A stretch of 64,000 nucleotides of DNA, taken from assembly GCA_043756865.1 (NCBI GenBank), contig JAYUQG010000025.1, positions 921 through 64,920 of the forward strand, read 5' to 3'. Below the pieces are notes generated by a model. The model made no database searches, was not told where the DNA came from, and saw only the letters and a list, made by a program, of their open reading frames with translations. The DNA comes from a bacterium. GTDB taxonomy: Bacteria > Patescibacteriota > Minisyncoccia > Phycocordibacterales > UBA6899. Below are positions 1 to 64,000 of this stretch, piece after piece (within the stretch, counting starts at the first letter, position 1; each line of letters opens with the position of its first letter). The position numbers and the translations under genes were made by a program.

Positions 1-86
1 CGCAATCAAATAATCCGCTCAACAGAGCGGTTTTTACTGCCCGTTTGTACACATTTGCATTTTACTCTCGTCACAGTAGTTTATTT

Positions 87-115
87 TTGACAGTTTTTGG
101 ATAACATTGTATTTT
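87..115 (+). promoter_or_regulatory. Candidate sigma70-type promoter for the 158..757 gene
   Basis: TTGACA (87-92), 17-nt spacer, TATTTT (110-115). AAAGAGG RBS 7 nt before ATG 158. Confidence 0.3.
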
Positions 116-157
116 TTATAAAGAGTTCTCATTCTATACATAAGAAAGAGGTCGCAA

Positions 158-757
158 ATGCGTTTATATAAGTTACTCGCGGATGCCATCGCAGGTATGG
201 TGCGGTATTTTAAGGGTTTACCCTCGGCCAACGACCAACCTGATGAAGTTCACAAAGCAGAAACTACTGGGGATGTGAGGAAAATTACCCCTGTGACCTT
301 GGGTGATCTCGTTTTTGGAGATATATACATCCACATAGTGGTGCAAACAGACCTTACGCTGCGCGAAGAAGAGTTCACGCCGACCGGCAGAGTTCGCAAA
401 AAGCGCGACAAGTACACACCTGACCTCCTCGTCATCGACACTTTTGACCCCACCACGGGCAAACACGGGGTACGTTTTGTCGATGAGTTAGGGTTACTGC
501 CCCTAACGCGCACCAATCTGCATCGAGTCTTCCGCGCTTCAGATGAAGCACGCGGCACACTGGAGGGCATAGTGCGCCACCAAGAAATACATGAGTACAT
601 CAACCTCATTGTCGCAACACTCACTGATACCGAAGAAACAAGATTGTCTGTTGACGGACTTTTTGAATCCCTGTGTGAGAAAGATGAAACAGCAGGAGAA
701 GCCTACGACCGTCATTTTGACGACCTCGAGGATGACGAGGGCAAAACGAAGCCATAA
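158..757 (+). CDS. Hypothetical protein with acidic C-terminus
   Basis: 199-aa ORF with an RBS and a downstream hairpin terminator. No recognisable motif. Confidence 0.5.
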   Translation: MRLYKLLADAIAGMVRYFKGLPSANDQPDEVHKAETTGDVRKITPVTLGDLVFGDIYIHIVVQTDLTLREEEFTPTGRVRKKRDKYTPDLLVIDTFDPTTGKHGVRFVDELGLLPLTRTNLHRVFRASDEARGTLEGIVRHQEIHEYINLIVATLTDTEETRLSVDGLFESLCEKDETAGEAYDRHFDDLEDDEGKTKP

Positions 758-762
758 CACAA

Positions 763-788
763 AAAGACCGAAGGGGTCTTTTTTATAT
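763..788. terminator. Bidirectional rho-independent terminator between convergent genes
   Basis: aagacc-gaagg-ggtctt hairpin followed by a T-run on plus and an A-run read as a T-run on minus. Confidence 0.6.
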
Positions 789-798
789 ATGTTTCAGT

Positions 799-1302
799 TT
801 ACTTTTTTACTTTAGAATTCCTGCGCTTGTACCCCCAGTAACCGTACAGCGAGAGCAGTATAAGCACATTTGGAATGAAAATGGCGGGGTGTGACCAGCT
901 CGTGCCCGGAAATCGATAATCGAATAGTGGCCATAGAAATGGAGTCGGAAAAAAAGACAAGCTGTGTGTAAAAATATCGAGCAGTATATGAAAGAGCCAT
1001 CCAAGCATTTCCCACATCGGTTTGCCGCGCAGCAGCCACACGAGCGCAAAGGCAAAGAGAAACACAACAAGACTGTGCGTCACGTTATATGCGGAATGCA
1101 CATACTGAGGAATAAGCGCGGGGTCGACAGGTCCTACGCCCCAGTCAGGACCCGAGGCATACCCGAGCCACACTACGGCAGAAAAGATGCCGAACGAAAA
1201 GAGGTCGGGGGCAATTCCAAAGAAAAAAGCTGTCCAATAGCTTTTTTTACTCTTGCGTCCCACCAATACACCGCCATAGAGTCCGTGAGAAATGATATCC
1301 AT
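799..1302 (-). CDS. Membrane-bound metal-dependent hydrolase-like protein (DUF457/YdjM-like)
   Basis: 167-aa polytopic membrane ORF. The MDIISHGLYGG N-terminus and His-rich TM segments resemble the YdjM/DUF457 family. Confidence 0.5.
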   Translation of the reverse strand: MDIISHGLYGGVLVGRKSKKSYWTAFFFGIAPDLFSFGIFSAVVWLGYASGPDWGVGPVDPALIPQYVHSAYNVTHSLVVFLFAFALVWLLRGKPMWEMLGWLFHILLDIFTHSLSFFPTPFLWPLFDYRFPGTSWSHPAIFIPNVLILLSLYGYWGYKRRNSKVKK

Positions 1303-1641
1303 ATACTCATTCTAAGGCGGAACGAGTCGGAAATGAAGATGTGCGTTGTTTTCAGGCGATATTGACTTATTTCCTAACTTGGTTATAGTAAATACATCAT
1401 GGTTACCGCACCACGAATAAGAAAGAGCTGGGCAATTATGGCTTTTTTTATGCTTCTCCAAACAAGAAGTGCGGTTGCCGTTGTATAAATTCCATTCGTT
1501 ATCAACAACAAAGGCCACCGCACAAGCGGTGGTTCTTTGTTTCTGATAGCTTCTTGGAGCATCTCGGGATACATATGCCGATATGCTCCAGGAAAGCCCT
1601 GGCCAGTTCTTTGATTTTTCAACACAAAAAAGGAGTTTGCT

Positions 1642-3045
1642 ATGACAGCAACAGCGGCAATGCCACAAAAGCCAAAACATATCCTTGACCAACACATCGC
1701 CCAAACGGCGGAAGTTGCGCTTGGTGCAGTGACCATGCGCGAGCACATCCAGTCTGTGAGCGGTCCATTCGGTGCCATTCTGAGCTACCAAGTCCGCTAC
1801 CCGAAAAAGGTGCTACGTGCACTGGAAATACTCTACGCAGAATACAATCGGGCATTCACCCCGCTCGTCGAAGCAAACAGAGAATGGGAGAGCGATTATC
1901 GCTTCTGTGTTTCGCCTAGCGGTGCCCCACTCAATCGATGGACGCAAATCGACATGGTCGGATTGCCACAGCAGTTTCTTGACGAAATTGACCGTTTTAG
2001 CGATGACGAGATTCTTGAAATACTGCGCGAGCGGACATTTGAAATCGAGAATTCACTTGCAATGTACCAGTTGCTTGAGCGCATCTTCAGCAATGCGGAA
2101 GGATTCTCGCAATTCGACTACTGCTTCCGCAGCTCTCTACGCGACGTACGCAAACAGCTGGGACGTCCCGTTGCACTGCTTGCAGTGACGCAGGAGAAGT
2201 ATCTCGACATGCGGGAAAAAGAGTTCGGCAAGCGCGATGGTGAAACACTCACCGACCTCGAAGTGCACGAACTTTCGGGTTTTGATAGGTTTTTTGGTCC
2301 CGAAGAATTCGCTGCGTACATTCACTCAAACGGGGGCATCTGCGCGTACGCACTGTATGTCCGTTCCTCTCATCCTATCGACAAACTCCGAAAGCCGGAA
2401 AACGAGATTGCGCATCCACTACTTGCCGATGCAGATATGCGTCGCATCATCAAGGCAAACTCGCTCACCTTGAATATCGATGCGCCGGAAATGGAGCCCG
2501 AGCGCAGGATTAACGACACGAAAGAATACATGCCAAGAATGGGCATGGGTTACCGCGTGAACGGCCAGTCAGACATTCTCACGCCAGAGTTCGAGGAACA
2601 TCTTGCCAGAGGAAAGACGTACGCTTCCTACGAAGGACAACGCCTCGCACACACATTCGCTGCGTATCTCGAAACACAGGGTATCGATCCGCAACAGGCG
2701 AGCGAAGGGGCGCTGACACTCCGCACAAAGCCGATGAAGGAAACTTACGGCTGCTACGGACACCTCACCGGAGAGTTGAGCGACAAGCGGTTCAGAAATC
2801 AGCTACGCACAAATATCCGCAAGCGTGGGTCCTACGTACTGCAACCTGAAATGTGGATTCCGAAAATCAGAAATACCACTACGGACGAAGAGTACTACTT
2901 CATTGACCGTAACTTCTTCTACACTGACGGCGAGCGTTTCTGTTTTATGGGCGGACTGCGATCGCTCATGCCTGCAGATTCGACCGAAGCGCAAAAGGGT
3001 CGCAATCACGGCAACAACTCCACTGTTTGTGTTGAAATCATTTAA
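1642..3045 (+). CDS. Hypothetical protein, possibly ATP-grasp-like carboxylate-amine ligase
   Basis: 467-aa ORF with an AAGGAG RBS 7 nt upstream. The C-terminal YVLQPEMWI ... DRNFFYTDGERFCFMGGLRS resembles ATP-grasp motifs. This is a weak recognition. Confidence 0.55.
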   Translation: MTATAAMPQKPKHILDQHIAQTAEVALGAVTMREHIQSVSGPFGAILSYQVRYPKKVLRALEILYAEYNRAFTPLVEANREWESDYRFCVSPSGAPLNRWTQIDMVGLPQQFLDEIDRFSDDEILEILRERTFEIENSLAMYQLLERIFSNAEGFSQFDYCFRSSLRDVRKQLGRPVALLAVTQEKYLDMREKEFGKRDGETLTDLEVHELSGFDRFFGPEEFAAYIHSNGGICAYALYVRSSHPIDKLRKPENEIAHPLLADADMRRIIKANSLTLNIDAPEMEPERRINDTKEYMPRMGMGYRVNGQSDILTPEFEEHLARGKTYASYEGQRLAHTFAAYLETQGIDPQQASEGALTLRTKPMKETYGCYGHLTGELSDKRFRNQLRTNIRKRGSYVLQPEMWIPKIRNTTTDEEYYFIDRNFFYTDGERFCFMGGLRSLMPADSTEAQKGRNHGNNSTVCVEII

Positions 3046-3073
3046 CAGCACAGTGCACCTGTGTTAAGTTTAA

Positions 3074-3101
3074 CCGTGTACAGTTGTACACGGTTTTTTT
3101 A
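3074..3101 (+). terminator. Rho-independent terminator after the 1642..3045 gene
   Basis: ccgtgtaca-gt-tgtacacgg hairpin followed by TTTTTTT. Confidence 0.6.
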
Positions 3102-3111
3102 TCTTACTATC

Positions 3112-4185
3112 ATGCAAGACGACATCCTTTCGCTCACAAAAAAATTTGTTGCAATACAATCAAACCCTGACAACACTGTCGCGCTCCAAAAAATACTCGC
3201 ACTTGCTTTGTCGCACCTCAAGGGTTATACAGTAGAGCATTTTACGCACAAGGGTGTGCACAGCGCACTTATCTACAACACACCAAAACGTCCAAAGAAA
3301 TTTACCGTGCTACTGAACGGCCACCTCGACGTCATACCTGGTAAAAAAGAGCAGTATGCCCCGCGCATACAAGGCAAACGACTTTATGGAGTGGGCGCAA
3401 TGGACATGAAAGCCAACGTCTCATGTCTTATTTATGCATTCAAAGCAGTCGCAAATAAAGTAGATTATCCGCTTGCACTCCAGCTGGTGACCGACGAAGA
3501 GGTGGGGGGATTTTACGGAACAAAATACCAGATTGAAAAAGGAGTGCGCGCGGACTTTGTGATTGCAGGAGAGCCAACAAACTTCGACATCGTCAACCGC
3601 GCAAAAGGAGTACTATGGTTGCGCATCACCGCAAAAGGCAAAACCGCACACGGCGCATACCCATGGAGAGGTGGGAATGCGATTTGGCATATGCATGAGT
3701 TTCTTGCTGCCCTTAAATTACAGTATCCGACCCCGAAAAAACAGGAGTGGGTGACCACGGTGAATCTCAGCTCGATCAATAGCGCCAACACTACATTTAA
3801 TAAAATCCCTGATGACTGTGTCGCTCTGCTGGATATCCGCTACATACCTGAAGATGCAAAAAGCATCTTACGAAACATACGCACCTTGCTGCCGAAGCAA
3901 CTTAAGCTCGAAGTCATCGCAAATGAACCTGCTCTTTCCACGGCTTCTACAAACAAGCACATTGCGCTTCTCGAGCGCATCGGTGGTCAGGTAATCAAGA
4001 AAAAAATTATACTACGGGGTGCACAAGGCTCATCGGACGCACGACACTATAAACGTGTAGGATGTGCGGGTATTGAATTCGGTCCGATTGGTGCTGGGAT
4101 TGGTAGTGACAATGAGTGGGTGGACATACCCAGTCTACTTAAGTATGAGAAAATCATTCGAGATTTCTTGCTTGCAGTGAAATAA
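3112..4185 (+). CDS. M20 family metallopeptidase (ArgE/DapE-like deacylase)
   Basis: GHLDVIPG ... GVGAMDMKANV ... DEEVGG ... AGEPT motifs typical of M20 amidohydrolases. Start taken at the internal ATG after the terminator. Confidence 0.8.
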   Translation: MQDDILSLTKKFVAIQSNPDNTVALQKILALALSHLKGYTVEHFTHKGVHSALIYNTPKRPKKFTVLLNGHLDVIPGKKEQYAPRIQGKRLYGVGAMDMKANVSCLIYAFKAVANKVDYPLALQLVTDEEVGGFYGTKYQIEKGVRADFVIAGEPTNFDIVNRAKGVLWLRITAKGKTAHGAYPWRGGNAIWHMHEFLAALKLQYPTPKKQEWVTTVNLSSINSANTTFNKIPDDCVALLDIRYIPEDAKSILRNIRTLLPKQLKLEVIANEPALSTASTNKHIALLERIGGQVIKKKIILRGAQGSSDARHYKRVGCAGIEFGPIGAGIGSDNEWVDIPSLLKYEKIIRDFLLAVK

Positions 4186-4219
4186 TCAACTCGCCCAACG
4201 CACCAGAAAAGAAACAAAA

Positions 4220-4248
4220 TTGACAAATACCTTATAAAATGGTATTAT
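4220..4248 (+). promoter_or_regulatory. Strong sigma70-like promoter
   Basis: TTGACA (4220-4225), exactly 17 nt, TATTAT (4243-4248), about 20 nt upstream of the ORF. Confidence 0.55.
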
Positions 4249-4276
4249 TAAATAGTACCTTTACATGGGGGCTTCT

Positions 4277-4675
4277 ATGAAACAGCTCGCTTCTATTGAC
4301 CTCGCAAGGCTCAAAAACGATGCCCACTGGATTGCCACGGTCGGTGCGAACTTCGCGGCACAGAACAAGAGTACGCTCCTCGTGGATATCGCATCCCAGC
4401 TCGGCGGTAAGGACTGCCGCATGCGCGCCCGAATGCACGGCATTGCACTCCCCACCTCGATTGCGACCCGTCGTGGTACGCTCCCCGGCTTTCCGCACAT
4501 GCGCTTTCGCTGGCAAAACATCGGTAGCGAATGCTGCGGCGGACTCGAGCTGTCTGGAGAATGCACGAAACAGCAGCTGCTCGCACTACTGCGCAGCATG
4601 TACGCACGGGGATTTTCCCCCGGCACCGACGATCTCATGATTTTCTTTCACGAGCCCAGCTCGCAGAATGCGTAG
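4277..4675 (+). CDS. Hypothetical protein
   Basis: ORF behind the promoter with a GGGGG RBS. Alternative start at 4265. Followed by a terminator. Confidence 0.45.
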   Translation: MKQLASIDLARLKNDAHWIATVGANFAAQNKSTLLVDIASQLGGKDCRMRARMHGIALPTSIATRRGTLPGFPHMRFRWQNIGSECCGGLELSGECTKQQLLALLRSMYARGFSPGTDDLMIFFHEPSSQNA

Positions 4676-4684
4676 CTCACCACA

Positions 4685-4712
4685 CCCGCCTCTGGCGGGT
4701 GCTCTTTTTAAA
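4685..4712 (+). terminator. Rho-independent terminator
   Basis: cacccgcc-tct-ggcgggtg hairpin followed by CTCTTTTT. Confidence 0.6.
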
Positions 4713-4726
4713 GCGGAAGATTTTTA

Positions 4727-5314
4727 TTAACGCAGCGCCACGCCGAGTATGTCGGCAATCTCATCCCATCGGGATACGCGCACGTACGGTTTCGGTTCGA
4801 GGAATAGTCCGCGCGGATCATACAGGACACGATGAGGAACCGACTCCATAATTTGGAGAATGTTTGGCTCGTCATCAAAAAAATGCGTCACTCCCAATGC
4901 TTTTGCATGGTGGTGCTTCCCTTCTGCATTTCCCGCAAAGAATGTGTTCTCGGGTGTAAAACATGTTCCCCACAACCCACGCTCTTCAAGAAGGTGCGTT
5001 GCATGCATTGGATTTTTTTGGAGTGACACTAAGAAATACGGTATCCCCGCCTCACGCACAGCGGCTAATGTATTAAATGCCCCCTCCATGAGCGGCGCCT
5101 CAAGGGCCTCAGGGCTTGATTCATAGAGTTGGCCCTTAATTTCACGATAGAGTTCGGGAGGAAAGTAGGAGCCCATTACTTCGGAGTGCGTCTGTTCGGA
5201 AGTGAGCACAACTCCATACCGCGCGGCAAAGCGTATCTTATTTTGTGTATGGTCAATAATAACCCCATCAAGGTCAAAACCGACAACGCATCCCAGTTCG
5301 TCACTCGCTTGCAT
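4727..5314 (-). CDS. HAD-superfamily hydrolase (nucleotidase/phosphatase-like), paralog 1
   Basis: N-terminal VVGFDLDGVIIDHT (HAD motif I DxDGV). Shares extended identity with the next gene (GLWG..FTP.NTFF, GVTHFFDDE). Confidence 0.7.
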   Translation of the reverse strand: MQASDELGCVVGFDLDGVIIDHTQNKIRFAARYGVVLTSEQTHSEVMGSYFPPELYREIKGQLYESSPEALEAPLMEGAFNTLAAVREAGIPYFLVSLQKNPMHATHLLEERGLWGTCFTPENTFFAGNAEGKHHHAKALGVTHFFDDEPNILQIMESVPHRVLYDPRGLFLEPKPYVRVSRWDEIADILGVALR

Positions 5315-5355
5315 TCCTACTCATCATAGCAAAGGGAATGCTAGCAGAAAGTGAC

Positions 5356-5952
5356 TTATGCACTCTTTGGGATAAGCACGTCCTGTATCATACCCCAGTC
5401 GTGCATTCGCGGAAATTCAGCCTCATCATCAAATAAATGAAATGAATCTACGAGAAAACGCGAGGAAATATCCGGCATGGCGCGCAACACTCTGCGTTCG
5501 TCATCAAAAAAGTGTGTTACTCCTTCGCGCACACCAACAACGTTTTTTGCCTCGGGACTTTCTACAAAAAAAGTATTTTGCGGAGTAAAAAGGTCTCCCC
5601 AAAGTCCACGCGCCGTAAGCAGTGCAATTGCATGCTCAGGGTTACGTCGACGAGATATGAGCACAAACGGAATTGCACGCTCTCGGAGCATGACAAGGGT
5701 TTCACGTGCACCCCGCAGTAGTGGTGCAGACAACGCAATCCCCGTCCCGTCATAGAGCTGGTTCTGGAGTTCGAGGTAGTCTGACCGCTCCATATGCCGA
5801 GGAAGAATTTCGGAATGTGTCTGGTTCGGTGTGAGAGCCACACCAAACGAACGTGCGAGAGCAATCTTATTATCCGTATGGTCAATAATGACGCCGTCTA
5901 AGTCGAATCCGACAACACGGGAGTTTTCTTGTACAGTCTGGGCGGGTGGCAT
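5356..5952 (-). CDS. HAD-superfamily hydrolase, paralog 2 (tandem duplicate)
   Basis: VVGFDLDGVIIDHTDNKIA. Collinear similarity to the 4727..5314 product. Confidence 0.7.
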   Translation of the reverse strand: MPPAQTVQENSRVVGFDLDGVIIDHTDNKIALARSFGVALTPNQTHSEILPRHMERSDYLELQNQLYDGTGIALSAPLLRGARETLVMLRERAIPFVLISRRRNPEHAIALLTARGLWGDLFTPQNTFFVESPEAKNVVGVREGVTHFFDDERRVLRAMPDISSRFLVDSFHLFDDEAEFPRMHDWGMIQDVLIPKSA

Positions 5953-6005
5953 AATTTACGTATAGTAACATACAGCACCGTACATTCAGTAAAAGGAGAG
6001 TCTGC

Positions 6006-6746
6006 ATGACTCCAAGTGAAACCGACTCTGAGCGCGCACGTTTTATCTTGAACGAAACGCATGCATACCTGCGTACTGACCTGCGCCACGGACACGACTT
6101 TCTCAAGCCACCCTTCATTGTTGAATTCTTTGGGAATCCTGATTCCGGCAAATCAAGCGCCATCAAAAGCGCTTACACGTATTTCCGGCGTCACGGTTTC
6201 CACATCAAGAAGCCACTCGAAGGCGCTGAGGAAATCAGTGACGACATTCCGCGTAGCTCGCCCGAATTTAACGTCGCCACGGGCGTCTACGTCGTGGACC
6301 TGCTGATGCATCTGCATCACTTGCACAAGCATGACATTGTGATTTTCGACCGTGGCATCTTTGATGCATACGGACAAATGGCACGCTGGAACAAAAAGGG
6401 GAAACTAAGCGACAGTGAGATGCAGATGTACCAGAGCTTCTTCACGTCACAATTCTTCGCGCCACGCATGACGCTTGGCATCGCAATGATTTGCGACCCT
6501 GACGTCGCCATGGGACGTGACCAGAAATCCTCGCGTACGAAGATTGTCGGCGAATCGACCAATCCTGATGCCATCAACAGCATGCGTGATGCGACGATAC
6601 AAACATATGAAGAACTGCGCGGACGCTTTCCGCTTGCACTCATCGACACGTCACACATGACACTCGAAGAAGTCGCAGACAAGGTGAACGGGCTCATGCT
6701 TGAGCAGTTTCTGGAACAAGCGCGCGCATCCAAGAAGCGCAAATAA
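6006..6746 (+). CDS. P-loop NTPase, possible (deoxy)nucleoside/nucleotide kinase-like
   Basis: Walker A FFGNPDSGKSSA. The DRGIFDAY segment is reminiscent of the deoxynucleoside kinase ERS motif. Family assignment is tentative. Confidence 0.55.
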   Translation: MTPSETDSERARFILNETHAYLRTDLRHGHDFLKPPFIVEFFGNPDSGKSSAIKSAYTYFRRHGFHIKKPLEGAEEISDDIPRSSPEFNVATGVYVVDLLMHLHHLHKHDIVIFDRGIFDAYGQMARWNKKGKLSDSEMQMYQSFFTSQFFAPRMTLGIAMICDPDVAMGRDQKSSRTKIVGESTNPDAINSMRDATIQTYEELRGRFPLALIDTSHMTLEEVADKVNGLMLEQFLEQARASKKRK

Positions 6747-6838
6747 CAACAAACGGCATACACGCGTAAAGTGAAACGGGAAATTACCTTGAGGACACTC
6801 GACACAGCAGTCGACATGCGAAATAGACTGGTAACATA

Positions 6839-6868
6839 AAACAGCGCAAATGCGCTGTTTTTCATTAC
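6839..6868. terminator. Bidirectional hairpin terminator
   Basis: acagcgca-aat-gcgctgt followed by TTTTC on plus. The reverse strand reads stem + TTTATGTT. Confidence 0.5.
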
Positions 6869-6878
6869 TTGTTCTTGA

Positions 6879-7346
6879 TTACGGGAACGCCTTTGTTCGC
6901 TCTCGGCGATCAACGGACTCGATAAGTGAGCGCAACTCTCCTTGCGTGTTTCCAAATACACCACCTCCGCAGGTACGTCTCACCGTTGAGCTTTTTCCAC
7001 CCACGAGTATGCCGGCAAAGTTACCTCTTGCACACACTCCCCAGTCAGCGTTCCCGACAATTGCCCGTGCAAGCACTGCGTCGAGTGACTCTCCGTACAG
7101 GTACACGCCTTTTCCAGAAACACCAGCAAGGCCTGCAGCCAGTCCGCGTATTCGGTCTTTCGTTTGTTTTGCTGACTCCACATAGAAGCGCTGTGACACC
7201 GCGAGACTGGCAATTTCCTCCTTGTCTAATAGTACAAGCGCTTGATTCAGCTCGTCATCGGAAGCCACAAATGTGACTGCTGTTGCACCTGCGTACATGG
7301 GCGCAAGCAACGCGAGTATAAGTAGAAAAGTTTTACCTAAAGACAC
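6879..7346 (-). CDS. Secreted hypothetical protein
   Basis: Signal peptide MSLGKTFLLILALLAPMYAGA. Gly/Ala-rich. No catalytic motif. Confidence 0.45.
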   Translation of the reverse strand: MSLGKTFLLILALLAPMYAGATAVTFVASDDELNQALVLLDKEEIASLAVSQRFYVESAKQTKDRIRGLAAGLAGVSGKGVYLYGESLDAVLARAIVGNADWGVCARGNFAGILVGGKSSTVRRTCGGGVFGNTQGELRSLIESVDRRERTKAFP

Positions 7347-7409
7347 CGTATCTCCTCTGTGGTGAATCTCTGTACCATGCTACCAATACACGGCAAAAAA
7401 ACAATACGA

Positions 7410-8138
7410 TTAAAGTCTCTTGAGCTCCCCTTCAATTTCCAGTACTTCCTGCTCTTTGAACATGATGTCCTTTCGCAAACGTGCGAGCTCCATCGTTTTA
7501 TGCTCAAGTTCGCGTTCTTTGCGTTCGCGCTCCTGTCGTAGACGCTGAATTTCAAGGCCTTTATCGTGCACATGGTGACCCTCAGTCTGGGCACCAAAGT
7601 GTTCAAGTTCGTATTGTCGACGGAAGTCCTCTTTCTTCTTCGTTGCGTCCCGTGTCTCTTCCTTGATTTCGGCAATCTTGCGCTCCTTTTCCTCGACTTC
7701 TTTTTTCAGTACTTCAATTTCGTGCTCGAGCTTCAGCGTGTCCTCGCCACGACGACGCAGCTCCTGCTCTTTCTCGCGCATTCCCCCTTCCGCCACACGG
7801 GTCTGGCCCATGTCTTTCTTTTGCAAAATCTCTAGTGAATGAAATTCCTGTTCAACACGCTTGATGTCCATTTCGGAGTGATGCAACTGATCATTGATGT
7901 GGGTTATTTCACGTTCAATTTCGGCCACCTGACGACCGCGGTCATTCACATCGAGCTTGCGGATACGCAGTCGATTCTCGAGATGGGCGCGTGTTTGTGT
8001 TTTGTGAATTTGGTCTGCACGGTCGGCTTCTGCGCGGCGTGATTGGGTTGCTTGATCACCCGCCGTGCCCGCTCCATGTGACATTCCCGAAAATTGGTCT
8101 GGTGGCATATAAAATATAATAACATAAAAGCCCCTCAT
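7410..8138 (-). CDS. Coiled-coil protein (E/K/R-rich)
   Basis: 242-aa ORF dominated by heptad-like ERKERE/LKKEVEEKERK repeats. Overlaps the upstream gene by 4 nt. Confidence 0.5.
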   Translation of the reverse strand: MRGFYVIIFYMPPDQFSGMSHGAGTAGDQATQSRRAEADRADQIHKTQTRAHLENRLRIRKLDVNDRGRQVAEIEREITHINDQLHHSEMDIKRVEQEFHSLEILQKKDMGQTRVAEGGMREKEQELRRRGEDTLKLEHEIEVLKKEVEEKERKIAEIKEETRDATKKKEDFRRQYELEHFGAQTEGHHVHDKGLEIQRLRQERERKERELEHKTMELARLRKDIMFKEQEVLEIEGELKRL

Positions 8139-8719
8139 GGGGCTTGGGGGTCTTTGTGCACAGCGATTCTCACTGAAACTGCATAGGCGACATGCTTTTC
8201 TTTTGAATCAGGAGGCTCGCCCCGCAACACCGTGCGGACTTTTTCTGGGTGTAGGTCACTCGCTTTTCCTGTATACGGATTGAATAAGGCAAACATGTGG
8301 GAATCGTCATCAATCGCCCAGATAAGTAGCTGACCCACGGGACGCTCCGCAAATGACAGCGTATCTAAATCTGAAAGTATCGCCTGTCGAATTGATACCA
8401 GCTCAGTTACGGACGGCAGCTTCCACGCATCGCTCAAATCCTCGTTCCACAAATCTTCAAGAAGATCAAAAAGTGAAGGGCGTTTTTGTATTTGACCGCT
8501 CGCATCGCGGAGCGCGTGCACCGCATCTACTGCCGAAAGTACGGTGTGCACTCCGTGAATGCGCCTGAATACTACCTCTTTTGGTGTATCTTGGTATTTG
8601 CGACGACGTCGCATGCGTCTCGGAAATGAAAATACAAAATATCCAATCTGAAATAACTTATATGGTAGTGCGGCAAAGAAATAAAAAATCGCTTTGCCAA
8701 TAGATGACGGTTGGTCCAT
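8135..8719 (-). CDS. Membrane-anchored hypothetical protein
   Basis: N-terminal TM (AIFYFFAALPYKLFQIGYFVF). ATGA overlap with the downstream coiled-coil gene. Confidence 0.45.
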   Translation of the reverse strand: MDQPSSIGKAIFYFFAALPYKLFQIGYFVFSFPRRMRRRRKYQDTPKEVVFRRIHGVHTVLSAVDAVHALRDASGQIQKRPSLFDLLEDLWNEDLSDAWKLPSVTELVSIRQAILSDLDTLSFAERPVGQLLIWAIDDDSHMFALFNPYTGKASDLHPEKVRTVLRGEPPDSKEKHVAYAVSVRIAVHKDPQAP

Positions 8720-8965
8720 CGCACGGCCTTAACGTTCGAGTCTAATGTATAGCTTCATCCTTTCTTGCGCTGGTGTCAAACTACTGACTTTCCGGAATTT
8801 CCTTAACAAGAACAAACATGATCACTTTTGTTTCCTGCGCAGTCATGGAGCGCAAAATACCTTGAGGCGTAACAGGATTACGGTGAAAAGGTATTTTGCG
8901 GGAAGGACAAGCAGGAGACAAAAGTGGCGTGTTTTTCGTTAAGGCAATTCAGGAAGGTCAGTAAA

Positions 8966-9532
8966 TTAGAATCGCATAACCTGATGGTGCAGCTGTGAAA
9001 GTGCGCGCTCTTCCACGCTTATCCCCTCGCGCATATCTTCAATCTCTCCCCGCAGACTGGCTTTTTGTGATTCAAGTTCTTTGATTTCTGCCAGTGCGCG
9101 CTCCGTCGAAAAACCGTTGTCCGCCTCTTCTTTGGGAATATCCTTTGTGAGAATGGGAATGGGCGCCACGACAAGAGGGACTTCTTCTGCTCCATCGGGA
9201 AGCACTCCTGCAATTGCTGCTTTACGATATTTCATTTTTTCTTCATACTCGAGTCGTTCACGAATGATGCGTATACTCATATCAAGCGCGTGTAGTGCGG
9301 TCTCTTTGTGTCGCATCTTGCCGTGTAGCTCACCGACAATGAGGGAGCGCTTGCGCATGTCTAATTCCATCGCGCGGTGTCGGTCATCTTCTTGTTTCGC
9401 GAGTCCGTCGTAAAAAGCACGGTCTTCCTTTCCACGTGTCTCGCTCGCAACACGCGCATCATTGGCCTGCTGCATTTCGAGTTCTTCTTGCGCCTCGTCC
9501 GCAGCGTCTTGGTCTATATAATCATCGTCCAT
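8966..9532 (-). CDS. Hypothetical acidic coiled-coil protein
   Basis: 188-aa ORF with acidic N-terminus (MDDDYIDQDAADEAQEE). Confidence 0.45.
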   Translation of the reverse strand: MDDDYIDQDAADEAQEELEMQQANDARVASETRGKEDRAFYDGLAKQEDDRHRAMELDMRKRSLIVGELHGKMRHKETALHALDMSIRIIRERLEYEEKMKYRKAAIAGVLPDGAEEVPLVVAPIPILTKDIPKEEADNGFSTERALAEIKELESQKASLRGEIEDMREGISVEERALSQLHHQVMRF

Positions 9533-9598
9533 TTCTTAAGTATAACAAAATACCGCCATGAGGCGGTATTTGTTCCCTATACACCGTTATGCTCTTGG

Positions 9599-9859
9599 CT
9601 ACAGTAGCGGTGACTGGGCTGCGGCGGCGATTCGCGCATCATCTTCCTGTGTCTGAATGACGGAAATTTCGCTCTGTGCACGCTCAAGCGCGTCAAGATG
9701 CTCGCGCATGTCCATGTCATCTTCTTCTGATTCTAAGGTCATTCCGGACGCCTGCATCGCATCTCGTCCACGGCGTTTTTCGATTATGGCGTTATTGCGA
9801 TACGCAATTTCTTCCTCAAGCTCCGCACGAGTTTTTGGTTTTTGTTCGGTGGGTTCCAT
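9599..9859 (-). CDS. Small acidic hypothetical protein
   Basis: 86-aa ORF, E/D-rich. No motif. Confidence 0.35.
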   Translation of the reverse strand: MEPTEQKPKTRAELEEEIAYRNNAIIEKRRGRDAMQASGMTLESEEDDMDMREHLDALERAQSEISVIQTQEDDARIAAAAQSPLL

Positions 9860-9900
9860 GCAACAAGTATACCGAGATAGCAGTCGGGGTCAAACAACTA

Positions 9901-10063
9901 AGAGCCTATCCCAATAGGAACTTTCCTGCTACAACATCCGATCTCCGGCAATGCCGCGCAAAACCCATAAAAGCCTTGTCTCGACAAGGCTTCTCGGGAT
10001 TTCGCACGTCCTTACAGCGAAGCTCGTATGTTTCGCGACGGAGGCCCTATTGGGATAGGCTCT
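9901..10063. repeat. 18-bp perfect inverted repeat enclosing 127 nt with an internal 8-bp hairpin: structured ncRNA or MITE-like element candidate
   Basis: agagcctatcccaatagg (9901-9918) is the exact reverse complement of cctattgggataggctct (10046-10063). Inner hairpin aagccttg-tctcga-caaggctt (9971-9992). Lies in the non-coding gap 3' of fusA. Confidence 0.5.
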
Positions 10064-10112
10064 AAGCGCCCCGGTGGAGCGCTTTGCGTGAAGATGACAT
10101 GAGTAGCTACGT

Positions 10113-12260
<2,148 letters not shown>

Positions 12261-12467
12261 AAATAACAGATAACTATTAACTAATCACAAATAAATAAGC
12301 ATTCCTCCGCAGGAAACAAAAATGCCTCAATGGGCAGATATGGCGATACTATATAGAATATTAGCACTTAGGGCAAGCAAAATGCGCTAATCCGTAGACT
12401 ATTTACAAAATTGATTTTTTGTGTAACAATGTGTCCAGAACTTGGCCCCCTGACAAAGGAGATGTAG

Positions 12468-12773
12468 ATGCGTACTCAAACTGGTTTCACACCGTATACC
12501 TTTCATCAAAACCACACCTTCGTACTCGTTCCACCGAATGAATGCGGGGAAACCGAGCTCGGCCAAATGCGCTACGCGCAACTGCGCCATGCGCAGTCCG
12601 AACTGGTCGGCAAAACAGTGCGCATCATCGGTCCGCACATCGTGGGCTGGAATAACTGCGCGGTGGAGCGCGTGGAAGGGCTCGGTGCCACCACGTGTTT
12701 CGTACTCTTCGGCAAGAATGGCGAACGCGTCGAGGTGACCCCCGACATGGAAATCCTCGTGGAGCGCGAGTAA
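12468..12773 (+). CDS. Small hypothetical protein
   Basis: GGAG RBS 5 nt before ATG. TAATG overlap with the next ORF. Confidence 0.45.
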   Translation: MRTQTGFTPYTFHQNHTFVLVPPNECGETELGQMRYAQLRHAQSELVGKTVRIIGPHIVGWNNCAVERVEGLGATTCFVLFGKNGERVEVTPDMEILVERE

Positions 12774-12982
12774 TGCCTGAGGACACACTCTTCCCTGGCG
12801 ACAAGGTCCGCCTTCTGACGAAGCCCGACGGATGTACGTCAAAAGACCTTCCGCTCACGGTTGGAAACACATACACGTTTCGCTACTTCCTCGGAAGCTG
12901 TGTGTGCATCTCCACCGACCAAGAAGGCCTCGACGGACACATCTGGCGCGGTCGTGTCGAGCGAGTGCGCAAGGCTGCGTAA
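12773..12982 (+). CDS. Small hypothetical protein (69 aa)
   Basis: Translationally coupled (TAATG) to the preceding ORF. Sequence MPEDTLFPGDKVRLLTKPDG... Confidence 0.35.
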   Translation: MPEDTLFPGDKVRLLTKPDGCTSKDLPLTVGNTYTFRYFLGSCVCISTDQEGLDGHIWRGRVERVRKAA

Positions 12983-13022
12983 CACCCACCTCAACAACCT
13001 CTCTCCGCTGAAAGGACGCGCA

Positions 13023-13451
13023 ATGAAGACCACAACCATTCGCAGTAATGTCACCACCATCATGTGGCTTGTATTCCTTACGATCCTCGCCATCGCGGTG
13101 CCTCGCACGGGACACGCTGCGGTCGAAATCACCAACGACGGCACCTGTCTGGTTTCCGGCCAAGATGCCTATGGCGCCTACATGCCGCAGGGTCACGCAA
13201 TCAATCCATGTGATGCCAAACGCGCCGAGATGACCTGTGTCGTCTCCGGAATCGACGCGTACGCTCACTACATGAAACACGGGTACGGCGTGAAGCGCTG
13301 CGTTCCCGGAATCGCCCCAACAGCCGAGATGATCCGTCGTGCTACTTGCCCCGAGATGTGGGGCACAGTCACAAACGTCAGCGACCCGCGCTGCAGAGCC
13401 GAGAACGACCGGCGCAACATACGGCACGACCCGCCACCATCACCCGAGTGA
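13023..13451 (+). CDS. Secreted cysteine-rich protein with two ~33-aa tandem repeats
   Basis: Signal peptide MKTTTIRSNVTTIMWLVFLTILAIAVP. Repeats CLVSGQDAYGAYMPQGHAINPCD and CVVSGIDAYAHYMKHGYGVKRCV. Terminator follows. Confidence 0.5.
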   Translation: MKTTTIRSNVTTIMWLVFLTILAIAVPRTGHAAVEITNDGTCLVSGQDAYGAYMPQGHAINPCDAKRAEMTCVVSGIDAYAHYMKHGYGVKRCVPGIAPTAEMIRRATCPEMWGTVTNVSDPRCRAENDRRNIRHDPPPSPE

Positions 13452-13462
13452 AGTCACTCAAA

Positions 13463-13488
13463 ACCCCGCTCACGCGGGGTGTTTTTAT
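13463..13488 (+). terminator. Rho-independent terminator
   Basis: ccccgc-tcac-gcgggg followed by TGTTTTTATT. Confidence 0.6.
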
Positions 13489-13614
13489 TAAGAGCCCATC
13501 AAATATAAAACGGGGCATTGCTCCGCTTCAATTACTAGAAGTTGTACGCAACCCCTTCATCGCTGACTCTTGTTCGTGACTGATAGGGTATTCCAATAGT
13601 CGCGTCACAACACA

Positions 13615-13640
13615 AAAAAAGAGGCAGAAGCCTCTTTGGG
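13615..13640 (-). terminator. Rho-independent terminator for the 13648..14232 gene
   Basis: Minus strand reads agaggc-ttct-gcctct followed by TTTTTTT. Confidence 0.6.
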
Positions 13641-13647
13641 GTGGAGG

Positions 13648-14232
13648 TTAGAACCATCCTGCTTTCGCCCACGCGATGGATTGTGCGCACAGTGATTCGA
13701 GCGAGGTATGCATCGGAAGGAGATGTGGTGCCAGACGCTCGATGTCATAGAGGACGGTGTGCAATTCACCGTTATACTTGCCGTCTGAACCAAATGCGAT
13801 GCGTAGACGTTTGTCGAGCGAGGCACGGCAGAGCCAGTAGCCGATTTCGGTTTGCGTAAATGCGCCGTACACCTTTTCCGGATAGACAATCTTTCCGTGT
13901 GCGGGAAGCCAAAACAATAATCCTCCGGTAAATGCCGCACTTTCTTGTGTCTCAAACTCCCACTCACGCTGACGCGCACACGTGCGATGGATTGCTGACG
14001 GAGGTGGATCTTCGTCGAACGCGCGCTCCATATCTTCCAAGCGCTTTGGGCAGTTGATGCGCAACAGAATTCTCTTTTCGTCCGCGCGCACATAGCGTGC
14101 AAGTATATCGATGGCGTCTTCGTGCCATGGAGGAGCATTACGAATCGGCCCCAACAGAAAAGTGTTATGCGCACCGCCGTTACAGGGTATCACCTTCGGG
14201 TAAACCACCGTTACATATGAGTCTTTGGACAT
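13648..14232 (-). CDS. Hypothetical protein
   Basis: 194-aa ORF with an AGGAGGG RBS 5 nt upstream. No recognised domain. Confidence 0.5.
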   Translation of the reverse strand: MSKDSYVTVVYPKVIPCNGGAHNTFLLGPIRNAPPWHEDAIDILARYVRADEKRILLRINCPKRLEDMERAFDEDPPPSAIHRTCARQREWEFETQESAAFTGGLLFWLPAHGKIVYPEKVYGAFTQTEIGYWLCRASLDKRLRIAFGSDGKYNGELHTVLYDIERLAPHLLPMHTSLESLCAQSIAWAKAGWF

Positions 14233-14309
14233 ACGTCCCTCCTATTAAAAAACAACACTGCCTCGATACTAGCGAAAATGCGTGCCTTAGTCCACATGAG
14301 CTACTCGGG

Positions 14310-14340
14310 GTAATAAAAAAACAGCAACAATTGCTGTTTC
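14310..14340 (-). terminator. Rho-independent terminator
   Basis: Minus strand: cagcaattgttgctg hairpin followed by TTTTTTT. Confidence 0.55.
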
Positions 14341-14345
14341 AGGAT

Positions 14346-14495
14346 CTACTTGGCGCGACGCCAGACAAAGAAAGACGCAATTGCAAGTATGGCGGTAGTG
14401 CTATACGCCGCCCACGGCGGGATATGTCCGTGCACATGCCCCCAGATATTCATAGCCCACAGTATGACGAGACAAAGAAGACCTATTCCGCGCAT
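14346..14495 (-). CDS. Candidate small membrane protein (49 aa, below the ORF-track cutoff)
   Basis: Reverse-strand ORF MRGIGLLCLVILWAMNIWGHVHGHIPPWAAYSTTAILAIASFFVWRRAK. Two hydrophobic segments. AAAGGA 5 nt upstream. Terminator immediately downstream. Confidence 0.25.
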   Translation of the reverse strand: MRGIGLLCLVILWAMNIWGHVHGHIPPWAAYSTTAILAIASFFVWRRAK

Positions 14496-14751
14496 GCATG
14501 TCCTTTCTGTGGACGTTGACTGGACTTACGCTACTCTTCCCAAAAGCAAAGTCAATATGAGCGATTTATACTTACGCTGTTTCCGCACTATATTAGGAAT
14601 AGTACACCGTAAAGAAAAATTGGGCGCACTTCGAGTGCTACAGTTGCACATTGGAGGAACTCATCGCGGAGGCGATTGAACTGTTGGCAGGCAAGGGGTG
14701 GACCAGAAAGTGCGAGTAGTATGAAGTGCCAAGGACGAAGGCGGGGCGATT

Positions 14752-15063
14752 TTAAAATACCCCAAATAGCATCAGGAGCTGAAGAACCCAGATTGGTGAA
14801 GTGATGAGCAGCAACAGCAAAATTCGTTTCCAGACAGTTGCAGGCTTTTTTTCAGTTTGCGCCTCACTATTTGTTTCTATTTTAGCACCCTTATGTCTTG
14901 ATTCTATGATTGCAGACACAATAACAGCAATAAATAACATGACTAAAATCGGGAAAAGAATCACGGCAACCCCAAGCGCATTTTCACCATATAAATAAAT
15001 AACTGAGTAATAAAAAATTATTCCCACAAGAAAGGCTGCAATAAGTTTTATTGTATTCCCCAT
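14752..15063 (-). CDS. Small integral membrane protein
   Basis: 103 aa with three hydrophobic helices. No motif. Confidence 0.45.
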   Translation of the reverse strand: MGNTIKLIAAFLVGIIFYYSVIYLYGENALGVAVILFPILVMLFIAVIVSAIIESRHKGAKIETNSEAQTEKKPATVWKRILLLLLITSPIWVLQLLMLFGVF

Positions 15064-15168
15064 GCGACCATTATAGCAAAAGTTGGCAAGTACGTAACTG
15101 GTAGCTTAAATTGAGCATTTCATCTTGGGGATAAGCATCAGAACTGCGACAAAGCGCGAGGAGGCAAA

Positions 15169-15218
15169 TAAAATCAGGCACATGCTGTACATATGAGTAC
15201 TGCATGTGCCTGATTTTA
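15169..15218 (-). terminator. Rho-independent terminator ending the rpsL-rpsG transcript
   Basis: Minus strand: 15-bp stem aaatcaggcacatgc / gcatgtgcctgattt followed by TTTTATTTG, 40 nt after the rpsG stop. Confidence 0.65.
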
Positions 15219-15256
15219 TGTAGTCGACAATGCGATTTGCGAAAAACAGAAACAAT

Positions 15257-15727
15257 TTACCAAGCGAAGTGAGCGAAGGCTTTGTTGGCCTCAGCCATCT
15301 TGTGCACATTCTCGCGCTTTTTAATTGCCTCACCCTCATTTTTGGATGCAGCGATTATTTCGTCGGCAAGCTTCTTTGCCATTGGTGCTCCCTTCTTTGA
15401 GCGAGCGGCGTCGATGATCCAGCGGAGCGCGAGAAACATACGGCGTTCTGGGCGAACTTCGCGAGGAACCTGATAGTTGGCGCCTCCCACGCGGCGTGAG
15501 CGGATTTCCATGATAGGACCTGCGTTCCTGAGTGCATCCTTGTAGGTTTGCATTGGGTCCTCAGTCTTTAATTGCTTCTTGATTTCTTCAAAGGCGTCGT
15601 AGACAACCTTCTCGGCGATAGTCTTCTTTCCACTCCACATCACGTAGTTGACGAGAGTTGAAACTTCGACTGATTTATACATTGCGTCGGGCTGGCGAAT
15701 GTTTCGATTTTTGACTGGTCTGCGCAT
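15257..15727 (-). CDS. rpsG: 30S ribosomal protein S7
   Basis: MRRPVKNRNIRQPDAMYKSVEVSTLVNYVMWSGKKTIAEKVVY... Canonical S7. Confidence 0.95.
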   Translation of the reverse strand: MRRPVKNRNIRQPDAMYKSVEVSTLVNYVMWSGKKTIAEKVVYDAFEEIKKQLKTEDPMQTYKDALRNAGPIMEIRSRRVGGANYQVPREVRPERRMFLALRWIIDAARSKKGAPMAKKLADEIIAASKNEGEAIKKRENVHKMAEANKAFAHFAW

Positions 15728-15942
15728 AGAATTATTTTTTTACGTCTGGTTTTTCCCGCAAGTCGTCGGTACTCCAGAGCGTTATTTATTTCTGTAATGA
15801 CTTGAGCTAACTAATGTACAAATAACTGTTCAGCCTCGATGCGACATGAGGACTTGATCTGACGTGCTGTTTGGGAAGACCTATTTGTATAGGGCGACCA
15901 AACTCACAAGAGGAAAGTCGAGTAGCGCGCGAGAATGGACGA

Positions 15943-16359
15943 CTATTTTTTGGCTTCTGGGCGCTTGGCGCCGTAGAGAGACCGTCCCTGCCTACGCTTG
16001 TCGACACCGGCAGCGTCGAGGCGTCCACGAACGATATGGTAGCGAAGACCAAGGTCCTTCACACGACCACCACGAACAATGACCACGGAGTGCTCCTGTA
16101 GCTTGTGTCCTTCTCCCGGAATATATGCAGTGATTTCCATACCATTGGTAAGGCGTACGCGTGCAATCTTTCGGATAGCGGAGTTCGGCTTACGAGGTGT
16201 CATGGTAGTGACCTTCGTGCAAACACCGCGCTTAAATGGTGACGAGAAGAAGATGGGGCGATTCTGAATCGTGTTGAAACCACGACCCATGGCGCCTGCC
16301 TTCGACTTTCTCACACTCATTTTTCTGCTCTTTTTTACGAGTTGATTTATTGTAGGCAT
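15943..16359 (-). CDS. rpsL: 30S ribosomal protein S12
   Basis: [13 protein letters not shown]...[28 protein letters not shown]. Start taken at the conserved MPTINQ. The track ORF extends to a GTG at 16380. Confidence 0.95.
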
Positions 16360-16530
16360 AACAATTCTTTTTAATAACACCCGCCCATTTGCTCGCCAGC
16401 CGGAGTCTCATTGGTACAAGACTCACACGATCAAAGAGAAACACTCTACTACATAACTTTATAGAGAGCATTGGGTAGGGGTAATCTATCCTTTATTCGC
16501 CGAAAACGCAATACTGCGCTCAACCTAGCG

Positions 16531-16561
16531 AGGTTGGGGTAAAAAAAGCGAGCCCCAAGGA
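16531..16561 (-). terminator. Rho-independent terminator downstream of the M50 protease gene
   Basis: Minus strand: GCGGGCUCC-UCCUU-GGGGCUCGC (two G-U pairs) followed by UUUUUUU. Confidence 0.5.
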
Positions 16562-16671
16562 GGAGCCCGCAGTGCGACTGCCAAGAACTGAGCGGTTCGG
16601 GTACTAGCCGACACGGTCAATCCCCCGTTTTGCGTGAGACTTCATTATGTATATTTAATTGAATGTGTCAA

Positions 16672-17289
16672 CTATCCTACCAAGAACAACTCAATGAAAG
16701 AGACCAATGGGACAATTAATTGCCAGAGGAAAAACACAAAAAAGAGAAAAAGCACCATGGAATAACGCTCTAAATAGTCTGCAACATAGCGCAAACGCAG
16801 CGGGAGGGCGTTAAAAAGAACTTTTGAGCCATCCAACGGAGGAATGGGGACGAGGTTGAACACTGCAAGGCCTACATTTATATGCACAATGGTGTACATC
16901 AGCCATAACATGTCGCCAGTAAGAAAATCACCTGAAGCGCGAAGGATCATAGCAAAAATGACGGCAATACCGATATTGGTGAGGGGTCCCGCTAAGGCAA
17001 CCTTGGCGTCACCCCACTTTTGGTCCCTCAGGTTGTAGGGATTGTACGGCACAGGCTTTGCCCAGCCAATAACAAAGCCCCCAGCAGTGAGAAAAAACAG
17101 GGATATTGGCACAAGAAATGAGCCAAATGGGTCTAAGTGCTTGATAGGATTTGCGGTAAGACGCCCCGCCAAGCGCGCAGTCGGGTCGCCCAAGTATTGC
17201 GCCATGTACCCGTGTGACACTTCGTGTGCAACGACGGAAAACACGAGCACAGCCAACGAAAACACCATTTGTATAATATCGACTTGCAT
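16672..17289 (-). CDS. Site-2 protease family (M50) intramembrane metalloprotease
   Basis: HEVSHG (HExxH) in a TM helix. Downstream NLVPIPPLDG motif. Polytopic. Confidence 0.8.
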   Translation of the reverse strand: MQVDIIQMVFSLAVLVFSVVAHEVSHGYMAQYLGDPTARLAGRLTANPIKHLDPFGSFLVPISLFFLTAGGFVIGWAKPVPYNPYNLRDQKWGDAKVALAGPLTNIGIAVIFAMILRASGDFLTGDMLWLMYTIVHINVGLAVFNLVPIPPLDGSKVLFNALPLRLRYVADYLERYSMVLFLFFVFFLWQLIVPLVSFIELFLVG

Positions 17290-17334
17290 GTGGAATCCTC
17301 ACATGATAGCATGGCGGTCACTAAAGAAAAACGT

Positions 17335-17556
17335 ATGGCAACTACGAATATATGTAAACTCTGCAATAAAGGATCCCGGATGGCTGGCGGTTATTCGAAT
17401 GAAGTTCGTGCAACCAAATTCAATCCTACGGGAAATAAGCGCAAGTATCCAAATCTACAATGGGTACCACTTCCTCTCGCACTCGGTGGTGGACGAATCA
17501 AGGTTTGCACACGCTGTATGAAGGCAAATAAGCAGCTTGAACTCAAGACTAAATAA
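17335..17556 (+). CDS. rpmB: Probable 50S ribosomal protein L28
   Basis: CKLCNKG...SNEVRATKF...YPNLQWV...CTRCMK matches the L28 CxxC ... TKR ... PNLQ ... CxxC pattern with insertions. Alternative start at 17311. Confidence 0.55.
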   Translation: MATTNICKLCNKGSRMAGGYSNEVRATKFNPTGNKRKYPNLQWVPLPLALGGGRIKVCTRCMKANKQLELKTK

Positions 17557-17589
17557 AAAAACTGCGTAGGCGGTTTTTTTTTACAAAAA

Positions 17590-17621
17590 AAGCCCCGCCG
17601 AAGCGGGGCTTTGCTCATGAA
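17590..17621. terminator. Bidirectional rho-independent terminator
   Basis: gccccgc-cgaa-gcggggc flanked by an A-run (plus) giving UUUUUUU on minus. Serves the rpmB and 17632..18423 genes. Confidence 0.65.
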
Positions 17622-17631
17622 GAGCAGGTTA

Positions 17632-18423
17632 CTACTTGCCGAGGAGTGCCGCCAGTTTTTCGCCGAATGCCGTCGAAGCAGAGGCCGGCACGTTGCGAGG
17701 ATCTTCGATCTCGCGTGCCGCACAGACGATGCCGAGCATGTCGCCGTACTGGCGTGGAGTGCTGTCGGGAGTTTCAACATCAGAGCCCGAGAACAAATCC
17801 TCGAGTACTTGGCTGTCGAGGACTTCGCCGGAGACTTCGGAGAGTGGCTGGTCGTCCATGCTGACAGTATGTTGCATGGGCTTGCCCTTGCTTGCGCCCT
17901 TGAACACGAGGGCGAGATTCGCTTCAGCCTTCTCGACAGTCGGATTGTCATAGAGTTCCATGTAATCCCACACTTCAGCGGCAAGTGCGCCGAAGAGCGA
18001 GCGCAGGGCTTGCTCCGCCTCCACCGTGTCGGCTTGCGCGTTCACGCTGTTGTCGCGCCACCAGAATGTGATGACCGCACGGTACCCCTTCTGAGTCTGA
18101 ATGCGCTCCCAATAAGCATCGACGAGGACGCGGTCCGCGAAGCTTGCCTTGTCGAGGCTGGCCGAGTGGAGGTGTCCCGTGAACTTGTACGGCTCGCCCG
18201 TATCACGGTTGTAGCGGGTGTAGGTGAATTCGAAGCCTTCGCCGGTGTAGCCTTCTGACGCAGCGAAACCGCCGTTGTTGTGGTTGCGACGGAGCCAGCG
18301 GGGGACCTCGTGCAGCTGCACGCGGAAACTCGTGTGGATGATTCCCGAGGAGGGGACGTCACCGCCGAGGTAGTGTTGCATTGCGGGACGGGTGGATGCG
18401 GGAACGAACTTGTTGGCTTGCAT
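17632..18423 (-). CDS. Hypothetical protein in a GC-richer stretch
   Basis: 263-aa ORF with balanced amino-acid composition. A strong terminator follows. The opposite-strand 215-aa ORF is R/A/L-rich and judged a shadow. Confidence 0.45.
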   Translation of the reverse strand: MQANKFVPASTRPAMQHYLGGDVPSSGIIHTSFRVQLHEVPRWLRRNHNNGGFAASEGYTGEGFEFTYTRYNRDTGEPYKFTGHLHSASLDKASFADRVLVDAYWERIQTQKGYRAVITFWWRDNSVNAQADTVEAEQALRSLFGALAAEVWDYMELYDNPTVEKAEANLALVFKGASKGKPMQHTVSMDDQPLSEVSGEVLDSQVLEDLFSGSDVETPDSTPRQYGDMLGIVCAAREIEDPRNVPASASTAFGEKLAALLGK

Positions 18424-18573
18424 GGCAAGATCCTTTCAGTAAAAACGTGTTGACGAAGAACTGACTCTTGGTTGCGCTTAGTAACGCATACTTATTATAT
18501 CAGATATATGTGAAAAAGTCAATTATATTCCTACGCATAAAAATGGCTCAGCATAGCCACGTAGATATATCTT

Positions 18574-19449
18574 CTATTTTCTGATCACCACCGTCCCGTC
18601 ACTTTCAAATACTATCCGTTTCTCCTCATGCGTAATAAGCGTCGTGACTGCTGTTTTTGCAAGGGTATCAATAACTTCTTTGTGCGGATGTCCATAACTA
18701 TTCTCTTTTCCTGCGGAGATAACCGCCACATCGGGCTGTACTGCGGCAAGCCAGTATGGTGAGGTCGATGTACGTGAACCATGATGTCCAATCTTGACTA
18801 CATTGGCGCGCAACTGCTCACCATACACACCCACTAAATATTCTTCGATATGTTTCGGTAGGTCACCAGAGAGGAGAAAAGAAGTTTCGCCATAGCGAAT
18901 GAGAAGCACTATAGATGCACTATTTGTTTCCATGTCTGTCGTATCATGGTCGGGGTACAACACTTCCGCAACTGCCCCTCCACCCAAATCTATCAGCATG
19001 CCTTTCTTTGCTATAAAGTGTGCTGCACCTTCTCGCACAATTGCCGCCTGACTTTCGTCATACACACCATTTGTCGATGTAACCCCCGGTTCAAGTGCGA
19101 CCGCAATTGCGTAACGTTTAAATACTTCAGGGAACCCTCCGATGTGATCCATGTCAGGATGGGACAAAACGACAACATCGATAGAGCGGTCCCAAAAAGG
19201 AAGTTCGTCCGCAAGCGCGCGGAGCGTTGCGCCTGTCGGTGGGCCGGCATCATAGAGTATCTGATTTCCTGTTGGTCCTTGAATGAGGACTGCGTCACCT
19301 TGCCCCACATTGAGAAACGAAACGCGGAGCACGTTTGATTGTGTGTGCATCGCGATACCAAGGAGCAGTACATCGATGAGTGCGAAACAACACACCACCA
19401 CAATCAGGGGGTGACGCCGCAGCCACCTTAGTGTGCCCTGCTTTTTCAT
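18574..19449 (-). CDS. Stand-alone ComEC/Rec2-type metallo-beta-lactamase domain protein
   Basis: N-terminal TM, then LNVGQGDAVLI ... HPDMDH ... IGHHGS, typical of the ComEC C-terminal MBL domain. Confidence 0.8.
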   Translation of the reverse strand: MKKQGTLRWLRRHPLIVVVCCFALIDVLLLGIAMHTQSNVLRVSFLNVGQGDAVLIQGPTGNQILYDAGPPTGATLRALADELPFWDRSIDVVVLSHPDMDHIGGFPEVFKRYAIAVALEPGVTSTNGVYDESQAAIVREGAAHFIAKKGMLIDLGGGAVAEVLYPDHDTTDMETNSASIVLLIRYGETSFLLSGDLPKHIEEYLVGVYGEQLRANVVKIGHHGSRTSTSPYWLAAVQPDVAVISAGKENSYGHPHKEVIDTLAKTAVTTLITHEEKRIVFESDGTVVIRK

Positions 19450-19560
19450 GCACCCAGACTAACACGTGATGGTAAGTAAGGAGGGACTGGACAGAATCTA
19501 AAAATGTGTTAATCTGCGTTTAGTAGCTCATACTCATTCAACTCACAGAAAGGAACTCCC

Positions 19561-20607
19561 GTGGCAGATCACAAGGCGATTACCCTCCTCACTTCCCCCT
19601 CGATGCTCTATCTGGCAGAGCCGATTCATGCCGCACTCCATCAGCTGGGAGTCGACTGCGGAAAACTGCTGACGGTCAAGTACGACCAATTCGCTGATGG
19701 CGAGTTCAAGGCATTCATTCCTGAGTCCATCCGAAACACGCACGTCTATTTCGTGCACTCGTTTTTCCCCGACACCAACAGGGGTATCTGGGAATTGTTT
19801 CAGGTGAATGATGCACTGCGGCGTGCGGATGCCGACTCGTTCAGCGACGTGCTTCCATACTTTGCGTGTGCAAGACAAGACCGCAGAAAGCCGCGTGAGC
19901 CGATTACTGCTGCACTCTTGGCCAGCATCCTTGCTTCACAGGGTGTGCGAAGATTGTTCACCATCGACTTGCATGCCGACCAGATTCAGGGATTTTTCCC
20001 CGGACCGTTCGACAACCTCTTCGGTGAAGATATCTTTCTTCCGTACTTCCTCACCAAGCACTCGAGTGCATCTGATGTCGTTGCAATTGCCGCAGACGTC
20101 GGAGGTGGCAAGCGCGTACGCGCTTTTGCACGAAGGGTTGCAGAAGCCCTCGGAATGACGGAGCCGGTACCATTTGGCATCATCGACAAAGATCGCGTAC
20201 ACGCGAACGAAATCGAAGGGATGGCATACGGAGCAGGGCCGAGTGTGCGAGGTAAGCACGTTTGGATTAGCGAAGACATGATTGACACCGGCGGAACTGC
20301 GCTCAAGGCAGGACGATTGCTCCTCGATCAGGGAGCAGCCTCAGCAACAATCATGGCGACACATCCGGTGTTCAGCCCCAAGCTCGACAAAGTCACAGGG
20401 CTACGTACTGCCGAGGAGAAGTTCGCACGAAGCGGCATTAACGTTGTGGTTGCAAAAACCATTCCGCGTGACGCAGCGTACTACGAAGCACACAAAACGT
20501 GGCTTACTCCTTTAGACATTGATGCGCTCTTTGCAGATGCCATCTACCAATCGACCCTCATTCGTGGAAGCGTGAGCGGTGTCTCGAGAACGAAAAAGAA
20601 AAAATAA
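19561..20607 (+). CDS. prs: Ribose-phosphate pyrophosphokinase (PRPP synthetase)
   Basis: DLHADQIQGFF and ISEDMIDTGGTAL (PRPP-binding) motifs. Length 348 aa. Confidence 0.9.
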   Translation: MADHKAITLLTSPSMLYLAEPIHAALHQLGVDCGKLLTVKYDQFADGEFKAFIPESIRNTHVYFVHSFFPDTNRGIWELFQVNDALRRADADSFSDVLPYFACARQDRRKPREPITAALLASILASQGVRRLFTIDLHADQIQGFFPGPFDNLFGEDIFLPYFLTKHSSASDVVAIAADVGGGKRVRAFARRVAEALGMTEPVPFGIIDKDRVHANEIEGMAYGAGPSVRGKHVWISEDMIDTGGTALKAGRLLLDQGAASATIMATHPVFSPKLDKVTGLRTAEEKFARSGINVVVAKTIPRDAAYYEAHKTWLTPLDIDALFADAIYQSTLIRGSVSGVSRTKKKK

Positions 20608-20641
20608 AAACACCGCCGAACTTTTGTTCGGCGGTTTTACT

Positions 20642-21184
20642 TTATACGACAATCGCGTACATCCACGAGTCGCGATAGCGTCCATCCTTCAGCCATTCCT
20701 TGCGGTGAATTCCTTCAAGGGCGAAACCTGCTTTCTTCAATACTGACTGCGAAGCGTAATTCCCGTCATGGGTATACGCCCAGATGCGCAGAAAACCACA
20801 CTCGCGAAGCCCGAATCGCACGAGCATACGCACTGCCTCAGCCATGACGCCGCGACCTTGGAAGTCCTGACCGAGCCAATAGGAAAGCTGTGCTTTGTGA
20901 CCCTCGATATTGATGAACGCCACCGAGCCAACGAGTTTGCCGTCGACATCGATAGCGAAGTCAATTCGCTGCGCAAATCGATTTGTGCGCTCACGACTCA
21001 AGTGTGTTATCCAAGATTCGGCATGCACCAGCGTGTACGGATTTGGCACATTGGAGACACGGTCGGCAATGTGCGATGAGTTAATTTGTGCCACAAGGTC
21101 AGTCGAATCGCTTTCGCGAAACGGGCGGAGTGCGAAGCAGCCTTGTGCCTCAACTAACTCAGGAAGAGTTTCCAGTGTAAGCAT
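20642..21184 (-). CDS. GNAT family N-acetyltransferase (RimJ/RimL-like)
   Basis: Acetyl-CoA-binding GQDFQGRGVMAEA and RimJ-like layout. Confidence 0.8.
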   Translation of the reverse strand: MLTLETLPELVEAQGCFALRPFRESDSTDLVAQINSSHIADRVSNVPNPYTLVHAESWITHLSRERTNRFAQRIDFAIDVDGKLVGSVAFINIEGHKAQLSYWLGQDFQGRGVMAEAVRMLVRFGLRECGFLRIWAYTHDGNYASQSVLKKAGFALEGIHRKEWLKDGRYRDSWMYAIVV

Positions 21185-21235
21185 CAGGGGCCTTTCGGAA
21201 GTGAAGTTCTATAAATACGATGCACTATTTTTCGC

Positions 21236-21264
21236 CTTTTGTCAATTGCATGTATTGACAAAAG
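21236..21264. promoter_or_regulatory. Palindromic candidate operator in the divergent GNAT / USP-CDF promoter region
   Basis: cttttgtcaat-tgcatgt-attgacaaaag: 11-bp perfect inverted arms. Each arm carries a TTGACA-like hexamer facing outward. Confidence 0.4.
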
Positions 21265-21325
21265 CCAATTAGTGTTTTAGTTTTTGTATATACGTTCTTC
21301 TCATTTCTGTCATGGAGACACACGC

Positions 21326-22105
21326 ATGAATACTCAGTTTCCAAGGTCGGTACGGGTGATATTCGACGAGTTTGGCCCCCACGTCCCCTACGCGGTAAAT
21401 CTCGCAGAACTGCTGCAGGTTCCTATCGAGGTCTTTGGACCGCTTCCTGATGCCACACTATTGGCAGGTGGCGCACTCCAACATCGTGCCCCACACCAGC
21501 TCCGCGCAGTCATGCATCAGCGTATCGGGGCGCACGTGCGGGCACTGCTCACTGGAAAATCCAATATCGACGTGCGAACGCACATCGAAGACATGCGCTT
21601 GGGAGACGGCTATATTGTTGTTTCCTGTGCAACGGACACACACCAAGATGTTCCGGTGCTTTCCCCCGCGGGAGAGCGGAGTGTGTTTCGTGAAACCAAG
21701 GGTCCGATTTTTGTCCCCCTCGGTGATGGGCCCTCCGGATTAGTTGGTGCGACGCAGGGTATCAAGGTTGCGGCACAACTCAACACGCCAATTGTGTTTT
21801 GGCATACCACGTGGCGTAACGCCAGAGTGACGGACGACGAACCGCGACTACACATCACAGTAAGTGCTGAGCAAGTTATCGCAAATGCGGAAGCCCTTGC
21901 GAGCGCTGCGGGAATAGCCTACTCCACACAATGTGTTTGTGCTGACGATGTGGTACAGGGAATCATTCGCGCTGCGCAACATGTCGGTGCCTCACTTGTC
22001 GTTATGGCTCGTGGAGGCCACAAATTATTCGGCACCTATACGGACCGTGTGCGTGCGCGCAACTGCCCCATTCCGATGCTCATGATTCCAGAGGAGACGA
22101 AATGA
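21326..22105 (+). CDS. Universal stress protein family protein (tandem/extended)
   Basis: C-terminal GASLVVMARGGHKLFGTYTDRVRARNCPIPMLMIP is a typical USP end. Start chosen at MNTQF. Confidence 0.65.
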   Translation: MNTQFPRSVRVIFDEFGPHVPYAVNLAELLQVPIEVFGPLPDATLLAGGALQHRAPHQLRAVMHQRIGAHVRALLTGKSNIDVRTHIEDMRLGDGYIVVSCATDTHQDVPVLSPAGERSVFRETKGPIFVPLGDGPSGLVGATQGIKVAAQLNTPIVFWHTTWRNARVTDDEPRLHITVSAEQVIANAEALASAAGIAYSTQCVCADDVVQGIIRAAQHVGASLVVMARGGHKLFGTYTDRVRARNCPIPMLMIPEETK

Positions 22106-23331
22106 TGAACCGCACAATTTCGTGGTTTAATCCGTCAGTCGTCCTCACCATCGGAATTATTGCCTGTCTTTTGCGGGTGCTCATGAAGCTTGGTGTTGGG
22201 TTTGAAGTGAACTCACCACTCCTAATCGGTGACGGCTTCCACAATATCAGCGACGTCGGATACGAACTCGCGGCACTCTTCATCCTGTGGATTGTGCATT
22301 GGAAACGCAATGTTATGCATGCGGGCGAAAACATGGGCGTCATGTTTCAGTTCGGAATTGTGTGGCTGATGGTGTTTCTTGCACTCTACATCGGGTACCA
22401 GTCCTTCCTTGGACTGTTCCCCTGTCCTTCGTGCGAAGCGAGTGTACGGAGCGTCTTCCCGTTTATTCCCGAATTCAAGCCGCACAACGAAGACGCATCG
22501 GCATACGGAATGATTATGCTGGCACTGGTATTATCGATTGCCATCTCATGGTACTCGAGCAGTTACCACATCAAGGCCGGCGAAGCGAGCGGCTACGGCA
22601 CCCTAATCACCATCGGCAAGGAAACCCGCAGTGACATGATGATCGAGTGTTCTATTCTCGGCGGCTTTGTCGGGGAATTCCTCTTCAATGCACCGTGGAT
22701 TGAGTATGTCTTTGGCATCGCGGTGATGTTCCTCATCTTGCGCACGGCATGGGAACTCTTTATTGAAGCAAACAACACCTTTCTGCAGGTTTCTATCGGT
22801 GATACGTTCGTTCGCGGTGTGACCACCTTGGTGCAGTCTAGTTATGGAATCGAGCGGATCGTAAAGCTCGAGACATACCCCGTGCTCCAAGTCGCACGTG
22901 TGAAAGTCTGGGTTGAAACCCGCGGAGGCGCCGAGGCCAACGAAGATATCCGTAATGCACTCGAGAGTCGCATCTGCAATTTTGCACACGAACAGGGATT
23001 CGCAGAATGCAGACCGGACATTTTCTTCACCATGCCACACAACGATTGGCACCGCATCGTCTTTGCGCTTTGGAAAAACGCAGGCGTCCAAGTCGTTGCA
23101 CCCGGTATTGCGAGCGCGACACATTTGCGCGTGTGCGACGTGGAGCATGGTGAAGTCGTAAGTGCCGAGGACATCGTGGCACCAATGGATACGCAGGCAC
23201 TCACGCAACTCCTCCAAGCGAAACATGTACGCAGCTATCGCGCGTTTGATGAATTACCCGCAGCCGTTAAGGCTCTTGCAGATGCGGGAATTGAGTACAC
23301 GCAAACTCCCACGGTCATGCCTCCTCGCTAA
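22102..23331 (+). CDS. Cation diffusion facilitator (CDF) family metal efflux transporter with cytoplasmic C-terminal domain
   Basis: IGDGFHNISDVGYELAALF signature in TM2. Six TMs plus a C-terminal domain. ATGA overlap with the USP gene. Confidence 0.75.
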   Translation: MMNRTISWFNPSVVLTIGIIACLLRVLMKLGVGFEVNSPLLIGDGFHNISDVGYELAALFILWIVHWKRNVMHAGENMGVMFQFGIVWLMVFLALYIGYQSFLGLFPCPSCEASVRSVFPFIPEFKPHNEDASAYGMIMLALVLSIAISWYSSSYHIKAGEASGYGTLITIGKETRSDMMIECSILGGFVGEFLFNAPWIEYVFGIAVMFLILRTAWELFIEANNTFLQVSIGDTFVRGVTTLVQSSYGIERIVKLETYPVLQVARVKVWVETRGGAEANEDIRNALESRICNFAHEQGFAECRPDIFFTMPHNDWHRIVFALWKNAGVQVVAPGIASATHLRVCDVEHGEVVSAEDIVAPMDTQALTQLLQAKHVRSYRAFDELPAAVKALADAGIEYTQTPTVMPPR

Positions 23332-23338
23332 TACACAA

Positions 23339-23360
23339 CCCGCCCACCGGCGGGTTTTTG
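23339..23360 (+). terminator. Rho-independent terminator
   Basis: cccgcc-cacc-ggcggg followed by TTTTTG. Confidence 0.65.
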
Positions 23361-23430
23361 TTTCGCGCGAAGCGCCTGCATTGGCGCGTAGCGCTGGAAA
23401 AGTGAGTCTGCGAGCGACAACGCCAAATAG

Positions 23431-23452
23431 CAAAAACCCGCCGTGTGGCGGG
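23431..23452 (-). terminator. Rho-independent terminator for nadE
   Basis: Minus strand: cccgcc-acac-ggcggg followed by TTTTTG. Confidence 0.6.
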
Positions 23453-23459
23453 TTGTGTT

Positions 23460-25439
23460 TCAATCAGGAAGTGCGTCAATCGCAGCGAGTGACCCATTCA
23501 GCCACTCCATTGATTTAACGATGGGCATCTGGATTGCGCGTTCTCGTTCAAGGTCCAAGGAGCCAAGGTGTATGGCGGGTGGCGAGACAACCCACTTGAA
23601 GGTGGTGTTGTAGCTCATCTTCACAAACCCTTTCACCCACTTCTTGAGGAGTCCCTTTGTGTAACCAGGATAGACGCGTGCGAGATCATCGTCACTCCAC
23701 ATGTTGCGCACGATGCCATACACCTCGTGTGGCATCAGTTTCTCGCCGTAGAAGAGTTGGATGCAAGCATCCAAGACTTCAATCGAGCCGATGTCATCTT
23801 CATCGCGCTGGTCATCCGCAAGCTCTGCGGATTCTTCCGACGCTATGAGCGAATCCAGTGACGCAAGGTTGTGGCGAGTCTTTCGCAGGTGCGCAATCAA
23901 GGCACGCACGACTGTCTTCGGGAGATTCCCCAACAGCGAATATGCGCCTGCAGTGAAGTCGCCGCCGACAGTGCCGTACCCAAGCGCCTTCTCAGTCATG
24001 TTGCCGCAATGGACAAGCAATGAGCCGTCTGCGTTCGAAAGGTTCTGCATGCGTGTCATGCGAATGCGCGGCATGATGTTCTGCACCGCAATACCCGAAG
24101 GCTCAACTCCACCCAGTTGCGCACGGAGTTCAGCAAGTTCACGCTCGAACGCTTCCTGGATAGGACGCTCTTCAAACTGCACTCCAAGCTCTTCGCAGAG
24201 GTCGCGCGCGATCGACTTAGTGATCGTCGAGTTGAACCGGCTCGGCATTGATACACACTTGATGAAATTGCGTATCCAATCTTTCTTGTGTGGAAGATTC
24301 TTGTATCTTTTTTCCGCATACAGATACACCAACAAGAGTGTCAGGGCCGAGTCGCGGCCACCCGAAAGCGCGATGAGGGTCGATTTGAAGACTCTCGACT
24401 TTTCGAAGTACCCTTTGTACCCGAGCACCATCGCTTCGATGAGTTCTTCGAAGTACTCTTCGCGAGGTGTGAGCACAGGACCCTCCGCAAGCGACGGGAT
24501 CATGAAGCTTTTCTGGCTCGGGATTGGGTACTTGTAGGACGGATGATTCGCAGCGGGACCTGAGCCGGAGAACGAAATCAGCCGCGGTTGGGGCATGCCT
24601 GAGCGACGCGCTTCTTCCGCATCGATGCGACGTGTCGTGTTGGCGCTGCGCGAGAGCCGTGTGCGGTCGAGGTCCACAACCTGTGTCCACACACCTTCGG
24701 TCCAACGCACTGCTTCGAAAATCTTCTGGCCGTTCTGGAAGACAAATCCGCCACCGTCTAAGACGAGTGCGTCCATGCCACCAATTCCGTTCACGTACAG
24801 CAAGGTGCAGTAGTTATCGGACGAACGCGTCGCGAGCATTTCACGTCGCGTGCCAATGACACCTGCGCGCCACGGCGAACCGTTGATGCTTATGGCGACC
24901 TCGGCACCCGCATATGCGCGACGCTTCATGGGGCCGTCAGGCGACCAGCAATCCTCGCAAATTTCGACTTCCATCTTTCCAAACGGGAACTCGAAAATGA
25001 GATCACCAAAGGCAATGCCTTCGATCTCGCCATACATGCCGGGGAATCCCCGCGCAAAGGTGCGCATGTCGTAAAAGACACCGTAGGTCGGAAGCTTTTC
25101 CTTCGGCACAATGCCGAGGATGCGCCCATTGTTTACTACCGCGGCGCAGTTGTAGACAGCGTCGTCGTAGAACACTGCAAGGCCAAACACAAAGACGGAG
25201 TCGAACGCTTTCGTATCTGCGGCAAAGCGTTTGAGATACTGCCACTGCAAGTCCACGAAGCCCTGCCAGTGCACAAGGTCTTCTGCGGGATAGCCGCACA
25301 ACACCATTTCGGAAGTTGCGACAATTGTCGCATTTTCCTTTGCGGCCTTGAGTGCAGCGGAAAGCACCGCGTGGTAGTTCGTTTCCATTGCGCCGACAGT
25401 AACGTCGACATTGAGTCCGGCAAGTTTGATGAGTCTCAT
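23460..25439 (-). CDS. nadE: Glutamine-dependent NAD+ synthetase (N-terminal CN-hydrolase + NAD synthetase domain)
   Basis: N-terminal nitrilase-like domain. LIALSGGRDSALT PP-loop. Start at MRLIKLAGLN with GGAAGG RBS. Confidence 0.9.
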   Translation of the reverse strand: MRLIKLAGLNVDVTVGAMETNYHAVLSAALKAAKENATIVATSEMVLCGYPAEDLVHWQGFVDLQWQYLKRFAADTKAFDSVFVFGLAVFYDDAVYNCAAVVNNGRILGIVPKEKLPTYGVFYDMRTFARGFPGMYGEIEGIAFGDLIFEFPFGKMEVEICEDCWSPDGPMKRRAYAGAEVAISINGSPWRAGVIGTRREMLATRSSDNYCTLLYVNGIGGMDALVLDGGGFVFQNGQKIFEAVRWTEGVWTQVVDLDRTRLSRSANTTRRIDAEEARRSGMPQPRLISFSGSGPAANHPSYKYPIPSQKSFMIPSLAEGPVLTPREEYFEELIEAMVLGYKGYFEKSRVFKSTLIALSGGRDSALTLLLVYLYAEKRYKNLPHKKDWIRNFIKCVSMPSRFNSTITKSIARDLCEELGVQFEERPIQEAFERELAELRAQLGGVEPSGIAVQNIMPRIRMTRMQNLSNADGSLLVHCGNMTEKALGYGTVGGDFTAGAYSLLGNLPKTVVRALIAHLRKTRHNLASLDSLIASEESAELADDQRDEDDIGSIEVLDACIQLFYGEKLMPHEVYGIVRNMWSDDDLARVYPGYTKGLLKKWVKGFVKMSYNTTFKWVVSPPAIHLGSLDLERERAIQMPIVKSMEWLNGSLAAIDALPD

Positions 25440-25570
25440 GGAATATTCCTTCCGATGATTAATTAACAAAGAGCAATCACTCGTTGAGCACTTTATGTGT
25501 ATACAGTGCTCAATAAGTGGGCGGAGCATGTATTGCTACATACTCCGCCAAAAAACTTCTCGTGAAAAGA

Positions 25571-26911
25571 TCAGACGATGACCGCTTGTGTGATGCGATC
25601 TTCGCCGCCAAAGATTTCGACGTAACGTGCGACCTCATCCTTCGGGCCAGTAGCCTTTGTGATGTTGTCCGAGAGTTTCACGCACGGACGACCGTTGGCT
25701 TCGACGGCCTTGCACACGAGCGAGAACGGTTTGTAGACCTCGCGCCACGTGAGTGGCGAAAGTCCCGGCACCAACTCGTCGGCGCGCGGATGCAGGTCGG
25801 CGAAGTTATTGGTGAACATGGTTCCCTGAAGGAAACGTGTCTTGATTCGTCCGCGAAAGTGCCGCTCGATCTTGTCCATCGTGTCGGCCTTGTTGCCGTC
25901 GCTAAAGATGATCATCTTCGTCTTCGGGTCGATGCCGCGCGACTCGTACGCAGGGATGACAAGCTCATCACCAAACGTAAACGGGCTACCCGAATCATGG
26001 CGGTTTGTATGCCAGTTGTGCATGAGCCAATCCGGCGCATCACGATAGAAGCTCTTCGACATGAAGGTGTCCGGGAGTGCGACACCAAGCGCAGGGCCGT
26101 AGAGTGCGTCCCACTGGCGTAGCACCTCGTAGACCATCACAATCTTCGCATCGTTTCCGTCGACGAGCGCGTTCGTCACCATTTGCAGTTCGTGACCAAA
26201 TGTACCGCCGGGCACCATGTCATACTTCATCGCCATCCACACGTTGGATGTGCCGATGAGCTGACTACCGAGCACTTCCTTGCCGGCACGCAGGGTGAAC
26301 CGTTGCCAGTCAAAACTGTGTCTGCGACGAGTCCCACCCTCCAAGAGGATGATGTTCGGGTTCGCCTTGATACGGTGCAACTCTTCGTAATGCCGAGCTG
26401 TGGCGCGAGCGTAGACGACCTCGAGGTCAACGCGGCTCATGCGGCGCTCAAGCGAGAAGAAGTACAGATCCATGACGATGGCCATGGCGTAAATTTCCCA
26501 CATGCTCGCATGTGGCCAGTCCGACGGAAAACGCAGACGATACTGGTTGCCCTCACGACGTAGCTCGTAGTTTCCTGCACCGACACGAAAGTCGCGCAGG
26601 AACTCCAAGAACTCGTCGCTGAACATGTTGCGGTTCAAGACGTTGATGCCGCGGATGTAGGTCATGTCAGTGAGACTCGGACCGACATCGCACATGGCAT
26701 CCAGTGCCGCACGAAGTTCCGTCTCGTCGACGATTTCCGCGACCGGAATGTGGTGTTCGCGATTGATGAGCTCAAACGTGACGTTCACTTCCTTGTAGTA
26801 CTTCCAGATGAAGTGCAGCATCGTCAGCTTGTAAAAGTCGATGTCCGTGAACTTTTGCACGGGACGATAGGGACGTTCAGCGTGAAGCACGCGGTCAGCA
26901 AAGTCAGCCAT
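25571..26911 (-). CDS. pncB: Nicotinate phosphoribosyltransferase
   Basis: DFYKLTM signature near the N-terminus. About 445 aa. RBS AAAGGA. Confidence 0.85.
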   Translation of the reverse strand: MADFADRVLHAERPYRPVQKFTDIDFYKLTMLHFIWKYYKEVNVTFELINREHHIPVAEIVDETELRAALDAMCDVGPSLTDMTYIRGINVLNRNMFSDEFLEFLRDFRVGAGNYELRREGNQYRLRFPSDWPHASMWEIYAMAIVMDLYFFSLERRMSRVDLEVVYARATARHYEELHRIKANPNIILLEGGTRRRHSFDWQRFTLRAGKEVLGSQLIGTSNVWMAMKYDMVPGGTFGHELQMVTNALVDGNDAKIVMVYEVLRQWDALYGPALGVALPDTFMSKSFYRDAPDWLMHNWHTNRHDSGSPFTFGDELVIPAYESRGIDPKTKMIIFSDGNKADTMDKIERHFRGRIKTRFLQGTMFTNNFADLHPRADELVPGLSPLTWREVYKPFSLVCKAVEANGRPCVKLSDNITKATGPKDEVARYVEIFGGEDRITQAVIV

Positions 26912-27010
26912 TTGGCGTTCCTTTCGGGTTGGAAAAAACACAGTATCTTTTAAGAAACTACATCATTTTTACTGTTTTGTCAATGCTATTCCCTCTTCAA
27001 TTTCATAGAG

Positions 27011-27045
27011 CTGTATCTTAGTGTATTTTATACACTAAGATACAG
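27011..27045. promoter_or_regulatory. 35-bp perfect palindrome (16-bp arms) upstream of pncB-nadE; candidate operator
   Basis: ctgtatcttagtgtat-ttt-atacactaagatacag. Its 21-nt core cttagtgtattttatacacta recurs at 31917-31937. Confidence 0.55.
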
Positions 27046-27124
27046 AAAGTCAAGTAATTGGGGTACAAAAAAACAGGGGACGAATCCCCTGTTGGTTAAC
27101 GATGCAAAAGAGCTTGTTGTTGAA

Positions 27125-27904
27125 TCAGGCGCCGAAGCCGCCACCAGCCGTCTGGCTGAACGCATTCGCGCCTTGTGAGGCACGCACTGCGGATTGGGAA
27201 AACACGGCGAACGCCTTGCGGATTTCAGTCTCGGAGTTACCGGGAGTGAGAATCCACTTGGCATCGATGCCCATCGAGGTGGCAACCTTGCGGAAGTCGG
27301 TGTGTCCGTCGTCGATACCCATGAAAGCGACGATGTGCGCTTCCGACAGGCCGTTCACGACCTTCGCGACATCACTCGGCTTCTTGTACCGCTGCGAGCC
27401 GTACTCGGCACCGTCGCAAACGATGAGGGTCGCCGAGCGTGCGGAACAGCCACCATTCTGGAACTCCTGCGACTTGGCGACGACGCCGCCGAGCGTGACG
27501 ATCGACTGATCGTAGAGTGGGGTCGAGCCGAAAGCTTCGTAGTTGTTCTGGTCGAGGTCGAACGCTTGGTCGATCGGCGTGTAGGGCATGAGAATCTTGC
27601 CGTTCAGGTAGCGCACGCAGATCAGAATGCCGTTGCACTGCTTCGAGTCGGCAAGCGACTTGCGAACCAAGTTGCAGCCATTGCGAACCACTTGCTCGTT
27701 GCCCGACTGGCGAATCGAGCCGGAGTCGTCGACGAGGAGCGTGACGAGGAAAACTTCCGACGCATCGACATCGTCGACCGAAATACCGAGGCCGGCCTGG
27801 ATTTGCTGACCGAGGTCAGGGATGGCGAAGACTGCGGCTGCCGCTGCATCAAGGGCACCTTCAGCGACTGCTGTGCCGAAGAGGGTTTGAACATTCTGGG
27901 ACAT
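27125..27904 (-). CDS. von Willebrand factor type A (vWA) domain protein
   Basis: MIDAS motif LLVDDSGSI with downstream Thr and Asp positions. About 180-aa vWA fold. Confidence 0.75.
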   Translation of the reverse strand: MSQNVQTLFGTAVAEGALDAAAAAVFAIPDLGQQIQAGLGISVDDVDASEVFLVTLLVDDSGSIRQSGNEQVVRNGCNLVRKSLADSKQCNGILICVRYLNGKILMPYTPIDQAFDLDQNNYEAFGSTPLYDQSIVTLGGVVAKSQEFQNGGCSARSATLIVCDGAEYGSQRYKKPSDVAKVVNGLSEAHIVAFMGIDDGHTDFRKVATSMGIDAKWILTPGNSETEIRKAFAVFSQSAVRASQGANAFSQTAGGGFGA

Positions 27905-27970
27905 GGAGATTCCTTTCGAGGGTTTGGGTGAGGGAGCGTAGTTGTGTTGCGCTCCCTTGGGGTTCGGAAA

Positions 27971-29020
27971 TCAGGCCTTGAGCCAGCTCGCCATCGGGTC
28001 GGTCGAGTTCACGATGTTCATGCCGAGTGCAGCATATTCATCGAGCGCCTTTTCCGCCTGCGAGGTGAAGTCCACGAGCCCAGGGACCACCACCGACGAC
28101 GTGCAGTCACGCAGGACGTACACCTTTTGTGCCAGCGCCTTGTCCTTGACGAGAATCTCTTTGACGAGATCGTCGATCGAAGACTTCACGCAGTGCGAAG
28201 CAGCTTGCCCGGCGATGATGACCGCGTCGTAGTCGAGCAGGGTCTTCAAGAGCGAAACGTTGCGTTGAGCAATCGCACCCTTCTGGTCGTACCGTTCGGT
28301 GACTTCGGGTCCGAAGATCGAGTAGTTCTCGGTCAGCGGGTTGCCGCCCTTCACTTGCGGGCTGTTCTGTGCGCCGCGCACGTACGAGTGGAAGAGACGC
28401 GCTTCTTGCATGAGGCCGACGAGGTTGTGACCCTCAGAACCGAGAATGCAGTGCTCCGGCCAGATGTAGAGCATGTACTTGCCCGTGTGTCCGCCTTCGA
28501 CGACTTTCTTGCAGTAGAACTGCACTTGCTTCAGGAGCCACGCGTACGGCACACCGACGATGCCGGCAACGACCGGATTCGGTGTTGCACGACCGGCCGG
28601 TTTGCCTGCGCGCATGATGGTCATTTCGCCGTCGATCATGTCGTGCGGCTGGAGCGGCTTGCCGTTTTCGTCGAGCCAGAACATCGGCGAGAAAATCTGG
28701 AACGCTTCGTGCGTGTCCAATGTCGGGAAGATCGAAGTGATGCTTCCCATCTCGCGGTAGATGAACTCGGTCAGACGACGTGAGTCGTCGATCGCGCCGG
28801 TACCGGAGCGGCCGCCCACATAGAGCGTCCCTTCAGGAAAGCAGAAATCACGTTGCACGTCGATGGGCATGAGCGCGACGCGCTTGCCGTCGTTGACCGC
28901 CTTGGTGATCTTGTTGTCAGCAGCGTATGCAGGTGCTTCCTCGGCGAGGATGCGCGCAGCGGGGTTGTAGTTCCATTTCGCAGCATGTGCTGCCTTGTAG
29001 AAACTCGGGATGTGATTCAT
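27971..29020 (-). CDS. pncA: Nicotinamidase/isochorismatase-family cysteine hydrolase (PncA-like with insertions)
   Basis: IDVQRDFC, TLDTHEAFQIFS (D-H-H metal triad region), WPEHCILGS and AGQAASHCVKSSIDD match PncA catalytic regions. Confidence 0.7.
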   Translation of the reverse strand: MNHIPSFYKAAHAAKWNYNPAARILAEEAPAYAADNKITKAVNDGKRVALMPIDVQRDFCFPEGTLYVGGRSGTGAIDDSRRLTEFIYREMGSITSIFPTLDTHEAFQIFSPMFWLDENGKPLQPHDMIDGEMTIMRAGKPAGRATPNPVVAGIVGVPYAWLLKQVQFYCKKVVEGGHTGKYMLYIWPEHCILGSEGHNLVGLMQEARLFHSYVRGAQNSPQVKGGNPLTENYSIFGPEVTERYDQKGAIAQRNVSLLKTLLDYDAVIIAGQAASHCVKSSIDDLVKEILVKDKALAQKVYVLRDCTSSVVVPGLVDFTSQAEKALDEYAALGMNIVNSTDPMASWLKA

Positions 29021-29080
29021 GAGTCTAGCCTGCCTTTCGAGCGGGTGGTTGGGAGAGGGGGGGGTTGGTGGGAAAGCCCA

Positions 29081-30973
29081 TCATTTGACGCGGATGCGCC
29101 AAATACGGGAAGAGGTGACTGCATAAATGCCGTCGGAACCAAACAGTAGCTTCGTAGACGTATCCACGAAGCGTGCCGTGTCTGCATACGTTTTCGCTGC
29201 ATCGAGTGTCCCTTGCGGGGAACTTTCGACGCGAACGATTCCCTCATCGGTTGTGGCGAAAAGGAGCTTCCCTGTCGCACACTTGCCGTGAATGTTTTCG
29301 AGCCAGGAGCCGTCTCCGCGAGTTGCCTGCGCTGTACCAACCAACGTGCCATCTGATTTCCACATGAACATGTGGTTCGTGAGCACGCCTTGGTAATCGG
29401 TAGTCGCAGAAAACCAGCAATGGTCTGACGAGAATGTCGCAGTCGCGTCGATGAGCACTCCGTTCATTTTCGGGAGACTCACTTCACGTCCGATAGACAG
29501 GTGCTCGGGTTTGAAGAGATGCGCGCGCGTAATCTCGCCTGCTTGATAGAAGACGAAACCGAGATGCTCGGACACCCAGAGCAATGTCTGTCCTTGAAGC
29601 ACCTCGCCGACATTTTCGCCGTACGTGATACCGAGTACGCCACCGTACCTGCGCAGAAACCCGCCTTCGGCTGCGAACACATACTTGCTGTTCGCGTCGA
29701 CGATGGGCACGCGTCCCCGATAGAGGTCTACCGAGAAGCGATGCTCAGGATTACCGGAAGCATTTAGGAGTATTACCGTGCTTCCTTTTGCGATAACGGT
29801 CCGCGAACCGCTCAAGCGGATACGGAATTCCGGATCAATTGCGCCATCGAGGAGTTTTGCTGCCCCCTCACGTTTGTACACGTTGCTTTCGTTGTAGACG
29901 TACTTTGGCACTCCTCCTTGTGTAGTCGCGTAGAGGACGCGACCGAGTGTGTCGATGATTTTCGTTGCTTCCACCTTGTTAGTGATGACTTCGTTGACCG
30001 TCACTTCCGGCTGCGGTTGGCAGCTCGGGCATGAAGATCTCGCGTGCACCTGCTTGCATAGCGGGCACGCCGTGAAGCGTAGCCGCGAAAGCATCTGCAG
30101 AGGAATGCCGTCACGTTCATCGTGCACGAACATCTGCTCGAAACGATGCAGCAAGTCGTCCGGAAGAATTGCGTAATGCCGTGCCGCCTTTGGGTAGCGC
30201 ACTTCAGGTGAAAACACCGTCATGCGACCCCGTTGACGTTCGGAATCCGAGAATTTCTTCGCAGGAGCCTTAGGAATGTGTACGCCGCCATACGGGCCGA
30301 CGAACAAGAGTGCCTGCATGAGCATCACTGCGTATGCGTACCAGTCTGACTGCGCGTCGTGCGGCTTCTTGAGGTCGATGCCGCTCGAGAGGTCACAATG
30401 AGTCGGGTCCACAAAGCGTGGCGTAAAGACCCGCGACAGAAACTTGCCGAACTGCATGCTGTCTGCGTCGACGAGCATGGGGGTATCTGCCCCGTCAATC
30501 ATCACATTGAGGTCATTGAAGTCCCCGATGATGACACTTTTCCGGTGAATGCCGGAAATCAGTTCGTGCAGCTGGACGAGGATGCCAACCATGCGTTGAT
30601 CGGAAATTCCTTGTGCTTCCCGATACTTGCGTTCCGAGTACTTGAGCAGCACCTCCGCACCGGAGAGGAACTTCATCGAATAACCGATGATTGCCCCACC
30701 TTTCGCACCGGTAATAAGTGCGCGTGGACCAACAACTTGGTCGGGTAGCCCTTTGGGAAAGGCAGGCAACTTGAGCTGGTGCTCTTCAATACGTAATTGC
30801 GCCATTTTCTGCGCAACAGGATCGCCAGAGAAGGCGAGGTGCGAGGAAGTTTTGAAGATTTTCCCGACGTCCCCATTAGAAAGTCGATAGATCTCCGCTT
30901 CACCACCCTCACCCACCATGTCCTTGGGATTGAGTCGCTGGTGTGTTCCGTTGAACACCACTTCGATGGCCAT
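29081..30973 (-). CDS. Ser/Thr protein kinase-like domain fused to zinc ribbon and C-terminal repeat (propeller-like) domain
   Basis: Gly-loop VGEGGEAEIY, VGKIFK lysine, catalytic-loop-like IIGDFNDLNVMI, DFG-like VDADSMQFG. Then CPLCKQ...CPSC and repetitive beta-rich C-terminus. Confidence 0.7.
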   Translation of the reverse strand: MAIEVVFNGTHQRLNPKDMVGEGGEAEIYRLSNGDVGKIFKTSSHLAFSGDPVAQKMAQLRIEEHQLKLPAFPKGLPDQVVGPRALITGAKGGAIIGYSMKFLSGAEVLLKYSERKYREAQGISDQRMVGILVQLHELISGIHRKSVIIGDFNDLNVMIDGADTPMLVDADSMQFGKFLSRVFTPRFVDPTHCDLSSGIDLKKPHDAQSDWYAYAVMLMQALLFVGPYGGVHIPKAPAKKFSDSERQRGRMTVFSPEVRYPKAARHYAILPDDLLHRFEQMFVHDERDGIPLQMLSRLRFTACPLCKQVHARSSCPSCQPQPEVTVNEVITNKVEATKIIDTLGRVLYATTQGGVPKYVYNESNVYKREGAAKLLDGAIDPEFRIRLSGSRTVIAKGSTVILLNASGNPEHRFSVDLYRGRVPIVDANSKYVFAAEGGFLRRYGGVLGITYGENVGEVLQGQTLLWVSEHLGFVFYQAGEITRAHLFKPEHLSIGREVSLPKMNGVLIDATATFSSDHCWFSATTDYQGVLTNHMFMWKSDGTLVGTAQATRGDGSWLENIHGKCATGKLLFATTDEGIVRVESSPQGTLDAAKTYADTARFVDTSTKLLFGSDGIYAVTSSRIWRIRVK

Positions 30974-30985
30974 AAGACCTCCCTG

Positions 30986-31756
30986 TTAGAGTGTGCGTCG
31001 TGCGAGAACGATGCTGGTGTCGTCTTTGAGTGGCCCACCAAGAAGTCGTCCGTCGACAATCTTCTCGCAATTGATCACTGCGAGTCGTCTGCGAAGGATG
31101 TCTTTCGTTGTGAAGACCACGTTTTGGGACACCCACGTTGCTATCGTGACCGACGAAAAGTCGGGAAAGTGGTCAATGCCGTCGGTTGCGACAAGAATCG
31201 ACGTGATGTCGCTTGTCGCAAACTCGAGTACGCTGAAACGCGAACGCGAGTCGTCTCCGTCAGCAATTCCGTATGCGAGGTAGGGGGGTTCGTTCCTTTC
31301 GAACGGCCCCAGATTGGTTACCCCGCCGTTCACCGCATAGGTTCCGTCGCCGCAATAGAAGATGTATGTCCGCTCTGGCAGCACAAGAAAACCGACAACA
31401 GAAAACAGGAAGTACGACTTCACTGCTTCAGACGCACTTTCGCCCATCTGGGCAGCGAGAACCGCAATGTTTCCCAACACATGGGAACGTAGTTCTGACC
31501 AACGATTGAAGCTGTTGTGTCCTTGCGAGACGGTGCGTGCTGCCAGAAAAAGCAGCCGTTCACCGAGCATCTTTGCACCAAGTTGTGCACCAACTTCACT
31601 TGAAGCACCGGAGCCACACCCGTCGGCAACAAGGCCGACCGATATGTCACCAGCAGACGCAAAAAAATGTGCGTCCTGACAATTTTTCCATGTCGGTTGT
31701 CCCGGCATGGTGTGGTCAGTTCCGGGAACTGACGCTCCTGCGAGTTGAAATCCCAC
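30986..31756 (-). CDS. PP2C-family Ser/Thr phosphatase
   Basis: LVADGCGSGA ... CGDGTY ... ATDGI metal-binding Asp motifs of the PPM fold. 13 nt upstream of the kinase gene. Confidence 0.7.
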   Translation of the reverse strand: MGFQLAGASVPGTDHTMPGQPTWKNCQDAHFFASAGDISVGLVADGCGSGASSEVGAQLGAKMLGERLLFLAARTVSQGHNSFNRWSELRSHVLGNIAVLAAQMGESASEAVKSYFLFSVVGFLVLPERTYIFYCGDGTYAVNGGVTNLGPFERNEPPYLAYGIADGDDSRSRFSVLEFATSDITSILVATDGIDHFPDFSSVTIATWVSQNVVFTTKDILRRRLAVINCEKIVDGRLLGGPLKDDTSIVLARRTL

Positions 31757-31916
31757 TATTCACTCCTAACTGTTGATTGATGGATTCAGTTGACAATGAG
31801 CAACTATGTTTGCACAAAGCCTGAATGTTAACTATCACATTGTTCAGGAAATGTCAACTATGGTGTGTGCGCTTTGCTTAAAGCGGTTTTAGGTGGGACT
31901 TGATTTTAAAGTGCAA

Positions 31917-31937
31917 CTTAGTGTATTTTATACACTA
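31917..31937. promoter_or_regulatory. Second copy of the 21-nt palindromic motif, upstream of the PP2C-kinase-pncA-vWA operon
   Basis: cttagtgtattttatacacta is identical to 27017-27037. Lies between the TrmB-like regulator gene and the PP2C gene. Confidence 0.5.
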
Positions 31938-32007
31938 TATAAAATTATGCAAATTAAAGCTGGGGAAAAGCTTGTGGATAATGTGGGATTGGAGGAAGCT
32001 AACTTAG

Positions 32008-32748
32008 CTAGAGCTTCCTGAATAGCAGCTCAAAAATCTTCGCTTGGAACTTTGCCACGGACTCGTTTTCAATAACGACTGCAGTTTCGGTGTTGTAGTC
32101 GATGACTGCAACCTTATTGGCGTAAATAATCTGCGAAATATTGTACTCAAAGAGGTCAAAATCTGGAGGAACAACCTTGATTTCACGCTCCAGTCTTTTG
32201 CGTTTATTAAGCGTATTTGGAACGTTGGTAATTACCTTACGTTCCAACTGCTTCGCGTCGCGAAGGAGGCGGTACTTTTTAGAAAGATAGCGAGGGCGTA
32301 CATCTGTAGTCTGGTTATGCACATTCGAGGAGCTGTAACGATAATAGGTCTCCCCTTTTTTGAGTGTTTCTACAATATCGTTGTAAATTGCGGTAATCCC
32401 CTTTTGCCCTTCGACGTACTTCACCACGGGTCGAACTGACACGGGAGTGCGCCCGAGCTGGGTGAGTGCGGCAAGTTCGTCATCAAACAGATTGGAAAGT
32501 TCAAGAAACTTTACTTCGAGTTTCTTGGGTGATTCAGCTCTGTAATGCTTATATTTCCCCTTGAGCGTCATACTCACTAAGCCTTCGCGCTCGAGCTCTG
32601 CAATTGCCTCGTATATCACCGTGCGATACAAACCAGTTTTGCGAAACAAATCAGATATACTCATCCTGCCAAACTCAAGAAGAACGAGGTAGACGATACT
32701 TGCACGCTCAGTTAAACCCAGTTTTTTGAGAAAATTCTTATGTTCCAT
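32008..32748 (-). CDS. TrmB-like winged-helix transcriptional regulator
   Basis: N-terminal LTERASIVYLVLLEFGRMSISDLFRKTGLYRTVIYEAIAELEREGLV resembles the TrmB HTH. Followed by a sensor-like C-domain. Confidence 0.65.
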   Translation of the reverse strand: MEHKNFLKKLGLTERASIVYLVLLEFGRMSISDLFRKTGLYRTVIYEAIAELEREGLVSMTLKGKYKHYRAESPKKLEVKFLELSNLFDDELAALTQLGRTPVSVRPVVKYVEGQKGITAIYNDIVETLKKGETYYRYSSSNVHNQTTDVRPRYLSKKYRLLRDAKQLERKVITNVPNTLNKRKRLEREIKVVPPDFDLFEYNISQIIYANKVAVIDYNTETAVVIENESVAKFQAKIFELLFRKL

Positions 32749-32911
32749 AAAGTTGTATGAATTTAGTACATGTTTAGTATAGCAAAATAGTCTTTATATA
32801 CAACAAATTATAAGGTAACTCATCAAATATTTACAACTTATTAAAAATATTCAGACAAGATTTTTATGCTGCGTATAGTGCATACAGATGAACAGTACAT
32901 TGAAAGGAAAA

Positions 32912-33514
32912 ATGATGGCAAACAACGAGATGCTGGCAACGCGTGTATCGCGAAATTCGAGACATACGGGCTGCTACATTTCAGTCGATATCGAAGCTAC
33001 GGGACCGACTCCGGGTCACTACAGCATGTATGAGCTTGGAGCTTGCGTGGTCGGTAGTAGTGAGCAATTTGAACGAGCACTCACCCTTCTCCCCAATGCT
33101 GCATGCAACACTAACGCACTGCGCGCGGTGGGAATGACGAAGAAGAAGCTGCTCGAGCGCAGTGGTGCTGTGACCCCCAAGCGCGCAATGCACGAATTTG
33201 CAAAATGGGCCGAGGAAGTGTCACATGGTGACAAGCTCATCTTTGTTGCAAACAACGCACCGTTCGATTGGATGTTTGTTGCGTGGTACTTCGAAGAGGT
33301 ACGGGTGAAAAATCCATTTGGTCATGCCGCACTCGACATGAAAGCATACTTTATGGGAAAAACGGGCTTTAGCTGGAGCGAGTCCAACCTTGCAAAGATG
33401 GCTCAATATGCGGAAATCAGATTCGATCAACTACCTCACAAAGCCCTGCTCGACGCAATCATTCAAGAGCAGATCTTCGTCGGAATACATAACCCAGCAA
33501 AGAAAACACTATGA
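32912..33514 (+). CDS. DEDDh 3'-5' exonuclease (DnaQ/RNase T-like)
   Basis: Exo I ISVDIEATGP. Exo III HKALLDA with His. Start at MMANNE behind AAAGGA. Track ORF starts at 32888. Confidence 0.7.
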   Translation: MMANNEMLATRVSRNSRHTGCYISVDIEATGPTPGHYSMYELGACVVGSSEQFERALTLLPNAACNTNALRAVGMTKKKLLERSGAVTPKRAMHEFAKWAEEVSHGDKLIFVANNAPFDWMFVAWYFEEVRVKNPFGHAALDMKAYFMGKTGFSWSESNLAKMAQYAEIRFDQLPHKALLDAIIQEQIFVGIHNPAKKTL

Positions 33515-34062
33515 ACAACAAGCGCAAAACAATTCTCTTCGACCAAGACGGTGTGCTCGCGAATTACACAAAGGCGCATCTTGATGCAATTGCACGCGAG
33601 TTCCCCGAACTGCCGCGCTACCACGCAAAAGAAGTATCGCACTTCAACACCGAAGAAGTATTTCCAGTGGAGTACCATGAGCGCATTGAGGCACTGGCAC
33701 TGCGACCGGGATTCTTCGCTAACCTTGAGCCCATCCTAGGTGCGGTAGAAGCATTGCAGTCGTTGCTTGCCGAAGGCTACGACGTACGCATTTGCACAGC
33801 ACCTAAGAAGATCTTCGACAATTGTGTCGCCGAAAAATTTGCTTGGGTAAAACGACATCTTGGACAAGAGTTCGTTGAACGTATGGTGCTCACAAGAGAC
33901 AAGACACTCGTCTACGGTGAGATTCTGGTCGATGATAAACCCGACATTACCGGTGTTTGCAAACCAACATGGAAACACGTACTGTACGACCAGCCGTACA
34001 ATCGCAACTCAGACCGCCCCAGACTAACGTGGGCAAATTATCGAGAGGTACTCGGACTATGA
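33511..34062 (+). CDS. 5'(3')-deoxyribonucleotidase (HAD family)
   Basis: ILFDQDGVLA motif I ... ILVDDKP. Size and motif layout of the 5'(3')-deoxyribonucleotidase family. ATGA overlap with the exonuclease. Confidence 0.7.
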   Translation: MNNKRKTILFDQDGVLANYTKAHLDAIAREFPELPRYHAKEVSHFNTEEVFPVEYHERIEALALRPGFFANLEPILGAVEALQSLLAEGYDVRICTAPKKIFDNCVAEKFAWVKRHLGQEFVERMVLTRDKTLVYGEILVDDKPDITGVCKPTWKHVLYDQPYNRNSDRPRLTWANYREVLGL

Positions 34063-34739
34063 AAACGAAAAACGTCTATTTCGGACGACATGGCGAAAGT
34101 CGCGCAAATGCAACAGGTGTTCGCGAAGGTGGCGACTCACCGCTCACGGAGCGAGGACTGCTTCAAGCAAAGTTCTCCGCACTGCGCCTCAAGGGAAAAG
34201 GAATCCAGCGCATCATTTCAAGTGACTATGCTCGGGCGGTTTCCACCGCACTCGTCCACAGTTCGCACCTTGGGCTTCCGCTCACTGACACGTCACCACT
34301 CTTCGCTGAACGAAGAAATCCCAGTGTGATGCTCGGCAAACATGTCGGCGACCCTGAGGTCGAACGCATGTGGCATGAGATCGCATTAAACTACGGGACG
34401 CATGATTGGCGGCACTCGGACGAAGAAAACTTTGCCGATCTTGTGGAGCGTGCGAAGCAGGCCCTCGCATTTCTCGAGTTCATTCCTGAAGACACCGTCT
34501 ACGTCGCCAGCCACGGGATGTTCATGAAAGTCATCTTGGCGCATGTACAACTTGGCGAGCATACGAACGGAAGAATCTTCTGGGACCGGTATGTGCCTAT
34601 CAAGAATGTCGACAACACCGGACTTATGCACCTGCAATTCACGCCAAACTACCACCAGACAGGTATGTACTGGAAGCTCGTCTCGTGGAACGACCGTGCG
34701 CATCTCGAAGCAATGACACCGCATCAAACCAACGAATAG
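34059..34739 (+). CDS. Histidine phosphatase family protein (phosphoglycerate mutase-like)
   Basis: RHGES (RHG catalytic motif) at the N-terminus. ATGA overlap with the preceding gene. Confidence 0.7.
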   Translation: MKTKNVYFGRHGESRANATGVREGGDSPLTERGLLQAKFSALRLKGKGIQRIISSDYARAVSTALVHSSHLGLPLTDTSPLFAERRNPSVMLGKHVGDPEVERMWHEIALNYGTHDWRHSDEENFADLVERAKQALAFLEFIPEDTVYVASHGMFMKVILAHVQLGEHTNGRIFWDRYVPIKNVDNTGLMHLQFTPNYHQTGMYWKLVSWNDRAHLEAMTPHQTNE

Positions 34740-34746
34740 TTGGTAC

Positions 34747-34790
34747 AAAAAAAACGACCGGCCCATTGGGCCGGTCTCTTTCTTATTCAA
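34747..34790. terminator. Bidirectional rho-independent terminator
   Basis: gaccggccc-att-gggccggtc (9-bp stem) flanked by A8 and a T-rich tail. Confidence 0.65.
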
Positions 34791-35928
34791 AACGAAGCTG
34801 GCGCCCCGATGCGCTTTCGGGAAGAAACGTTGCCCGAAGCGTTTGCTTGGAACCTTCTTTCCATCGCTCTAGCAACTTCATCTTCTTGTCGTAGCGCACA
34901 AACTCGATGCGCTTCCAGCCATGCTTTTTCGCATCAGCCTCTTTTGCAATGTCCGCATAAAGTTCGTGGATTGTCTGCGCCTTGTCAACGAGTGAAAGTG
35001 CAACCGCATCTTCGGAGTTAAACCATGCTCCGCTTGTGCGACCCATATCTTCTTTCGACTCGCGCATCAGTACATCCAGCGGAATCTTGCGTGACTCGCT
35101 CACGACTCCGGCAAAGCGGTTGAACGCTTGATCAACTTCGCGCTGAAACATAGCACGATCTCCCGGTGACATCGGTTTCCACTGGCTACCCGAATTCTTT
35201 CGAGGTCCGGTGGAAATCTCTTCTTCGCCAACTCCCAACAAATTGCCGAGCTTGCTCGTGTTGAAAAGGCGCATGATGACACCGATGTTTCCGACTGAAG
35301 CCTCCGGATCCATGATGATCTTGTCGCCTCCGAGCGCAATGTAATACCCACCAGAGTATGCGTGATCGGGCACATAGCTATACACGGGAATCTTAGTCTT
35401 TGCTTTGAATTCCTTGATGACGCGATAACTCTGGGCGCTTGCGACGGCACTTCCACCGCTTGAGGTAATGTACAGAATCACGCCTGCGACGTCTTTTTTA
35501 CCCTCGACAAGTTCGAGTGCATCCTTGAGGTACAGTGTCGTGTTTTCAAATCCCGGTGGCGCAAGCAGATCACCGTCGATACTTCCAATAATGGGAATAA
35601 TCGCGACGTGTCCAACGCCGGATGTTCCCGAAAGCGGAAGCACTGCAGTGGGTTCTTGTTCCACTCGCACATTTTCTGCGGGATCACCGCTAAAGAGAAA
35701 GAGGAAGCCGGCAATGACGACCGTCATTGAAAAAAACGTAACCACACGGCGGCGAAACCGACGCTTCGCTTCATTTTTCATTTCTGCAAAAATGTACGCG
35801 GCAACTTCTTTCAGTTCTCCCGCATAAGCAATGCCGACACTGGCGGGAACCCCTGTGGGCAACTTTCCGATAGCAGCCGAAGCACCACTAGTAGGTTCGG
35901 GTGTGGAATCAAGTTCTGACTGGGACAT
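34783..35928 (-). CDS. sppA: Signal peptide peptidase SppA (S49 family)
   Basis: ClpP/crotonase-fold S49 motifs: ILYITSSGGSAVAS ... YSGGYYIALGGDKIIM. N-terminal TM. Confidence 0.8.
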   Translation of the reverse strand: MSQSELDSTPEPTSGASAAIGKLPTGVPASVGIAYAGELKEVAAYIFAEMKNEAKRRFRRRVVTFFSMTVVIAGFLFLFSGDPAENVRVEQEPTAVLPLSGTSGVGHVAIIPIIGSIDGDLLAPPGFENTTLYLKDALELVEGKKDVAGVILYITSSGGSAVASAQSYRVIKEFKAKTKIPVYSYVPDHAYSGGYYIALGGDKIIMDPEASVGNIGVIMRLFNTSKLGNLLGVGEEEISTGPRKNSGSQWKPMSPGDRAMFQREVDQAFNRFAGVVSESRKIPLDVLMRESKEDMGRTSGAWFNSEDAVALSLVDKAQTIHELYADIAKEADAKKHGWKRIEFVRYDKKMKLLERWKEGSKQTLRATFLPESASGRQLRFE

Positions 35929-36091
35929 AAGTCCTCCTCATGTAGTGAACGATACTCCATTTAGAGTAACGCGCTTAGCAAGAAAGGCAGTCTTGACACA
36001 CCAGAATATTGTGTGGGAAAGAACTGCACATTGACACTCCGCCACACGCCGCTAGCATGGGATATAGAGATGTACCCTGAAAGGAATCGTT

Positions 36092-36976
36092 ATGAAGAAT
36101 CTTGTGTTTTTGTTCGCGTTTGCACTCGGCATACTTTCCGGCTGTGACACTTCGACCGTTTCGAGCAGCCCCCAAAGCGGTGCCTCGATTATTGCCGCCG
36201 CAAACCAGCAGCGTCACGCGATCATGACAAAGACTCGCGCAGCTGCATACCTCCTGTATCCAGACACACCGGACCCAGCGATCATGCAAGACCCCGGCTT
36301 TCTGGATCTTGCAAAAACCGACTTTCCCATGCTCGGCACCGCATTTGGTCTTAACGACAAAGGCCTAATCTTCACTTCTGCGCACGAAATCACTGACACC
36401 GGTTATTGCGCAGGAAAACCGAAAGGGCCAGGCATGCTCGGCGTGGAGGCACTCGAGCGCCAGCAAAAGAAAAAGGATACGTACTGCGTGCTTATCACAC
36501 AAACGTACAAAAAGGCGTATCGCGGCAAAGTCATCCACATCGACGAAAAGAATGACGTGGCCATCATTCAACTAGAAGGGCAACACTCAGGACTTCCATT
36601 TATTGAGTTAGCTGAAAGTGTCCAAGAAGGCGAGGAAGTGCTGACCGTTGGTGCAGCGCGAGGAAACCCCAACTTCACCACCACTGGCATCATCAGCAAC
36701 ACGGACTTCGAGGACAAAGAAAACTCCCCCGGACGCAAAGACATTCAATTCTTTGCCATCATCCACCCAGGAAACTCAGGCGGACCGCTTGTCTCAGTGG
36801 CTTCGGGAAAGGTTGTTGGACTCGTCCAACGCATCTTCATGATTCCCGTAATCACCGCTGACCAACAAACGGGACGACCCACTGGTACCGCGGTTGTCCC
36901 GACAGGTGCATCATTCGCGATTCACGTCGACGTCTTACGACGCGTTTACGAAGACATGAAATCAAGCCCCCGCTAA
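36092..36976 (+). CDS. Trypsin-like serine protease lipoprotein
   Basis: Lipobox LSGC. His/Asp/Ser triad with GNSGGPLV. Confidence 0.8.
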   Translation: MKNLVFLFAFALGILSGCDTSTVSSSPQSGASIIAAANQQRHAIMTKTRAAAYLLYPDTPDPAIMQDPGFLDLAKTDFPMLGTAFGLNDKGLIFTSAHEITDTGYCAGKPKGPGMLGVEALERQQKKKDTYCVLITQTYKKAYRGKVIHIDEKNDVAIIQLEGQHSGLPFIELAESVQEGEEVLTVGAARGNPNFTTTGIISNTDFEDKENSPGRKDIQFFAIIHPGNSGGPLVSVASGKVVGLVQRIFMIPVITADQQTGRPTGTAVVPTGASFAIHVDVLRRVYEDMKSSPR

Positions 36977-36990
36977 GGGGCTTTTTTGTT
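36965..36990 (+). terminator. Rho-independent terminator
   Basis: agcccc-cgctaa-ggggct followed by TTTTTTG. Confidence 0.55.
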
Positions 36991-37031
36991 ACTGCGCCAT
37001 AAGAAAACACCCGCAATGAGCGGGTGTGTGT

Positions 37032-37691
37032 TTAGTTGAGCGGCACCAGTGGCACCGCAGGGCTGGGTGCATTCTGGGGCATCTGAATGACCGAGGGTGC
37101 TTCGTAAAAAGGAGTCAGGTCTTTCTCCGGAATCGGAGCGACAGGGTCGGGATGAAAATGCACACTCCCATCGTCCGGACCTTCTTCTTCACCGGAGGAA
37201 CCGGGTCTGCGTGGTTGTTTTTTCTTCGCATCGCCATCTTTTCCTTCGCCTTCCTTGCCCTCACCTTTCCCCTTTTGCTGACAGGCGCGATCGCCAATCA
37301 GTATCGTACCTTTACCTTGTGCGGCTTGTTTGTGCAGCTTGCTTCTTTGCAAACGCTGCGCGAACTTGAGGTCCCATGGGACAAAGATATAACGTGGCTC
37401 AGCGCCCTTAAGCTTCTTGTCTACAAGAAACAAATAGACACCGACACGCTCTTTGATTTCCGCATGGAGTACCGCATTGCACATACCCGGTGCACGGAGT
37501 TCGTCTGCTGTTCGCTGTTTCGGTCGTGAGAGCAAGTCGTCCAAGGCGAACCAACCAAGAGGCAACATGAGCACCGTAAGGGCGAGGGCGACGGAGCGCA
37601 TCACCAGCTGACGACGGGACCAGATCGTAATGGTACCGAGCGCGATTGCGATGAGTGCGAAGAGCACTACCAAGAGAGTGAGGTTGTTCAT
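37032..37691 (-). CDS. Single-pass membrane protein with low-complexity Lys/Glu/Gly and Pro-rich regions (TolA/TonB-like partner candidate)
   Basis: TM LTLLVVLFALIAIALGTITIW. KGKGEGKEGEGKDGDAKKK stretch and Pro-rich C-terminus. ATGA overlap with the upstream gene. RBS GGAAGGCGG. Confidence 0.45.
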   Translation of the reverse strand: MNNLTLLVVLFALIAIALGTITIWSRRQLVMRSVALALTVLMLPLGWFALDDLLSRPKQRTADELRAPGMCNAVLHAEIKERVGVYLFLVDKKLKGAEPRYIFVPWDLKFAQRLQRSKLHKQAAQGKGTILIGDRACQQKGKGEGKEGEGKDGDAKKKQPRRPGSSGEEEGPDDGSVHFHPDPVAPIPEKDLTPFYEAPSVIQMPQNAPSPAVPLVPLN

Positions 37692-38332
37692 TCTGTTTCC
37701 GCCTTCCACGCCCGAAGTGGTTTGTAGAGGTCATGCACGCTTTTCGGATCGACGTAACCAGTCGTGTCCATTTCGAAACGCGTCACCGTGAGTTCTTCGC
37801 CGTATTCACGGAGCACGGCCTGTCGGCTAATAACAGGACCAAGTGCATCCTCACCTTCTTTGCGAATACTCACCACAACGGTGACGGGGATTTCGGTGTG
37901 TGTTCCCATGGAACCGTACAGGTGCAAGTTGACCGTGAACTCACCCGCAGGGAGACCGCGGCACTCGACACGCTCATAATTCAACTGGAGCGGATCACCG
38001 AAACTTCCGCGGTCGTCGCGCAAGAGATTGCAAAACTTACCACCCCTGTTCGAATACCCGATTGGCTTGGGGTCTTCGGGGGATTGGATCCAAAGGTCCA
38101 CGTCCACGCTGACGGTATCGGGCCAGCGGATCTCGATGACCACGTTTCCGGCCTCTTGAATGAGTCCTTCTTTCTTCTTTTCGGCTTTTTCAACAATCGG
38201 CTTGATCATCACGAGTCCGACAAGCATCAGGAGCATAAACGCGAGCGTGAGTTTTTGCCAAAGATTCCCGAAAAATTGTGCCGTGGTGAGTTCGAACGGG
38301 TCAGACTCGTACACGATACACCCCCGCTTCAA
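37688..38332 (-). CDS. Single-pass membrane protein, ExbD/TolR-like topology (partner candidate)
   Basis: About 27-aa cytoplasmic N-terminus, TM LTLAFMLLMLVGLVMI, then a ~160-aa extracytoplasmic domain. Start is a non-ATG (TTG) codon; an ATG at 38236 would truncate the TM. Confidence 0.4.
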   Translation of the reverse strand: MKRGCIVYESDPFELTTAQFFGNLWQKLTLAFMLLMLVGLVMIKPIVEKAEKKKEGLIQEAGNVVIEIRWPDTVSVDVDLWIQSPEDPKPIGYSNRGGKFCNLLRDDRGSFGDPLQLNYERVECRGLPAGEFTVNLHLYGSMGTHTEIPVTVVVSIRKEGEDALGPVISRQAVLREYGEELTVTRFEMDTTGYVDPKSVHDLYKPLRAWKAETE

Positions 38333-38987
38333 TCAGCGCAGACGTGAGTTGCACGTTTCCGCTTTTCAGAATGCGCAGCAGAAAACCGAGCCAGAGGGCG
38401 AATGCGCCGCCAAGCAGAGTTGCCGCAAGTGCGATTTCCAGCCCAGGCATGACGGCCTTCAAGAGTTCGGTGATTTTCGGATCGGAAGATGTGCCAAGTA
38501 CCGAAAATGCAGAGGAAAACACCATCATGCCCATGACCGTCCCGATGATGCCGAGCGAAACCATGTTGCTCATGTTTTGAGCGACACCCATGATCTTCGA
38601 ATCCATCGTACGATAAAGGTCAAACTCGATTGAGCGACGGTTATCGGGAGTGAGGTCGGCTACTTTACGCAAGTATTGCGCCAAACGCGAACGTCCGCGC
38701 TCGATTGCAACACACGCGTCGACATCCGCGAGGATGCGAAGCTGGTGGAGATACCCACGCGCGGTGTTCAGTTCCCGCGAGGTCTTCGAGAGTTTCCACG
38801 TGCAGTCCACAATGGCAAACACAAAGTATGCGATCATGATGCGACAGATGTATGTCGTATCACCCGCAATCATCTGCGTGATCCATCCCGACTGCCACAC
38901 AACCCAGAACACGAGGCCTCCGAGCACGTTGTAGATTGCCCACTGCATGAACATGAGATAGTTCGTATCCTCAAGCTTGTTTACCAT
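38301..38987 (-). CDS. MotA/TolQ/ExbB-family proton-channel protein
   Basis: Three TMs. C-terminal LGIIGTVMGMMVFSSAF ... VMPGLEIALAATLLGGAFAL matches the TolQ/ExbB core. AAGGAG RBS 6 nt upstream. Confidence 0.7.
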   Translation of the reverse strand: MVNKLEDTNYLMFMQWAIYNVLGGLVFWVVWQSGWITQMIAGDTTYICRIMIAYFVFAIVDCTWKLSKTSRELNTARGYLHQLRILADVDACVAIERGRSRLAQYLRKVADLTPDNRRSIEFDLYRTMDSKIMGVAQNMSNMVSLGIIGTVMGMMVFSSAFSVLGTSSDPKITELLKAVMPGLEIALAATLLGGAFALWLGFLLRILKSGNVQLTSALIEAGVYRVRV

Positions 38988-39140
38988 GATTGGCTCCTTT
39001 GAAAATTGACAAAAATCTATTACTATTTTTCATATTAATCCTGTCTGACCTCATTACAAGCAAATTCACAACACAACACACTTCCCCGATGCTGTGAATA
39101 CTTTTCGCTGTTTGTATCCATAATTTGCTATACTCTCCTG

Positions 39141-39728
39141 ATGGACATTGAGGCGATCATTGTGAGTTCAAGTTATGCTGGAATTTTTGGTCTCATGATA
39201 GCGAACGGATTTTTGTCTTTTCCGTCCAGTCAGATTCTCTATATTATTGTGGGCTATTTTGTGGGCACAGGAGCACTCGCACTCCTCCCCGCCTCGCTCC
39301 TGGGTGCACTCGGCAATGCCATCGGAAACGTGCTCATGTATGAAGCGATTAGAAGGCACGGTATTTCTTACGTCGAGAAATTTTCCATATTTCGCAAGGA
39401 AGACATAAAAAAAATTGAGGCCGTATTTAGAAAACGTGGCCTTTGGTTCCTTTTTATTGGAAAACTCCTCCCCGCCATCAAAGTATTTATTCCGATCCCC
39501 GCGGCGCTCGGTCGAGTCGACCGAAAAGTTTTTGCGGCAATGATGTTTGCCGCATCATGGATATGGGCACTCTTGTTTATCAGCATCGGATATTTCTTCG
39601 GAAAAACAGCAGGGCTCTGGAAGTCCTATGGGGTCATCCTTGCAGTCATCGCATTTGGACTCCTGTTTCTTTTTTATCGCTACATGAATAGCAAAGCTAT
39701 CCTCGCGGAGATTTCTCGCGAAAAGTAG
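39141..39728 (+). CDS. DedA/TVP38 family membrane protein
   Basis: VTT-domain signature LYEAIRRHG ... F.GKLLP.IKVFIP. Confidence 0.75.
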   Translation: MDIEAIIVSSSYAGIFGLMIANGFLSFPSSQILYIIVGYFVGTGALALLPASLLGALGNAIGNVLMYEAIRRHGISYVEKFSIFRKEDIKKIEAVFRKRGLWFLFIGKLLPAIKVFIPIPAALGRVDRKVFAAMMFAASWIWALLFISIGYFFGKTAGLWKSYGVILAVIAFGLLFLFYRYMNSKAILAEISREK

Positions 39729-41205
39729 AACCTTGGCGATACGCACGAACACACAGCATAAAGAGCAGTGCATAGACGACACACACAACAAATCCCGATA
39801 CGGGAGGGATGGTTATATATCCAAATGGAATATCGGCAAATAATCGTCCCATTGCAATAATGTATGAAAGTGACACATACGCAGGAATCGCCGCGATAAG
39901 CCCAAATCCAGTACCAAAAAACGCGCTCAGTCCTCCGACAAAAGAGAAAAGCATCGCTGCGGGAATAATTGGGAGTACGAGTATGTTTACCAAAAGTCCG
40001 ATGAGCGATAGCCCTCCGCTACCGTAGATGAGGAGTGGCGTAACAAACAGTTGGGTTGCTACCGTTGAAAGGACAATCTCTTCAAGCTTTGGCCATGCCC
40101 GCAAGCGGGTGAAGTGCATCTTGAGTATAGGCACAAATAGGAGTAATCCTGAGGCAGCAAGAAATGAAAGTTGGAATGACGGATCATACAGCAGAATTCC
40201 CGGTGCATGGAGCACCATTAATGCCCCCGCAAAAAGCAGTGCGCGAGACATGTCGTACGTACGACCCAACACTCGCGCAAGAAGCACAAGTAGCGCCATC
40301 AGCATTGCACGTATGACGGTGGCACTTCCGCCAGCCATTATTCCAAAGAGCGTCACACCAAGAGCAGCACAGCCGATACTTCCCCAGAATCCCGTGAAGA
40401 GAAATATGACACGAAGCCACTCTGCAACAATCGTCATATTGTAGCCGGACAGAACTACAATATGAATAATTCCACTTTGCCGAAAATCTTCGGTGAGCGA
40501 GTCTCCCAGTGAACGCTTGTCGCCAAGGAGAATTCCTCCGGCCAATGCCCCTGAAGGGTCAGGAAGTACTTTGCCAAGCTGTTCTTTGAAACTTGCTTTT
40601 ATGCGGAGCAACATACCTTTTACGGGATTTGCCGCACTATCTCCCGTGCGGGTTATGGTGGGGCGCGACAGAGTAAGACGAATGTCCTTTGCCGCAAGGT
40701 ATTGGTCGTACGCAAACACTCTTCCGTTTTCTGTTTCGAACAACTTGGGTCGTGCCAGTGTTCCGCGGAGTTCGATGACTTCGCCGTATACATATGTGGG
40801 GTAGATGTCCGTTGATACAAGCACGAGTGCGTCAACGGGAGTTTTTTCGGAACTGATTGTGCGCAAGCGCACCGTGAGGTTCACCTTATGCTCCCGCACA
40901 TCAGGCTCCTCAGCGATAACACCACGCATAACCGCCTCCGTCCCCACCGTTCGTGCTAATTCGGGCTGCACTCCCGTATTGCTCCAATACCCAAACCGCA
41001 ACACTCCAACGGCAGCACAAAAAAGCATGATTCCACAAACTACAAACAGGCGCTTTCTGCGCACGAGTCCCACGAAGAGTACAACTCCAGCAAGCAAAAG
41101 AAAAAGCCCCACAACCCCAACATCAGCAGCAAACACACCTGCAAGGAAAATCCCCGCAAGGAAAGCGAGGAGAAAAAAATGGATATATTCGTTCAATAAA
41201 CGCAT
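39697..41205 (-). CDS. comEC: ComEC/Rec2 DNA-uptake channel protein (membrane competence domain only, no MBL domain)
   Basis: DUF4131-like N-terminus plus competence domain (IIHIVVLSGYNMTIVA). 502 aa with multiple TMs. Confidence 0.8.
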   Translation of the reverse strand: MRLLNEYIHFFLLAFLAGIFLAGVFAADVGVVGLFLLLAGVVLFVGLVRRKRLFVVCGIMLFCAAVGVLRFGYWSNTGVQPELARTVGTEAVMRGVIAEEPDVREHKVNLTVRLRTISSEKTPVDALVLVSTDIYPTYVYGEVIELRGTLARPKLFETENGRVFAYDQYLAAKDIRLTLSRPTITRTGDSAANPVKGMLLRIKASFKEQLGKVLPDPSGALAGGILLGDKRSLGDSLTEDFRQSGIIHIVVLSGYNMTIVAEWLRVIFLFTGFWGSIGCAALGVTLFGIMAGGSATVIRAMLMALLVLLARVLGRTYDMSRALLFAGALMVLHAPGILLYDPSFQLSFLAASGLLLFVPILKMHFTRLRAWPKLEEIVLSTVATQLFVTPLLIYGSGGLSLIGLLVNILVLPIIPAAMLFSFVGGLSAFFGTGFGLIAAIPAYVSLSYIIAMGRLFADIPFGYITIPPVSGFVVCVVYALLFMLCVRAYRQGSTFREKSPRG

Positions 41206-41211
41206 ACCAGC

Positions 41212-41943
41212 CTACAATGTTGCGCCCCAAGAACGAAGAATCGCCGCCTCGTCGCTCTCCGAAAGTGTTTTCTTGTATTTCACACCAGACTTACCCTTCA
41301 CACGACGTTCGCAGTCCCCCCAAGTTATGTGTCGCTTGGCGACACCTCCCACAAGTGAGAGGTACGAATACGCGGGTGCGCGTGAATGTGTCCGAGATGC
41401 CGCTTTTTTGCGTAATGCCTCATCATCAGCAGCAATATTCATAATGTCATAAGCATAATCTCCGAGATTGCCCGAGAACAGGTCAACATCGGCGTTTGCA
41501 GCATAGCCTGTTGCAATTTCATCTGCTCGTTCATTCCCTTCAATGCCCGCGTGACCTGGGATGTGCTTCCATATAATATGGCCAAATTTTTTTCGTTCCT
41601 CAAGAAGTGGCATGAGTGCCTCCCAGAGATCGCGGTTGCTGACATCAGTCTTCCCGATTGTTTTCCAATTTCTTTTCTGCCATCCGACAATCCATTCTGT
41701 TGCACCCTTTAGTACGTAAGAGGAGTCAATGTAGACGGTGATATCTCCAGATTCCTGCGCAAGCCTATGTAACCCCTCGATTAGCCCCACAAGCTCCATG
41801 CGGTTATTCGTTGTTTGGTCTTCGTGGCCTCCCATTTCGATAACTCGCTCACCTGCGAGTATGAGAATCGCCCCCCAACCACCTGGGCCAGGATTGCCGA
41901 GCGAGCTACCGTCGGTAAACAAAAGATGTCCCTCTTTTTCCAT
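41212..41943 (-). CDS. rnhA: Ribonuclease HI with ~100-aa C-terminal extension
   Basis: FTDGSSLGNPGPGGWGAIL ... NNRMEL ... YIDSSYV ... HAGIEGNERAD, the RNase H catalytic DEDD. Confidence 0.8.
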   Translation of the reverse strand: MEKEGHLLFTDGSSLGNPGPGGWGAILILAGERVIEMGGHEDQTTNNRMELVGLIEGLHRLAQESGDITVYIDSSYVLKGATEWIVGWQKRNWKTIGKTDVSNRDLWEALMPLLEERKKFGHIIWKHIPGHAGIEGNERADEIATGYAANADVDLFSGNLGDYAYDIMNIAADDEALRKKAASRTHSRAPAYSYLSLVGGVAKRHITWGDCERRVKGKSGVKYKKTLSESDEAAILRSWGATL

Positions 41944-42019
41944 GAAACAATGGTAGCACAAACATTGTATTTTCGAACAAAAAAGGCTCCGAGCGTTTGC
42001 TCGGAGTGCGTCATGGGAT

Positions 42020-42337
42020 TTACCCCTTTGCGACAATCTCAACAAGGATTGGCACATTGACATTACCCTGATGATAGAACCACTCACCCGTGTTGGCATT
42101 CAGCGCCAATGTGTGCGTAATCGATGTGCGGAAGTAGTCGGGCAGCCTGCCATGGATAAATACGACGGAGATGTACTTCAACTCCGGCGTGATGTGCGAA
42201 ACGAATTTGTGGTTATCGTACCAGACGTAATCCGGCGGCAAATCGTGCACCCACGTTATTTGCGTTTTGAAGACACGCTCGTCGTCGGGAATGCGTATGG
42301 CAATGTACTGGTCGTACCACTTGGAGAGTCTTTCCAT
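42020..42337 (-). CDS. Small hypothetical protein
   Basis: 105-aa ORF. No motif. Confidence 0.35.
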   Translation of the reverse strand: MERLSKWYDQYIAIRIPDDERVFKTQITWVHDLPPDYVWYDNHKFVSHITPELKYISVVFIHGRLPDYFRTSITHTLALNANTGEWFYHQGNVNVPILVEIVAKG

Positions 42338-42393
42338 TACTGCCTCCTACAATAGATCCAATAGTTTTATTATATAGCTTATTTACTTTTTTG

Positions 42394-44112
42394 TCAACTT
42401 ATGTCAACAATACGTAAGCGTAGCTCAGGGCGGCCCATAAAATATGAGCGCTCCATTACTGCCACGAGTTTCACGGTCGCCCCGACCTCCACTCGCTCCA
42501 TAAACCTCGCGGACTCCACAAAAAAGCCAATCGCTTGTGCGCGCCCGCCCTGCGTATCCGCAAGTTCAATTTTTACGTGCTCCTTCTTTTTTCCAAACAT
42601 ACTCACCCGCTTAATTATACTCTCTCGAAAAAGAAAATGCGGCCGCGCGTTACCCACACCAAATGGGGCGAGTCTGGAAATTGCATCGTACGTTTCATCA
42701 GTTACATCACTGATGGTAAGTTCCGAGTCAACCACATAGGGAAGCGCAGGCTTTTCTTTTTTAGGTAAGGTTGCATGTGCTTTTACTAATTCGTCCTCAA
42801 GTCGGTGAATGCCTTCTGATGATACAGAGAACCCACCGGAAAATTCATGGCCACCACGATCAATGAACACTCCGTCAGGAACAGCGAGCATGAGGTCGAC
42901 AAGATTGATACGCCCGTCAGAGCGGCACGATCCCTTGATGTGTGCAGTCCCCTCCTTGCCCCACGCAAACGTTGGTCGATCAAACTCTTCCGCTATTTTA
43001 TTTGCGACAATCCCCACCACCCCTGCACGCCACGATGGACTTCCGAGTACAATCACTGCGCGAAGGTCGCGTTCTTTGAGTACGCGCTTTGCCTCTTTTA
43101 CCATCCGCGCGACCTCGCTCTTGCGCTCATCATTTAAACTTGCGAGGTGGCGGGCGCGCTCTTCTCCAAGCTGCTGGCTGTCAGTGGAAAGCAGTTCAAA
43201 TGCACGGAGCGGAACGTCCATACGACTCGCGGCGTTGATGCGCGGTCCAATCGTAAATCCGACATCTTCTTCGGTGAGATGTGCTTGCAATGTTTTTGCC
43301 TCCCGCAACAGAGCGCGCAATCCGGGGCGGGGCGATTTGCGCAAGACTTTCAGCCCGTAATACGCCAGCATGCGGTTCTCTTTTTGGAGTGGCACCATGT
43401 CCGCAATGGTGGAGAGGCCTGCCATGTCGAGAAGCCACTTTTCCCAGCCGAGGGGGATGTGCGTAAACTTTCCATGCTTGAGTATTGCTTGGGCGAGCTT
43501 AAACGCGACGCCCGCACCACAGAGCATGTCGTCTGGATAAGTATCTCCCTCCTGTTTCGAATTAAGGACTGCATATGCAGGAGGAAGCACCGCCTGCGGT
43601 AAGTGATGATCTGTAACAATGACATCAATGCCCAACTCATTTGCGTGCGCGACCTCCTCCACATCGGTAATTCCACAATCAATGGTGATGATAAGCGATA
43701 CACCGTCCTGTGCAAATTGGTCGATTGCCCCCACGTTCAGACCGTACCCCTCATGGTGTCGGTGCGGAATATAGTTCCGAAAATGCGCATACCCGATTTT
43801 TTTAAACAAATCATGAAGAATAACTGAGCCGGGAATTCCATCACAGTCATAGTCCCCATATAAAACAATTTTGTCGTTTGCCTCCATCGCGCGAAAAATA
43901 CGTTCAACCGCGCGCGCCATGTTGAGTATAAGGAATGGATCAGAACTATCTCGTTCATAGTCTGGGGCAAGGAACCGCAGTTGTGCTTCGGGGTCGATAA
44001 TTCCCCTATTTTTAAGCAGTATAGCCGTAATTGGGTGGAGCGCGGAAAGGTCTTTCATAAGGAGTATAGTAGCATACGCACAAAACGGTATAATAGACAC
44101 ATACCAATTCAT
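42394..44112 (-). CDS. recJ: Single-stranded-DNA-specific exonuclease RecJ
   Basis: DHH motifs (GDYDCDG, DHH) and DHHA1 region. 572 aa. Confidence 0.9.
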   Translation of the reverse strand: MNWYVSIIPFCAYATILLMKDLSALHPITAILLKNRGIIDPEAQLRFLAPDYERDSSDPFLILNMARAVERIFRAMEANDKIVLYGDYDCDGIPGSVILHDLFKKIGYAHFRNYIPHRHHEGYGLNVGAIDQFAQDGVSLIITIDCGITDVEEVAHANELGIDVIVTDHHLPQAVLPPAYAVLNSKQEGDTYPDDMLCGAGVAFKLAQAILKHGKFTHIPLGWEKWLLDMAGLSTIADMVPLQKENRMLAYYGLKVLRKSPRPGLRALLREAKTLQAHLTEEDVGFTIGPRINAASRMDVPLRAFELLSTDSQQLGEERARHLASLNDERKSEVARMVKEAKRVLKERDLRAVIVLGSPSWRAGVVGIVANKIAEEFDRPTFAWGKEGTAHIKGSCRSDGRINLVDLMLAVPDGVFIDRGGHEFSGGFSVSSEGIHRLEDELVKAHATLPKKEKPALPYVVDSELTISDVTDETYDAISRLAPFGVGNARPHFLFRESIIKRVSMFGKKKEHVKIELADTQGGRAQAIGFFVESARFMERVEVGATVKLVAVMERSYFMGRPELRLRIVDIS

Positions 44113-44120
44113 TTTTTACT

Positions 44121-44465
44121 ATGTCACTATTTGGACCCATCAGACCAAACGGAATTACCAAAGAAGAGCTCCGATTTATTCGCGGGGAGCTCCTTCAGTC
44201 GCCGTTTGGAAATAGCACAGACAAACTCACCGCTCTACAGGCCGACGAAATCATGGAAGATCTTGACGACGCAATGGACCCCGATACCTCAAACGACATG
44301 AAATACGGATGGGCACAAGCGTCAGCAGAGGAAGTAGCGGACATAGAACACGACGCGGCGAGCAATAAGCGCTTCAAATACACCTCAGCACAACTGAAGC
44401 ACATCCATGAAGTACTTGGGAAATATCTCAAAATTAACAAAGTGAAATCCTCATATAGCATCTAG
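44121..44465 (+). CDS. Hypothetical acidic protein
   Basis: 114-aa ORF immediately upstream of the HIT gene. Confidence 0.4.
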   Translation: MSLFGPIRPNGITKEELRFIRGELLQSPFGNSTDKLTALQADEIMEDLDDAMDPDTSNDMKYGWAQASAEEVADIEHDAASNKRFKYTSAQLKHIHEVLGKYLKINKVKSSYSI

Positions 44466-44469
44466 TCCC

Positions 44470-44883
44470 ATGAAACCTGAATGTCTATTCTGTGGGGTAA
44501 TCAGCGGTGCGACGCCTTCGTATAAAATCTATGAAGATGAGTTTACGTTTGCGTTTCTGGATATTCACCCTATCAACCGTGGTCATACACTCGTTATCCC
44601 CAAAACGCATCACGAGAACATTTATGACACCCCCGAGAAGGAATTTGCGCAGCTCATGCACACTGTGCAATTGCTTGCGCCCAAGATAAAACAGGCGGTC
44701 GGGGCAGATGGAGTGAACATCGGTATCAACAATGACTCCGCGGCGGGGCAACTCGTGTTTCACATTCATGTACACATCATCCCTCGTTTCAAAGACGACG
44801 GCCATGCGAATTGGCACGGGAATCCCTATCAGGACGGCGAGATAGCGACCATCAAAGACATTGTCATTCAAGAGTTCAAATAA
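44470..44883 (+). CDS. HIT family nucleotide hydrolase (HinT-like)
   Basis: Histidine triad HIHVHIIPR. N-terminal CLFCGVI. Confidence 0.85.
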   Translation: MKPECLFCGVISGATPSYKIYEDEFTFAFLDIHPINRGHTLVIPKTHHENIYDTPEKEFAQLMHTVQLLAPKIKQAVGADGVNIGINNDSAAGQLVFHIHVHIIPRFKDDGHANWHGNPYQDGEIATIKDIVIQEFK

Positions 44884-44887
44884 AAAA

Positions 44888-44913
44888 CGGCACTCACATG
44901 AGTGCCGTTTTGT
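44888..44913 (+). terminator. Rho-independent terminator
   Basis: cggcactc-acat-gagtgccg followed by TTTTG. Confidence 0.6.
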
Positions 44914-44922
44914 TTACAGAAC

Positions 44923-46134
44923 CTATTTCCAAACAGTTGAGCGAAGTACGCTCGCAAAACGATCCACCATAACAGAATGCTCAGGTGAACGTCCGACAGC
45001 AACACGGATAAGTCCCGGAGGGTTAATTTGAAAACCATCCGGTGATACGGCCCCCGCGGGGCTTCCGAGGCATACCGCGTAGGTGTGCACACTGCCAAGT
45101 GATACCGCGGGAGTCGCAAAACCAGATGAGACAAGGGCCGCATGAAATTTTTCGGCACTTTCTTGGGAAAGCAGATCGAGGCCAAGCACACCACCAAATC
45201 CATATGCGACATAACCCATTTGCGTGAGTATCGCACATGACGCTGAATCGGTAGGATAGCGCACACTGATGCCGGCATTCTTGGCGAGGTCGGCGATGCT
45301 GCGTGCATTTGCAGATGCGACACTGAATCTCACATGCATATCCTGCATACGGATCACCAGTTCGTGCGCAGCGCGGGCATCGAGTACGGCACCGTGAAGC
45401 GTTTGCGCTCCAAGAGTGGCGTGAAGGATCTTTTCCCAGAAAGCACGCGTGCATGCGATTCCACCTGCAGTGTAGTCGGAATATCCACCCGCGAATTTTG
45501 TGAGACTGTGTACGACAATGTCCGCACCGAGCGCGATTGGCTGAACGCAAAAAGGCATAAAGGTGTTATCGACAACAAGTGGCACGCCGGCACGCTTGGC
45601 TTCATCCCCAAGCCGCTGTATATCAGCAACGATCATGAGTGGATTAGAGGTAGATTCCACCAAAAGAAATCTGGTGCGCTTTTTCTTTAGCGCAACCCGC
45701 ACCGCATCAAAGTCATTGATATCAACAGGAGTAATACGCAGACGGCCGTCACGCACAAGTGAACGAAGAAGCGCCACTGATCCTCCATAGAGGGAGTCTG
45801 AAACGACGGCGTGATCTCCAGGCTTCGAAAGTGCATTGATCACCACACCGATCGCCGCAAGTCCGCTTGCGACTCCGTAGCCCGCCTCACTTCCCTCCAG
45901 CGCCGCGACCATTTCACCCAAGAGTGCGACAGAAGGTTGGAGCATGCGTCCATACAAATACGGCGTTTCCCGAGGGGGATCATTGAAACGTCGCCTCGTT
46001 TCTGCGGGTGACGGAGTGCCGAATGTGACCGAAAGATCAGCGAGGGGAAGTACGCCACCATTGCTTCCTGTGTGTCTTTCGATTACATGAAGCATGCGCT
46101 CGGTTGCAGAAAGTGCTCTTGTTCCAGCGTTCAT
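44923..46134 (-). CDS. PLP-dependent Cys/Met metabolism enzyme (O-acetylhomoserine sulfhydrylase / cystathionine gamma-synthase family)
   Basis: Fold-type I layout with SLTKFAGG (PLP-lysine region). About 400 aa. Confidence 0.75.
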   Translation of the reverse strand: MNAGTRALSATERMLHVIERHTGSNGGVLPLADLSVTFGTPSPAETRRRFNDPPRETPYLYGRMLQPSVALLGEMVAALEGSEAGYGVASGLAAIGVVINALSKPGDHAVVSDSLYGGSVALLRSLVRDGRLRITPVDINDFDAVRVALKKKRTRFLLVESTSNPLMIVADIQRLGDEAKRAGVPLVVDNTFMPFCVQPIALGADIVVHSLTKFAGGYSDYTAGGIACTRAFWEKILHATLGAQTLHGAVLDARAAHELVIRMQDMHVRFSVASANARSIADLAKNAGISVRYPTDSASCAILTQMGYVAYGFGGVLGLDLLSQESAEKFHAALVSSGFATPAVSLGSVHTYAVCLGSPAGAVSPDGFQINPPGLIRVAVGRSPEHSVMVDRFASVLRSTVWK

Positions 46135-46235
46135 ACGTGTCTCCTACAATGTAAAATGACGTCTGTACCCATTATAGTCACCCACAAAATTTGTCCACTG
46201 TCAGTAGAACATAAGAGGCGACGACACGTGTATGA

Positions 46236-47369
46236 TTATGCCTGCAATGCCTCGATGCCGGGAAGCGTTTCGTTTGCGAGAAAGTCGAGCATCGCCCCAC
46301 CGCCGGTTGAAACAAAGGAGAATTGGTCTAATGCACCCATTTCATCAATAAGCGCAACGGTGTCGCCGCCACCTATGATTGAGGTGGCATTTGAGCCTGC
46401 AACCAAAGAAAGCAACTCCCGAGTTCCCTCGGTAAATCCTGCTTCGTAATAACCTAGTGGTCCGTTCCACACAATGAGTTTTGCCCCACCAATGATGCCA
46501 CCAAGCGCACGCACGGATGTAGGTCCCATGTCTACAATCATTTCTCCCGGATTAACTCGATCGACTGCGCGCACTTCTGAGCCGGCCTCATGCTTCACCA
46601 CAACATCTTTTGGGAGTATCAACCGTTCACTGTGGAGTAATTCAGTGAGTCCGCCGAGTTCGTCTGCATCATAGACTGATTTCCCAATTTCGTACCCTTC
46701 GGTTTTAATAAAATTATTCACGATAGCCCCACCTACAACAACATGGTCGGCGAGCGTCAGAAATTTTTTGAGGAGCGGCATTTTTGTTGAAATCTTTGCA
46801 CCTCCCAAAATAAAAACAAATGGATGCTCGGGAGTAAACGCGACGGAAAGTCTACTCACCTCTTCTTGCATCAAGAGCCCCGAAAAATGCGGGAGGAGCT
46901 GTACAACACCAACAACCGAGGCATGCGCACGATGTGAGACCGCAAACGCATCGTTGACGTATATGTCGCCAAGGGATGCAAGATGAACAGCAAATTCAGG
47001 GTCATTATTTTCCTCACCTTTGTTGTGTCGAAGATTTTCCAGAAGGATGACCTCGCCATCCTTCATTTCTTTTGTCATTCGCACATTCTCAGCACTCATC
47101 AGGTTGTCGAGGAATGTAACATGAAATCTCTTGTTTATCGCGGAGGCGACGGGGCGCAATGTGTCTTCGGGTTTTCCTTTCCCTATGTGACTAATAATGA
47201 TCGTACGCGCGCCTGCCTCACGAAGCATATTTACCGTTTTGAGTGACTGTGCAATTCTGAACTCGTCACGAATTTCGCCATTATTAAGGGGGACGTTCAA
47301 ATCAAGACGGAGCAATACGCGCTTGCCACGCAAACTACCAGCAGCAGATATCGAAGGGAGTGTGATCAT
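46236..47369 (-). CDS. pgk: Phosphoglycerate kinase
   Basis: RVLLRLDLNVP. Hinge and C-domain motifs. Start at the MITLPS Met abutting the tpiA stop. Confidence 0.9.
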   Translation of the reverse strand: MITLPSISAAGSLRGKRVLLRLDLNVPLNNGEIRDEFRIAQSLKTVNMLREAGARTIIISHIGKGKPEDTLRPVASAINKRFHVTFLDNLMSAENVRMTKEMKDGEVILLENLRHNKGEENNDPEFAVHLASLGDIYVNDAFAVSHRAHASVVGVVQLLPHFSGLLMQEEVSRLSVAFTPEHPFVFILGGAKISTKMPLLKKFLTLADHVVVGGAIVNNFIKTEGYEIGKSVYDADELGGLTELLHSERLILPKDVVVKHEAGSEVRAVDRVNPGEMIVDMGPTSVRALGGIIGGAKLIVWNGPLGYYEAGFTEGTRELLSLVAGSNATSIIGGGDTVALIDEMGALDQFSFVSTGGGAMLDFLANETLPGIEALQA

Positions 47370-47370
47370 A

Positions 47371-48132
47371 TTATTTGCATGTATCAGCCAACGTGATAAT
47401 TGTATTAAATTTACCAACGTCAAGACTCACTCGGCCAACAAGCAAACCGTCTGCGCCACCTTCGACAAGGAACGGGAGGGCGTTGCGATCATCCACTGAA
47501 CCGCCGTACAGTATTGGTATGGTAAACGCAACTTTTTTTCCAAAAAGTTCTGTCAAATAACGTCGAATCAGAATGCTCATTTCGCAAAAATCAGGTGGAG
47601 TAGCTGCACGTTTCGCCTTTGCACCAATAGCCCATATCGGCTCATAGGCCACGACTAGTCGCTTTGCTTCGGTTTTCGGAAATCCTGCAAGTGATGCGCG
47701 AAGTTGCGCACTCACCTCCGCAAAATATGCACCGTGTTCGTCGCGATTGTGTTCACCCACGCACAGTATGACCGATAGCTTGTTACGCACTGCGGCACAT
47801 GCTTTTGCGGCTATCACCTCGTCCGTCTCACCAAGCGCACGGCGCTCTGAGTGACCAACAATGGCGTAGGTGGCGCCAATGTTTTTTAGTGCAGCAGGTG
47901 AGGTCTCCCCCGTTTTTGCTCCCTCGTCATCAAAAAATGCATTCTGTCCTCCAATGGCAATCCTTGCCTTGCCGGCTGCCGCAACAAGTCCTCCGACAAA
48001 AAGATGCGGGGGGCATACCACAACCCTTGTGTGCTTTGCCCTACTTGCACCTTTTTTTATTCCAGAAAAAATTGCCTTCGCCTCAGCTACTGTTTTAGGA
48101 TACATCTTCCAATTTGCGACGATAAGTTTCAT
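47371..48132 (-). CDS. tpiA: Triosephosphate isomerase
   Basis: IVANWKM. Catalytic VGHSERR. 253 aa. Confidence 0.9.
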   Translation of the reverse strand: MKLIVANWKMYPKTVAEAKAIFSGIKKGASRAKHTRVVVCPPHLFVGGLVAAAGKARIAIGGQNAFFDDEGAKTGETSPAALKNIGATYAIVGHSERRALGETDEVIAAKACAAVRNKLSVILCVGEHNRDEHGAYFAEVSAQLRASLAGFPKTEAKRLVVAYEPIWAIGAKAKRAATPPDFCEMSILIRRYLTELFGKKVAFTIPILYGGSVDDRNALPFLVEGGADGLLVGRVSLDVGKFNTIITLADTCK

Positions 48133-48216
48133 TACTACGCATTATAACTAATAACACGAACAAATAACCAGAGATTTGTGCTCTGGTTTTCGTTATGTGT
48201 CATGGTTTGCCTCGTT

Positions 48217-49683
48217 TTACAGCTCATCCCACGAAAGAATTTGATATTGATCGGTGGTGAGAGGAAATGAGGGGGGTGGTCCATACAGAAGATTCGCATC
48301 AAAAGTGGAAATTTGTGATGCATAACCAGAACAATACGATCCGCACGACCATGAGAACGTGTAGCGCTGATTGCTTATCAGTGAGCCGAACGTAGTTATG
48401 CTGTTGCGCAGATGTGAGGCTCCACAGCTGGCACCGTAATAATCTCGCCAAATTGCACCTGACTGCGCGAGCAAAGCGCCGTCAATTCTGAGATTGTCTG
48501 CGCTTGCGTAACCAATGCGGATATAATTCTGTGCGATTAACCCAATAACGTCTGTTCCGTCCATGCGGGTATAACGAATGTCGTTGTTCACAATAATGCT
48601 TGCCCGCGTGGTCGGATTATCTGGAAAACGCGCTGCAGCAATTGTGAGCCTACTACCATCTATCGTTCCTTCAACCCAGACGTCATCTTCGGTAAATATG
48701 AGTCCGTTCGCGGGATAGGCGACGTTTCCAGCGAGCAGTGTCTCTGTTTGTATGCTCCACATGCCTCCACCAGGGTCTGCGTACGTGTACCAAGCAGCAC
48801 AATTTGCGGCAGGAGAAGGGAGTCTTGCGGTTACTATGTAAATATCAAGCACCCCTGTAGGCTTGAGTACAATATGATATCCGAGCGCGCCCGAAGCACC
48901 ATAATAGAGACCCGATGCTTGTGCTCCAGATTTAATTATTGCGAGGTCAGCCATCATTCCAGTAAAGTCCACTGCAGGAACGGCAACTTGCCTGCCAGCC
49001 ATAAACACGTCTGGACGATTGGGTATAGCAGAAGGTGGGGCGGGGTCGCCCGTGGGGTATGTTGGGAGCAGAGGCTTGTCGGTATACACTCCGAAGTGCG
49101 TCCCGCCGAAATCTGGATCTACGTAGGTAGCTCTCGCGCTCGTCACAACATTGTGTGCAACTACGTTGCTGAAGTGCACTCCCCCGTTTGCGTGATACAA
49201 TCCAAAAAATTCAACTTGGTCTTCCCACACATCGGTATTTGTCACCAGTGCGTATTTCGCAAACGAAGGCTTGGCAAATCGCGCTTGAATTGAGCGCGAA
49301 ACGGTTGGTTCATTGTCGATATTTCCGGTTGATTTCACTGTCACAAGAGTGCTTCCCACTGTGGGTGGTGTGATGTCAAGTGTATATGATCCAATTTTTG
49401 TACCACTTTTGTCATAGTAGTCATGCACGTACGGCCCGGTAGTACCAGTACCGTCTTGGTAATCAGTGGGGGCATGCGCTAAATGCCATCGGTAGTAATC
49501 GATTCCTGCCTCAGCAACGGCGAGGGCTTGTTCTCGCGCCTCAGAATGCCTCGCTACACGCACAGACATAACGCCCCAGCCAACTAAACCGGATAGAAAT
49601 ATCATCCCGATAGTCATAAAGGCGATGACCTGAATAAGTATTCCTCCGCGCTGCGACACATGTTTCGCCAATAAAAATTTCAT
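48217..49683 (-). CDS. PilX-N-like type IV pilus minor pilin/tip protein
   Basis: N-terminus QRGGILIQVIAFMTIGMIFLSGL resembles the PilX N-terminal domain. 488 aa. Confidence 0.6.
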   Translation of the reverse strand: MKFLLAKHVSQRGGILIQVIAFMTIGMIFLSGLVGWGVMSVRVARHSEAREQALAVAEAGIDYYRWHLAHAPTDYQDGTGTTGPYVHDYYDKSGTKIGSYTLDITPPTVGSTLVTVKSTGNIDNEPTVSRSIQARFAKPSFAKYALVTNTDVWEDQVEFFGLYHANGGVHFSNVVAHNVVTSARATYVDPDFGGTHFGVYTDKPLLPTYPTGDPAPPSAIPNRPDVFMAGRQVAVPAVDFTGMMADLAIIKSGAQASGLYYGASGALGYHIVLKPTGVLDIYIVTARLPSPAANCAAWYTYADPGGGMWSIQTETLLAGNVAYPANGLIFTEDDVWVEGTIDGSRLTIAAARFPDNPTTRASIIVNNDIRYTRMDGTDVIGLIAQNYIRIGYASADNLRIDGALLAQSGAIWRDYYGASCGASHLRNSITTFGSLISNQRYTFSWSCGSYCSGYASQISTFDANLLYGPPPSFPLTTDQYQILSWDEL

Positions 49684-49688
49684 ATTTG

Positions 49689-50345
49689 TTATAAGTTGTC
49701 CTTCAGGTTACGAATTGATACTTGCGTTGTATAGGTTTGATACACCGGAGAACGACCGACGTTTGGGTCAACGGCAATATTCATCTTCACAAGCCGGACC
49801 GAGGAAATTAGCACGGGCCACGGAAGTGGGGCAGTTGATGATGCTACGCCATTGTATGTCGCATCGTAATAGGTAAATATCGGCGTCGTTGAAGAATTCT
49901 TTACATCACGAACTATTGTTGTGAGGACTTCCTGAGCTCCATTATAAAACGTTCCCGTTGGCTTGATGACTCCTTTTTTAAGCACATTGTGCACACCGTT
50001 ACTTGAAGATGTGGAGAAAAAATAGCGCACGCGCTCAACATCTCCTCCGCCATCAACATCAGAATAGAAGACGATAGAAGAAGTCGCGATTGATTCGATG
50101 GTGTATGTACCCGCCTCAGAAGGAGAGGCCGAGCGCAACTCTGAAACAAACGATTGTAAGGTTTTGCGTATTTGCTGTTGTGCAAGCAAAGAACTTTGCA
50201 ATATTTTGGAATTCGAAATAATCCCTTTTTGAAATGCAAAAATTCCCGAGCCCATCATCGCAAGTATACCCACCACCACGAGTACCTCGATAAGCGTAAA
50301 CCCCCGAGAAACGCTTTTTGGTTTTTCACAACGCAGTGCATGCAT
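49689..50345 (-). CDS. Prepilin-type minor pilin
   Basis: Class III signal peptide: SRGFTLIEVLVVVGILA. Confidence 0.65.
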   Translation of the reverse strand: MHALRCEKPKSVSRGFTLIEVLVVVGILAMMGSGIFAFQKGIISNSKILQSSLLAQQQIRKTLQSFVSELRSASPSEAGTYTIESIATSSIVFYSDVDGGGDVERVRYFFSTSSSNGVHNVLKKGVIKPTGTFYNGAQEVLTTIVRDVKNSSTTPIFTYYDATYNGVASSTAPLPWPVLISSVRLVKMNIAVDPNVGRSPVYQTYTTQVSIRNLKDNL

Positions 50346-50447
50346 ATACAGTCATTATATCTCTAAAATGAACATGCGTATCACTTGTTACGCATCCCTC
50401 TAGCCATGTATCGCCACAGCACTCAGCTAACCGAGCGCGGGGCGACC

Positions 50448-52265
50448 CTATGGCATCATTCCCACCTGCTTCTCCTGCCACGGGGTGCCCGCATTCACCA
50501 CAACCGTGTCTACTGTAGTGCTATATCCTGTCTTTGTAACAGTGAGATTGTATGTGCCATTCGAAAGACCTTGAAAAATGACTTGCCCTGGCGGCACACA
50601 CGCGGAAGTGAATGTAAACTGTGCATCAGAAATATTTGGGGTGAGCGTACTCGACGCGGTGCTTAAATACATCTTGTAACGCAAATAGCGGTGGCCATTG
50701 TGTGCCGGCGAAACATCGGTTGTGGTCGACGTGTAAAACGTGCTGGCAGTACCGTCGGGGCCTATATAGTTCCAAGAACTCGTCGAATTTCCTGTTGCAA
50801 GATGAAAAAGCGCGCTATTTACCCCCGTATCCGGTGGTTGGGTTGAAGGGAAAAATGTAAATTGATAGAAATTAGCGGGTGCCCCAGTATCAAATGTTGA
50901 CGAGGTAAGCTCTCCACTTGGTGAATAGGTACCAAGAGATTCTCTCAACTGTACCCCACCGGGGAGCCCTGACGTATCAATGTTGCCGTCATTGCTCGCA
51001 TGCATAGTAATATCCCCAATGTCACTTTGGCCCGAACCGCCCGACCAGTCTGTCTGACGAAGGTACCCTCTCCCCGTAACTTCCGTCGTAGAGGCACCCC
51101 CCCGTTCAAGTTTGACCGTAGCACCAGTAACAGGCAGCCCTGTTCCCACATCCTTCACGGTCACCACTACTGAGGACGGGTTTTTAGGCACCATTACTAA
51201 CTGTATGTTCTGTGTTGCACCGGGGGCTATGGCAATCGGGGTAAGCGGAACGATTCCCGCAACATCATATGCACTTGAAGTTGCAATAAGTGCGTATGAG
51301 TCCCACTCCACACCACTAAGCGTTTTTAATCCAGCACCATTGGTCATGGAAAACATATCGTACTTAAATACGTTGGGTGTAGTCGCAATAAGCTTACTTC
51401 CCGTGAGCTGAAAATTCACATTTGGTACAACTGCACATGAGGGAGTCACACTTGAAAAATCTAGTGTCGCAGTACGATCAATCATAAACGTAAGTTGTGT
51501 CACCGCTTGTATGGCAACCGTTGCATGTGGTTTCACGGGATTCGTTGTCGTCGGTGCACCATACGTTTGTTCTGATGAGTATCCCGTTTTACTCACGGCA
51601 ATTTCATACGACCCCACTGCTGGTGGTGCCCCAACAAGCTGCAGCATGCCCGTGAGCGTTGTGCTGTCGTTGATATTTACCACGGGCACACTTGACCCAT
51701 TGTACACACGCACATTTGCGGAAGGTACAGGGAGCCCACCGGAATCAATGACACGCACAAACAATGAACCATCAGTGGAGGCGCTCTCGAGATTGAGAGG
51801 AGCAATGCTCGTGGTAAATATTAGCGGACGGAAATTTGGACAGGATACACAGGATAACTCAACCTCCACCAATTTATTATCTGCAGGAGAAAGGTCATCA
51901 GGGGCACCGCCGGCAGTACCATCAAATGGCTGGTCAAGGTTACGAACAGTTGTTGTGGAAATGAACGTTTTTCCTCCAGAAATGACTGTCTGCACGGGTG
52001 GAATCACTCCCGCAGGAATTCCCCCAATGGTTCCCACCTGAGCATACGGAAGATTGCGGATAATTTCGAACTGCGCGTTCGCCGCAGCTGTTGCGTCTAC
52101 TCGCGCCTGTGCATACCGCGCCACCACAAACACGCGTTGATACGTTGCAAAAATGGTTGTCGCGATAAAAGCAAACAAGGCAACACCAATCACTGTTTCA
52201 ATAAGTGACAGGCCACGCATATGCCCTGCATAATTTGTTGAAGAAATATATGTTCGGTTGATCAT
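50448..52265 (-). CDS. Large prepilin-type protein (605 aa)
   Basis: RGLSLIETVIGVALFAFI prepilin N-terminus followed by a long Thr/Ser/Gly-rich beta-rich body. Confidence 0.6.
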   Translation of the reverse strand: MINRTYISSTNYAGHMRGLSLIETVIGVALFAFIATTIFATYQRVFVVARYAQARVDATAAANAQFEIIRNLPYAQVGTIGGIPAGVIPPVQTVISGGKTFISTTTVRNLDQPFDGTAGGAPDDLSPADNKLVEVELSCVSCPNFRPLIFTTSIAPLNLESASTDGSLFVRVIDSGGLPVPSANVRVYNGSSVPVVNINDSTTLTGMLQLVGAPPAVGSYEIAVSKTGYSSEQTYGAPTTTNPVKPHATVAIQAVTQLTFMIDRTATLDFSSVTPSCAVVPNVNFQLTGSKLIATTPNVFKYDMFSMTNGAGLKTLSGVEWDSYALIATSSAYDVAGIVPLTPIAIAPGATQNIQLVMVPKNPSSVVVTVKDVGTGLPVTGATVKLERGGASTTEVTGRGYLRQTDWSGGSGQSDIGDITMHASNDGNIDTSGLPGGVQLRESLGTYSPSGELTSSTFDTGAPANFYQFTFFPSTQPPDTGVNSALFHLATGNSTSSWNYIGPDGTASTFYTSTTTDVSPAHNGHRYLRYKMYLSTASSTLTPNISDAQFTFTSACVPPGQVIFQGLSNGTYNLTVTKTGYSTTVDTVVVNAGTPWQEKQVGMMP

Positions 52266-52288
52266 ATCAAAAACACAAACAAGGAAAA

Positions 52289-54118
52289 TTAAAACTCATT
52301 CCATCGATTCGCATTCCATGCTCCTGTAGTAGAGGTGGCCGAGGATGTAAATGTGAGACTTGCCACTATCGGGTCGTAATTGATCGCCGCGTTGTTTTGC
52401 AGACTTATCATGTAACCCACAACGGCGGTAACAACAGCATTATTTGATATATCAAGCAACGACTCGGTCGTGTAAAAAAGCGCTCCGTCAACGTTATTTT
52501 CTATCGCCAGTGCGCTATTATTTGTCGTGCACCCCGTACCCACCGTACCCATGCACCCTTGTTTTGTAGAAAGCAGCATCACAAAACTTCCGGGAGTTCC
52601 CGAGCCCATAAACGTCACGTTATTACGCACACGAATATAGCCATCCACAATCACCACACAACTATTGCCTAGAAAGGCGAATGCGCAACGGACCTGACTA
52701 TTATTATTGACATCCATATTTCCCGTAATGTGCAGAGTCCCATTTATCGTCAAGGTCACTCCCCCATCAATAACTAAATTACCGTCTATCTTCTTCGGGC
52801 CCATCGCCAATGGAAACGTATTGCACGCTGGAACTCCGCCCACACCACAGTTGCCAGTAATCGTCGCTCCGGAGGCCGCGTCCGTTTTCCACTGAGCAAT
52901 GGTTGTAGTGGAAAGTGGGAGCGGAATACTGGGTGGGGTTGGTGAACCAGGGAATGAGGTTCCTCCAACGGTCGACCCCGAAATCGTTTGGTAGTAGGCG
53001 CTACCTCCAATTGTTGTATTCACAATGGAATCCGCTTTTGCGGCACCGGAAATAACGAGGTCTCTAATTTGACTCACTCCTCCTCCAAGTGTGATTTTAA
53101 AAGCCATGTCGCCCGCAACGGCAGTCCATGCCCCCGCAGTACTCCAGTCTAATTTATAAAAAGGTGAATGGCCCGCATATGTATCGCTATTGCTTCTACA
53201 CCACGTCCAATACTTGGAAGCGCTCTGCGTCGCATCCAACACAATCCAATATGGAGTTGCAGGATTAAGCGTTGCCGGAACAGTAAACCCAATATCAACC
53301 CAACCATACGTAGTAGCGACCAAGGAATTATCGAGTACTTGGGTAGCGAGTGCTGTCGTACCCGGTGCCCCTGCATTGTCCGCCACAATCTGTATATTTG
53401 CACCTGTGGGGTTGCTATTGCGTTTTATATATAGAGACACCTTTGCGAGAGGAGACGGGGTGGACGTACTAATCATAAAACGTTGGGCAAAGTCGATATC
53501 CGGGTTCGCGCGACCCACTGTTTCATCTACCACACAAATGGTTGAACTTGCCAACATGTCCGCAGCCAGCGATGAGCCAGAAATTGCATTTCCGGTAATC
53601 AGCACATTAGAGCCTCCGATAATTTGCCCACTTGAATAGACGTCACCATTTGCTAACCCGATTCCATCAATGGAAGTGTTGTTACTCAGCCGTAGTCCGC
53701 CCGCACCCACCTGTGCACCGTATGGAAAATTCACACTGACAGACTTATTCATCTTCATAAACAACTTGCGAACTTGTTGCTTTGAAACTCCAGTAGAATA
53801 AATTTCTCTTTCCGTGACGGTGACATCAACGACTGCCACTGTTGTGGTCGCACCATTCATCACGAGCGTTTGGGAGGCAGGTACATTACGTCCAGTAATT
53901 GTGCGGTAAAAAATATCTTCGATTCCCGCCTCTGCGACAACATGGGCATATTTTGATGTTACCAGCCCACTGTAGAGGCGAAGTTCGGCTATTGCGACAA
54001 GTGTGACCATCTGAAGAATAGCAACAGATATTCCCACAAAAAACAAAATAACAAGAAGCATGGCTGCACCGCGCGAGCGTTGAACTGATCCACGAGTTGT
54101 TACTGGTGTGTGTGTCAT
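52289..54118 (-). CDS. Large PilX-N-like pilus protein (609 aa) with repetitive Asn/Gly/Thr-rich segments
   Basis: SRGAAMLLVILFFVGISVAIL N-terminus. Repetitive GN/NN-rich C-terminus suggests a beta-helix. Confidence 0.55.
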   Translation of the reverse strand: MTHTPVTTRGSVQRSRGAAMLLVILFFVGISVAILQMVTLVAIAELRLYSGLVTSKYAHVVAEAGIEDIFYRTITGRNVPASQTLVMNGATTTVAVVDVTVTEREIYSTGVSKQQVRKLFMKMNKSVSVNFPYGAQVGAGGLRLSNNTSIDGIGLANGDVYSSGQIIGGSNVLITGNAISGSSLAADMLASSTICVVDETVGRANPDIDFAQRFMISTSTPSPLAKVSLYIKRNSNPTGANIQIVADNAGAPGTTALATQVLDNSLVATTYGWVDIGFTVPATLNPATPYWIVLDATQSASKYWTWCRSNSDTYAGHSPFYKLDWSTAGAWTAVAGDMAFKITLGGGVSQIRDLVISGAAKADSIVNTTIGGSAYYQTISGSTVGGTSFPGSPTPPSIPLPLSTTTIAQWKTDAASGATITGNCGVGGVPACNTFPLAMGPKKIDGNLVIDGGVTLTINGTLHITGNMDVNNNSQVRCAFAFLGNSCVVIVDGYIRVRNNVTFMGSGTPGSFVMLLSTKQGCMGTVGTGCTTNNSALAIENNVDGALFYTTESLLDISNNAVVTAVVGYMISLQNNAAINYDPIVASLTFTSSATSTTGAWNANRWNEF

Positions 54119-54123
54119 ATCAC

Positions 54124-54642
54124 TTAGTACGTACCGCGCATAATCGTCGTATTATAAAAATGATCAATGTCGGTGATAGACCCACGAGTGGACTCGAGAT
54201 GCAGCTCCGTCTTTACCCCAATTGTGGCACCTGCGGCGACATAGTAAAAAACCAGTCCGTCTATTTTTGTACGGGAAGAAAGAAGCGAGCCGCGGTCTAC
54301 TCCATTTTCCCTGACGCGCAAAGACGATGTCGCAACATAATACTCAACGGTCATTGACGTCCCCGATGCGCTCACGGTTTGAAAAGTGAGGCGACCGGGA
54401 TTTGCCCCGAATGTGCTGTTCACAAGATCGATTTGCGTTCCGCCTCGGAGATCGCGGGTGAGGCGCTCCATCACCGTCACGGCTGAATCATTAATATCTC
54501 GTGTCGCGCGAAGTTCATTTGAAATACGGATTGCACTCATGAGCGAATTCACTAGCACGACTGATATCATGGCAAATAGCCCAATGTAGACAGTGAGCTC
54601 TACCATTGAAAAACCCCTCTGTTTGTTATGGTACATCTGCAT
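54124..54642 (-). CDS. Prepilin-type pseudopilin
   Basis: QRGFSMVELTVYIGLFAMI. Confidence 0.65.
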   Translation of the reverse strand: MQMYHNKQRGFSMVELTVYIGLFAMISVVLVNSLMSAIRISNELRATRDINDSAVTVMERLTRDLRGGTQIDLVNSTFGANPGRLTFQTVSASGTSMTVEYYVATSSLRVRENGVDRGSLLSSRTKIDGLVFYYVAAGATIGVKTELHLESTRGSITDIDHFYNTTIMRGTY

Positions 54643-54643
54643 A

Positions 54644-55162
54644 TTAGTTGCTGAAAAGGTTCGTTATGTAAGTTTCAGCCGAATCGGTGGTAGAAGCATT
54701 TCCGCCCTTTCTTGGCCAAGACACGTCGATATGAATCTTTTTTGTACCTGGATCGTGTGTTCCAGTGCTCGCGATTGTGTCATTCACGTCACGAAACACG
54801 TCGGTAATAAGCACGCTTCTGGTAAAGACGTTCTCAATTTTTTGCACGGTAGTTGTGGCACCCCATACGGTGCCGTTCCAATATAGATAATACGCGGTGG
54901 TTGTCGAAAGTGGTGCGACGCGGAGTGCCCAGCTTTCATCGCGCAGAAGCTTTATAACGTCCATTCCCTCCTCAATTAAAAATCCGGACTGTATGTGGCG
55001 TGTAGTATCCTGACTCACATCAAGCACTTTCTTGTAATAGGTAACAAGCGCAACCATAAAAAATGAGAAAATGCTTGCAACAACAACTACTTCGATGAGG
55101 GAAAATCCGCGCGCGTTCGGAGTTTTCTTTATTTGGTAAAGTGGGGTACTTCTTGAGTGCAT
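54644..55162 (-). CDS. Prepilin-type pseudopilin
   Basis: ARGFSLIEVVVVASIFSF. Confidence 0.65.
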   Translation of the reverse strand: MHSRSTPLYQIKKTPNARGFSLIEVVVVASIFSFFMVALVTYYKKVLDVSQDTTRHIQSGFLIEEGMDVIKLLRDESWALRVAPLSTTTAYYLYWNGTVWGATTTVQKIENVFTRSVLITDVFRDVNDTIASTGTHDPGTKKIHIDVSWPRKGGNASTTDSAETYITNLFSN

Positions 55163-55243
55163 ACGTACTCTAATTGCTGGGGTGCCGCCTTTTGCCTGCA
55201 GTCAGATTACACCCAGTATAGCAAACAAGATGCAGTGCAGGAA

Positions 55244-55729
55244 TCACTGGAGAGAAACAACACCAACCTGACTAATACTGATGGTGTTCTTGGTCGTGGT
55301 TGCAGACTTTGCGCGCACCACAAATGACCCATACTGCATGGTCCCCCCCTGAATACGACCAAAGAATACTTCCGCTCCCCCACCATTCAGGCTAATGTCC
55401 GCAATTTCTACAGTGGAAGGGAGTTTGTACCGGATATTCCCCACAGCAGTATCACCAGGATATGTAGCACCTTTAAAATAAATAACTTCGTCACTTTGTA
55501 CTGCAACCCCGTAGGGGCTGTCGTTTTTTGAGGAAATAGTGTCGAGGTGCGCCTGAGAAAACGCAACCATCACCATTTCGACGGCGGCATCAAGGTTCTT
55601 GCGTGCGCGAAATTGCGAAAATGAGAGGATAATAACCGCAGCAATAAGCGACATGATCCCAATGGCGATCACCATATCCACAAGTGAAAAACCTTGCTGG
55701 TACTTACGGGCTATAATTTTGTACTGCAT
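55244..55729 (-). CDS. Prepilin-type pseudopilin (GspH/FimT-like)
   Basis: QQGFSLVDMVIAIGIMSL. Confidence 0.65.
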   Translation of the reverse strand: MQYKIIARKYQQGFSLVDMVIAIGIMSLIAAVIILSFSQFRARKNLDAAVEMVMVAFSQAHLDTISSKNDSPYGVAVQSDEVIYFKGATYPGDTAVGNIRYKLPSTVEIADISLNGGGAEVFFGRIQGGTMQYGSFVVRAKSATTTKNTISISQVGVVSLQ

Positions 55730-55751
55730 ACATCAGGAATGTCCTAGCTGT

Positions 55752-56969
55752 CTAGATATTCGTCATGAGGGTATACATCGGAGTAATCATTGCGATGGCA
55801 AAAATACCCACAAAGATTGCGATAGTTACCATGAGTAGCGGCTCAATGAGTTTCGACATGTCCGCAGTAGCCTGATCAACTTCTTCTTCATAAAAAATAG
55901 CAATCTTTAAAAGCATTCCGGAGAGTTGCCCCGTCTCTTCCCCCACTTCCATCATGTCTCCAACCATCACCGGATAAATTTCAGCATTGTCGATAAACAC
56001 CTTTGAAAGCGGCACACCTTTCTGCACGTCTGCCTTCGCCTGATCAAGTGTTTCCTTGTAAAAAATATTAGTCGCAACATCCCTGGTGATTTCAATAGCG
56101 TGCACAATGTCGACGCCAGCAGAGATGAGCGAGGAAAGTGTGCGTGTCACAAGCGCAGAGTTGAATTCCTTAATCAGCTTTCCAAAAATCGGAGAGCGCA
56201 GTACTGTCCACGCTATCGCACGGCTTCCATACGGCGTTGACTGAAACCACCAGAACGCACCTCCAAATATTGCAGCGCCGAGAATCGCAAACAGGTAATC
56301 ATTTTGCAAGAAATCACTCACCGCGATAACTCCACGCGTAAGTGGAGGAAGAGCAACTTCCATTTCTTTAAATGTCGAAGAGAGTCCGGGAACGACATAA
56401 ATCATCATCAGCACACCGACGGCGAGCATGACGAGAAGCACAATCGCGGGATACATCATCGCGCCCTTCACTTTCTTTTTGAGTGTGTAAGTCTTCTCCA
56501 TTTGCCCACCAACGGTATTTAATGCTTCAACAAGACCCCCCGACTCTTCTCCCGCACGCACCATTGAAACAAATACGGGCTCAAATACCTTGGGAAACTT
56601 TTCCATTGCGTCGGAAAGTGCAATGCCTTTATTGATATCCTCAATAATGGAGCGAAGCACTTCGCGCATTTTTGGGTTCTGTGTTTGCTTCAAGAAGATT
56701 TGGAGAGAGCGCGAAAGAGGAAGCCCAGCTTGTATCATGGTTGCAAGATTACGTGAAAGCAGAATCTTTTCACGCAGGTCAACGCGAGAAAGGAACGCGT
56801 TAATCTTATCCATATTGAAAGAATGCTCCGACATCTCGGTTGCAGTAAGTAGCAGTTTCCCTTCTGCCTTCATGTTCTTTGCAAGCTCGAACTTATCAGA
56901 CGCCTCACCAGTACCTTCCATTTCAGCGCCGGTCGCCATGAGCTGCGCCTTGTATATATATTTTGGCAT
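55752..56969 (-). CDS. pilC: Type IV pilus platform protein PilC/GspF
   Basis: Two GspF repeats, three TMs. Start at MPKYIYKAQL. Confidence 0.85.
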   Translation of the reverse strand: MPKYIYKAQLMATGAEMEGTGEASDKFELAKNMKAEGKLLLTATEMSEHSFNMDKINAFLSRVDLREKILLSRNLATMIQAGLPLSRSLQIFLKQTQNPKMREVLRSIIEDINKGIALSDAMEKFPKVFEPVFVSMVRAGEESGGLVEALNTVGGQMEKTYTLKKKVKGAMMYPAIVLLVMLAVGVLMMIYVVPGLSSTFKEMEVALPPLTRGVIAVSDFLQNDYLFAILGAAIFGGAFWWFQSTPYGSRAIAWTVLRSPIFGKLIKEFNSALVTRTLSSLISAGVDIVHAIEITRDVATNIFYKETLDQAKADVQKGVPLSKVFIDNAEIYPVMVGDMMEVGEETGQLSGMLLKIAIFYEEEVDQATADMSKLIEPLLMVTIAIFVGIFAIAMITPMYTLMTNI

Positions 56970-57044
56970 ACTGTTTCTATTATATAGTATTCTTTTGAAA
57001 CAATTGGGGCATTTGCGCGACGAATGTGTACAACCCACTGACCT

Positions 57045-57620
57045 TTACCTTGCGACCTCACTACATGGTGCAAAATCACACATAGGTGGGACCCGTTTTG
57101 CATTCTCACCGTTAGGGCAAACTTTTTGGTCTGGAGTACACATGACTCCTCCACCGGGCAATTTTACTCTTGCCCTGTTTGCCGTCGTCGGATCTGGGGC
57201 TGGTGAAGTATTTGCCTCTACTGATGAGCTTGCAGTAGTATTTTTAGGCACAACAACCGCAGTCACCTGTGTGCTGTCTACTGAAAGACTGGAAATCACA
57301 TAGCGATCCAATAAAACGTAAGTAAGTGCAGCAAACCCAAGAATTGCCCCAAGTGGGAGCATCCAATGCGTCACAAAGTGTAGTAAACTGCGACCCTTAT
57401 GCAGTAAATGTTCCTTGCGCTCTATGCTTTTCAGTTCATCGTGCTCAAATGCATCTTTCAGCGTGCTTCTTTTTGTCAGGTTCAAAAAGTTTCTCCCGTA
57501 CTGCAAATCTTGAGGTGACCATGTACCGAGCATGAGCTGCTGTTCAATCTCGTCATCACGCAAGCCATCAAGGCGTGCCTGCTTAATTTGTGCAATAACG
57601 GGCTTTTCCGATTCATCCAT
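57045..57620 (-). CDS. Bitopic membrane protein of unknown function within the pilus cluster
   Basis: Cytoplasmic N-terminus, one TM (LPLGAILGFAALTYVLL), extracytoplasmic Cys-containing tail. Start chosen at MDESEK. Confidence 0.4.
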   Translation of the reverse strand: MDESEKPVIAQIKQARLDGLRDDEIEQQLMLGTWSPQDLQYGRNFLNLTKRSTLKDAFEHDELKSIERKEHLLHKGRSLLHFVTHWMLPLGAILGFAALTYVLLDRYVISSLSVDSTQVTAVVVPKNTTASSSVEANTSPAPDPTTANRARVKLPGGGVMCTPDQKVCPNGENAKRVPPMCDFAPCSEVAR

Positions 57621-57681
57621 ATAAATAATTATACAGCAAAGCAGATACTTCTCCACAACCGAGGCTCCTCAGCTGTGCTAC

Positions 57682-57700
57682 AAAAAAACCGAGCATGTGC
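57682..57700 (-). terminator. Rho-independent terminator
   Basis: Minus strand: ccgagc-gcacat-gctcgg followed by TTTTTTT. Confidence 0.55.
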
Positions 57701-57707
57701 GCTCGGT

Positions 57708-58022
57708 TTATAACTTCGTTTGCTTTTCAAGATAAAAATCCCAGACCGTACGTCCTCCAAATCCCCCACGCTCCGCTCGCTTCTTGTCGCGCAATGCATA
57801 CAGTTGATGCATGGAAATTGACTTGTGTTCCGCAAGCGCGCGAATTATCTCAAGTATGTCTGCGAGCTCCTCGGGAGACTCGCTATCCATAAACTCTATA
57901 ACCTCCTCAAAAAGCTTCTCTTTCAAAAGCGCCGAATACTCAGCGTCAGAAGCGACATGTGTGAGCATTGTCTCCCCTTTGGCCATGGCGATTTCAGGTA
58001 TCTTATCGCGAATCAGTTTCAT
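57708..58022 (-). CDS. MazG-like nucleotide pyrophosphohydrolase (small single-domain)
   Basis: 104-aa all-alpha protein with EExxE/EELADILE metal-binding pattern of the MazG/HisE-like fold. Confidence 0.65.
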   Translation of the reverse strand: MKLIRDKIPEIAMAKGETMLTHVASDAEYSALLKEKLFEEVIEFMDSESPEELADILEIIRALAEHKSISMHQLYALRDKKRAERGGFGGRTVWDFYLEKQTKL

Positions 58023-58153
58023 GGGACAATTCCCTCATATCTTACTGCTTCTATGCTACTGGGCAAACCGCATTCGGGCAATTTTATAGAGTACGGTTGC
58101 CACAACTGCACAAGTAAGTGTGCGCAGCTCCAGCAAAGGAGGTGAATTAAGCG

Positions 58154-59944
58154 TTATTCGCTTACGACTCTATAGACCTCCTCAATGGTGGTCTGCCCTT
58201 GAGCTGCCTTATAGATACCATCTTCAAGCATTGTGAGCATGCCTTCTTTGCGTGCTTGGTCTTCAATCTTCTCGGCAGATGAATTCACTACCGCAAGGTC
58301 ACGGATGCCGGTCGTCATACGGAGCACTTCATGGATGCCGATACGTCCTTTATATCCCTCATCACACTCTGGTGAGGACTTCGGTTTGTAAAACGGAATA
58401 TTGTCCCAGTCGGCGTCCTTGCCTACAACATTTTCCTCTTTGAGCGCCTTGAGTACGCGGTCGAGATTTGCCTTCTTTCCGAGTGCATCAATTTCTGCTT
58501 TTGTGAGTGTGTATTTTTCTTTGACACCGCAGAGCTTGCGCACAAGTCGTTGCCCAATAATAACGTTCACGGTTGAAATAATAAGAAACGGCTCAGCACC
58601 CATGTCGATAAAGCGCGGGAGTGTGCCGGCTGCGGAATTTGTATGCAGTGTCGAGAGCACAAGATGTCCGGTGAGTGCCGCATTGATGCCGAGTGAGGCG
58701 GTTTCACTATCACGAATTTCTCCCACCATGATAATGTCAGGGTCCTGACGCAGTAGCGCGCGCAAGCCCATGGCAAACGTCAATCCGATATCAGGCTTCA
58801 CCTGTGTTTGGTTGATGCGTGGCATCTGATACTCAATCGGGTCTTCAATAGTGGAAATATTTACGTCAGGTTTATTCAAAATGTCGAGCACCGTATAGAG
58901 CGTTGTTGTCTTTCCCGAACCCGTTGGTCCTGTAACTAAGACCATGCCCACGCGTTGATTCATCGCATCATGCAGCGCCTCAAGACCTTGTCCATGAAAC
59001 CCGAGTGACTCAAGCGAAAATCCACCCGATGATTCCCGCAAAAGACGCATAACCGTCTTTTCACCGTGATGTGTGGGAAGTGTCGAAACGCGGAATGACA
59101 CTTTTTCGTTGTTCAATTGAATCTTGAAACGACCGTCTTGAGGGAGACGTTTTTCATCAAGTTTCAAATTTGAAAGCACTTTGATTCGCGCGGTAATACC
59201 CGGCGCGGAGTCGCGAGGCAACACCATCGCATCGTGCAGAATACCGTCGATACGGTAGCGCACGAGCAATTGGTTTTCCATCGGCTCAATATGAATATCA
59301 GATGCGTTTTGAATAATTGCATGATTCAACAGCGTATCCACGATACGCACCACAGGCAAATCTTCGGCGAGCTTCTTCAGGTCCTTTTCTGAGGCAGGAT
59401 TGTCCTCGTCATCTGCAAGCATTTGAATCGACTGTGCCTCCTGTTGAATAATGTCACCAAACTCCGCCTTCAGTGATTTCTGGTACTGCAGTAGCGCACC
59501 CTTCACAGAGTCTTGGTCAGTGAGACGAGTCAAAACACGCGTTCCTACCTTTTTGCGCACAAAGTCGATTGCTTCGAGGTCGTCAACATCGAGCATCGCA
59601 ACTTCGAGTCCCGAGTCGGTTTTCCGAAACGCGACGATATTATGCTTCCGCGCGATAGGCTCGGGAATGAGGGAGAGTATTCCAAAATCAATTTTTTGAC
59701 CCTTCAAGTCAACAAATGGAATACCAAGAATGTACGCCTGCACGCGACGTAAATCATCCGAAGAAATCTTGCCCTGAGTGATGAGCACGTCACCGACACT
59801 ACCGCCTGATTTTTCAGCGTCTTTCTCCGCAGACAGGACTTCAGCACGAGTGGCGAGCCCTGAATCGAGTATAAACTTCTTGAGTTTGCTTTCTTGGACA
59901 AGCATGGTTTTTGCTTCCTCTATTATATGTGGTATTTCGTACAT
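58154..59944 (-). CDS. pilB: Type IV pilus assembly ATPase PilB/GspE
   Basis: N-terminal GSPII domain. Walker A GPTGSGKTTT. Asp and His boxes. 596 aa. Confidence 0.9.
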   Translation of the reverse strand: MYEIPHIIEEAKTMLVQESKLKKFILDSGLATRAEVLSAEKDAEKSGGSVGDVLITQGKISSDDLRRVQAYILGIPFVDLKGQKIDFGILSLIPEPIARKHNIVAFRKTDSGLEVAMLDVDDLEAIDFVRKKVGTRVLTRLTDQDSVKGALLQYQKSLKAEFGDIIQQEAQSIQMLADDEDNPASEKDLKKLAEDLPVVRIVDTLLNHAIIQNASDIHIEPMENQLLVRYRIDGILHDAMVLPRDSAPGITARIKVLSNLKLDEKRLPQDGRFKIQLNNEKVSFRVSTLPTHHGEKTVMRLLRESSGGFSLESLGFHGQGLEALHDAMNQRVGMVLVTGPTGSGKTTTLYTVLDILNKPDVNISTIEDPIEYQMPRINQTQVKPDIGLTFAMGLRALLRQDPDIIMVGEIRDSETASLGINAALTGHLVLSTLHTNSAAGTLPRFIDMGAEPFLIISTVNVIIGQRLVRKLCGVKEKYTLTKAEIDALGKKANLDRVLKALKEENVVGKDADWDNIPFYKPKSSPECDEGYKGRIGIHEVLRMTTGIRDLAVVNSSAEKIEDQARKEGMLTMLEDGIYKAAQGQTTIEEVYRVVSE

Positions 59945-59976
59945 GGGAAAGCAAAACGTGTCTCAGCACAGAGCGC

Positions 59977-59989
59977 GGGGGGGGGGGGG
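59977..59989. repeat. G13 homopolymeric tract (C13 on the pilB strand), ~33 nt upstream of the pilB start
   Basis: gcgcGGGGGGGGGGGGGtgaattgaca. Adjacent to the nusA -35 box on the other strand. Confidence 0.8.
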
Positions 59990-59993
59990 TGAA

Positions 59994-60021
59994 TTGACAA
60001 CGGTGCTTGCGTAGGTATACT
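59994..60021 (+). promoter_or_regulatory. Candidate sigma70-type promoter for nusA
   Basis: TTGACA (59994-59999), 16-nt spacer, TATACT (60016-60021). Confidence 0.45.
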
Positions 60022-60119
60022 TATTTCATACAAGCGAGATGCCTTAACGGTATCTTGCTCTGTTTTTTAAATGGAGGAATCTTGTCTATGTTATTCGTTA
60101 TTCGTAATAGGTACTACTT

Positions 60120-61472
60120 ATGTTGGACTTAAAAACAATGAAGTCTGCCCTTGAGCAACTCGAGGCAGAAAAAGGGATCTCGAAAGAGAAAATCATCGAT
60201 GCAATTGAGGCGGCACTTGCGGCTGCGTACAAAAAAGATTACGGGAAAAAAGGGCAGATCGTGCGTGCGAAGCTCGACATGAACACAGGGAAGACTGATT
60301 TCGAGCAGGTGAAAATTATTGTGGACGATACCATGGTCCGTCAGCCGATTGAGGGAGAAGAAGATGAGGATGACGCACCGGTGCGCCCGTTCGTTTCTAC
60401 GCCAGAGGCAATTGTCGGAGCGGAAGGTCAAGGCGATATCGACACGCGCGTTCGCTTCAACCCCGAGCACCACATTATGATTGAGGATGCACGGCTTATT
60501 AAAAAGGATTCGCTGCTCGGCGAAGAGCTTGTATTCCCACTTGATGCAAAAGATGATTATGGACGTATTGCCGCACAGACCGCTAAGCAGGTTATTATCC
60601 AGAAGATTCGCGAGGCCGAGAAAACATCCGTGCTCGACGAGTTTGCGCAGCGCGGTGAGGAGATAGTGAGCGGAATCGTCCAGCGTATTGAGCGTGGCAA
60701 CATTTTTATCGACCTCGGACGCGCAACCGGACTCCTCGCATATGAAGACCAAATCCCCGGTGAACGCTACCGCACAGGAGAACGCATGCGCAGTTACTTG
60801 TACTCGGTAGAGGATTCCCCCCGCGGAGTGAATTTGCGGCTTTCTCGTGCACATCCAAATTTTATTCGCGCACTCTTCTCGCTTGAAGCACCTGAAGTAC
60901 AGAGCGGTATTGTGGAGCTCAAGGAAATTGCGAGAGAAGCAGGTTCGCGCACAAAGATAGCGGTGCACTCAAACGACGAGCACGTAGATCCTGTCGGGTC
61001 ATGTGTTGGCCAGCGGGGTGTTCGCGTCGCGACAGTAATTTCGGAACTTGCAGGAGAAAAAATCGACGTCATTGAATGGTCACCGAGCGCCGAGAAATTT
61101 ATCGCTGATGCACTCTCTCCTGCAAAGGTCCGCAGTGTCATCGTCAATAGTGCAGACCGCCAAGCAACCATTGAAGTGATGCCCGACCAACTCTCCCTTG
61201 CAATTGGACGAGGGGGGCAGAATGTGCGTCTCGCGGCCAAGCTGACTGGTTATCGACTGGATATCAAATCGACCGAAGGAGAGGCATTTGCTGCAGCTCC
61301 CGCAGTCGAGAAAAATGAGACGAAGACCCAAACTCCCGATGAGGAGGTAGCGGAATTTATCGCGTCAGACGAATCAGCGGGTAGCCCGAACCCCGAGACC
61401 GTAACAGCACAAGAGGAAATCATGGAAGACAAGGCGGTTGTTGCGGAGAATACCAACACGGAGCAAGAATAA
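60120..61472 (+). CDS. nusA: Transcription termination/antitermination factor NusA
   Basis: N-terminal domain, S1 and two KH domains (GxxG loops). Acidic C-terminal tail. Confidence 0.9.
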   Translation: MLDLKTMKSALEQLEAEKGISKEKIIDAIEAALAAAYKKDYGKKGQIVRAKLDMNTGKTDFEQVKIIVDDTMVRQPIEGEEDEDDAPVRPFVSTPEAIVGAEGQGDIDTRVRFNPEHHIMIEDARLIKKDSLLGEELVFPLDAKDDYGRIAAQTAKQVIIQKIREAEKTSVLDEFAQRGEEIVSGIVQRIERGNIFIDLGRATGLLAYEDQIPGERYRTGERMRSYLYSVEDSPRGVNLRLSRAHPNFIRALFSLEAPEVQSGIVELKEIAREAGSRTKIAVHSNDEHVDPVGSCVGQRGVRVATVISELAGEKIDVIEWSPSAEKFIADALSPAKVRSVIVNSADRQATIEVMPDQLSLAIGRGGQNVRLAAKLTGYRLDIKSTEGEAFAAAPAVEKNETKTQTPDEEVAEFIASDESAGSPNPETVTAQEEIMEDKAVVAENTNTEQE

Positions 61473-61545
61473 GCACTGCGTCGCGAGGTGCGACTCACAT
61501 AATCCAAAACTTGTAACCTAAAATTATTCTCATAATCTTTTATCT

Positions 61546-62070
61546 ATGAATCTATGGCATGACATTCCTTGCGGGGACAAAGATGGGTTGAATGTGATTA
61601 TTGAAATCCCCATGCTCTCACGCGTGAAGTATGAACTCGACAAGGATACAGGGCTTATCAAGTACGACCGCGTGCTTTACTCGCCCATGCATTACCCGTG
61701 CAACTATGGGTTTGTTCCCCAAACCCTCTGGGATGATGGAGACCCACTCGACGTGCTTGTCTTGGGAGCAGAGCCACTCGTCCCCGGCTGTCTTGTAGAG
61801 GCTCGCCCAATCGGAGTACTCGACATGATCGACGGCGGAGAGGGGGACGCAAAAGTACTCGCTGTACCCACTGCCGACCCACGCTGGAAGAATACGCGAA
61901 ATATCAGCGACCTCGAACCACACTTCCTCGATGAAATTAAACACTTTTTCACCGTCTATAAAGATCTTCAAAAAAAGAAGGTGCAAGTGGGTGAGTGGAG
62001 AAATGCGGAAGAAGCAGCAAAAGATGTTGCAAAATCAATTGCATTGTACGAGAAAAAATTTCCCAAATAG
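61546..62070 (+). CDS. ppa: Inorganic pyrophosphatase (family I)
   Basis: DGDPLDVLVL ... acidic active-site cluster. 174 aa. Confidence 0.9.
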   Translation: MNLWHDIPCGDKDGLNVIIEIPMLSRVKYELDKDTGLIKYDRVLYSPMHYPCNYGFVPQTLWDDGDPLDVLVLGAEPLVPGCLVEARPIGVLDMIDGGEGDAKVLAVPTADPRWKNTRNISDLEPHFLDEIKHFFTVYKDLQKKKVQVGEWRNAEEAAKDVAKSIALYEKKFPK

Positions 62071-62281
62071 TAACGAGGTGCACTTTGATCTCAACATAGC
62101 AACGTCCCATGGATATACCATGGGGCTTTTGCTTCTGTGTGGAAAAGAAGGCTCAATGCTTACTGCTTTTTTCTTCACCTAGCTTTCCCACAGCGATTGC
62201 CCCCCCCTGCAAGAGATTTGCTATACTATAAAAAGCACGGTCTTGCGTACCGCGTATTATTTATTCACTCAATTTTTTGTA

Positions 62282-63250
62282 ATGAAACGAATCAATATCA
62301 TCACTCTCGGTGTTGTGGGATTGGTGTCCCTCACACCGATGCTCACATTCGCTGAAGAAACAACAGTAGCAGCTGGAGCGAACGCAGAGGCAGGGACAAC
62401 AGTTTCCCCGTCTCCCGCACCAACATCGGATAGTTACTCATGGGGTGCCTCCAACCCTTCAACAGTAGGCACAGGAGGCGGCCACGGCGCAGGTCGCATG
62501 GCCTCGGGCACTGACCCAATGGGAAGTGGGGTGAGAAGCCCTCGTGACGCAGCAACAGGGCAATCTTCGGGAAAACGAATGATGGCCAGCGGAACAATGC
62601 CACTTCCTGCGGGAATGGAAATGCGCAACAAAACGATGGCTTCAGGCACGAAACCGCTTCCTCCAGGGATGGAGCAACGCATGATGCATCGCGACCAGAT
62701 GGGGAGTGGCACTGCGCGATGTACGGGCGGCGCAACGGGAACGAGGTGCGCAAACATGGACGAGAACAAGGAAGAGAGAAAAGAACGTATGGATGAGCGC
62801 AAGGAAGAAATGAAGGAGCGCATGCAAGAACGTCGCGGAGAAGTACTCAAGCGTATGTCCGAGCGCATGATTGAGCGCATGAACGCGGCAATTGAGCGCC
62901 TCACAAAGCTTGCTGACCGCATAGACTCACGCATAGCAAAACTGAAGGAAAACGGAGTAGTTACGGCATCTGCCGAGGCAAACATTGCGATTGCACGCAC
63001 CAAGTTGGCGGATGCTAAAGCGGCAGTCCTTGTTGCAAAAGGCGCGGTAGCGAGCGCAGTAGCGGAGGCAGACGCATCAACAGGTAGCTCAACACCCAAG
63101 GGAGTAGGAAAATCAGTACGCGGTGCGCTCGAGACCGCCCGTCAGGCAGTTCTAGAGGCACACAAAGCCGTCGTCGAGGCAGTCAAAAGCCTGAAGGCAA
63201 ATGTGAAAGTCGAAGGACAAACAGGTGCAAGCACAACGGTAGCACAATAA
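62282..63250 (+). CDS. Secreted Met-rich repeat / coiled-coil protein
   Basis: Signal peptide MKRINIITLGVVGLVSLTPMLTFA. Repeats RMASGT.PMGSG / MASGTMPLPAGME / MASGTKPLPPGME. Then KEERKERMDERKEEMKERM coiled coil. Confidence 0.5.
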   Translation: MKRINIITLGVVGLVSLTPMLTFAEETTVAAGANAEAGTTVSPSPAPTSDSYSWGASNPSTVGTGGGHGAGRMASGTDPMGSGVRSPRDAATGQSSGKRMMASGTMPLPAGMEMRNKTMASGTKPLPPGMEQRMMHRDQMGSGTARCTGGATGTRCANMDENKEERKERMDERKEEMKERMQERRGEVLKRMSERMIERMNAAIERLTKLADRIDSRIAKLKENGVVTASAEANIAIARTKLADAKAAVLVAKGAVASAVAEADASTGSSTPKGVGKSVRGALETARQAVLEAHKAVVEAVKSLKANVKVEGQTGASTTVAQ

Positions 63251-63280
63251 TTTATTTCACTAACCACAAATAAGAAACAC

Positions 63281-63598
63281 ATGGAAGGAGAAAAAACAGG
63301 AGGCGCAGCTGCGCCCATGACCCCAGTGAGCGGGGAAAGCAAGGCGGGATTTAACGCAATGCTTATCGTTGTCGTGCTCGCACTTATTGTGCTTGCGGTC
63401 GCCAGCTGGCTCATGATGCAAGATGCTACAGTAACTGTGCCCGTATCCGAAACACCAACAACGGGAGCCATGATTACTGAGGAAGATGTCACCACACAGC
63501 AAATGAAGACTCAGGGTACATCCGACAACATGACGGAAATTGAGGCCGACCTCAATGCGACCAACATGAACTCGCTTGAGGAAATCAATCAGATTTAG
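63281..63598 (+). CDS. Small membrane protein
   Basis: One TM (FNAMLIVVVLALIVLAVASWLMM). 105 aa. Confidence 0.4.
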   Translation: MEGEKTGGAAAPMTPVSGESKAGFNAMLIVVVLALIVLAVASWLMMQDATVTVPVSETPTTGAMITEEDVTTQQMKTQGTSDNMTEIEADLNATNMNSLEEINQI

Positions 63599-63796
63599 TC
63601 GAGCAATGCATGTTTGCAACACCACCCGACCTTGGGTGGTTTTGCTTGCGTGAAGCAAACAAAAAAGCTACTATGCTCGCATTCATCCGCCGAGATTCCA
63701 ATGGAAGATTTATCATTTAGTAACAATGTCAGTGCCCTAACGACTTTTCCGTGAGCGCGTACTGCATACCAAGGAAACTCTAGCGGAGAACATATT

Positions 63797-64000
63797 ATGG
63801 AAGAAAAACACACACATGCGTACACTGTTTCGGTAAAAAAACTGCCGGGCTCGCGTATTGAAATCACTACAAGTATGCCCGCGGAAGAATTTGACGCAAC
63901 ACGCAAGGCAGCAATTACGCGGATTGGTGCAGATGTCGAGTTGCCAGGATTTCGAAAAGGGCACGTACCCGAAAAGGTTCTTGCTGCCAAAATTGGCGAA
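63797..64000 (+). CDS. tig: Trigger factor (N-terminal fragment; continues beyond window)
   Basis: GFRKGHVPEKVLAAKIGE matches the trigger factor ribosome-binding domain signature (GFRKGKVP). GGAGAA RBS. Confidence 0.7.
   Translation, partial: MEEKHTHAYTVSVKKLPGSRIEITTSMPAEEFDATRKAAITRIGADVELPGFRKGHVPEKVLAAKIGE

Follow-up and report, generated by a model that had tools for sequence, protein, structure and literature searches.

Two identical palindromes lie in front of two operons in a 64-kb stretch of DNA from an uncultivated member of the Lloydbacteria (CPR), and the question raised by this locus is which regulator reads them. The whole stretch that was analyzed, 64,000 nt in length, is referred to here as the window. 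An earlier note on this DNA had reported an identical 21-nt motif at two promoter regions, and we found that CTTAGTGTATTTTATACACTA does occur in exactly two copies, at 27017-27037 and 31917-31937, with 0.00 copies expected (100 shuffles). The first site was likewise confirmed to lie within a perfect 35-bp palindrome with 16-bp arms (27011-27026 and 27030-27045, spacer of 3 nt), and the second has arms of 8 nt (31919-31926 and 31930-31937). A motif search across the 64 kb returned the two promoter-region copies and no third match to the core TAGTGTAT-N3-ATACACTA with up to 3 mismatches, and at 4 mismatches the matches were dispersed through the window. Both palindromes look like ordinary sites of NrtR, a known repressor of genes for NAD synthesis, and not like sites of the neighboring TrmB-like regulator.

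The gene calls in the window were concordant with those of the note, and all of the genes described here lie on the minus strand, as do both boxes. The target gene pncB (25571..26911) encodes a nicotinate phosphoribosyltransferase and shares an operon with nadE (23460..25529; probable start at 25439, as in the 659-aa gene call of L169), which encodes a glutamine-dependent NAD synthetase. The predicted NrtR-type box 1 (27019..27037; TAGTGTATAAAATACACTA on the gene strand) is located 107 nt upstream of the pncB ATG, inside the 35-bp palindrome at 27011-27045. The predicted box 2 (31919..31937) lies upstream of the second operon, 71 nt past the stop codon of a TrmB-like winged helix-turn-helix regulator (32008..32748), a neighbor of the boxes that is not their likely binder. 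This second operon encodes a PP2C_2 phosphatase (30986..31756; a remote homologue of E. coli PphC/YegK), a 630-aa kinase-like protein (29081..30973; a remote homologue of E. coli YegI), a 349-aa nicotinamidase/isochorismatase-like protein (27971..29020) with weak family matches and DVQRDF and HCV motifs, and a 259-aa vWA-like protein (27125..27904) that contains a MIDAS-like motif (DDSGS) and weakly matches YegL. An intrinsic terminator upstream of box 1 (27072..27093, read on the minus strand from 27093 to 27072) closes the PP2C operon and divides it from the pncB-nadE operon.

The second operon was compared with E. coli YegI, PphC (YegK) and YegL, which make up the same triad, in which an atypical kinase (about 630 aa) and a PP2C_2 phosphatase (about 255 aa) are accompanied by a small vWA protein. 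The two sets are very distantly homologous (pairwise E values of 2e-10, 2e-5 and 0.07 against YegI, PphC and YegL, respectively), and the triad in the window differs in sharing its operon with a nicotinamidase-like enzyme behind an NrtR box. An anti-phage defense system was rejected, as PADLOC returned only sub-threshold noise on the four operon proteins. A 'vWA ternary conflict system' was also rejected; according to the literature its architecture differs, and the comparison with YegI/PphC/YegL is therefore preferred.

The boxes were compared with those of the NrtR regulon (Rodionov et al. 2008, NAR 36:2047, PMC2330246). In most groups, NrtR sites are 21-bp palindromes with a GT-N7-AC core that overlap promoter elements or fall between the promoter and the start codon, and ADP-ribose weakens the binding of NrtR to DNA (PMC2330246). 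The palindrome in the window has these same features: at box 1 it reads TTAGTGTAT-TTT-ATACACTAA (27018-27038), about 21 bp in length with the GT-N7-AC core (GTATTTTATAC), both boxes overlap a predicted -10 element, and box 1 sits in the promoter region of the NAD gene pncB. The known regulon also resembles the one described here in its targets, which are genes of NAD salvage and synthesis (pncB, nadE, nadD, NAMPT and pncA) together with nrtR itself, and in its regulator, which in relatives of the window is a Nudix plus winged-helix protein like the Shewanella oneidensis NrtR of structures 3GZ5, 3GZ6 and 3GZ8. These CPR NrtRs have matches to solved structures of NrtR and AraR that cover most of their sequence (3gz5, 3e-26; 5bs6, 7e-27). 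The differences are that the host belongs to the CPR/Patescibacteria (Lloydbacteria), that the center of the box is itself the -10 hexamer, that the predicted regulon takes in the PP2C/kinase/vWA/nicotinamidase-like operon, and that nrtR is absent from the window.

Known NrtR boxes accompany an nrtR gene, which is often a neighbor of the site and regulates itself, and an association of the box with nrtR was seen in other genomes. The box TAGTGTA-N5-TACACTA was found to be kept upstream of pncB, nadD, NAMPT, nrtR and the signaling operon in distant Lloydbacteria and other Paceibacterota. Perfect or near-perfect boxes precede pncB in L005, L008, L145 and L178 and precede PP2C/pncA-like operons in L005, L008, L083, L106 and L179. 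The proposal of a shared operator, which would place pncB-nadE and the PP2C/kinase/pncA-like/vWA genes in one regulon, thus gained support from boxes at the same promoter position ahead of orthologous or analogous operons in several divergent genomes. In L005 and L008, whose PncB proteins are only 28-41% identical to that of the window, a gene encoding Nudix and NrtR_WHD domains (PF21906, E = 5e-25) separates the TrmB-like gene from two boxes, and additional boxes stand ahead of nadD-like and pncB genes. L170 carries boxes ahead of nrtR itself, a kinase-x-purA operon, a NAMPT operon and a nadD-like gene, and L003 has one that overlaps the start of nrtR. Four nrtR loci were fetched by protein and are hence independent of the motif: L174 and L182 have boxes (up to 2 mismatches) within about 200 bp of nrtR, L179 has one (up to 2 mismatches) about 1 kb downstream of nrtR and just upstream of a PP2C gene, and L176 had no box with up to 3 mismatches. 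The order nrtR-nudix-box-PP2C-kinase-348aa in L179 corresponds to the gene order of the window, with 49-55% identity. Co-occurrence of box and nrtR was thereby seen in L003, L005, L008, L170, L174, L179 and L182.

A metagenome scan for exact TAGTGTAT-N3-ATACACTA, conducted without regard to context, yielded 120 loci with 128 flanking ORFs. An nrtR homologue was present in 19 of the 120 loci, mostly abutting the site, and the most frequent Pfam families on the flanking ORFs were NrtR_WHD/NUDIX (9), NAPRTase_N (5), NadA (4), QRPTase_N (4), PnuC (2) and NADAR (2). No TrmB family was found among the 25 most frequent Pfam families listed for these ORFs. In L169 and L178, relatives with a PncB from the same 90%-identity cluster as that of the window, the box is intact. 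L178 keeps the 19-bp core but does not conserve the outer arms of the longer palindrome; the 35-bp extension was consequently treated as lineage-specific and rejected as a functional unit.

At both sites, the box center reads TAAAAT on the gene strand and occupies the -10 position of a sigma-70-like promoter. The promoter-like element of pncB (27025..27053, minus strand) consists of TTGACT (27053-27048), a 17-nt spacer and TAAAAT (27030-27025), and that of the PP2C operon (31925..31953, minus strand) of TTTGCA (31953-31948), a 17-nt spacer and TAAAAT (31930-31925). This geometry of -35 and -10 around the box recurs in L003, L004, L005 and L008 and is conserved in many loci. Just 5' of the -35 of the PP2C operon lies a TTATCCACA element (31973..31981, minus strand), part of a promoter module kept in seven loci. 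It is normally preceded by an upstream 'a' box, the left half of which is absent in the window; compared with L005 and L008, it looks as though nrtR and half of this box were deleted. A second promoter-like element was read from the sequence between each box and its gene: TTGACA-N17-TAGTTT (26955..26983, minus strand) before the pncB ATG, which also precedes pncB in L005, L008, L177 and L178, and TTGACA-N17-TAGTTA (31829..31857, minus strand) before the PP2C start codon. This downstream element (TTGACA-N17-TAGTTn) could serve as the principal promoter, and simple occlusion would then not account for repression from a box at -80/-106.

We consider it probable that the two motifs are NrtR boxes in promoters and that NrtR represses both operons and is released by ADP-ribose. 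The AT-rich center of the box is the -10, and a TTGAC/TTGCA -35 element lies 16-17 nt upstream of it; an NrtR dimer bound there would obstruct RNA polymerase, and both the pncB-nadE operon and the PP2C/kinase/nicotinamidase-like/vWA operon would then be repressed. By analogy with characterized NrtRs, the repressor would be released, and NAD salvage turned on, when its Nudix domain binds ADP-ribose, which arises as NAD is consumed. Unregulated basal expression could come from the second promoter-like element downstream of each box. We presume that nrtR lies outside the window, in another part of this genome: no nrtR or other Nudix-like gene was detected in the 64 kb when all stop-to-stop ORFs were searched with a profile of 16 NrtRs (best E value 1.1), and tblastn for nrtR gave no match there. 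The window organism is contained in Logan sample SRR23617209, and four candidate NrtR proteins (P0141, P0130, P0236 and P0227) all came from other samples.

It is unlikely that the boxes are instead relics, or are bound by some other factor, with nrtR lost and the sites persisting mainly through the -10 role of their center. This possibility draws on the absence of nrtR from the position it holds in L005 and L008, on the degenerate upstream 'a' box and on the double duty of the box center as a -10 hexamer. However, the two boxes share one sequence, each a perfect 8+8 palindrome, the box is also intact in the relatives L169 and L178, and a role in the promoter would not by itself preserve the outer TAGTG/CACTA arms. 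Moreover, NrtR is very common in Paceibacterota, with 6280 matches at E<=1e-30. A related scenario, in which the lineage lost nrtR and the perfectly preserved boxes are now the target of another factor, would amount to regulator replacement on an unchanged operator and appears very unlikely. The most obvious replacement candidate would be the TrmB-like protein, since its own candidate operator has the same TGTA/TACA half-sites at a different spacing.

The earlier note had named the adjacent TrmB-like winged-helix protein as the obvious candidate binder of the palindrome; as controller of both operons, this protein would be a new NAD regulator of the TrmB family. This assignment did not hold up and is now highly doubtful, as the box has the NrtR signature and tracks nrtR, and several TrmB-like orthologues lack boxes. 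Its attractions are that the gene adjoins box 2, that boxes are found no more than a few kb from orthologues in L001, L003, L004, L005, L008 and L170, that the window has no nrtR, and that the candidate operator of the protein has TGTA/TACA tetranucleotides in common with the box. The adjacency is best explained by synteny, because in L005 and L008 the boxes are separated from the TrmB-like gene by nrtR. Furthermore, orthologues in L002, L007, L009 and L172/L173 had no box with up to 3 mismatches in fetched flanks of up to 10 kb, and such box-free orthologues were found where nrtR is missing. Only one of the exact-motif metagenome loci had a TrmB-like match, a weak one (26% identity, 4 kb away), compared with the 19 that had nrtR. 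The conserved partner of the orthologues is a divergent exonuclease/NT5C/His_Phos_1 operon, and the recognition-helix region of the window protein matches those of orthologues from nrtR-containing genomes.

The TrmB-like family appears to have an operator of its own. The palindrome ATGTACTAAATTCATACAA (TGTA-N9-TACA; 32753..32771, minus strand), located 4 nt upstream of the TrmB-like ATG, is the candidate site, and TGTA-N8-10-TACA occurs within 50 nt upstream of the family member's own start codon in 24 of 30 cases, against a background of 0.006 per 50 nt. This leader palindrome is spaced 4 bp wider than the box (TGTA-N5-TACA), and no NrtR-type box was found in the leader of the TrmB-like gene. 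Elsewhere in the window, TGTA-N9-TACA had a single intragenic match (49728), probably due to chance, and a wider TrmB-like regulon in the window was rejected. The protein resembles Pyrococcus/Thermococcus TrmB (PDB 3QPH) in its N-terminal winged helix-turn-helix and arm (profile E = 3e-9, residues 3-109), and it differs in that no solved structure is related by sequence to its C-terminal 140 residues and in that its family is CPR-specific, with several paralogues per genome and its own leader palindrome. Nothing links the TrmB-like family to the NAD box.

It is extremely improbable that the motif is a repeat, whether by chance or of a generic dispersed kind, or an RNA hairpin or terminator: the 35-bp palindrome would form a strong hairpin and the exact 16-base motif also occurs in many unrelated metagenome contigs, but two copies were observed against none expected and both are in promoter regions, the real terminator sits upstream of box 1, L178 retains the core without the outer arms, and the genes flanking the metagenome sites are enriched for NAD functions. 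A riboswitch or other RNA element was rejected, there being no credible Rfam match in 22000-36000; the sole match at E<=1 was a stray one, far below threshold, inside nadE.

Further known regulators of NAD genes have a similar role. Mycobacterium smegmatis NrtR is an auto-repressor of NAD genes with a palindromic operator adjoining nrtR (eLife 2019, PMC6800001); this operator, GTTTTCGA-N7-TCGAAAAC, is unrelated to the box in the window, and the targets of this NrtR are the de novo nadABC genes (PMC6800001). Enterobacterial NadR and NiaR are likewise repressors at NAD salvage and synthesis promoters. The NadR operator (TGTTTA-N6-TAAACA, an 18-bp palindrome) was rejected by direct reading, as both its sequence and its spacing differ from those of the box. 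A literature search returned no paper pairing NrtR with Patescibacteria, and nothing relevant was found for the exact motif in combination with NrtR.

CPR bacteria have minimal metabolism and rely on scavenged cofactor precursors, and to our knowledge almost no transcriptional regulation has been described in them. The boxes described here would provide a concrete predicted regulator-operator pair for NAD salvage in such a bacterium. A guilt-by-adjacency assignment is corrected, and the TrmB-like family gains its own candidate operator; if replacement by the TrmB-like protein were nevertheless true, it would be the first NAD regulator of the TrmB family. We consider it more probable than such a replacement that, in Paceibacterota, NrtR controls a kinase-phosphatase-vWA module of the YegI/PphC/YegL type to which a nicotinamidase paralogue is fused. 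Judging from the boxes in several Paceibacterota lineages, the conserved kinase/PP2C/vWA/nicotinamidase-like operon may be placed in the NAD regulon, which would offer a first clue to the function of the poorly understood YegI/PphC/YegL-type triad. If true, NrtR control of that module would tie ADP-ribose/NAD status to Ser/Thr signaling.

All of the relevant genes lie on the minus strand of the window, in the order TrmB-type winged-helix protein (32008-32748), box 2, PP2C_2 (30986-31756), kinase-like protein (29081-30973), nicotinamidase/isochorismatase-like protein (27971-29020), a 259-aa protein with a DDSGS MIDAS-like motif (27125-27904), an intrinsic terminator (27093-27072), box 1, pncB (25571-26911), and a glutamine-dependent nadE. 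The earlier note had described an identical 21-mer at two promoter regions, and on re-examination its account of the sites and gene layout proved accurate. We found exact copies of CTTAGTGTATTTTATACACTA at 27017-27037 (box 1) and 31917-31937 (box 2), with none expected from shuffled sequences, and a search allowing up to three mismatches gave no third match to the core TAGTGTAT-N3-ATACACTA in the window. A perfect inverted repeat whose arms are 16 nt long (27011-27026 and 27030-27045) is centred on box 1, the arms of box 2 are 8 nt long, and each box has the gene-strand sequence TAGTGTA-TAAAAT-ACACTAAG. The regulator homologues and related loci used for comparison came from Candidatus Lloydbacteria and other Paceibacterota (CPR/Patescibacteria); the window's organism was also found in the Logan sample SRR23617209.

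A promoter scan placed a predicted sigma-70-like promoter on each box with the central TAAAAT as its -10, namely TTGACT-17-TAAAAT for pncB (27053-27025, minus strand) and TTTGCA-17-TAAAAT for the PP2C operon (31953-31925, minus strand). Boxes in five comparison loci (L003, L004, L005, L008, and L170) have a TTGAC/TTGCA -35 placed 16-18 nt upstream of a -10-like centre, including TATAAT, TATACT, and TAAAGT. A second promoter-like element, TTGACA-N17-TAGTT(T/A), was noted between box and gene on the minus strand (26955-26983 and 31829-31857); upstream of pncB it was kept in L178, L177, L008, and L005, even across distant Lloydbacteria with a PncB that is only 28-41% identical. This element may be either a basal promoter or a further binding site; pncB-nadE and the PP2C operon may therefore combine a regulated distal promoter with a basal proximal one. 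When the promoter of the PP2C operon was aligned with six related ones, a common module emerged, composed of an upstream 'a' box, TTATCCACA(G), the -35, and a downstream 'b' box holding the -10. The TTATCCACA(G) element, which we take to be the textbook DnaA-box consensus, occurs once in the window, directly upstream of the -35 (31973-31981, minus strand). It is conserved in kinase/PP2C-type operon promoters of L005 (about 11511-11520), L008, L004, L170, and L001, often doubled as two direct copies 11 bp apart.

The claim that the two sites form a shared operator, placing both operons in one regulon, was supported by phylogenetic footprinting in other loci. In two loci with TrmB-like orthologues (L005 and L008), boxes with 0-2 mismatches precede the pncA-like/vWA/PP2C/kinase operon as a pair about 50 bp apart, and additional boxes with 0-3 mismatches lie ahead of a nadD-like gene and of pncB, whose product shares only 28-41% identity with the window's PncB. 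In L170, boxes were found ahead of nrtR, a kinase-x-purA operon, a NAMPT operon, and a nadD-like gene. The 19-bp box core is retained in L169 and L178, whose PncB falls in the window's 90%-identity cluster; the outer arms of the 35-bp palindrome are not retained in L178. Across the 731 kb of loci fetched via the TrmB-like protein, matches with up to two mismatches were confined to five Lloydbacteria loci. In L008, the nadD-like gene and the pncB box are separated by a reverse-transcriptase (RVT_1) gene (19335-20324). An unrelated AT-rich metagenome contig (L129, 15-393) carries four copies of GAGTAGTGTATAT(T/C)ATACACTACTC with a 120-bp period, a tandem array containing the same palindrome by happenstance.

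The box agrees with the published signature of NrtR, the Nudix and winged-helix repressor of NAD genes (a 21-bp palindrome with a GT-N7-AC core; PMC2330246). In L005 and L008, the gene that separates the TrmB-like gene from the boxes is an nrtR (NUDIX + NrtR_WHD, E = 5e-25); a box overlaps the start of nrtR in L003, and one lies 22 nt upstream of nrtR in L170. A metagenome scan for the exact 16-base motif, which ignored context, returned at least 120 loci. Homologues of nrtR were present in 19 of the 120 listed, in most cases right next to the site; others had pncB, nadE, pncA, or PP2C beside it, and one had a TrmB-like match, which was weak (26% identity) and 4 kb away. The 128 ORFs starting just beyond the listed sites were topped by NrtR_WHD/NUDIX (n = 9), followed by NAPRTase_N (n = 5), NadA (n = 4), QRPTase_N (n = 4), PnuC (n = 2), and NADAR (n = 2), and TrmB was not among their 25 most frequent Pfam families. 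Loci fetched by NrtR protein, and thus independently of the motif, had a box within about 200 bp of nrtR (L174 and L182) or about 1 kb downstream (L179), and L176 had none at up to three mismatches. The order in L179, nrtR-nudix-box-PP2C-kinase (626 aa)-348 aa, matches that of the window, and its proteins are 49-55% identical to their window counterparts. Solved structures of NrtR and AraR can be aligned with nearly the full length of these NrtRs, and Paceibacterota hold the family in very high numbers.

The 64-kb window itself yielded neither nrtR nor any other Nudix-like gene. In the alignment with the six related promoters, the window lacks the left half of its 'a' box and continues directly into the end of the TrmB-like gene. 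A deletion that took nrtR out of its place beside the TrmB-like gene would fit this pattern, a reading that bears on this position rather than on the whole genome. Because both boxes are perfect and identical, we argue that their binder still exists in the organism.

The adjacent TrmB-like protein had been proposed as that binder, which was not supported: the box tracks nrtR, and it is absent from four TrmB-like orthologue loci lacking nrtR (L002, L007, L009, and L172/L173). The protein belongs to a CPR family that is well conserved and has several paralogues in each genome, and its orthologues are anchored to a divergent operon rather than to NAD genes. In the window this operon (Rv2179c-like 3'-5' exonuclease, NT5C 5'-nucleotidase, and His_Phos_1 phosphatase; 32888-34733, plus strand) adjoins the TrmB-like gene, and it is likely the regulator's true target since most orthologue loci preserve this arrangement. 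Nearly all members of the family also have a palindrome of their own, set between a -10-like box and the start codon, which in the window lies at 32753-32771 (minus strand). Of 30 family genes, 24 have TGTA-N8-10-TACA in the 50 nt that precede the start, where the background rate is 0.006 per 50 nt; besides the window, these loci comprise L001-L042, L170, and L172, and the palindrome is present in every orthologue and in most paralogues. The orthologue form, TTGTAT-N7-ATACAA, sits 2-4 nt before the start codon, just after the -10-like box. Its half-sites are conserved in sequence and do not covary, pointing to a protein-binding site that is probably the family's auto-operator. It has TGTA/TACA in common with the NrtR box, but set 4 bp further apart. 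In its recognition-helix region, the window protein matches orthologues from nrtR-containing genomes. Taken with the orthologue anchoring, the box-less loci, and the separate palindrome, this means that adjacency to box 2 is best explained by synteny. An RNA element and an anti-phage defence role were rejected, as no RNA family and no defence family was matched.

In several Paceibacterota lineages, an NrtR box is followed by the PP2C/kinase/vWA triad combined with a nicotinamidase-like paralogue (window 27125-31756, minus strand; L005, L008, L150, L179, L106, and L083), with gene order varying between lineages. Its remote homologues are E. coli PphC, YegI, and YegL (E = 2e-5, 2e-10, and 0.07 for PP2C, the 630-aa kinase, and the small vWA protein). 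Several Lloydbacteria/Paceibacterota also carry a kinase-like gene, an unknown gene, and purA (adenylosuccinate synthetase) as an operon beside nrtR (L170, 15491-16621 and 13097-14431; L001, 7209-10736; also L174 and L176). NrtR boxes precede it in L170, L001, and L174, with none found in L176, which suggests a link between purine synthesis and the NAD regulon.

Our best estimate is that an NrtR encoded elsewhere in the genome would bind each box as a dimer and occlude the embedded -10, so repressing pncB-nadE and the PP2C/kinase/nicotinamidase-like/vWA operon. ADP-ribose that builds up through NAD consumption would release NrtR. The present analysis shows the sites with their geometry, conservation, and nrtR association; binding, direction of regulation, and effector are modelled on characterised NrtRs. 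The window regulon would belong with the NrtR regulons first described in 2008. Our literature search found no paper joining NrtR with Patescibacteria. Compared with known NrtR regulons, the new features would be the CPR host, an operator doubling as the -10, and the recurrent kinase/PP2C/vWA triad with its nicotinamidase paralogue.

Follow-up and report, generated by a model that had tools for sequence, protein, structure and literature searches.

A three-gene operon combining a MotA/ExbB-family protein with two unannotated membrane proteins in Alphaproteobacteria, their phages, and a Patescibacteria lineage

Results

The operon and its expression signals

The locus lies within a 64,000-nucleotide stretch of a Patescibacteria contig (referred to from here on as the window, meaning the whole of the DNA that was analyzed) and consists of three tightly overlapping open reading frames on the minus strand, g1, g2, and g3, whose coordinates are given with those of the flanking features in Table 1. 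The start codon of g1 is an ATG with AAAGGAG ahead of it. The start of g2 is most likely the GTG at position 38314, which has a GGGGG run upstream; this choice agrees with the 208-aa protein on record (P0001) and fits the proposal of the initial annotation that the second gene begins with a codon other than ATG. The overlap between g1 and g2 is 14 nt, comparable with the 14-23-nt overlap seen in relatives, and the stop codon of g2 and the ATG of g3 overlap as ATGA; the translational coupling proposed at the outset is thus borne out by the overlapping starts. The promoter of the trio presumably lies in the 153-bp region ahead of g1. A promoter consensus scan returned a promoter-like site on the plus strand only (38999-39026) and none for the trio. 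Homologues of all three keep the same order across the more than 150 loci that were retrieved, from which we conclude that g1, g2, and g3 are real genes, and they form one operon.

Table 1. Features of the g1-g2-g3 locus (window coordinates)
Feature	Coordinates	Strand	Description
g1	38301..38987	-	228 aa; MotA/TolQ/ExbB family member
g2	37688..38314	-	208 aa, GTG start; one N-terminal membrane helix and eight-strand beta-sandwich
g3	37032..37691	-	219 aa, ATG start; two-helix membrane hairpin and small beta/alpha domain
Intrinsic-terminator-like hairpin with T tail	37007..37027	-	Closes the three-gene operon
Divergent intergenic region, 153 bp	38988..39140	.	Between g1 and the DedA/VTT gene; AAAGGAG ribosome-binding site of g1
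Exported trypsin-like protease (Trypsin_2)	36092..36976	+	Pfam match; convergent with g3

g1 belongs to the MotA/TolQ/ExbB family

The g1 protein matched Pfam MotA_ExbB (PF01618) over residues 134-214 with 33 bits against a gathering threshold of 22.9 (E 5.7e-08), which confirms the family to which it had first been assigned. The conserved channel helices correspond to the two motifs quoted at that stage, LGIIGTVMGMM and LEIALAATLLGG. In an alignment of 32 family members, Thr-150 and Thr-190 are invariant, as is Asp-43, and the two threonines align with the GTV and ATA motifs of TolQ (T145/T178). In proteins of this kind, the ion path is lined by conserved Thr (or Ser) residues of the last two helices, such as T145/T178 in TolQ and T148/T181 in ExbB. 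The second channel Thr is replaced in L085, one member of the Patescibacteria clade described below. Hydropathy predicts four membrane helices in g1 (about 12-34, 44-62, 143-161, and 185-203). The predicted cytoplasmic domain is short (about 67-135), and the g1 proteins of phages are without one altogether. A profile of the g1 family matched solved structures of MotA (8gqy, E 5e-5) and TolQ (8odt, E 3e-4) as well as solved ZorA, PomA, and ExbB chains; these matches came with the family profile, the single g1 sequence giving none against solved structures. Comparison of g1 with Escherichia coli TolQ by hhalign gave an E of 1.3e-4. Among the NCBIfam models, exbB2 (19.8 against a cut-off of 135) and tolQ (14.9 against 221) both scored far below their cut-offs.

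g2 has one membrane helix and a beta-sandwich outer domain

The g2 protein contains one hydrophobic segment (residues 23-41; hydropathy) and has no Pfam, NCBIfam, or PADLOC match, so that the initial description of an ExbD/TolR-like topology without ExbD sequence stands. Its N terminus is basic or acidic, as in ExbD. The AlphaFold2 model (pLDDT 89.9) shows an eight-strand beta-sandwich at residues 57-182, which is predicted to lie outside the cytoplasm, and no solved structure was matched at E<=1e-3; neither sequence nor fold comparison returned a solved relative. This domain takes the place of the alpha-beta periplasmic domain of ExbD/TolR (PF02472), for which g2 gave no profile match; an OmpA-like C-terminal domain of the MotB type is also absent, as judged by Pfam and by the beta-sandwich fold. 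Further, DUF2135 (PF09906) was matched below threshold in 21 of 51 g2 family members (best E 0.0032), the window g2 itself having no match to this profile. Invariant Asp, Asn, and Glu residues are abundant in the beta-sandwich and may point to calcium or glycan binding.

The membrane helix of g2 carries an Asp at its cytoplasmic end in 241 of 262 relatives (92%) and in all 78 genomes from outside the Patescibacteria. When the g2 profile was aligned with E. coli TolR by hhalign, the FRDV motif fell on L21-D23-V24, in what is a weak alignment (E 0.045, probability about 1%). The protonatable Asp that characterizes the single membrane helix of partner subunits in the MotA/TolQ/ExbB family is absent from the window g2, which has Asn-16 at this position, followed by Gln-20-Lys-21 (GNLWQK), and no other acidic residue in the helix. 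The Asp is lost in six of the seven Patescibacteria copies and, independently, in one phage clade, and its loss is strictly coupled to the gain of the Gln-Lys pair. The initial annotation had described a stator driven by the proton motive force; a proton-driven cycle is doubtful in the window copy because of the Asn in place of the helix Asp. Compensation for the lost Asp by an acidic residue elsewhere, either in the DLLSRPK motif of g3 or in helix 2 of g1, was considered and rejected: L086 has neither, and among Alphaproteobacteria the g3 position is highly variable, being occupied by D, G, S, E, T, or Q.

g3 is a two-helix protein with a conserved proline-rich tail

The third gene had been described as encoding a single-pass protein with regions reminiscent of TolA/TonB linkers; it is not single-pass. 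Hydropathy revealed two hydrophobic segments in g3 (5-23 and 29-54), the low-confidence AlphaFold model placed helices at 3-21 and 27-54, and the family alignment showed this two-helix hairpin to be common to all homologues. No TonB_C or TolA domain was found, and the g3 helices contain no His or SHLS pattern of the TonB/TolA type (S-x3-H-x6-L-x3-S). The loop between the helices is strongly basic (WSRR), and LLSRPK is a conserved motif. The small beta/alpha domain holds the motifs EPRY..VPW and AQRLQ, and Trp-106, Ala-111, and Lys-190 are invariant in the family alignment. The short proline-rich motif of the C terminus, F-[YH]-x-x-P-x-P-x-x-P-x-K (FHPDPVAPIPEK in the window), is conserved family-wide. 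The Lys/Glu/Gly and Pro-rich regions that had been likened to linkers are both present, but the K/G/E-rich stretch belongs to a clade-specific insertion with two conserved Cys residues, found in Patescibacteria copies only, and is not a conserved linker. The Cys pair of the outer domain, Cys-71 and Cys-137 in g3, is kept in all Patescibacteria copies. From the N terminus of g2, the basic g3 loop, and this Cys pair we infer that the soluble domains of g2 and g3 lie outside the cytoplasm, in the compartment of the neighboring protease.

None of 46 g3 homologues had a Pfam match at threshold, and there was no PDB match either. The AlphaFold2 model of g3, built from a four-sequence alignment, is poor (pLDDT 48), with secondary structure in the order beta-beta-beta-alpha-beta. 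Weak matches to DUF4131 (PF13567) were seen in 15 of the 46 homologues (10-14 bits against a threshold of 31.6; best E 0.005), and these are collinear, with g3 residues 7-92 falling on profile positions 6-91. A profile-profile comparison of g3 with ComEC N termini by hhalign was not significant (E 0.028, probability 1.8%).

The trio is common in Alphaproteobacteria and repeatedly phage-borne

A word-indexed homologue search returned only three relatives of g1 and four of g3, and the g1 and g3 families were rebuilt from the neighbors of g2 homologues. Clustering at 50% identity divides the g2 family into 1,992 clusters, and the family is present in no fewer than 577 species, most of them Alphaproteobacteria. 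In the order g1-g2-g3, g1 and g2 are found together in 80 of 80 genome loci and g3 in about 74 of 81, and the complete trio is present in 61 of 80 IMG/VR viral loci. No further neighbor of the trio is conserved in Alphaproteobacteria, indicating that the trio is self-contained. The genomic contexts in HR40 and Azospirillum are housekeeping-like and not island-like, and all seven Azospirillum chromid records carry the trio, in two places each, the identity with the query from A. tabaci being 96.7-97.8%. Asp-bearing homologues include those of phage 16-3 and of Azospirillum brasilense Sp7, the latter on p1 at around 986 kb. The initial annotation had read the trio in the setting of an organism that may lack an outer membrane; the trio is not peculiar to such an organism, and most carriers of the family are diderm Alphaproteobacteria and their phages.

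The nearest relatives of the window trio are from Patescibacteria (UBA6023, Lloydbacteria). The Patescibacteria copies form one clade with fixed synteny, in which relatives are 43-55% identical to each other and all three proteins are intact. Temperate Rhizobium/Sinorhizobium phages carry the whole trio: in phage 16-3 (p038/p040/p042) it is located some 4 kb past immX, the immunity region, and in RHph_TM3_3_14B it directly follows attL. The place of the trio in viral genomes varies, being in the company of early genes in some and between the portal and scaffold genes in others, and viral sequences are scattered over the g2 tree, which argues for repeated exchange. Literature searches on DUF2135, on MotA/ExbB proteins in Patescibacteria, and on phage 16-3 genes turned up no account of the trio. 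Overall, we conclude that the trio is a large unannotated family, common in Alphaproteobacteria, repeatedly phage-borne, and fixed in one Patescibacteria lineage.

A trypsin-like protease adjoins the trio in most Patescibacteria and some viral loci

The protease encoded next to g3 in the window is exported, with a lipoprotein-type signal (LSGC). Of 6 Patescibacteria loci, 5 have a trypsin-like protease next to the trio, as do 20 of 78 viral loci and both GenBank phages, whereas none of the 78 other bacterial loci does; the protease may be an associated fourth component. A specific kinship between the window and phage proteases was considered and dismissed, their resemblance being generic trypsin-family similarity only (pairwise E 6e-4; 51 bits with a viral-only profile).

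On the other side of the trio, ComEC is two genes away, and every Patescibacteria locus long enough to include them keeps the order of ComEC, DedA, and trio (the L085 contig stops just past DedA). This synteny is that of a collinear block, roughly 12 kb, of unrelated genes. The adjacency to ComEC reflects lineage collinearity, absent in other hosts, and is no argument for energization of DNA uptake, which had been proposed as a candidate role; ComEC lies near the trio in none of the 78 other bacterial loci, nor in phages. The gene for a type IV pilus ATPase is some 20 kb away from the trio, and motility genes are not conserved beside it in more than 150 loci. The initial annotation had named canonical TonB-dependent receptors elsewhere as an argument against its own reading; there is none among the ten largest ORFs of the window. 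With respect to defense, which had also been suggested, PADLOC detected no known system, NCBIfam ZorA_2 scored 9 bits against a cut-off of 100, and ZorC/D/E/F/G neighbors were absent; a match to a known defense system is thus lacking, but, being carried by phages, the trio may have a conflict-related role.

Discussion

On balance, we think it probable that the trio represents a new subtype of Tol/Ton-like envelope motor in which both partner subunits are of kinds not described before. It would be a complex of the cytoplasmic membrane built like TolQ-TolR-TolA or ExbB-ExbD-TonB. By analogy with solved 5:2 motors, g1 would provide a MotA/ExbB-type channel as a pentameric ring, g2 would stand in the place of ExbD, TolR, or MotB, with its helix inside the ring and its beta-sandwich outside gripping an envelope component, and g3 would stand in that of TolA or TonB, its hairpin docking on the ring and its outer domain and proline-rich tail touching the target. 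In most members, the complex would be driven by ions passing along the Asp of g2 and the Thr residues of g1. In the window lineage, the Asp has been swapped for Asn, with a Gln-Lys pair added a helical turn later, and with this swap the window copy would use another coupling residue or work without proton flux. The function is most likely exerted at the level of the envelope, as wall anchoring or remodeling, possibly with the neighboring exported protease.

Several observations were counted against reading the trio as a motor. For g2, these are the weak alignment of its helix with that of TolR and an outer domain unrelated to the ExbD, TolR, and OmpA folds; for the other subunits, a g3 that lacks a TonB/TolA signature and a phage g1 that lacks the cytoplasmic domain. 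Also counted were the missing Asp (in the window copy, the greater part of its clade, and one clade of phages), the replaced second Thr of L085, and the fact that a Tol/Ton-like system would find no outer membrane to work on in Patescibacteria.

We regard as possible, if somewhat unlikely, that the trio is a phage-host conflict module at the envelope that, with the protease where present, blocks or senses incoming phage (superinfection exclusion or defense). Such a module would be comparable in principle to ZorAB of Zorya, with the Patescibacteria copy as a domesticated descendant, and is compatible with a motor architecture. It would account for the complete trios of temperate Rhizobium/Sinorhizobium phages and IMG/VR viral loci, for their differing positions in viral genomes (a pattern typical of accessory “moron” genes), for the location past immX in phage 16-3, and for the scatter of viral g2 sequences across the tree and the variable genomic context in Alphaproteobacteria. 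However, no cytoplasmic effector (nuclease, NTPase) is associated with the trio, PADLOC gave no match, and the housekeeping-like contexts in HR40 and Azospirillum, the copies in all seven Azospirillum chromid records, which look like a stable core gene, and the conserved core-gene block in Patescibacteria all speak against it. Less probable still, in our view, is that the window complex is a degenerate relic, a membrane scaffold that neither conducts ions nor turns and whose outer domains are kept structurally. Asp-to-Asn substitution is inactivating at MotB D32, ExbD D25, and TolR D23, and the repeated loss of the helix Asp, together with the replaced channel Thr of L085, fits a relic. Yet the retention of intact proteins, motifs, overlapping starts, and fixed order across relatives as diverged as those of the Patescibacteria clade suggests that the complex as a whole is still under selection; Thr-150 and most channel-helix glycines are kept, and the strict tie between loss of the Asp and gain of the Gln-Lys pair looks like replacement and not decay.

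An accessory role in DNA uptake, in which the trio would energize or assist ComEC, strikes us as improbable. The thought comes from g3, which resembles the DUF4131 region at the N terminus of ComEC (two helices and an OB-like domain) in its weak collinear profile matches and in the strand and helix order of its low-confidence model, and from the ComEC-DedA-trio order in Patescibacteria. The DUF4131 scores are well below threshold, though, and may be driven by the hydrophobic hairpin, the profile-profile comparison with ComEC N termini was not significant, and the synteny spans the whole block of unrelated genes and is without counterpart in the other bacterial loci or in phages. That the trio is an ordinary Ton/Tol system, or else a stator for flagella, gliding, or pili, appears highly improbable: the gene order mimics tolQRA and exbBD-tonB, g1 is from the same superfamily, and a pilus ATPase gene lies at some distance, but g2 has a different fold with no ExbD/TolR/OmpA domain, g3 has no TonB_C/TolA, the exbB2 and tolQ scores of g1 are far under their cut-offs, and neither a TonB-dependent receptor among the ten largest window ORFs nor conserved motility neighbors were found. 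Alphaproteobacteria normally have canonical Tol and Ton systems as well, and the trio would therefore be an additional system there.

A bolder combination, which we put forward as a doubtful but conceivable extension of the envelope motor, is that the trio represents an unrecognized class of MotA/ExbB-type machine, with a DUF2135-like B subunit and a two-helix third subunit, that moves between phages and bacteria and serves in envelope-level conflict (superinfection exclusion or defense), sometimes with an exported protease. In the Patescibacteria, whose cells are without an outer membrane, its ion path would have been re-engineered (Asp to Asn plus Lys) to become charge-inverted or proton-independent.

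Ion-driven 5:2 machines power flagella, the Ton and Tol systems, gliding with type IX secretion, and Zorya defense, and a self-contained trio with two undescribed partners would add a further branch to them. The Asp-less variants of the window lineage and of one phage clade are natural experiments on the need for a proton-carrying residue, and tractable hosts, namely Azospirillum brasilense and the classical temperate phage 16-3, carry the trio. For Patescibacteria, whose epibiotic lifestyle presumably depends heavily on surface biology, the trio is of interest as a conserved component of the envelope that is encoded next to an exported protease.

Compared with known systems, g2 shares with DUF2135 proteins (PF09906; YfaP-type beta-sandwich) recurrent weak profile matches and a similar pattern around conserved acidic residues, although all of these matches are below threshold; DUF2135 proteins are not known to occur in pairs with members of the MotA/ExbB family. 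Like ZorAB of Zorya, the trio contains a MotA/ExbB-type pair outside motility and transport, with weak profile similarity (E 0.02-0.05) and a mobile distribution; unlike Zorya, it has no long ZorA tail, ZorB peptidoglycan-binding domain, or ZorC/D-type effectors, gives no PADLOC or NCBIfam match at threshold, and is carried by phages themselves. The four-helix g1 is MotA-like, and the best solved match of its profile is MotA, yet g1 lacks the large cytoplasmic torque-generating domain of MotAB/PomAB, g2 lacks a plug or an OmpA-like peptidoglycan-binding domain, and flagellar genes are not found nearby. With respect to TolQ-TolR-TolA and ExbB-ExbD-TonB, the trio differs in the extra N-terminal helix and short cytoplasmic domain of g1, in the DUF2135-like beta-sandwich of g2 in place of the alpha-beta fold of ExbD/TolR, in the two-helix hairpin of g3 without SHLS, TonB_C, or TolA domain, in the absence of linked outer-membrane partners, and, for the window copy, in the missing Asp. 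What it has in common with them is the order of a channel subunit, a single-helix subunit, and a membrane-anchored third subunit, a first subunit of the same Pfam family with two channel Thr residues, a family-wide Asp near the cytoplasmic end of the g2 helix, and soluble parts of g2 and g3 that are predicted to lie outside the cytoplasm.

Results

Three overlapping genes form an operon

On the minus strand of the window, three tandem ORFs encode a MotA/TolQ/ExbB-family protein (g1), a single-helix protein (g2) and a two-helix membrane protein (g3), referred to here as the trio. The start of g2 is most plausibly GTG 38314, which agrees with the 208-aa protein recorded for the contig (P0001) and with the non-ATG start proposed in the initial annotation. 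The end of g1 overlaps the start of g2 by 14 nt, and the start codon of g3 overlaps the g2 stop codon as ATGA. These overlapping starts, the terminal hairpin and the comparable g1/g2 overlaps in relatives (14-23 nt) confirm the operon and translational coupling that had been suggested.

Features of the window and trio regions in relatives
Feature	Position	Strand	Remarks
g1	38987..38301	minus	228 aa, ATG start, AAAGGAG upstream
g2	38314..37688	minus	208 aa; GGGGG run a few bases 5' of start
g3	37691..37032	minus	219 aa, ATG start
Hairpin, GC-rich, T tail	37027..37007	minus	3' of g3
Trypsin-like protease, exported, lipoprotein-type	36092-36976	+	directly beyond trio
SppA/S49 peptidase	34783-35928	minus	directly beyond trio
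DedA/VTT-domain gene	39141-39728	+	divergent from g1
ComEC gene	39697-41205	minus	DUF4131 and Competence domains; convergent with DedA/VTT gene
Type IV pilus/T2SS ATPase	58154-59944	minus	T2SSE and MshEN domains
Unannotated large ORFs	48217-49683, 50448-52265, 52289-54118	minus	run adjoining pilus/T2SS ATPase
Long ORF, 630 aa	29081-30973	minus	no Pfam match at E<=1e-5
Long ORF, 467 aa	1642-3045	+	no Pfam match at E<=1e-5
NAD salvage/synthesis genes, adjacent	23460-26941	minus	glutamine-dependent NAD synthetase (CN_hydrolase and NAD_synthase), nicotinate phosphoribosyltransferase
Trio, Azospirillum brasilense Sp7 plasmid p1	L089, NZ_CP012915, 6130-8073
Trio region, phage 16-3	L090, NC_011103, 4295-7183
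Trio region, phage RHph_TM3_3_14B	L091, 4129-7271
Trio, phage head-module group (IMG/VR contigs)	L111, L113-L115, L121, L126, L132, about 5200-7200		inside head module (portal/scaffolding)

g1 is a MotA/ExbB-family subunit

The assignment of g1 to the MotA/ExbB type held in the HMM search, in which g1 scored above the Pfam gathering threshold for MotA_ExbB (33 bits vs 22.9). It fell far under the cut-offs of the NCBIfam ExbB, TolQ and ZorA models and had no match in PADLOC. The g1 family profile (32 members) matched solved chains of MotA (8gqy, E 5e-5), TolQ (E 3e-4), a ZorA-like protein, PomA and ExbB, and the comparison with E. coli TolQ gave E 1.3e-4 (hhalign). Invariant columns of the family alignment include T150 in LG(L/I)IGTV and T190 in A..T(L)xG; these motifs align with the TolQ motifs bearing T145 and T178, whose part in the proton path is established. 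Further, the first outer loop carries an invariant Asp (D43). The cytoplasmic domain is short (~70 residues) and the four-helix topology is MotA-like, with an N-terminal helix additional to those of TolQ and ExbB.

g2 combines a family-wide helix aspartate with a novel outer domain

Neither g2 nor g3 has a model in Pfam (a 2025 copy), NCBIfam release 20, PADLOC or PHROGs, and no confident match to an unrelated family, which the initial annotation had named as counting against its reading, emerged there for either. A word-indexed search returned 1,124 relatives of g2, none of which carries a Pfam domain or is informatively named, and an exhaustive profile search returned 1,992 clusters at 50% identity, 1,435 of them at E<=1e-10. 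The AlphaFold2 model of g2, built from 51 sequences, was confident (pLDDT 89.9) and comprises a membrane helix at the N-terminus (6-36), then a short helix and a beta-sandwich of eight strands (57-182), in line with the earlier view of one membrane helix and no recognizable ExbD sequence. Foldseek found no solved structure for this model at E<=1e-3, and the closest structures were generic beta-sandwiches, one of them a calcium-bound Bacteroides protein; the predicted fold of the outer domain thus differs from those of ExbD, TolR and the OmpA-like MotB domain. DUF2135 matched under threshold in 21/51 members (best E 0.003). The domain contains invariant acidic or Asn residues (D71, D73, N89, D100, D101, D107, N112 and E114), a putative metal- or glycan-binding set.

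At the cytoplasmic end of the helix, most members have T-V-F-R-D-V and then a hydrophobic run that ends with Pro. The Asp of this motif is present in 241 of the 262 aligned g2 sequences. In a breakdown by category, all 78 non-Patescibacteria genomes have it, as do 72 of 79 viral copies. In the best local hhalign match to E. coli TolR, which is weak (E 0.045), it sits on TolR D23, consistent with equivalence of the two residues. The g2 protein of the window has Asn16 instead (F-G-N-L-W-Q-K). Asn or Ala occupies this column in six of seven Patescibacteria copies, Ser occurs among further members of the clade, and every Asp-less Patescibacteria copy has acquired a Gln-Lys pair four or five positions further on; a Lloydbacteria protein, the only clade member with Asp, lacks the pair. 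In a separate phage clade, in which portal and scaffold genes flank the trio, the site reads R-[A/T/G]-Y, and this replacement by Ala, Thr or Gly marks a second, independent Asp-less lineage. As candidates for compensation, acidic residues in g1 or g3 were considered, and none was consistent across copies. Asp-to-Asn substitution is established to inactivate MotB, ExbD and TolR, which makes canonical proton coupling doubtful in the window copy. Across the family, g2 carries an ExbD/TolR-like Asp, but the proton-motive-force drive proposed initially is questionable for the window copy itself.

g3 is a two-helix protein

A direct search found four close relatives of g3, and the loci of g2 relatives revealed that the gene 3' of g2 is homologous to g3 almost everywhere. 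The N-terminal part has two hydrophobic helices, rather than the single pass first proposed, with a basic loop (W-S/P-R-R) between them. Next come an L-L-S-R-P-K-P motif, a small domain bearing E-P-R-x-Y-x-L-P-W and A-x-Q-L-Q, and a C-terminal F-Y-x-x-P-x-P-x-x-P-x-K; W106, A111 and K190 are invariant in the family alignment. The Lys/Gly/Glu-rich stretch noted earlier is present but is an insertion confined to Patescibacteria, accompanied by C71 and C137, which are kept in every clade member. Together with the basic loop between the helices, this Cys pair suggests an extracytoplasmic location for the soluble part. Domain searches with g3 and 46 homologues detected no TonB, TolA or other domain. 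Weak collinear matches to DUF4131, the ComEC N-terminal region, occurred in 15 of the 46 homologues, and a profile-profile comparison of g3 with ComEC N-termini was not significant. The structure model was poor (pLDDT 48) because just four sequences went into it.

The three genes travel together in bacteria and phages

With one genome scanned per species, at least 577 loci were recovered, the majority in Alphaproteobacteria (including Azospirillum, Pelagibius, Denitrobaculum, Meinhardsimonia, Skermanella, Geminicoccaceae and Kiloniellales); other phyla are few among the matches listed, with two from Patescibacteria (UBA6023 and one Lloydbacteria genome). The genes travel together: g1 and g2 are adjacent in 80/80 loci and g3 is next in about 74/81, and the next commonest neighbor cluster reaches <=9/80 with antisense-ORF artefacts set aside. 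The trio is present in all seven Azospirillum chromid records, at two places in each, and these bacteria offer culturable, genetically tractable hosts. Upstream of the trio in A. brasilense Sp7, the opposite strand carries an amidase-like and a BON-like gene.

Nearest homologues and synteny place the window in Patescibacteria. In neighbor-joining trees (BLOSUM distances), the sequences from Patescibacteria group into one clade, and their loci share a block of RecJ, RNase H, ComEC, DedA on the opposite strand, then the trio, an opposite-strand trypsin-like protease, SppA, and either NT5C or a histidine phosphatase. Its order is identical in the window and is kept among relatives just 43-55% identical; the protease-SppA order persists in all related Patescibacteria loci reaching that far. 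In the window, the DedA/VTT and ComEC genes overlap by about 32 nt at their 3' ends. Of the large ORFs beside the pilus/T2SS ATPase, which may encode pilus or surface proteins, those of 488 and 609 aa lack a Pfam match and that of 605 aa has a CarboxypepD_reg-like domain only.

Using tblastn, we detected g2 in ten temperate Rhizobium/Sinorhizobium phages. Family profiles revealed a complete trio in phage 16-3 among proteins annotated just as hypothetical: p038, a 138-aa mini-g1 that has helices 1-2 and 3-4 but lacks the cytoplasmic domain (E 5e-10; RHph_TM3_3_14B homologue, E 4e-20), p040 (g2, E 2e-45) and p042 (g3, E 2e-11). Small inserted genes break up this trio, and a trypsin-like protease (p036) precedes it; in RHph_TM3_3_14B, the cluster begins directly after attL and a Seg-like homing endonuclease splits the trio. 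In IMG/VR, 83 viral contigs contain a g2 relative, and the complete g1-g2-g3 order is present in 61 of the 80 loci analyzed. Genuine phage genes (portal, terminase, scaffold and DNA repair exonuclease) flank the viral trios, whose location varies among phage groups, as expected of accessory genes. An exported trypsin-like protease lies directly upstream on the same strand in 20/78 IMG/VR loci, upstream on the same strand in 2/2 GenBank phages and downstream and convergent in 5/6 Patescibacteria loci; it adjoins the trio in 0/78 other bacterial loci. The window protease bears a lipoprotein-type signal (LSGC) and has only generic similarity to the phage proteases. Viral g2 sequences are spread across the tree; three are the neighbor-joining sister of the Patescibacteria clade, a placement that is suggestive only, as the tree method is simple.

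Discussion

Overall, the operon encodes three membrane proteins: a MotA/ExbB-family channel subunit with the channel Thr pair, a single-helix protein with an ExbD/TolR-like Asp across its family and a novel outer beta-sandwich, and a two-helix protein whose outer domain is conserved and whose tail is proline-rich. We lean, with modest confidence, towards a motor-like architecture. The assembly would resemble TolQRA or ExbBD-TonB, with a g1 ring, g2 helices within it and g3 docked outside, and could pass energy or a conformational change to an extramembrane target. In the window lineage, Asn and Gln-Lys would alter the ion path, and the complex may use other coupling chemistry or act as a static scaffold.

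The main rivals of this motor-like architecture concern role and decay. Carriage by phages and the link with a protease would suit a part in conflict, such as superinfection exclusion or defence, which we consider rather unlikely; in Alphaproteobacteria and Patescibacteria, by contrast, the contexts are stable and housekeeping-like, which points to envelope maintenance. That the window copy, with its Asn16, has become a degenerate scaffold seems to us improbable.

Judged by the defining features of ExbD/TolR, MotB, TonB/TolA and Zorya, the trio belongs to none of them; g1 alone is a member of a known family, and full-text literature searches turned up no description of the three genes together. 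We rate it as a new subtype of MotA/ExbB-based machine, to which Tol or Ton is closest in layout.

Follow-up and report, generated by a model that had tools for sequence, protein, structure and literature searches.

The window, by which we mean the whole 64-kb stretch of DNA analysed here, contains an uninterrupted run of 13 G residues (G13) between two divergently oriented genes (Table 1). To the left of this tract, on the minus strand, lies pilB, which is the head of a co-oriented type IV pilus cluster: after it come two small ORFs, pilC (T2SSF), four genes for pilin-like N_methyl proteins, genes for two proteins of ~600 aa, and one for a PilX-like protein. To the right, the plus strand carries nusA, a gene for an inorganic pyrophosphatase, and further genes. 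The sequence-only reading had described the tract as lying in a pilB/nusA divergent promoter region, and this description is borne out, as is its location beside a type IV pilus operon. A ComEC-like competence protein (39697-41205) and RecJ (42394-44112) are encoded no more than ~20 kb from the pilus cluster, and their proximity is consistent with a role of the pili in DNA uptake.

Table 1. Coordinates of the features discussed. Positions are those of the window unless a locus of another genome (L number) is named.
Feature	Position	Strand	Remarks
Remaining type IV pilus genes, co-oriented with pilB and downstream of it	48217-58022	-	Pfam T2SSF, N_methyl (x4), weak PilX_N
pilB (T2SSE/MshEN ATPase), 583 aa, pilus operon gene 1	58154-59905	-	Pfam T2SSE (2e-126) and MshEN
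pilB -10 TATAAT, predicted	59922-59927	-	Promoter scan; within conserved block CATATAATAGAGGAAG
Upstream in-frame ATG, non-conserved	59942-59944	-	Within the predicted pilB -35 hexamer
pilB -35 TTCCCA, predicted, weak, 16-nt spacer	59944-59949	-	Promoter scan
G13/C13 homopolymer	59977-59989	.	Read directly from the letters
nusA-leader -35 TTGACA	59994-59999	+	Promoter scan, promoter matches 11/12; TTGAC kept in relatives
nusA-leader -10 TATACT	60016-60021	+	Promoter scan and five-genome alignment
Terminator-like leader: 11-bp hairpin (60033-60059) and T6 (60063-60068)	60033-60068	+	~50 nt before the nusA ATG
nusA, 450 aa	60120-61472	+	Pfam NusA_N, S1, KH_5; ATGTT start conserved
Promoter-spacer poly-G, G12	L023 7655-7666		
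Promoter-spacer poly-G, G11	L104 6655-6665		
Promoter-spacer poly-G, G9	L128 5791-5799		
Promoter-spacer G5, 17-nt spacer	L110 about 6959-6987	-	Homologous to L128
C9 run encoding PPP	L105 3769-3777		Right after a signal-peptide-like N-terminus (MKRIIFSVAASVAMMLIASMAFA, then VPPPD)

The distance between the tract and pilB depends on which start codon is used. The longest pilB ORF begins at the ATG at 59944, which is not kept in relatives. Alignments with homologues begin at residue 1 of the shorter form, which has 583 aa, several relatives carry in-frame stops immediately upstream of the common MLVQESKLKKFILDS start of PilB, the NCBI product for pilB on this 65,753-bp contig is 583 aa long, and so are nearly all of ~120 PilB homologues. 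The alignment from residue 1, the upstream stops, and the 583-aa calls together place the pilB start at 59905. The tract thus lies 72 nt from this conserved start and not 33 nt upstream of pilB, a figure that had been measured from the non-conserved ATG at 59944.

A promoter consensus scan of positions 59700-60300 returned two sites, one reading towards pilB and one towards the nusA leader, within an intergenic region of 214 bp. The hexamers TTGACA and TATACT of the nusA-leader promoter are separated by a 16-nt spacer. One block, CTTCCTCTATTATATG, shows little or no variation in an alignment of five genomes; its minus-strand form, CATATAATAGAGGAAG, comprises the pilB -10 together with a Shine-Dalgarno-like motif, and the invariant columns among the five relatives are TATTATATG. 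The plus-strand TTGAC, the -10, the hairpin, and the T-run are kept in the same alignment. G13 lies in the segment between the -35 boxes, which alone among the parts of the intergenic region cannot be aligned and which is variable in length: between the pilB -10 block and the nusA -35, relatives have ~38 to 66 nt. At the position of the predicted pilB -35, one of these relatives (L003) reads TTCCAC.

Transcription is predicted to start near 59915 for pilB (minus strand) and near 60028 for the nusA leader (plus strand); these promoters and starts are predictions backed by conservation, not mapped ends. G13 lies 4 nt from the nusA-leader -35, in agreement with the earlier observation that it adjoins this box, and 27 nt from the pilB -35. 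It therefore spans approximately -62 to -74 relative to the predicted pilB start and -39 to -51 relative to the predicted nusA-leader start.

Reading both strands for an alternative pair of hexamers flanking the tract gave none. A minus-strand TTGTCA at 59995-60000 was considered as a -35 and rejected because no -10 follows the tract, and a sigma-54-like GG/GC pair near 59955-59970 was rejected for its wrong spacing. An Rfam search of the intergenic region returned nothing beyond one match at chance level. The conserved block CATATAATAGAGGAAG (59906-59930 and the corresponding positions in relatives) keeps a constant distance to the -10 and not to the ATG, lying 16-20 nt from the start codon, and the predicted pilB transcript would begin within or just after the Shine-Dalgarno-like GAGG, which implies a very short leader. 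Both GC and AT skew change sign at ~60 kb, exactly at the pilB/nusA strand switch; no cluster of DnaA boxes is found nearby (56000-64000), and the skew change most likely reflects gene orientation and not a replication origin.

G13 is the only G/C run longer than 8 nt in the 64 kb, and the next longest are a G8 at 29057 and a C8 at 62200. Counts of G/C runs in the window drop ~4-5 fold per added base up to length 6, and the expectation for G10, derived from 100 dinucleotide-preserving shuffles, is 0.03 per window. The tract also exceeds the length at which slippage of G/C repeats becomes frequent (about 8 or more), as the sequence-only reading had recognised; such runs are slippage-prone in other bacteria. 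Its coordinates are confirmed both by direct reading and by an identical second assembly (L001, Logan assembly of run SRR23617209), which matches window positions 58715-64000 at 100% identity without gaps, G13 included. Two assemblies of this organism exist in the collections searched, and G13 is present in both; as reads may be shared between the Logan and NCBI assemblies, this is agreement between assemblers and not independent sampling.

That the tract is absent or much shorter in the organism itself, having been created by poly-G read artefacts or homopolymer miscalling, is very unlikely, although such an artefact had been raised as a possibility from the start. Illumina platforms are error-prone at poly-G, the same reads may underlie both assemblies of the locus, and in one pair of related loci (L023 and L104) the sole indel is a single poly-G base, so that assembled lengths may be off by one. 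However, poly-G tail artefacts terminate contigs and do not bridge conserved neighbours, whereas G13 is internal to its contig, is flanked by unique sequence on either side, was obtained identically from two different assemblers, and is syntenic with relatives on both flanks, one of which (L003) has a G-rich precursor at the same spot. A chimeric join at the poly-G is ruled out because the divergent pilB/nusA layout and both promoters are kept in relatives. G13 is a genuine and statistically exceptional homopolymer, and its exact length may differ from the assembled one by plus or minus 1.

The closest public relatives are metagenome-assembled genomes labelled Candidatus Lloydbacteria or Paceibacteria (Patescibacteria/CPR). 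NusA is 77-84% identical among species representatives and up to 93% identical in Logan. The divergent arrangement of pilB and nusA also occurs in L002, L003, L007, L036, L067, L163, L166, and L167. The tract is absent from L002, L003, L004, L082, L163, L166-168, L171, and L172, in which NusA is 77-91% identical and the region upstream of nusA is readable, as well as from L173. Upstream of pilB it occurs in no relative, and in the 300 nt upstream of nusA at 155 other loci the longest G/C run is at most 7 nt. The earlier reading had named absence of the tract from relatives with the same promoter as the observation that would tell against it, and in part this is what we find: relatives with both promoters do without the tract.

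The locus L003 provides the nearest equivalent. It carries GCGCGGGCGG directly upstream of the homologous -35, at the position of the tract, and its homologous position reads GGCGCGGGCGG; directly before TTGACA it has AAGGCGCGGGCGG, compared with AGAGCGCG(13)TGAA in the window. This G-rich patch is a plausible precursor for expansion by slippage. The closest relative, L170 (Logan SRR22388068_497677; NusA 93% identical), has a nearly identical leader, and its contig begins at the equivalent of window position 60026, in the nusA-leader promoter region, 37 nt short of the position of the tract. Had the tract itself caused this break, one would expect G's at the contig end. A search of metagenome contigs with the variable-gap DNA pattern AGCACAGAGCGC-N3..30-TGAATTGACAAC gave no match, exact-protein look-ups for pilB (with both starts) and for a 203-aa neighbour returned no record, and the 90% cluster of NusA has one member.

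Two relatives have symmetric elements in the inter-promoter spacer. In L007 (~3843-3878) a perfect palindrome, CCCCCGCGCATGATT-GAGTGC-AATCATGCGCGGGGG, abuts the pilB -10, and in L171 (736-760) another perfect palindrome reads ATTGTCAAGG-CTAAG-CCTTGACAAT. These are operator-like or hairpin elements, located where this genome has G13.

On balance we lean towards G13 being a lineage-specific expansion by slippage, in an unconstrained spacer between promoters and with little regulatory consequence. From the existence and uniqueness of the tract, its place relative to the conserved promoter elements, and its absence in relatives, we infer an origin by slippage, hypermutability, and the lack of a switch function. 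The tract would have grown by replication slippage out of a short G-rich patch of the kind present in L003, would occupy an untranscribed spacer between back-to-back promoters, upstream of both -35 hexamers, and is probably hypermutable in vivo, as judged from other bacteria. Because it is upstream of both -35 boxes and of both predicted starts, a change in its length should leave -35/-10 spacing, the 5'UTR, and the reading frame unaffected, and G's gained or lost would alter the inter-promoter distance alone. Pilus expression would accordingly be expected to depend little or not at all on tract length. At most there may be mild tuning of the adjacent nusA-leader promoter, and the conserved leader terminator, if it acts as an attenuator, would buffer the output of that promoter.

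The positional evidence also bears on the proposal of the sequence-only reading that tract length alters pilB promoter/UTR spacing and turns the pilB-led operon up or down. That proposal is not supported by the predicted promoters: the tract is outside both promoter cores, lying between no -35 and its -10, and upstream of both predicted starts. It is not in the predicted pilB transcript, which begins ~60 nt downstream of the tract, nor in coding sequence, as it is upstream of both the longest pilB ORF (59944) and nusA (60120). By position alone, with both spacers, both predicted transcripts, and every conserved ORF excluded, a change in length is not expected to alter expression.

A phase-variable switch for the pilus nonetheless has some points in its favour, namely a homopolymer length in the hypermutable range, the location of pilB at the head of a co-oriented pilus cluster, a weak pilB -35 that makes dependence on upstream DNA or an activator conceivable, and the presence of variable poly-G tracts in other Paceibacteria promoters. 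Set against these are the location of the tract 27 nt upstream of the pilB -35, outside spacer, UTR, and ORF; the non-conserved status of the ATG from which the shorter distance was measured; the free variation of inter-promoter distance in relatives, none of which has the tract upstream of pilB; and the finding that a Helicobacter pylori tract 30 nt from a -35 has no effect on that promoter (PMC4081817). We therefore regard a switch of this kind as highly improbable, and a slippage-prone repeat of little consequence is more likely than an on/off switch for the pilus.

The reading of the tract as neutral has difficulties of its own. G/C runs of at least 9 nt are very rare in 1.13 Mb of related loci, and since some of those that occur are in contingency-like places, a purely neutral tract is less comfortable than it would otherwise be. 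Type IV pilus operons are a classic kind of target for phase variation, which also counts against neutrality. The tract is 4 nt from a -35, a position at which A/T tracts of H. pylori modulate promoter output, so that by analogy an effect here may be envisaged. Finally, the predicted pilB -35 is weak, and an upstream activator positioned by the tract is conceivable.

Any effect on the nusA side would have to be considered together with the nusA leader. Its hairpin has a predicted folding energy of -17.7 kcal/mol (z -6.1, RNA fold) and begins within ~10 nt of the promoter. The layout of hairpin and T-run recurs in the examined Lloydbacteria-like relatives and in more distant Paceibacteria, with differing stem sequences; between the window and L170 the stem is kept and the loop differs. 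Within the 250 nt preceding nusA, 91 of 150 loci have a terminator-like site on the sense strand, compared with 12 of 150 in antisense controls and 2 of 150 in within-gene controls. The leader matches no Rfam family. NusA stimulates termination at weak terminators, and in Bacillus subtilis and Escherichia coli it autoregulates via attenuation. These features fit a candidate NusA autoregulatory, factor-sensitive attenuator in Paceibacteria, which, if real, would damp a tract-dependent change in promoter strength.

The leader additionally contains an upstream ORF of 14 codons (60088-60132; MLFVIRNRYYLCWT), with a strong GGAGGAA Shine-Dalgarno sequence 8 nt upstream. It overlaps the nusA ATG (60120), and nusA has no good Shine-Dalgarno sequence of its own, so that the overlap could be a case of translational coupling. 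The ORF is not kept in L002 or L003.

Tuning of nusA by the tract has its closest precedent in H. pylori. A homopolymer abutting a -35 may change the shape of the DNA nearby and the way in which upstream DNA lines up with the alpha subunits of RNA polymerase, so that tract length would tune transcription of nusA stepwise and not on/off, as in H. pylori sabA and hp_0350. G13 resembles these cases in being a homopolymer of at least 9 nt located within 20 nt upstream of a -35, from which its end is separated by 4 nt. Moreover, its 4-nt and 27-nt distances are close to those of the divergent hp_0350/pyrG pair, where an A/T tract is separated from the two -35 boxes by 3 and 30 nt and the adjacent promoter responds to tract length (PMC4081817). 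When 5 nt were removed from that tract, the adjacent promoter was altered, but the more distant pyrG promoter was not (PMC4081817, Aberg et al. 2014). By analogy with this geometry, any effect of G13 would fall on the nusA-leader promoter and not on pilB.

Several observations make such tuning unlikely here. The H. pylori mechanism is based on the geometry of A/T tracts, which bend DNA and narrow the minor groove, and on A-box UP-like elements past the tract (PMC4081817), whereas this window has a G/C tract with no clear A-box UP-like element directly beyond it; the first A-rich stretch encountered, GAAAGCAAAAC at 59946-59957, is some 20 nt farther on and coincides in part with the pilB -35. 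In addition, nusA is a housekeeping gene, for which stochastic tuning would be odd; the conserved terminator-like leader would plausibly buffer changes in promoter strength; and relatives do without any tract.

The block might instead have a structural function, as non-B DNA or as a stiff insulator between the divergent promoters. Negative supercoiling builds up between back-to-back promoters, which is where this homopurine/homopyrimidine run sits. The block is, however, short for H-DNA and is conserved in no relative, and its 13 G's are too few for a three-tetrad quadruplex, for which at least 15 are needed by simple arithmetic. A G-quadruplex was accordingly rejected as the main explanation, since the same arithmetic permits a two-tetrad form only, and we consider a structural element of any of these kinds very improbable.

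Expansion in an unconstrained spacer remains our preferred account of G13. Other homopolymers in the clade lie inside promoter spacers. Within promoters of Paceibacteria, a poly-G run of G12 (L023), G11 (L104), or G9 (L128) follows TTGACA and 9 nt and precedes TAGACT or TAGAAT. In L023 and L104 the tract lies between TTGACA and TAGACT, in spacers of 21 and 20 nt, respectively, and in L128 the G9 precedes TAGAAT in an 18-nt spacer. Over 7,135 bp, L023 and L104 share 99.958% identity and have a single indel, the G12 versus G11 tract. L128 and L110 share a homologous promoter and downstream 5'UTR and a common MGI... start. These loci gave no Rfam or tRNA match. Poly-G tracts of uncertain or variable length thus occur at promoters in this clade, and those of L023, L104, and L128 are far better candidates than G13 for a classical promoter-spacer switch.

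Further runs were noted in passing. The C9 run of L105 is in a position typical for frameshift phase variation of a secreted protein. Within the window, the C8 at 62200-62207 lies between TTG and an extended -10 (TGCTATACT) in a nominal 19-nt spacer (62197-62227), upstream of the gene at 62282-63250; in relatives this site has no C run, and a terminator hairpin is joined there to TTTGCTATACT or TTTGTTATACT. The G8 at 29057-29064 (C8 on the coding strand) occupies a short C-rich gap between the minus-strand genes at 29081-30973 and 27971-29020 and has no evident promoter-like context.

As a feature, G13 is a new instance of something already known, an intergenic G/C simple-sequence repeat (SSR) near promoters; it is a single-genome homopolymer at a position where a change in length should have little effect. 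It is useful mainly as a pointer, since few long G/C tracts occur in this clade and some of them are in places typical of contingency loci. The re-annotation is of practical use in that it establishes where pilB starts and where the two promoters and the leader terminator lie. A broader interpretation is that homopolymer contingency switching operates in CPR/Patescibacteria, with G13 as a hypermutable modulator of the pilus operon and/or nusA alongside the G9-G12 spacer tracts of Paceibacteria; we consider this quite unlikely. If it were true, episymbionts with tiny genomes and few regulators would be able to control stochastically the surface structures with which they attach to a host and take up DNA. 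An effect of the tract on expression would make it the first candidate for an SSR contingency locus among CPR bacteria, next to the genes of the pili that presumably mediate contact with hosts and DNA uptake in these episymbionts. The literature searched yielded no paper linking phase variation by SSRs with CPR bacteria; one Gracilibacterium is known to carry a hypervariable 9-mer repeat in coding sequence (PMC6851277).

Among known systems, homopolymers and short repeats in promoter spacers act as switches at Neisseria porA, opc, and fetA, at Haemophilus influenzae hifA/hifB (TA repeats), and at Mycoplasma vlp. G13 resembles these as an intergenic repeat prone to slipped-strand mispairing beside genes for a surface structure, and hifA/hifB are likewise divergent. 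It differs from all of these systems in that their repeats lie between -35 and -10, where length sets promoter strength, whereas G13 is upstream of both -35 boxes. A second class acts from the 5'UTR, as does the poly-G repeat of Moraxella catarrhalis uspA1. For an intergenic SSR of H. influenzae, phase variation is reported to require a 5'-UTR RNA element (PMC12721329). Like these repeats, G13 is located tens of nucleotides upstream of a start codon, as the sequence-only reading had pictured; unlike them, it is upstream of the predicted pilB transcription start, whereas their tracts are transcribed.

The G/C homopolymeric contingency loci of Campylobacter and Bordetella (PMC8355987, PMC1891110) are similar in base composition and comparable in length, are intergenic or intragenic, and are linked to surface structures. 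Those genomes have many tracts with documented length polymorphism, in contrast to the one tract in 64 kb here. Frequent slippage of such homopolymers is established in Neisseria, Campylobacter, and Bordetella and would be expected of a run as long as G13. H. pylori sabA and hp_0350/pyrG are like the present locus in having a homopolymer of at least 9 nt upstream of a -35 and outside the -35/-10 spacer, and hp_0350/pyrG is also a divergent pair. Their tracts, however, are A/T, variable across 49 genomes, conserved at their loci, and shown to tune expression, whereas G13 is G/C and found in one genome (PMC4081817). Of the tracts considered here, those of L023, L104, and L128 fit the promoter-spacer class of switches much better than does G13.
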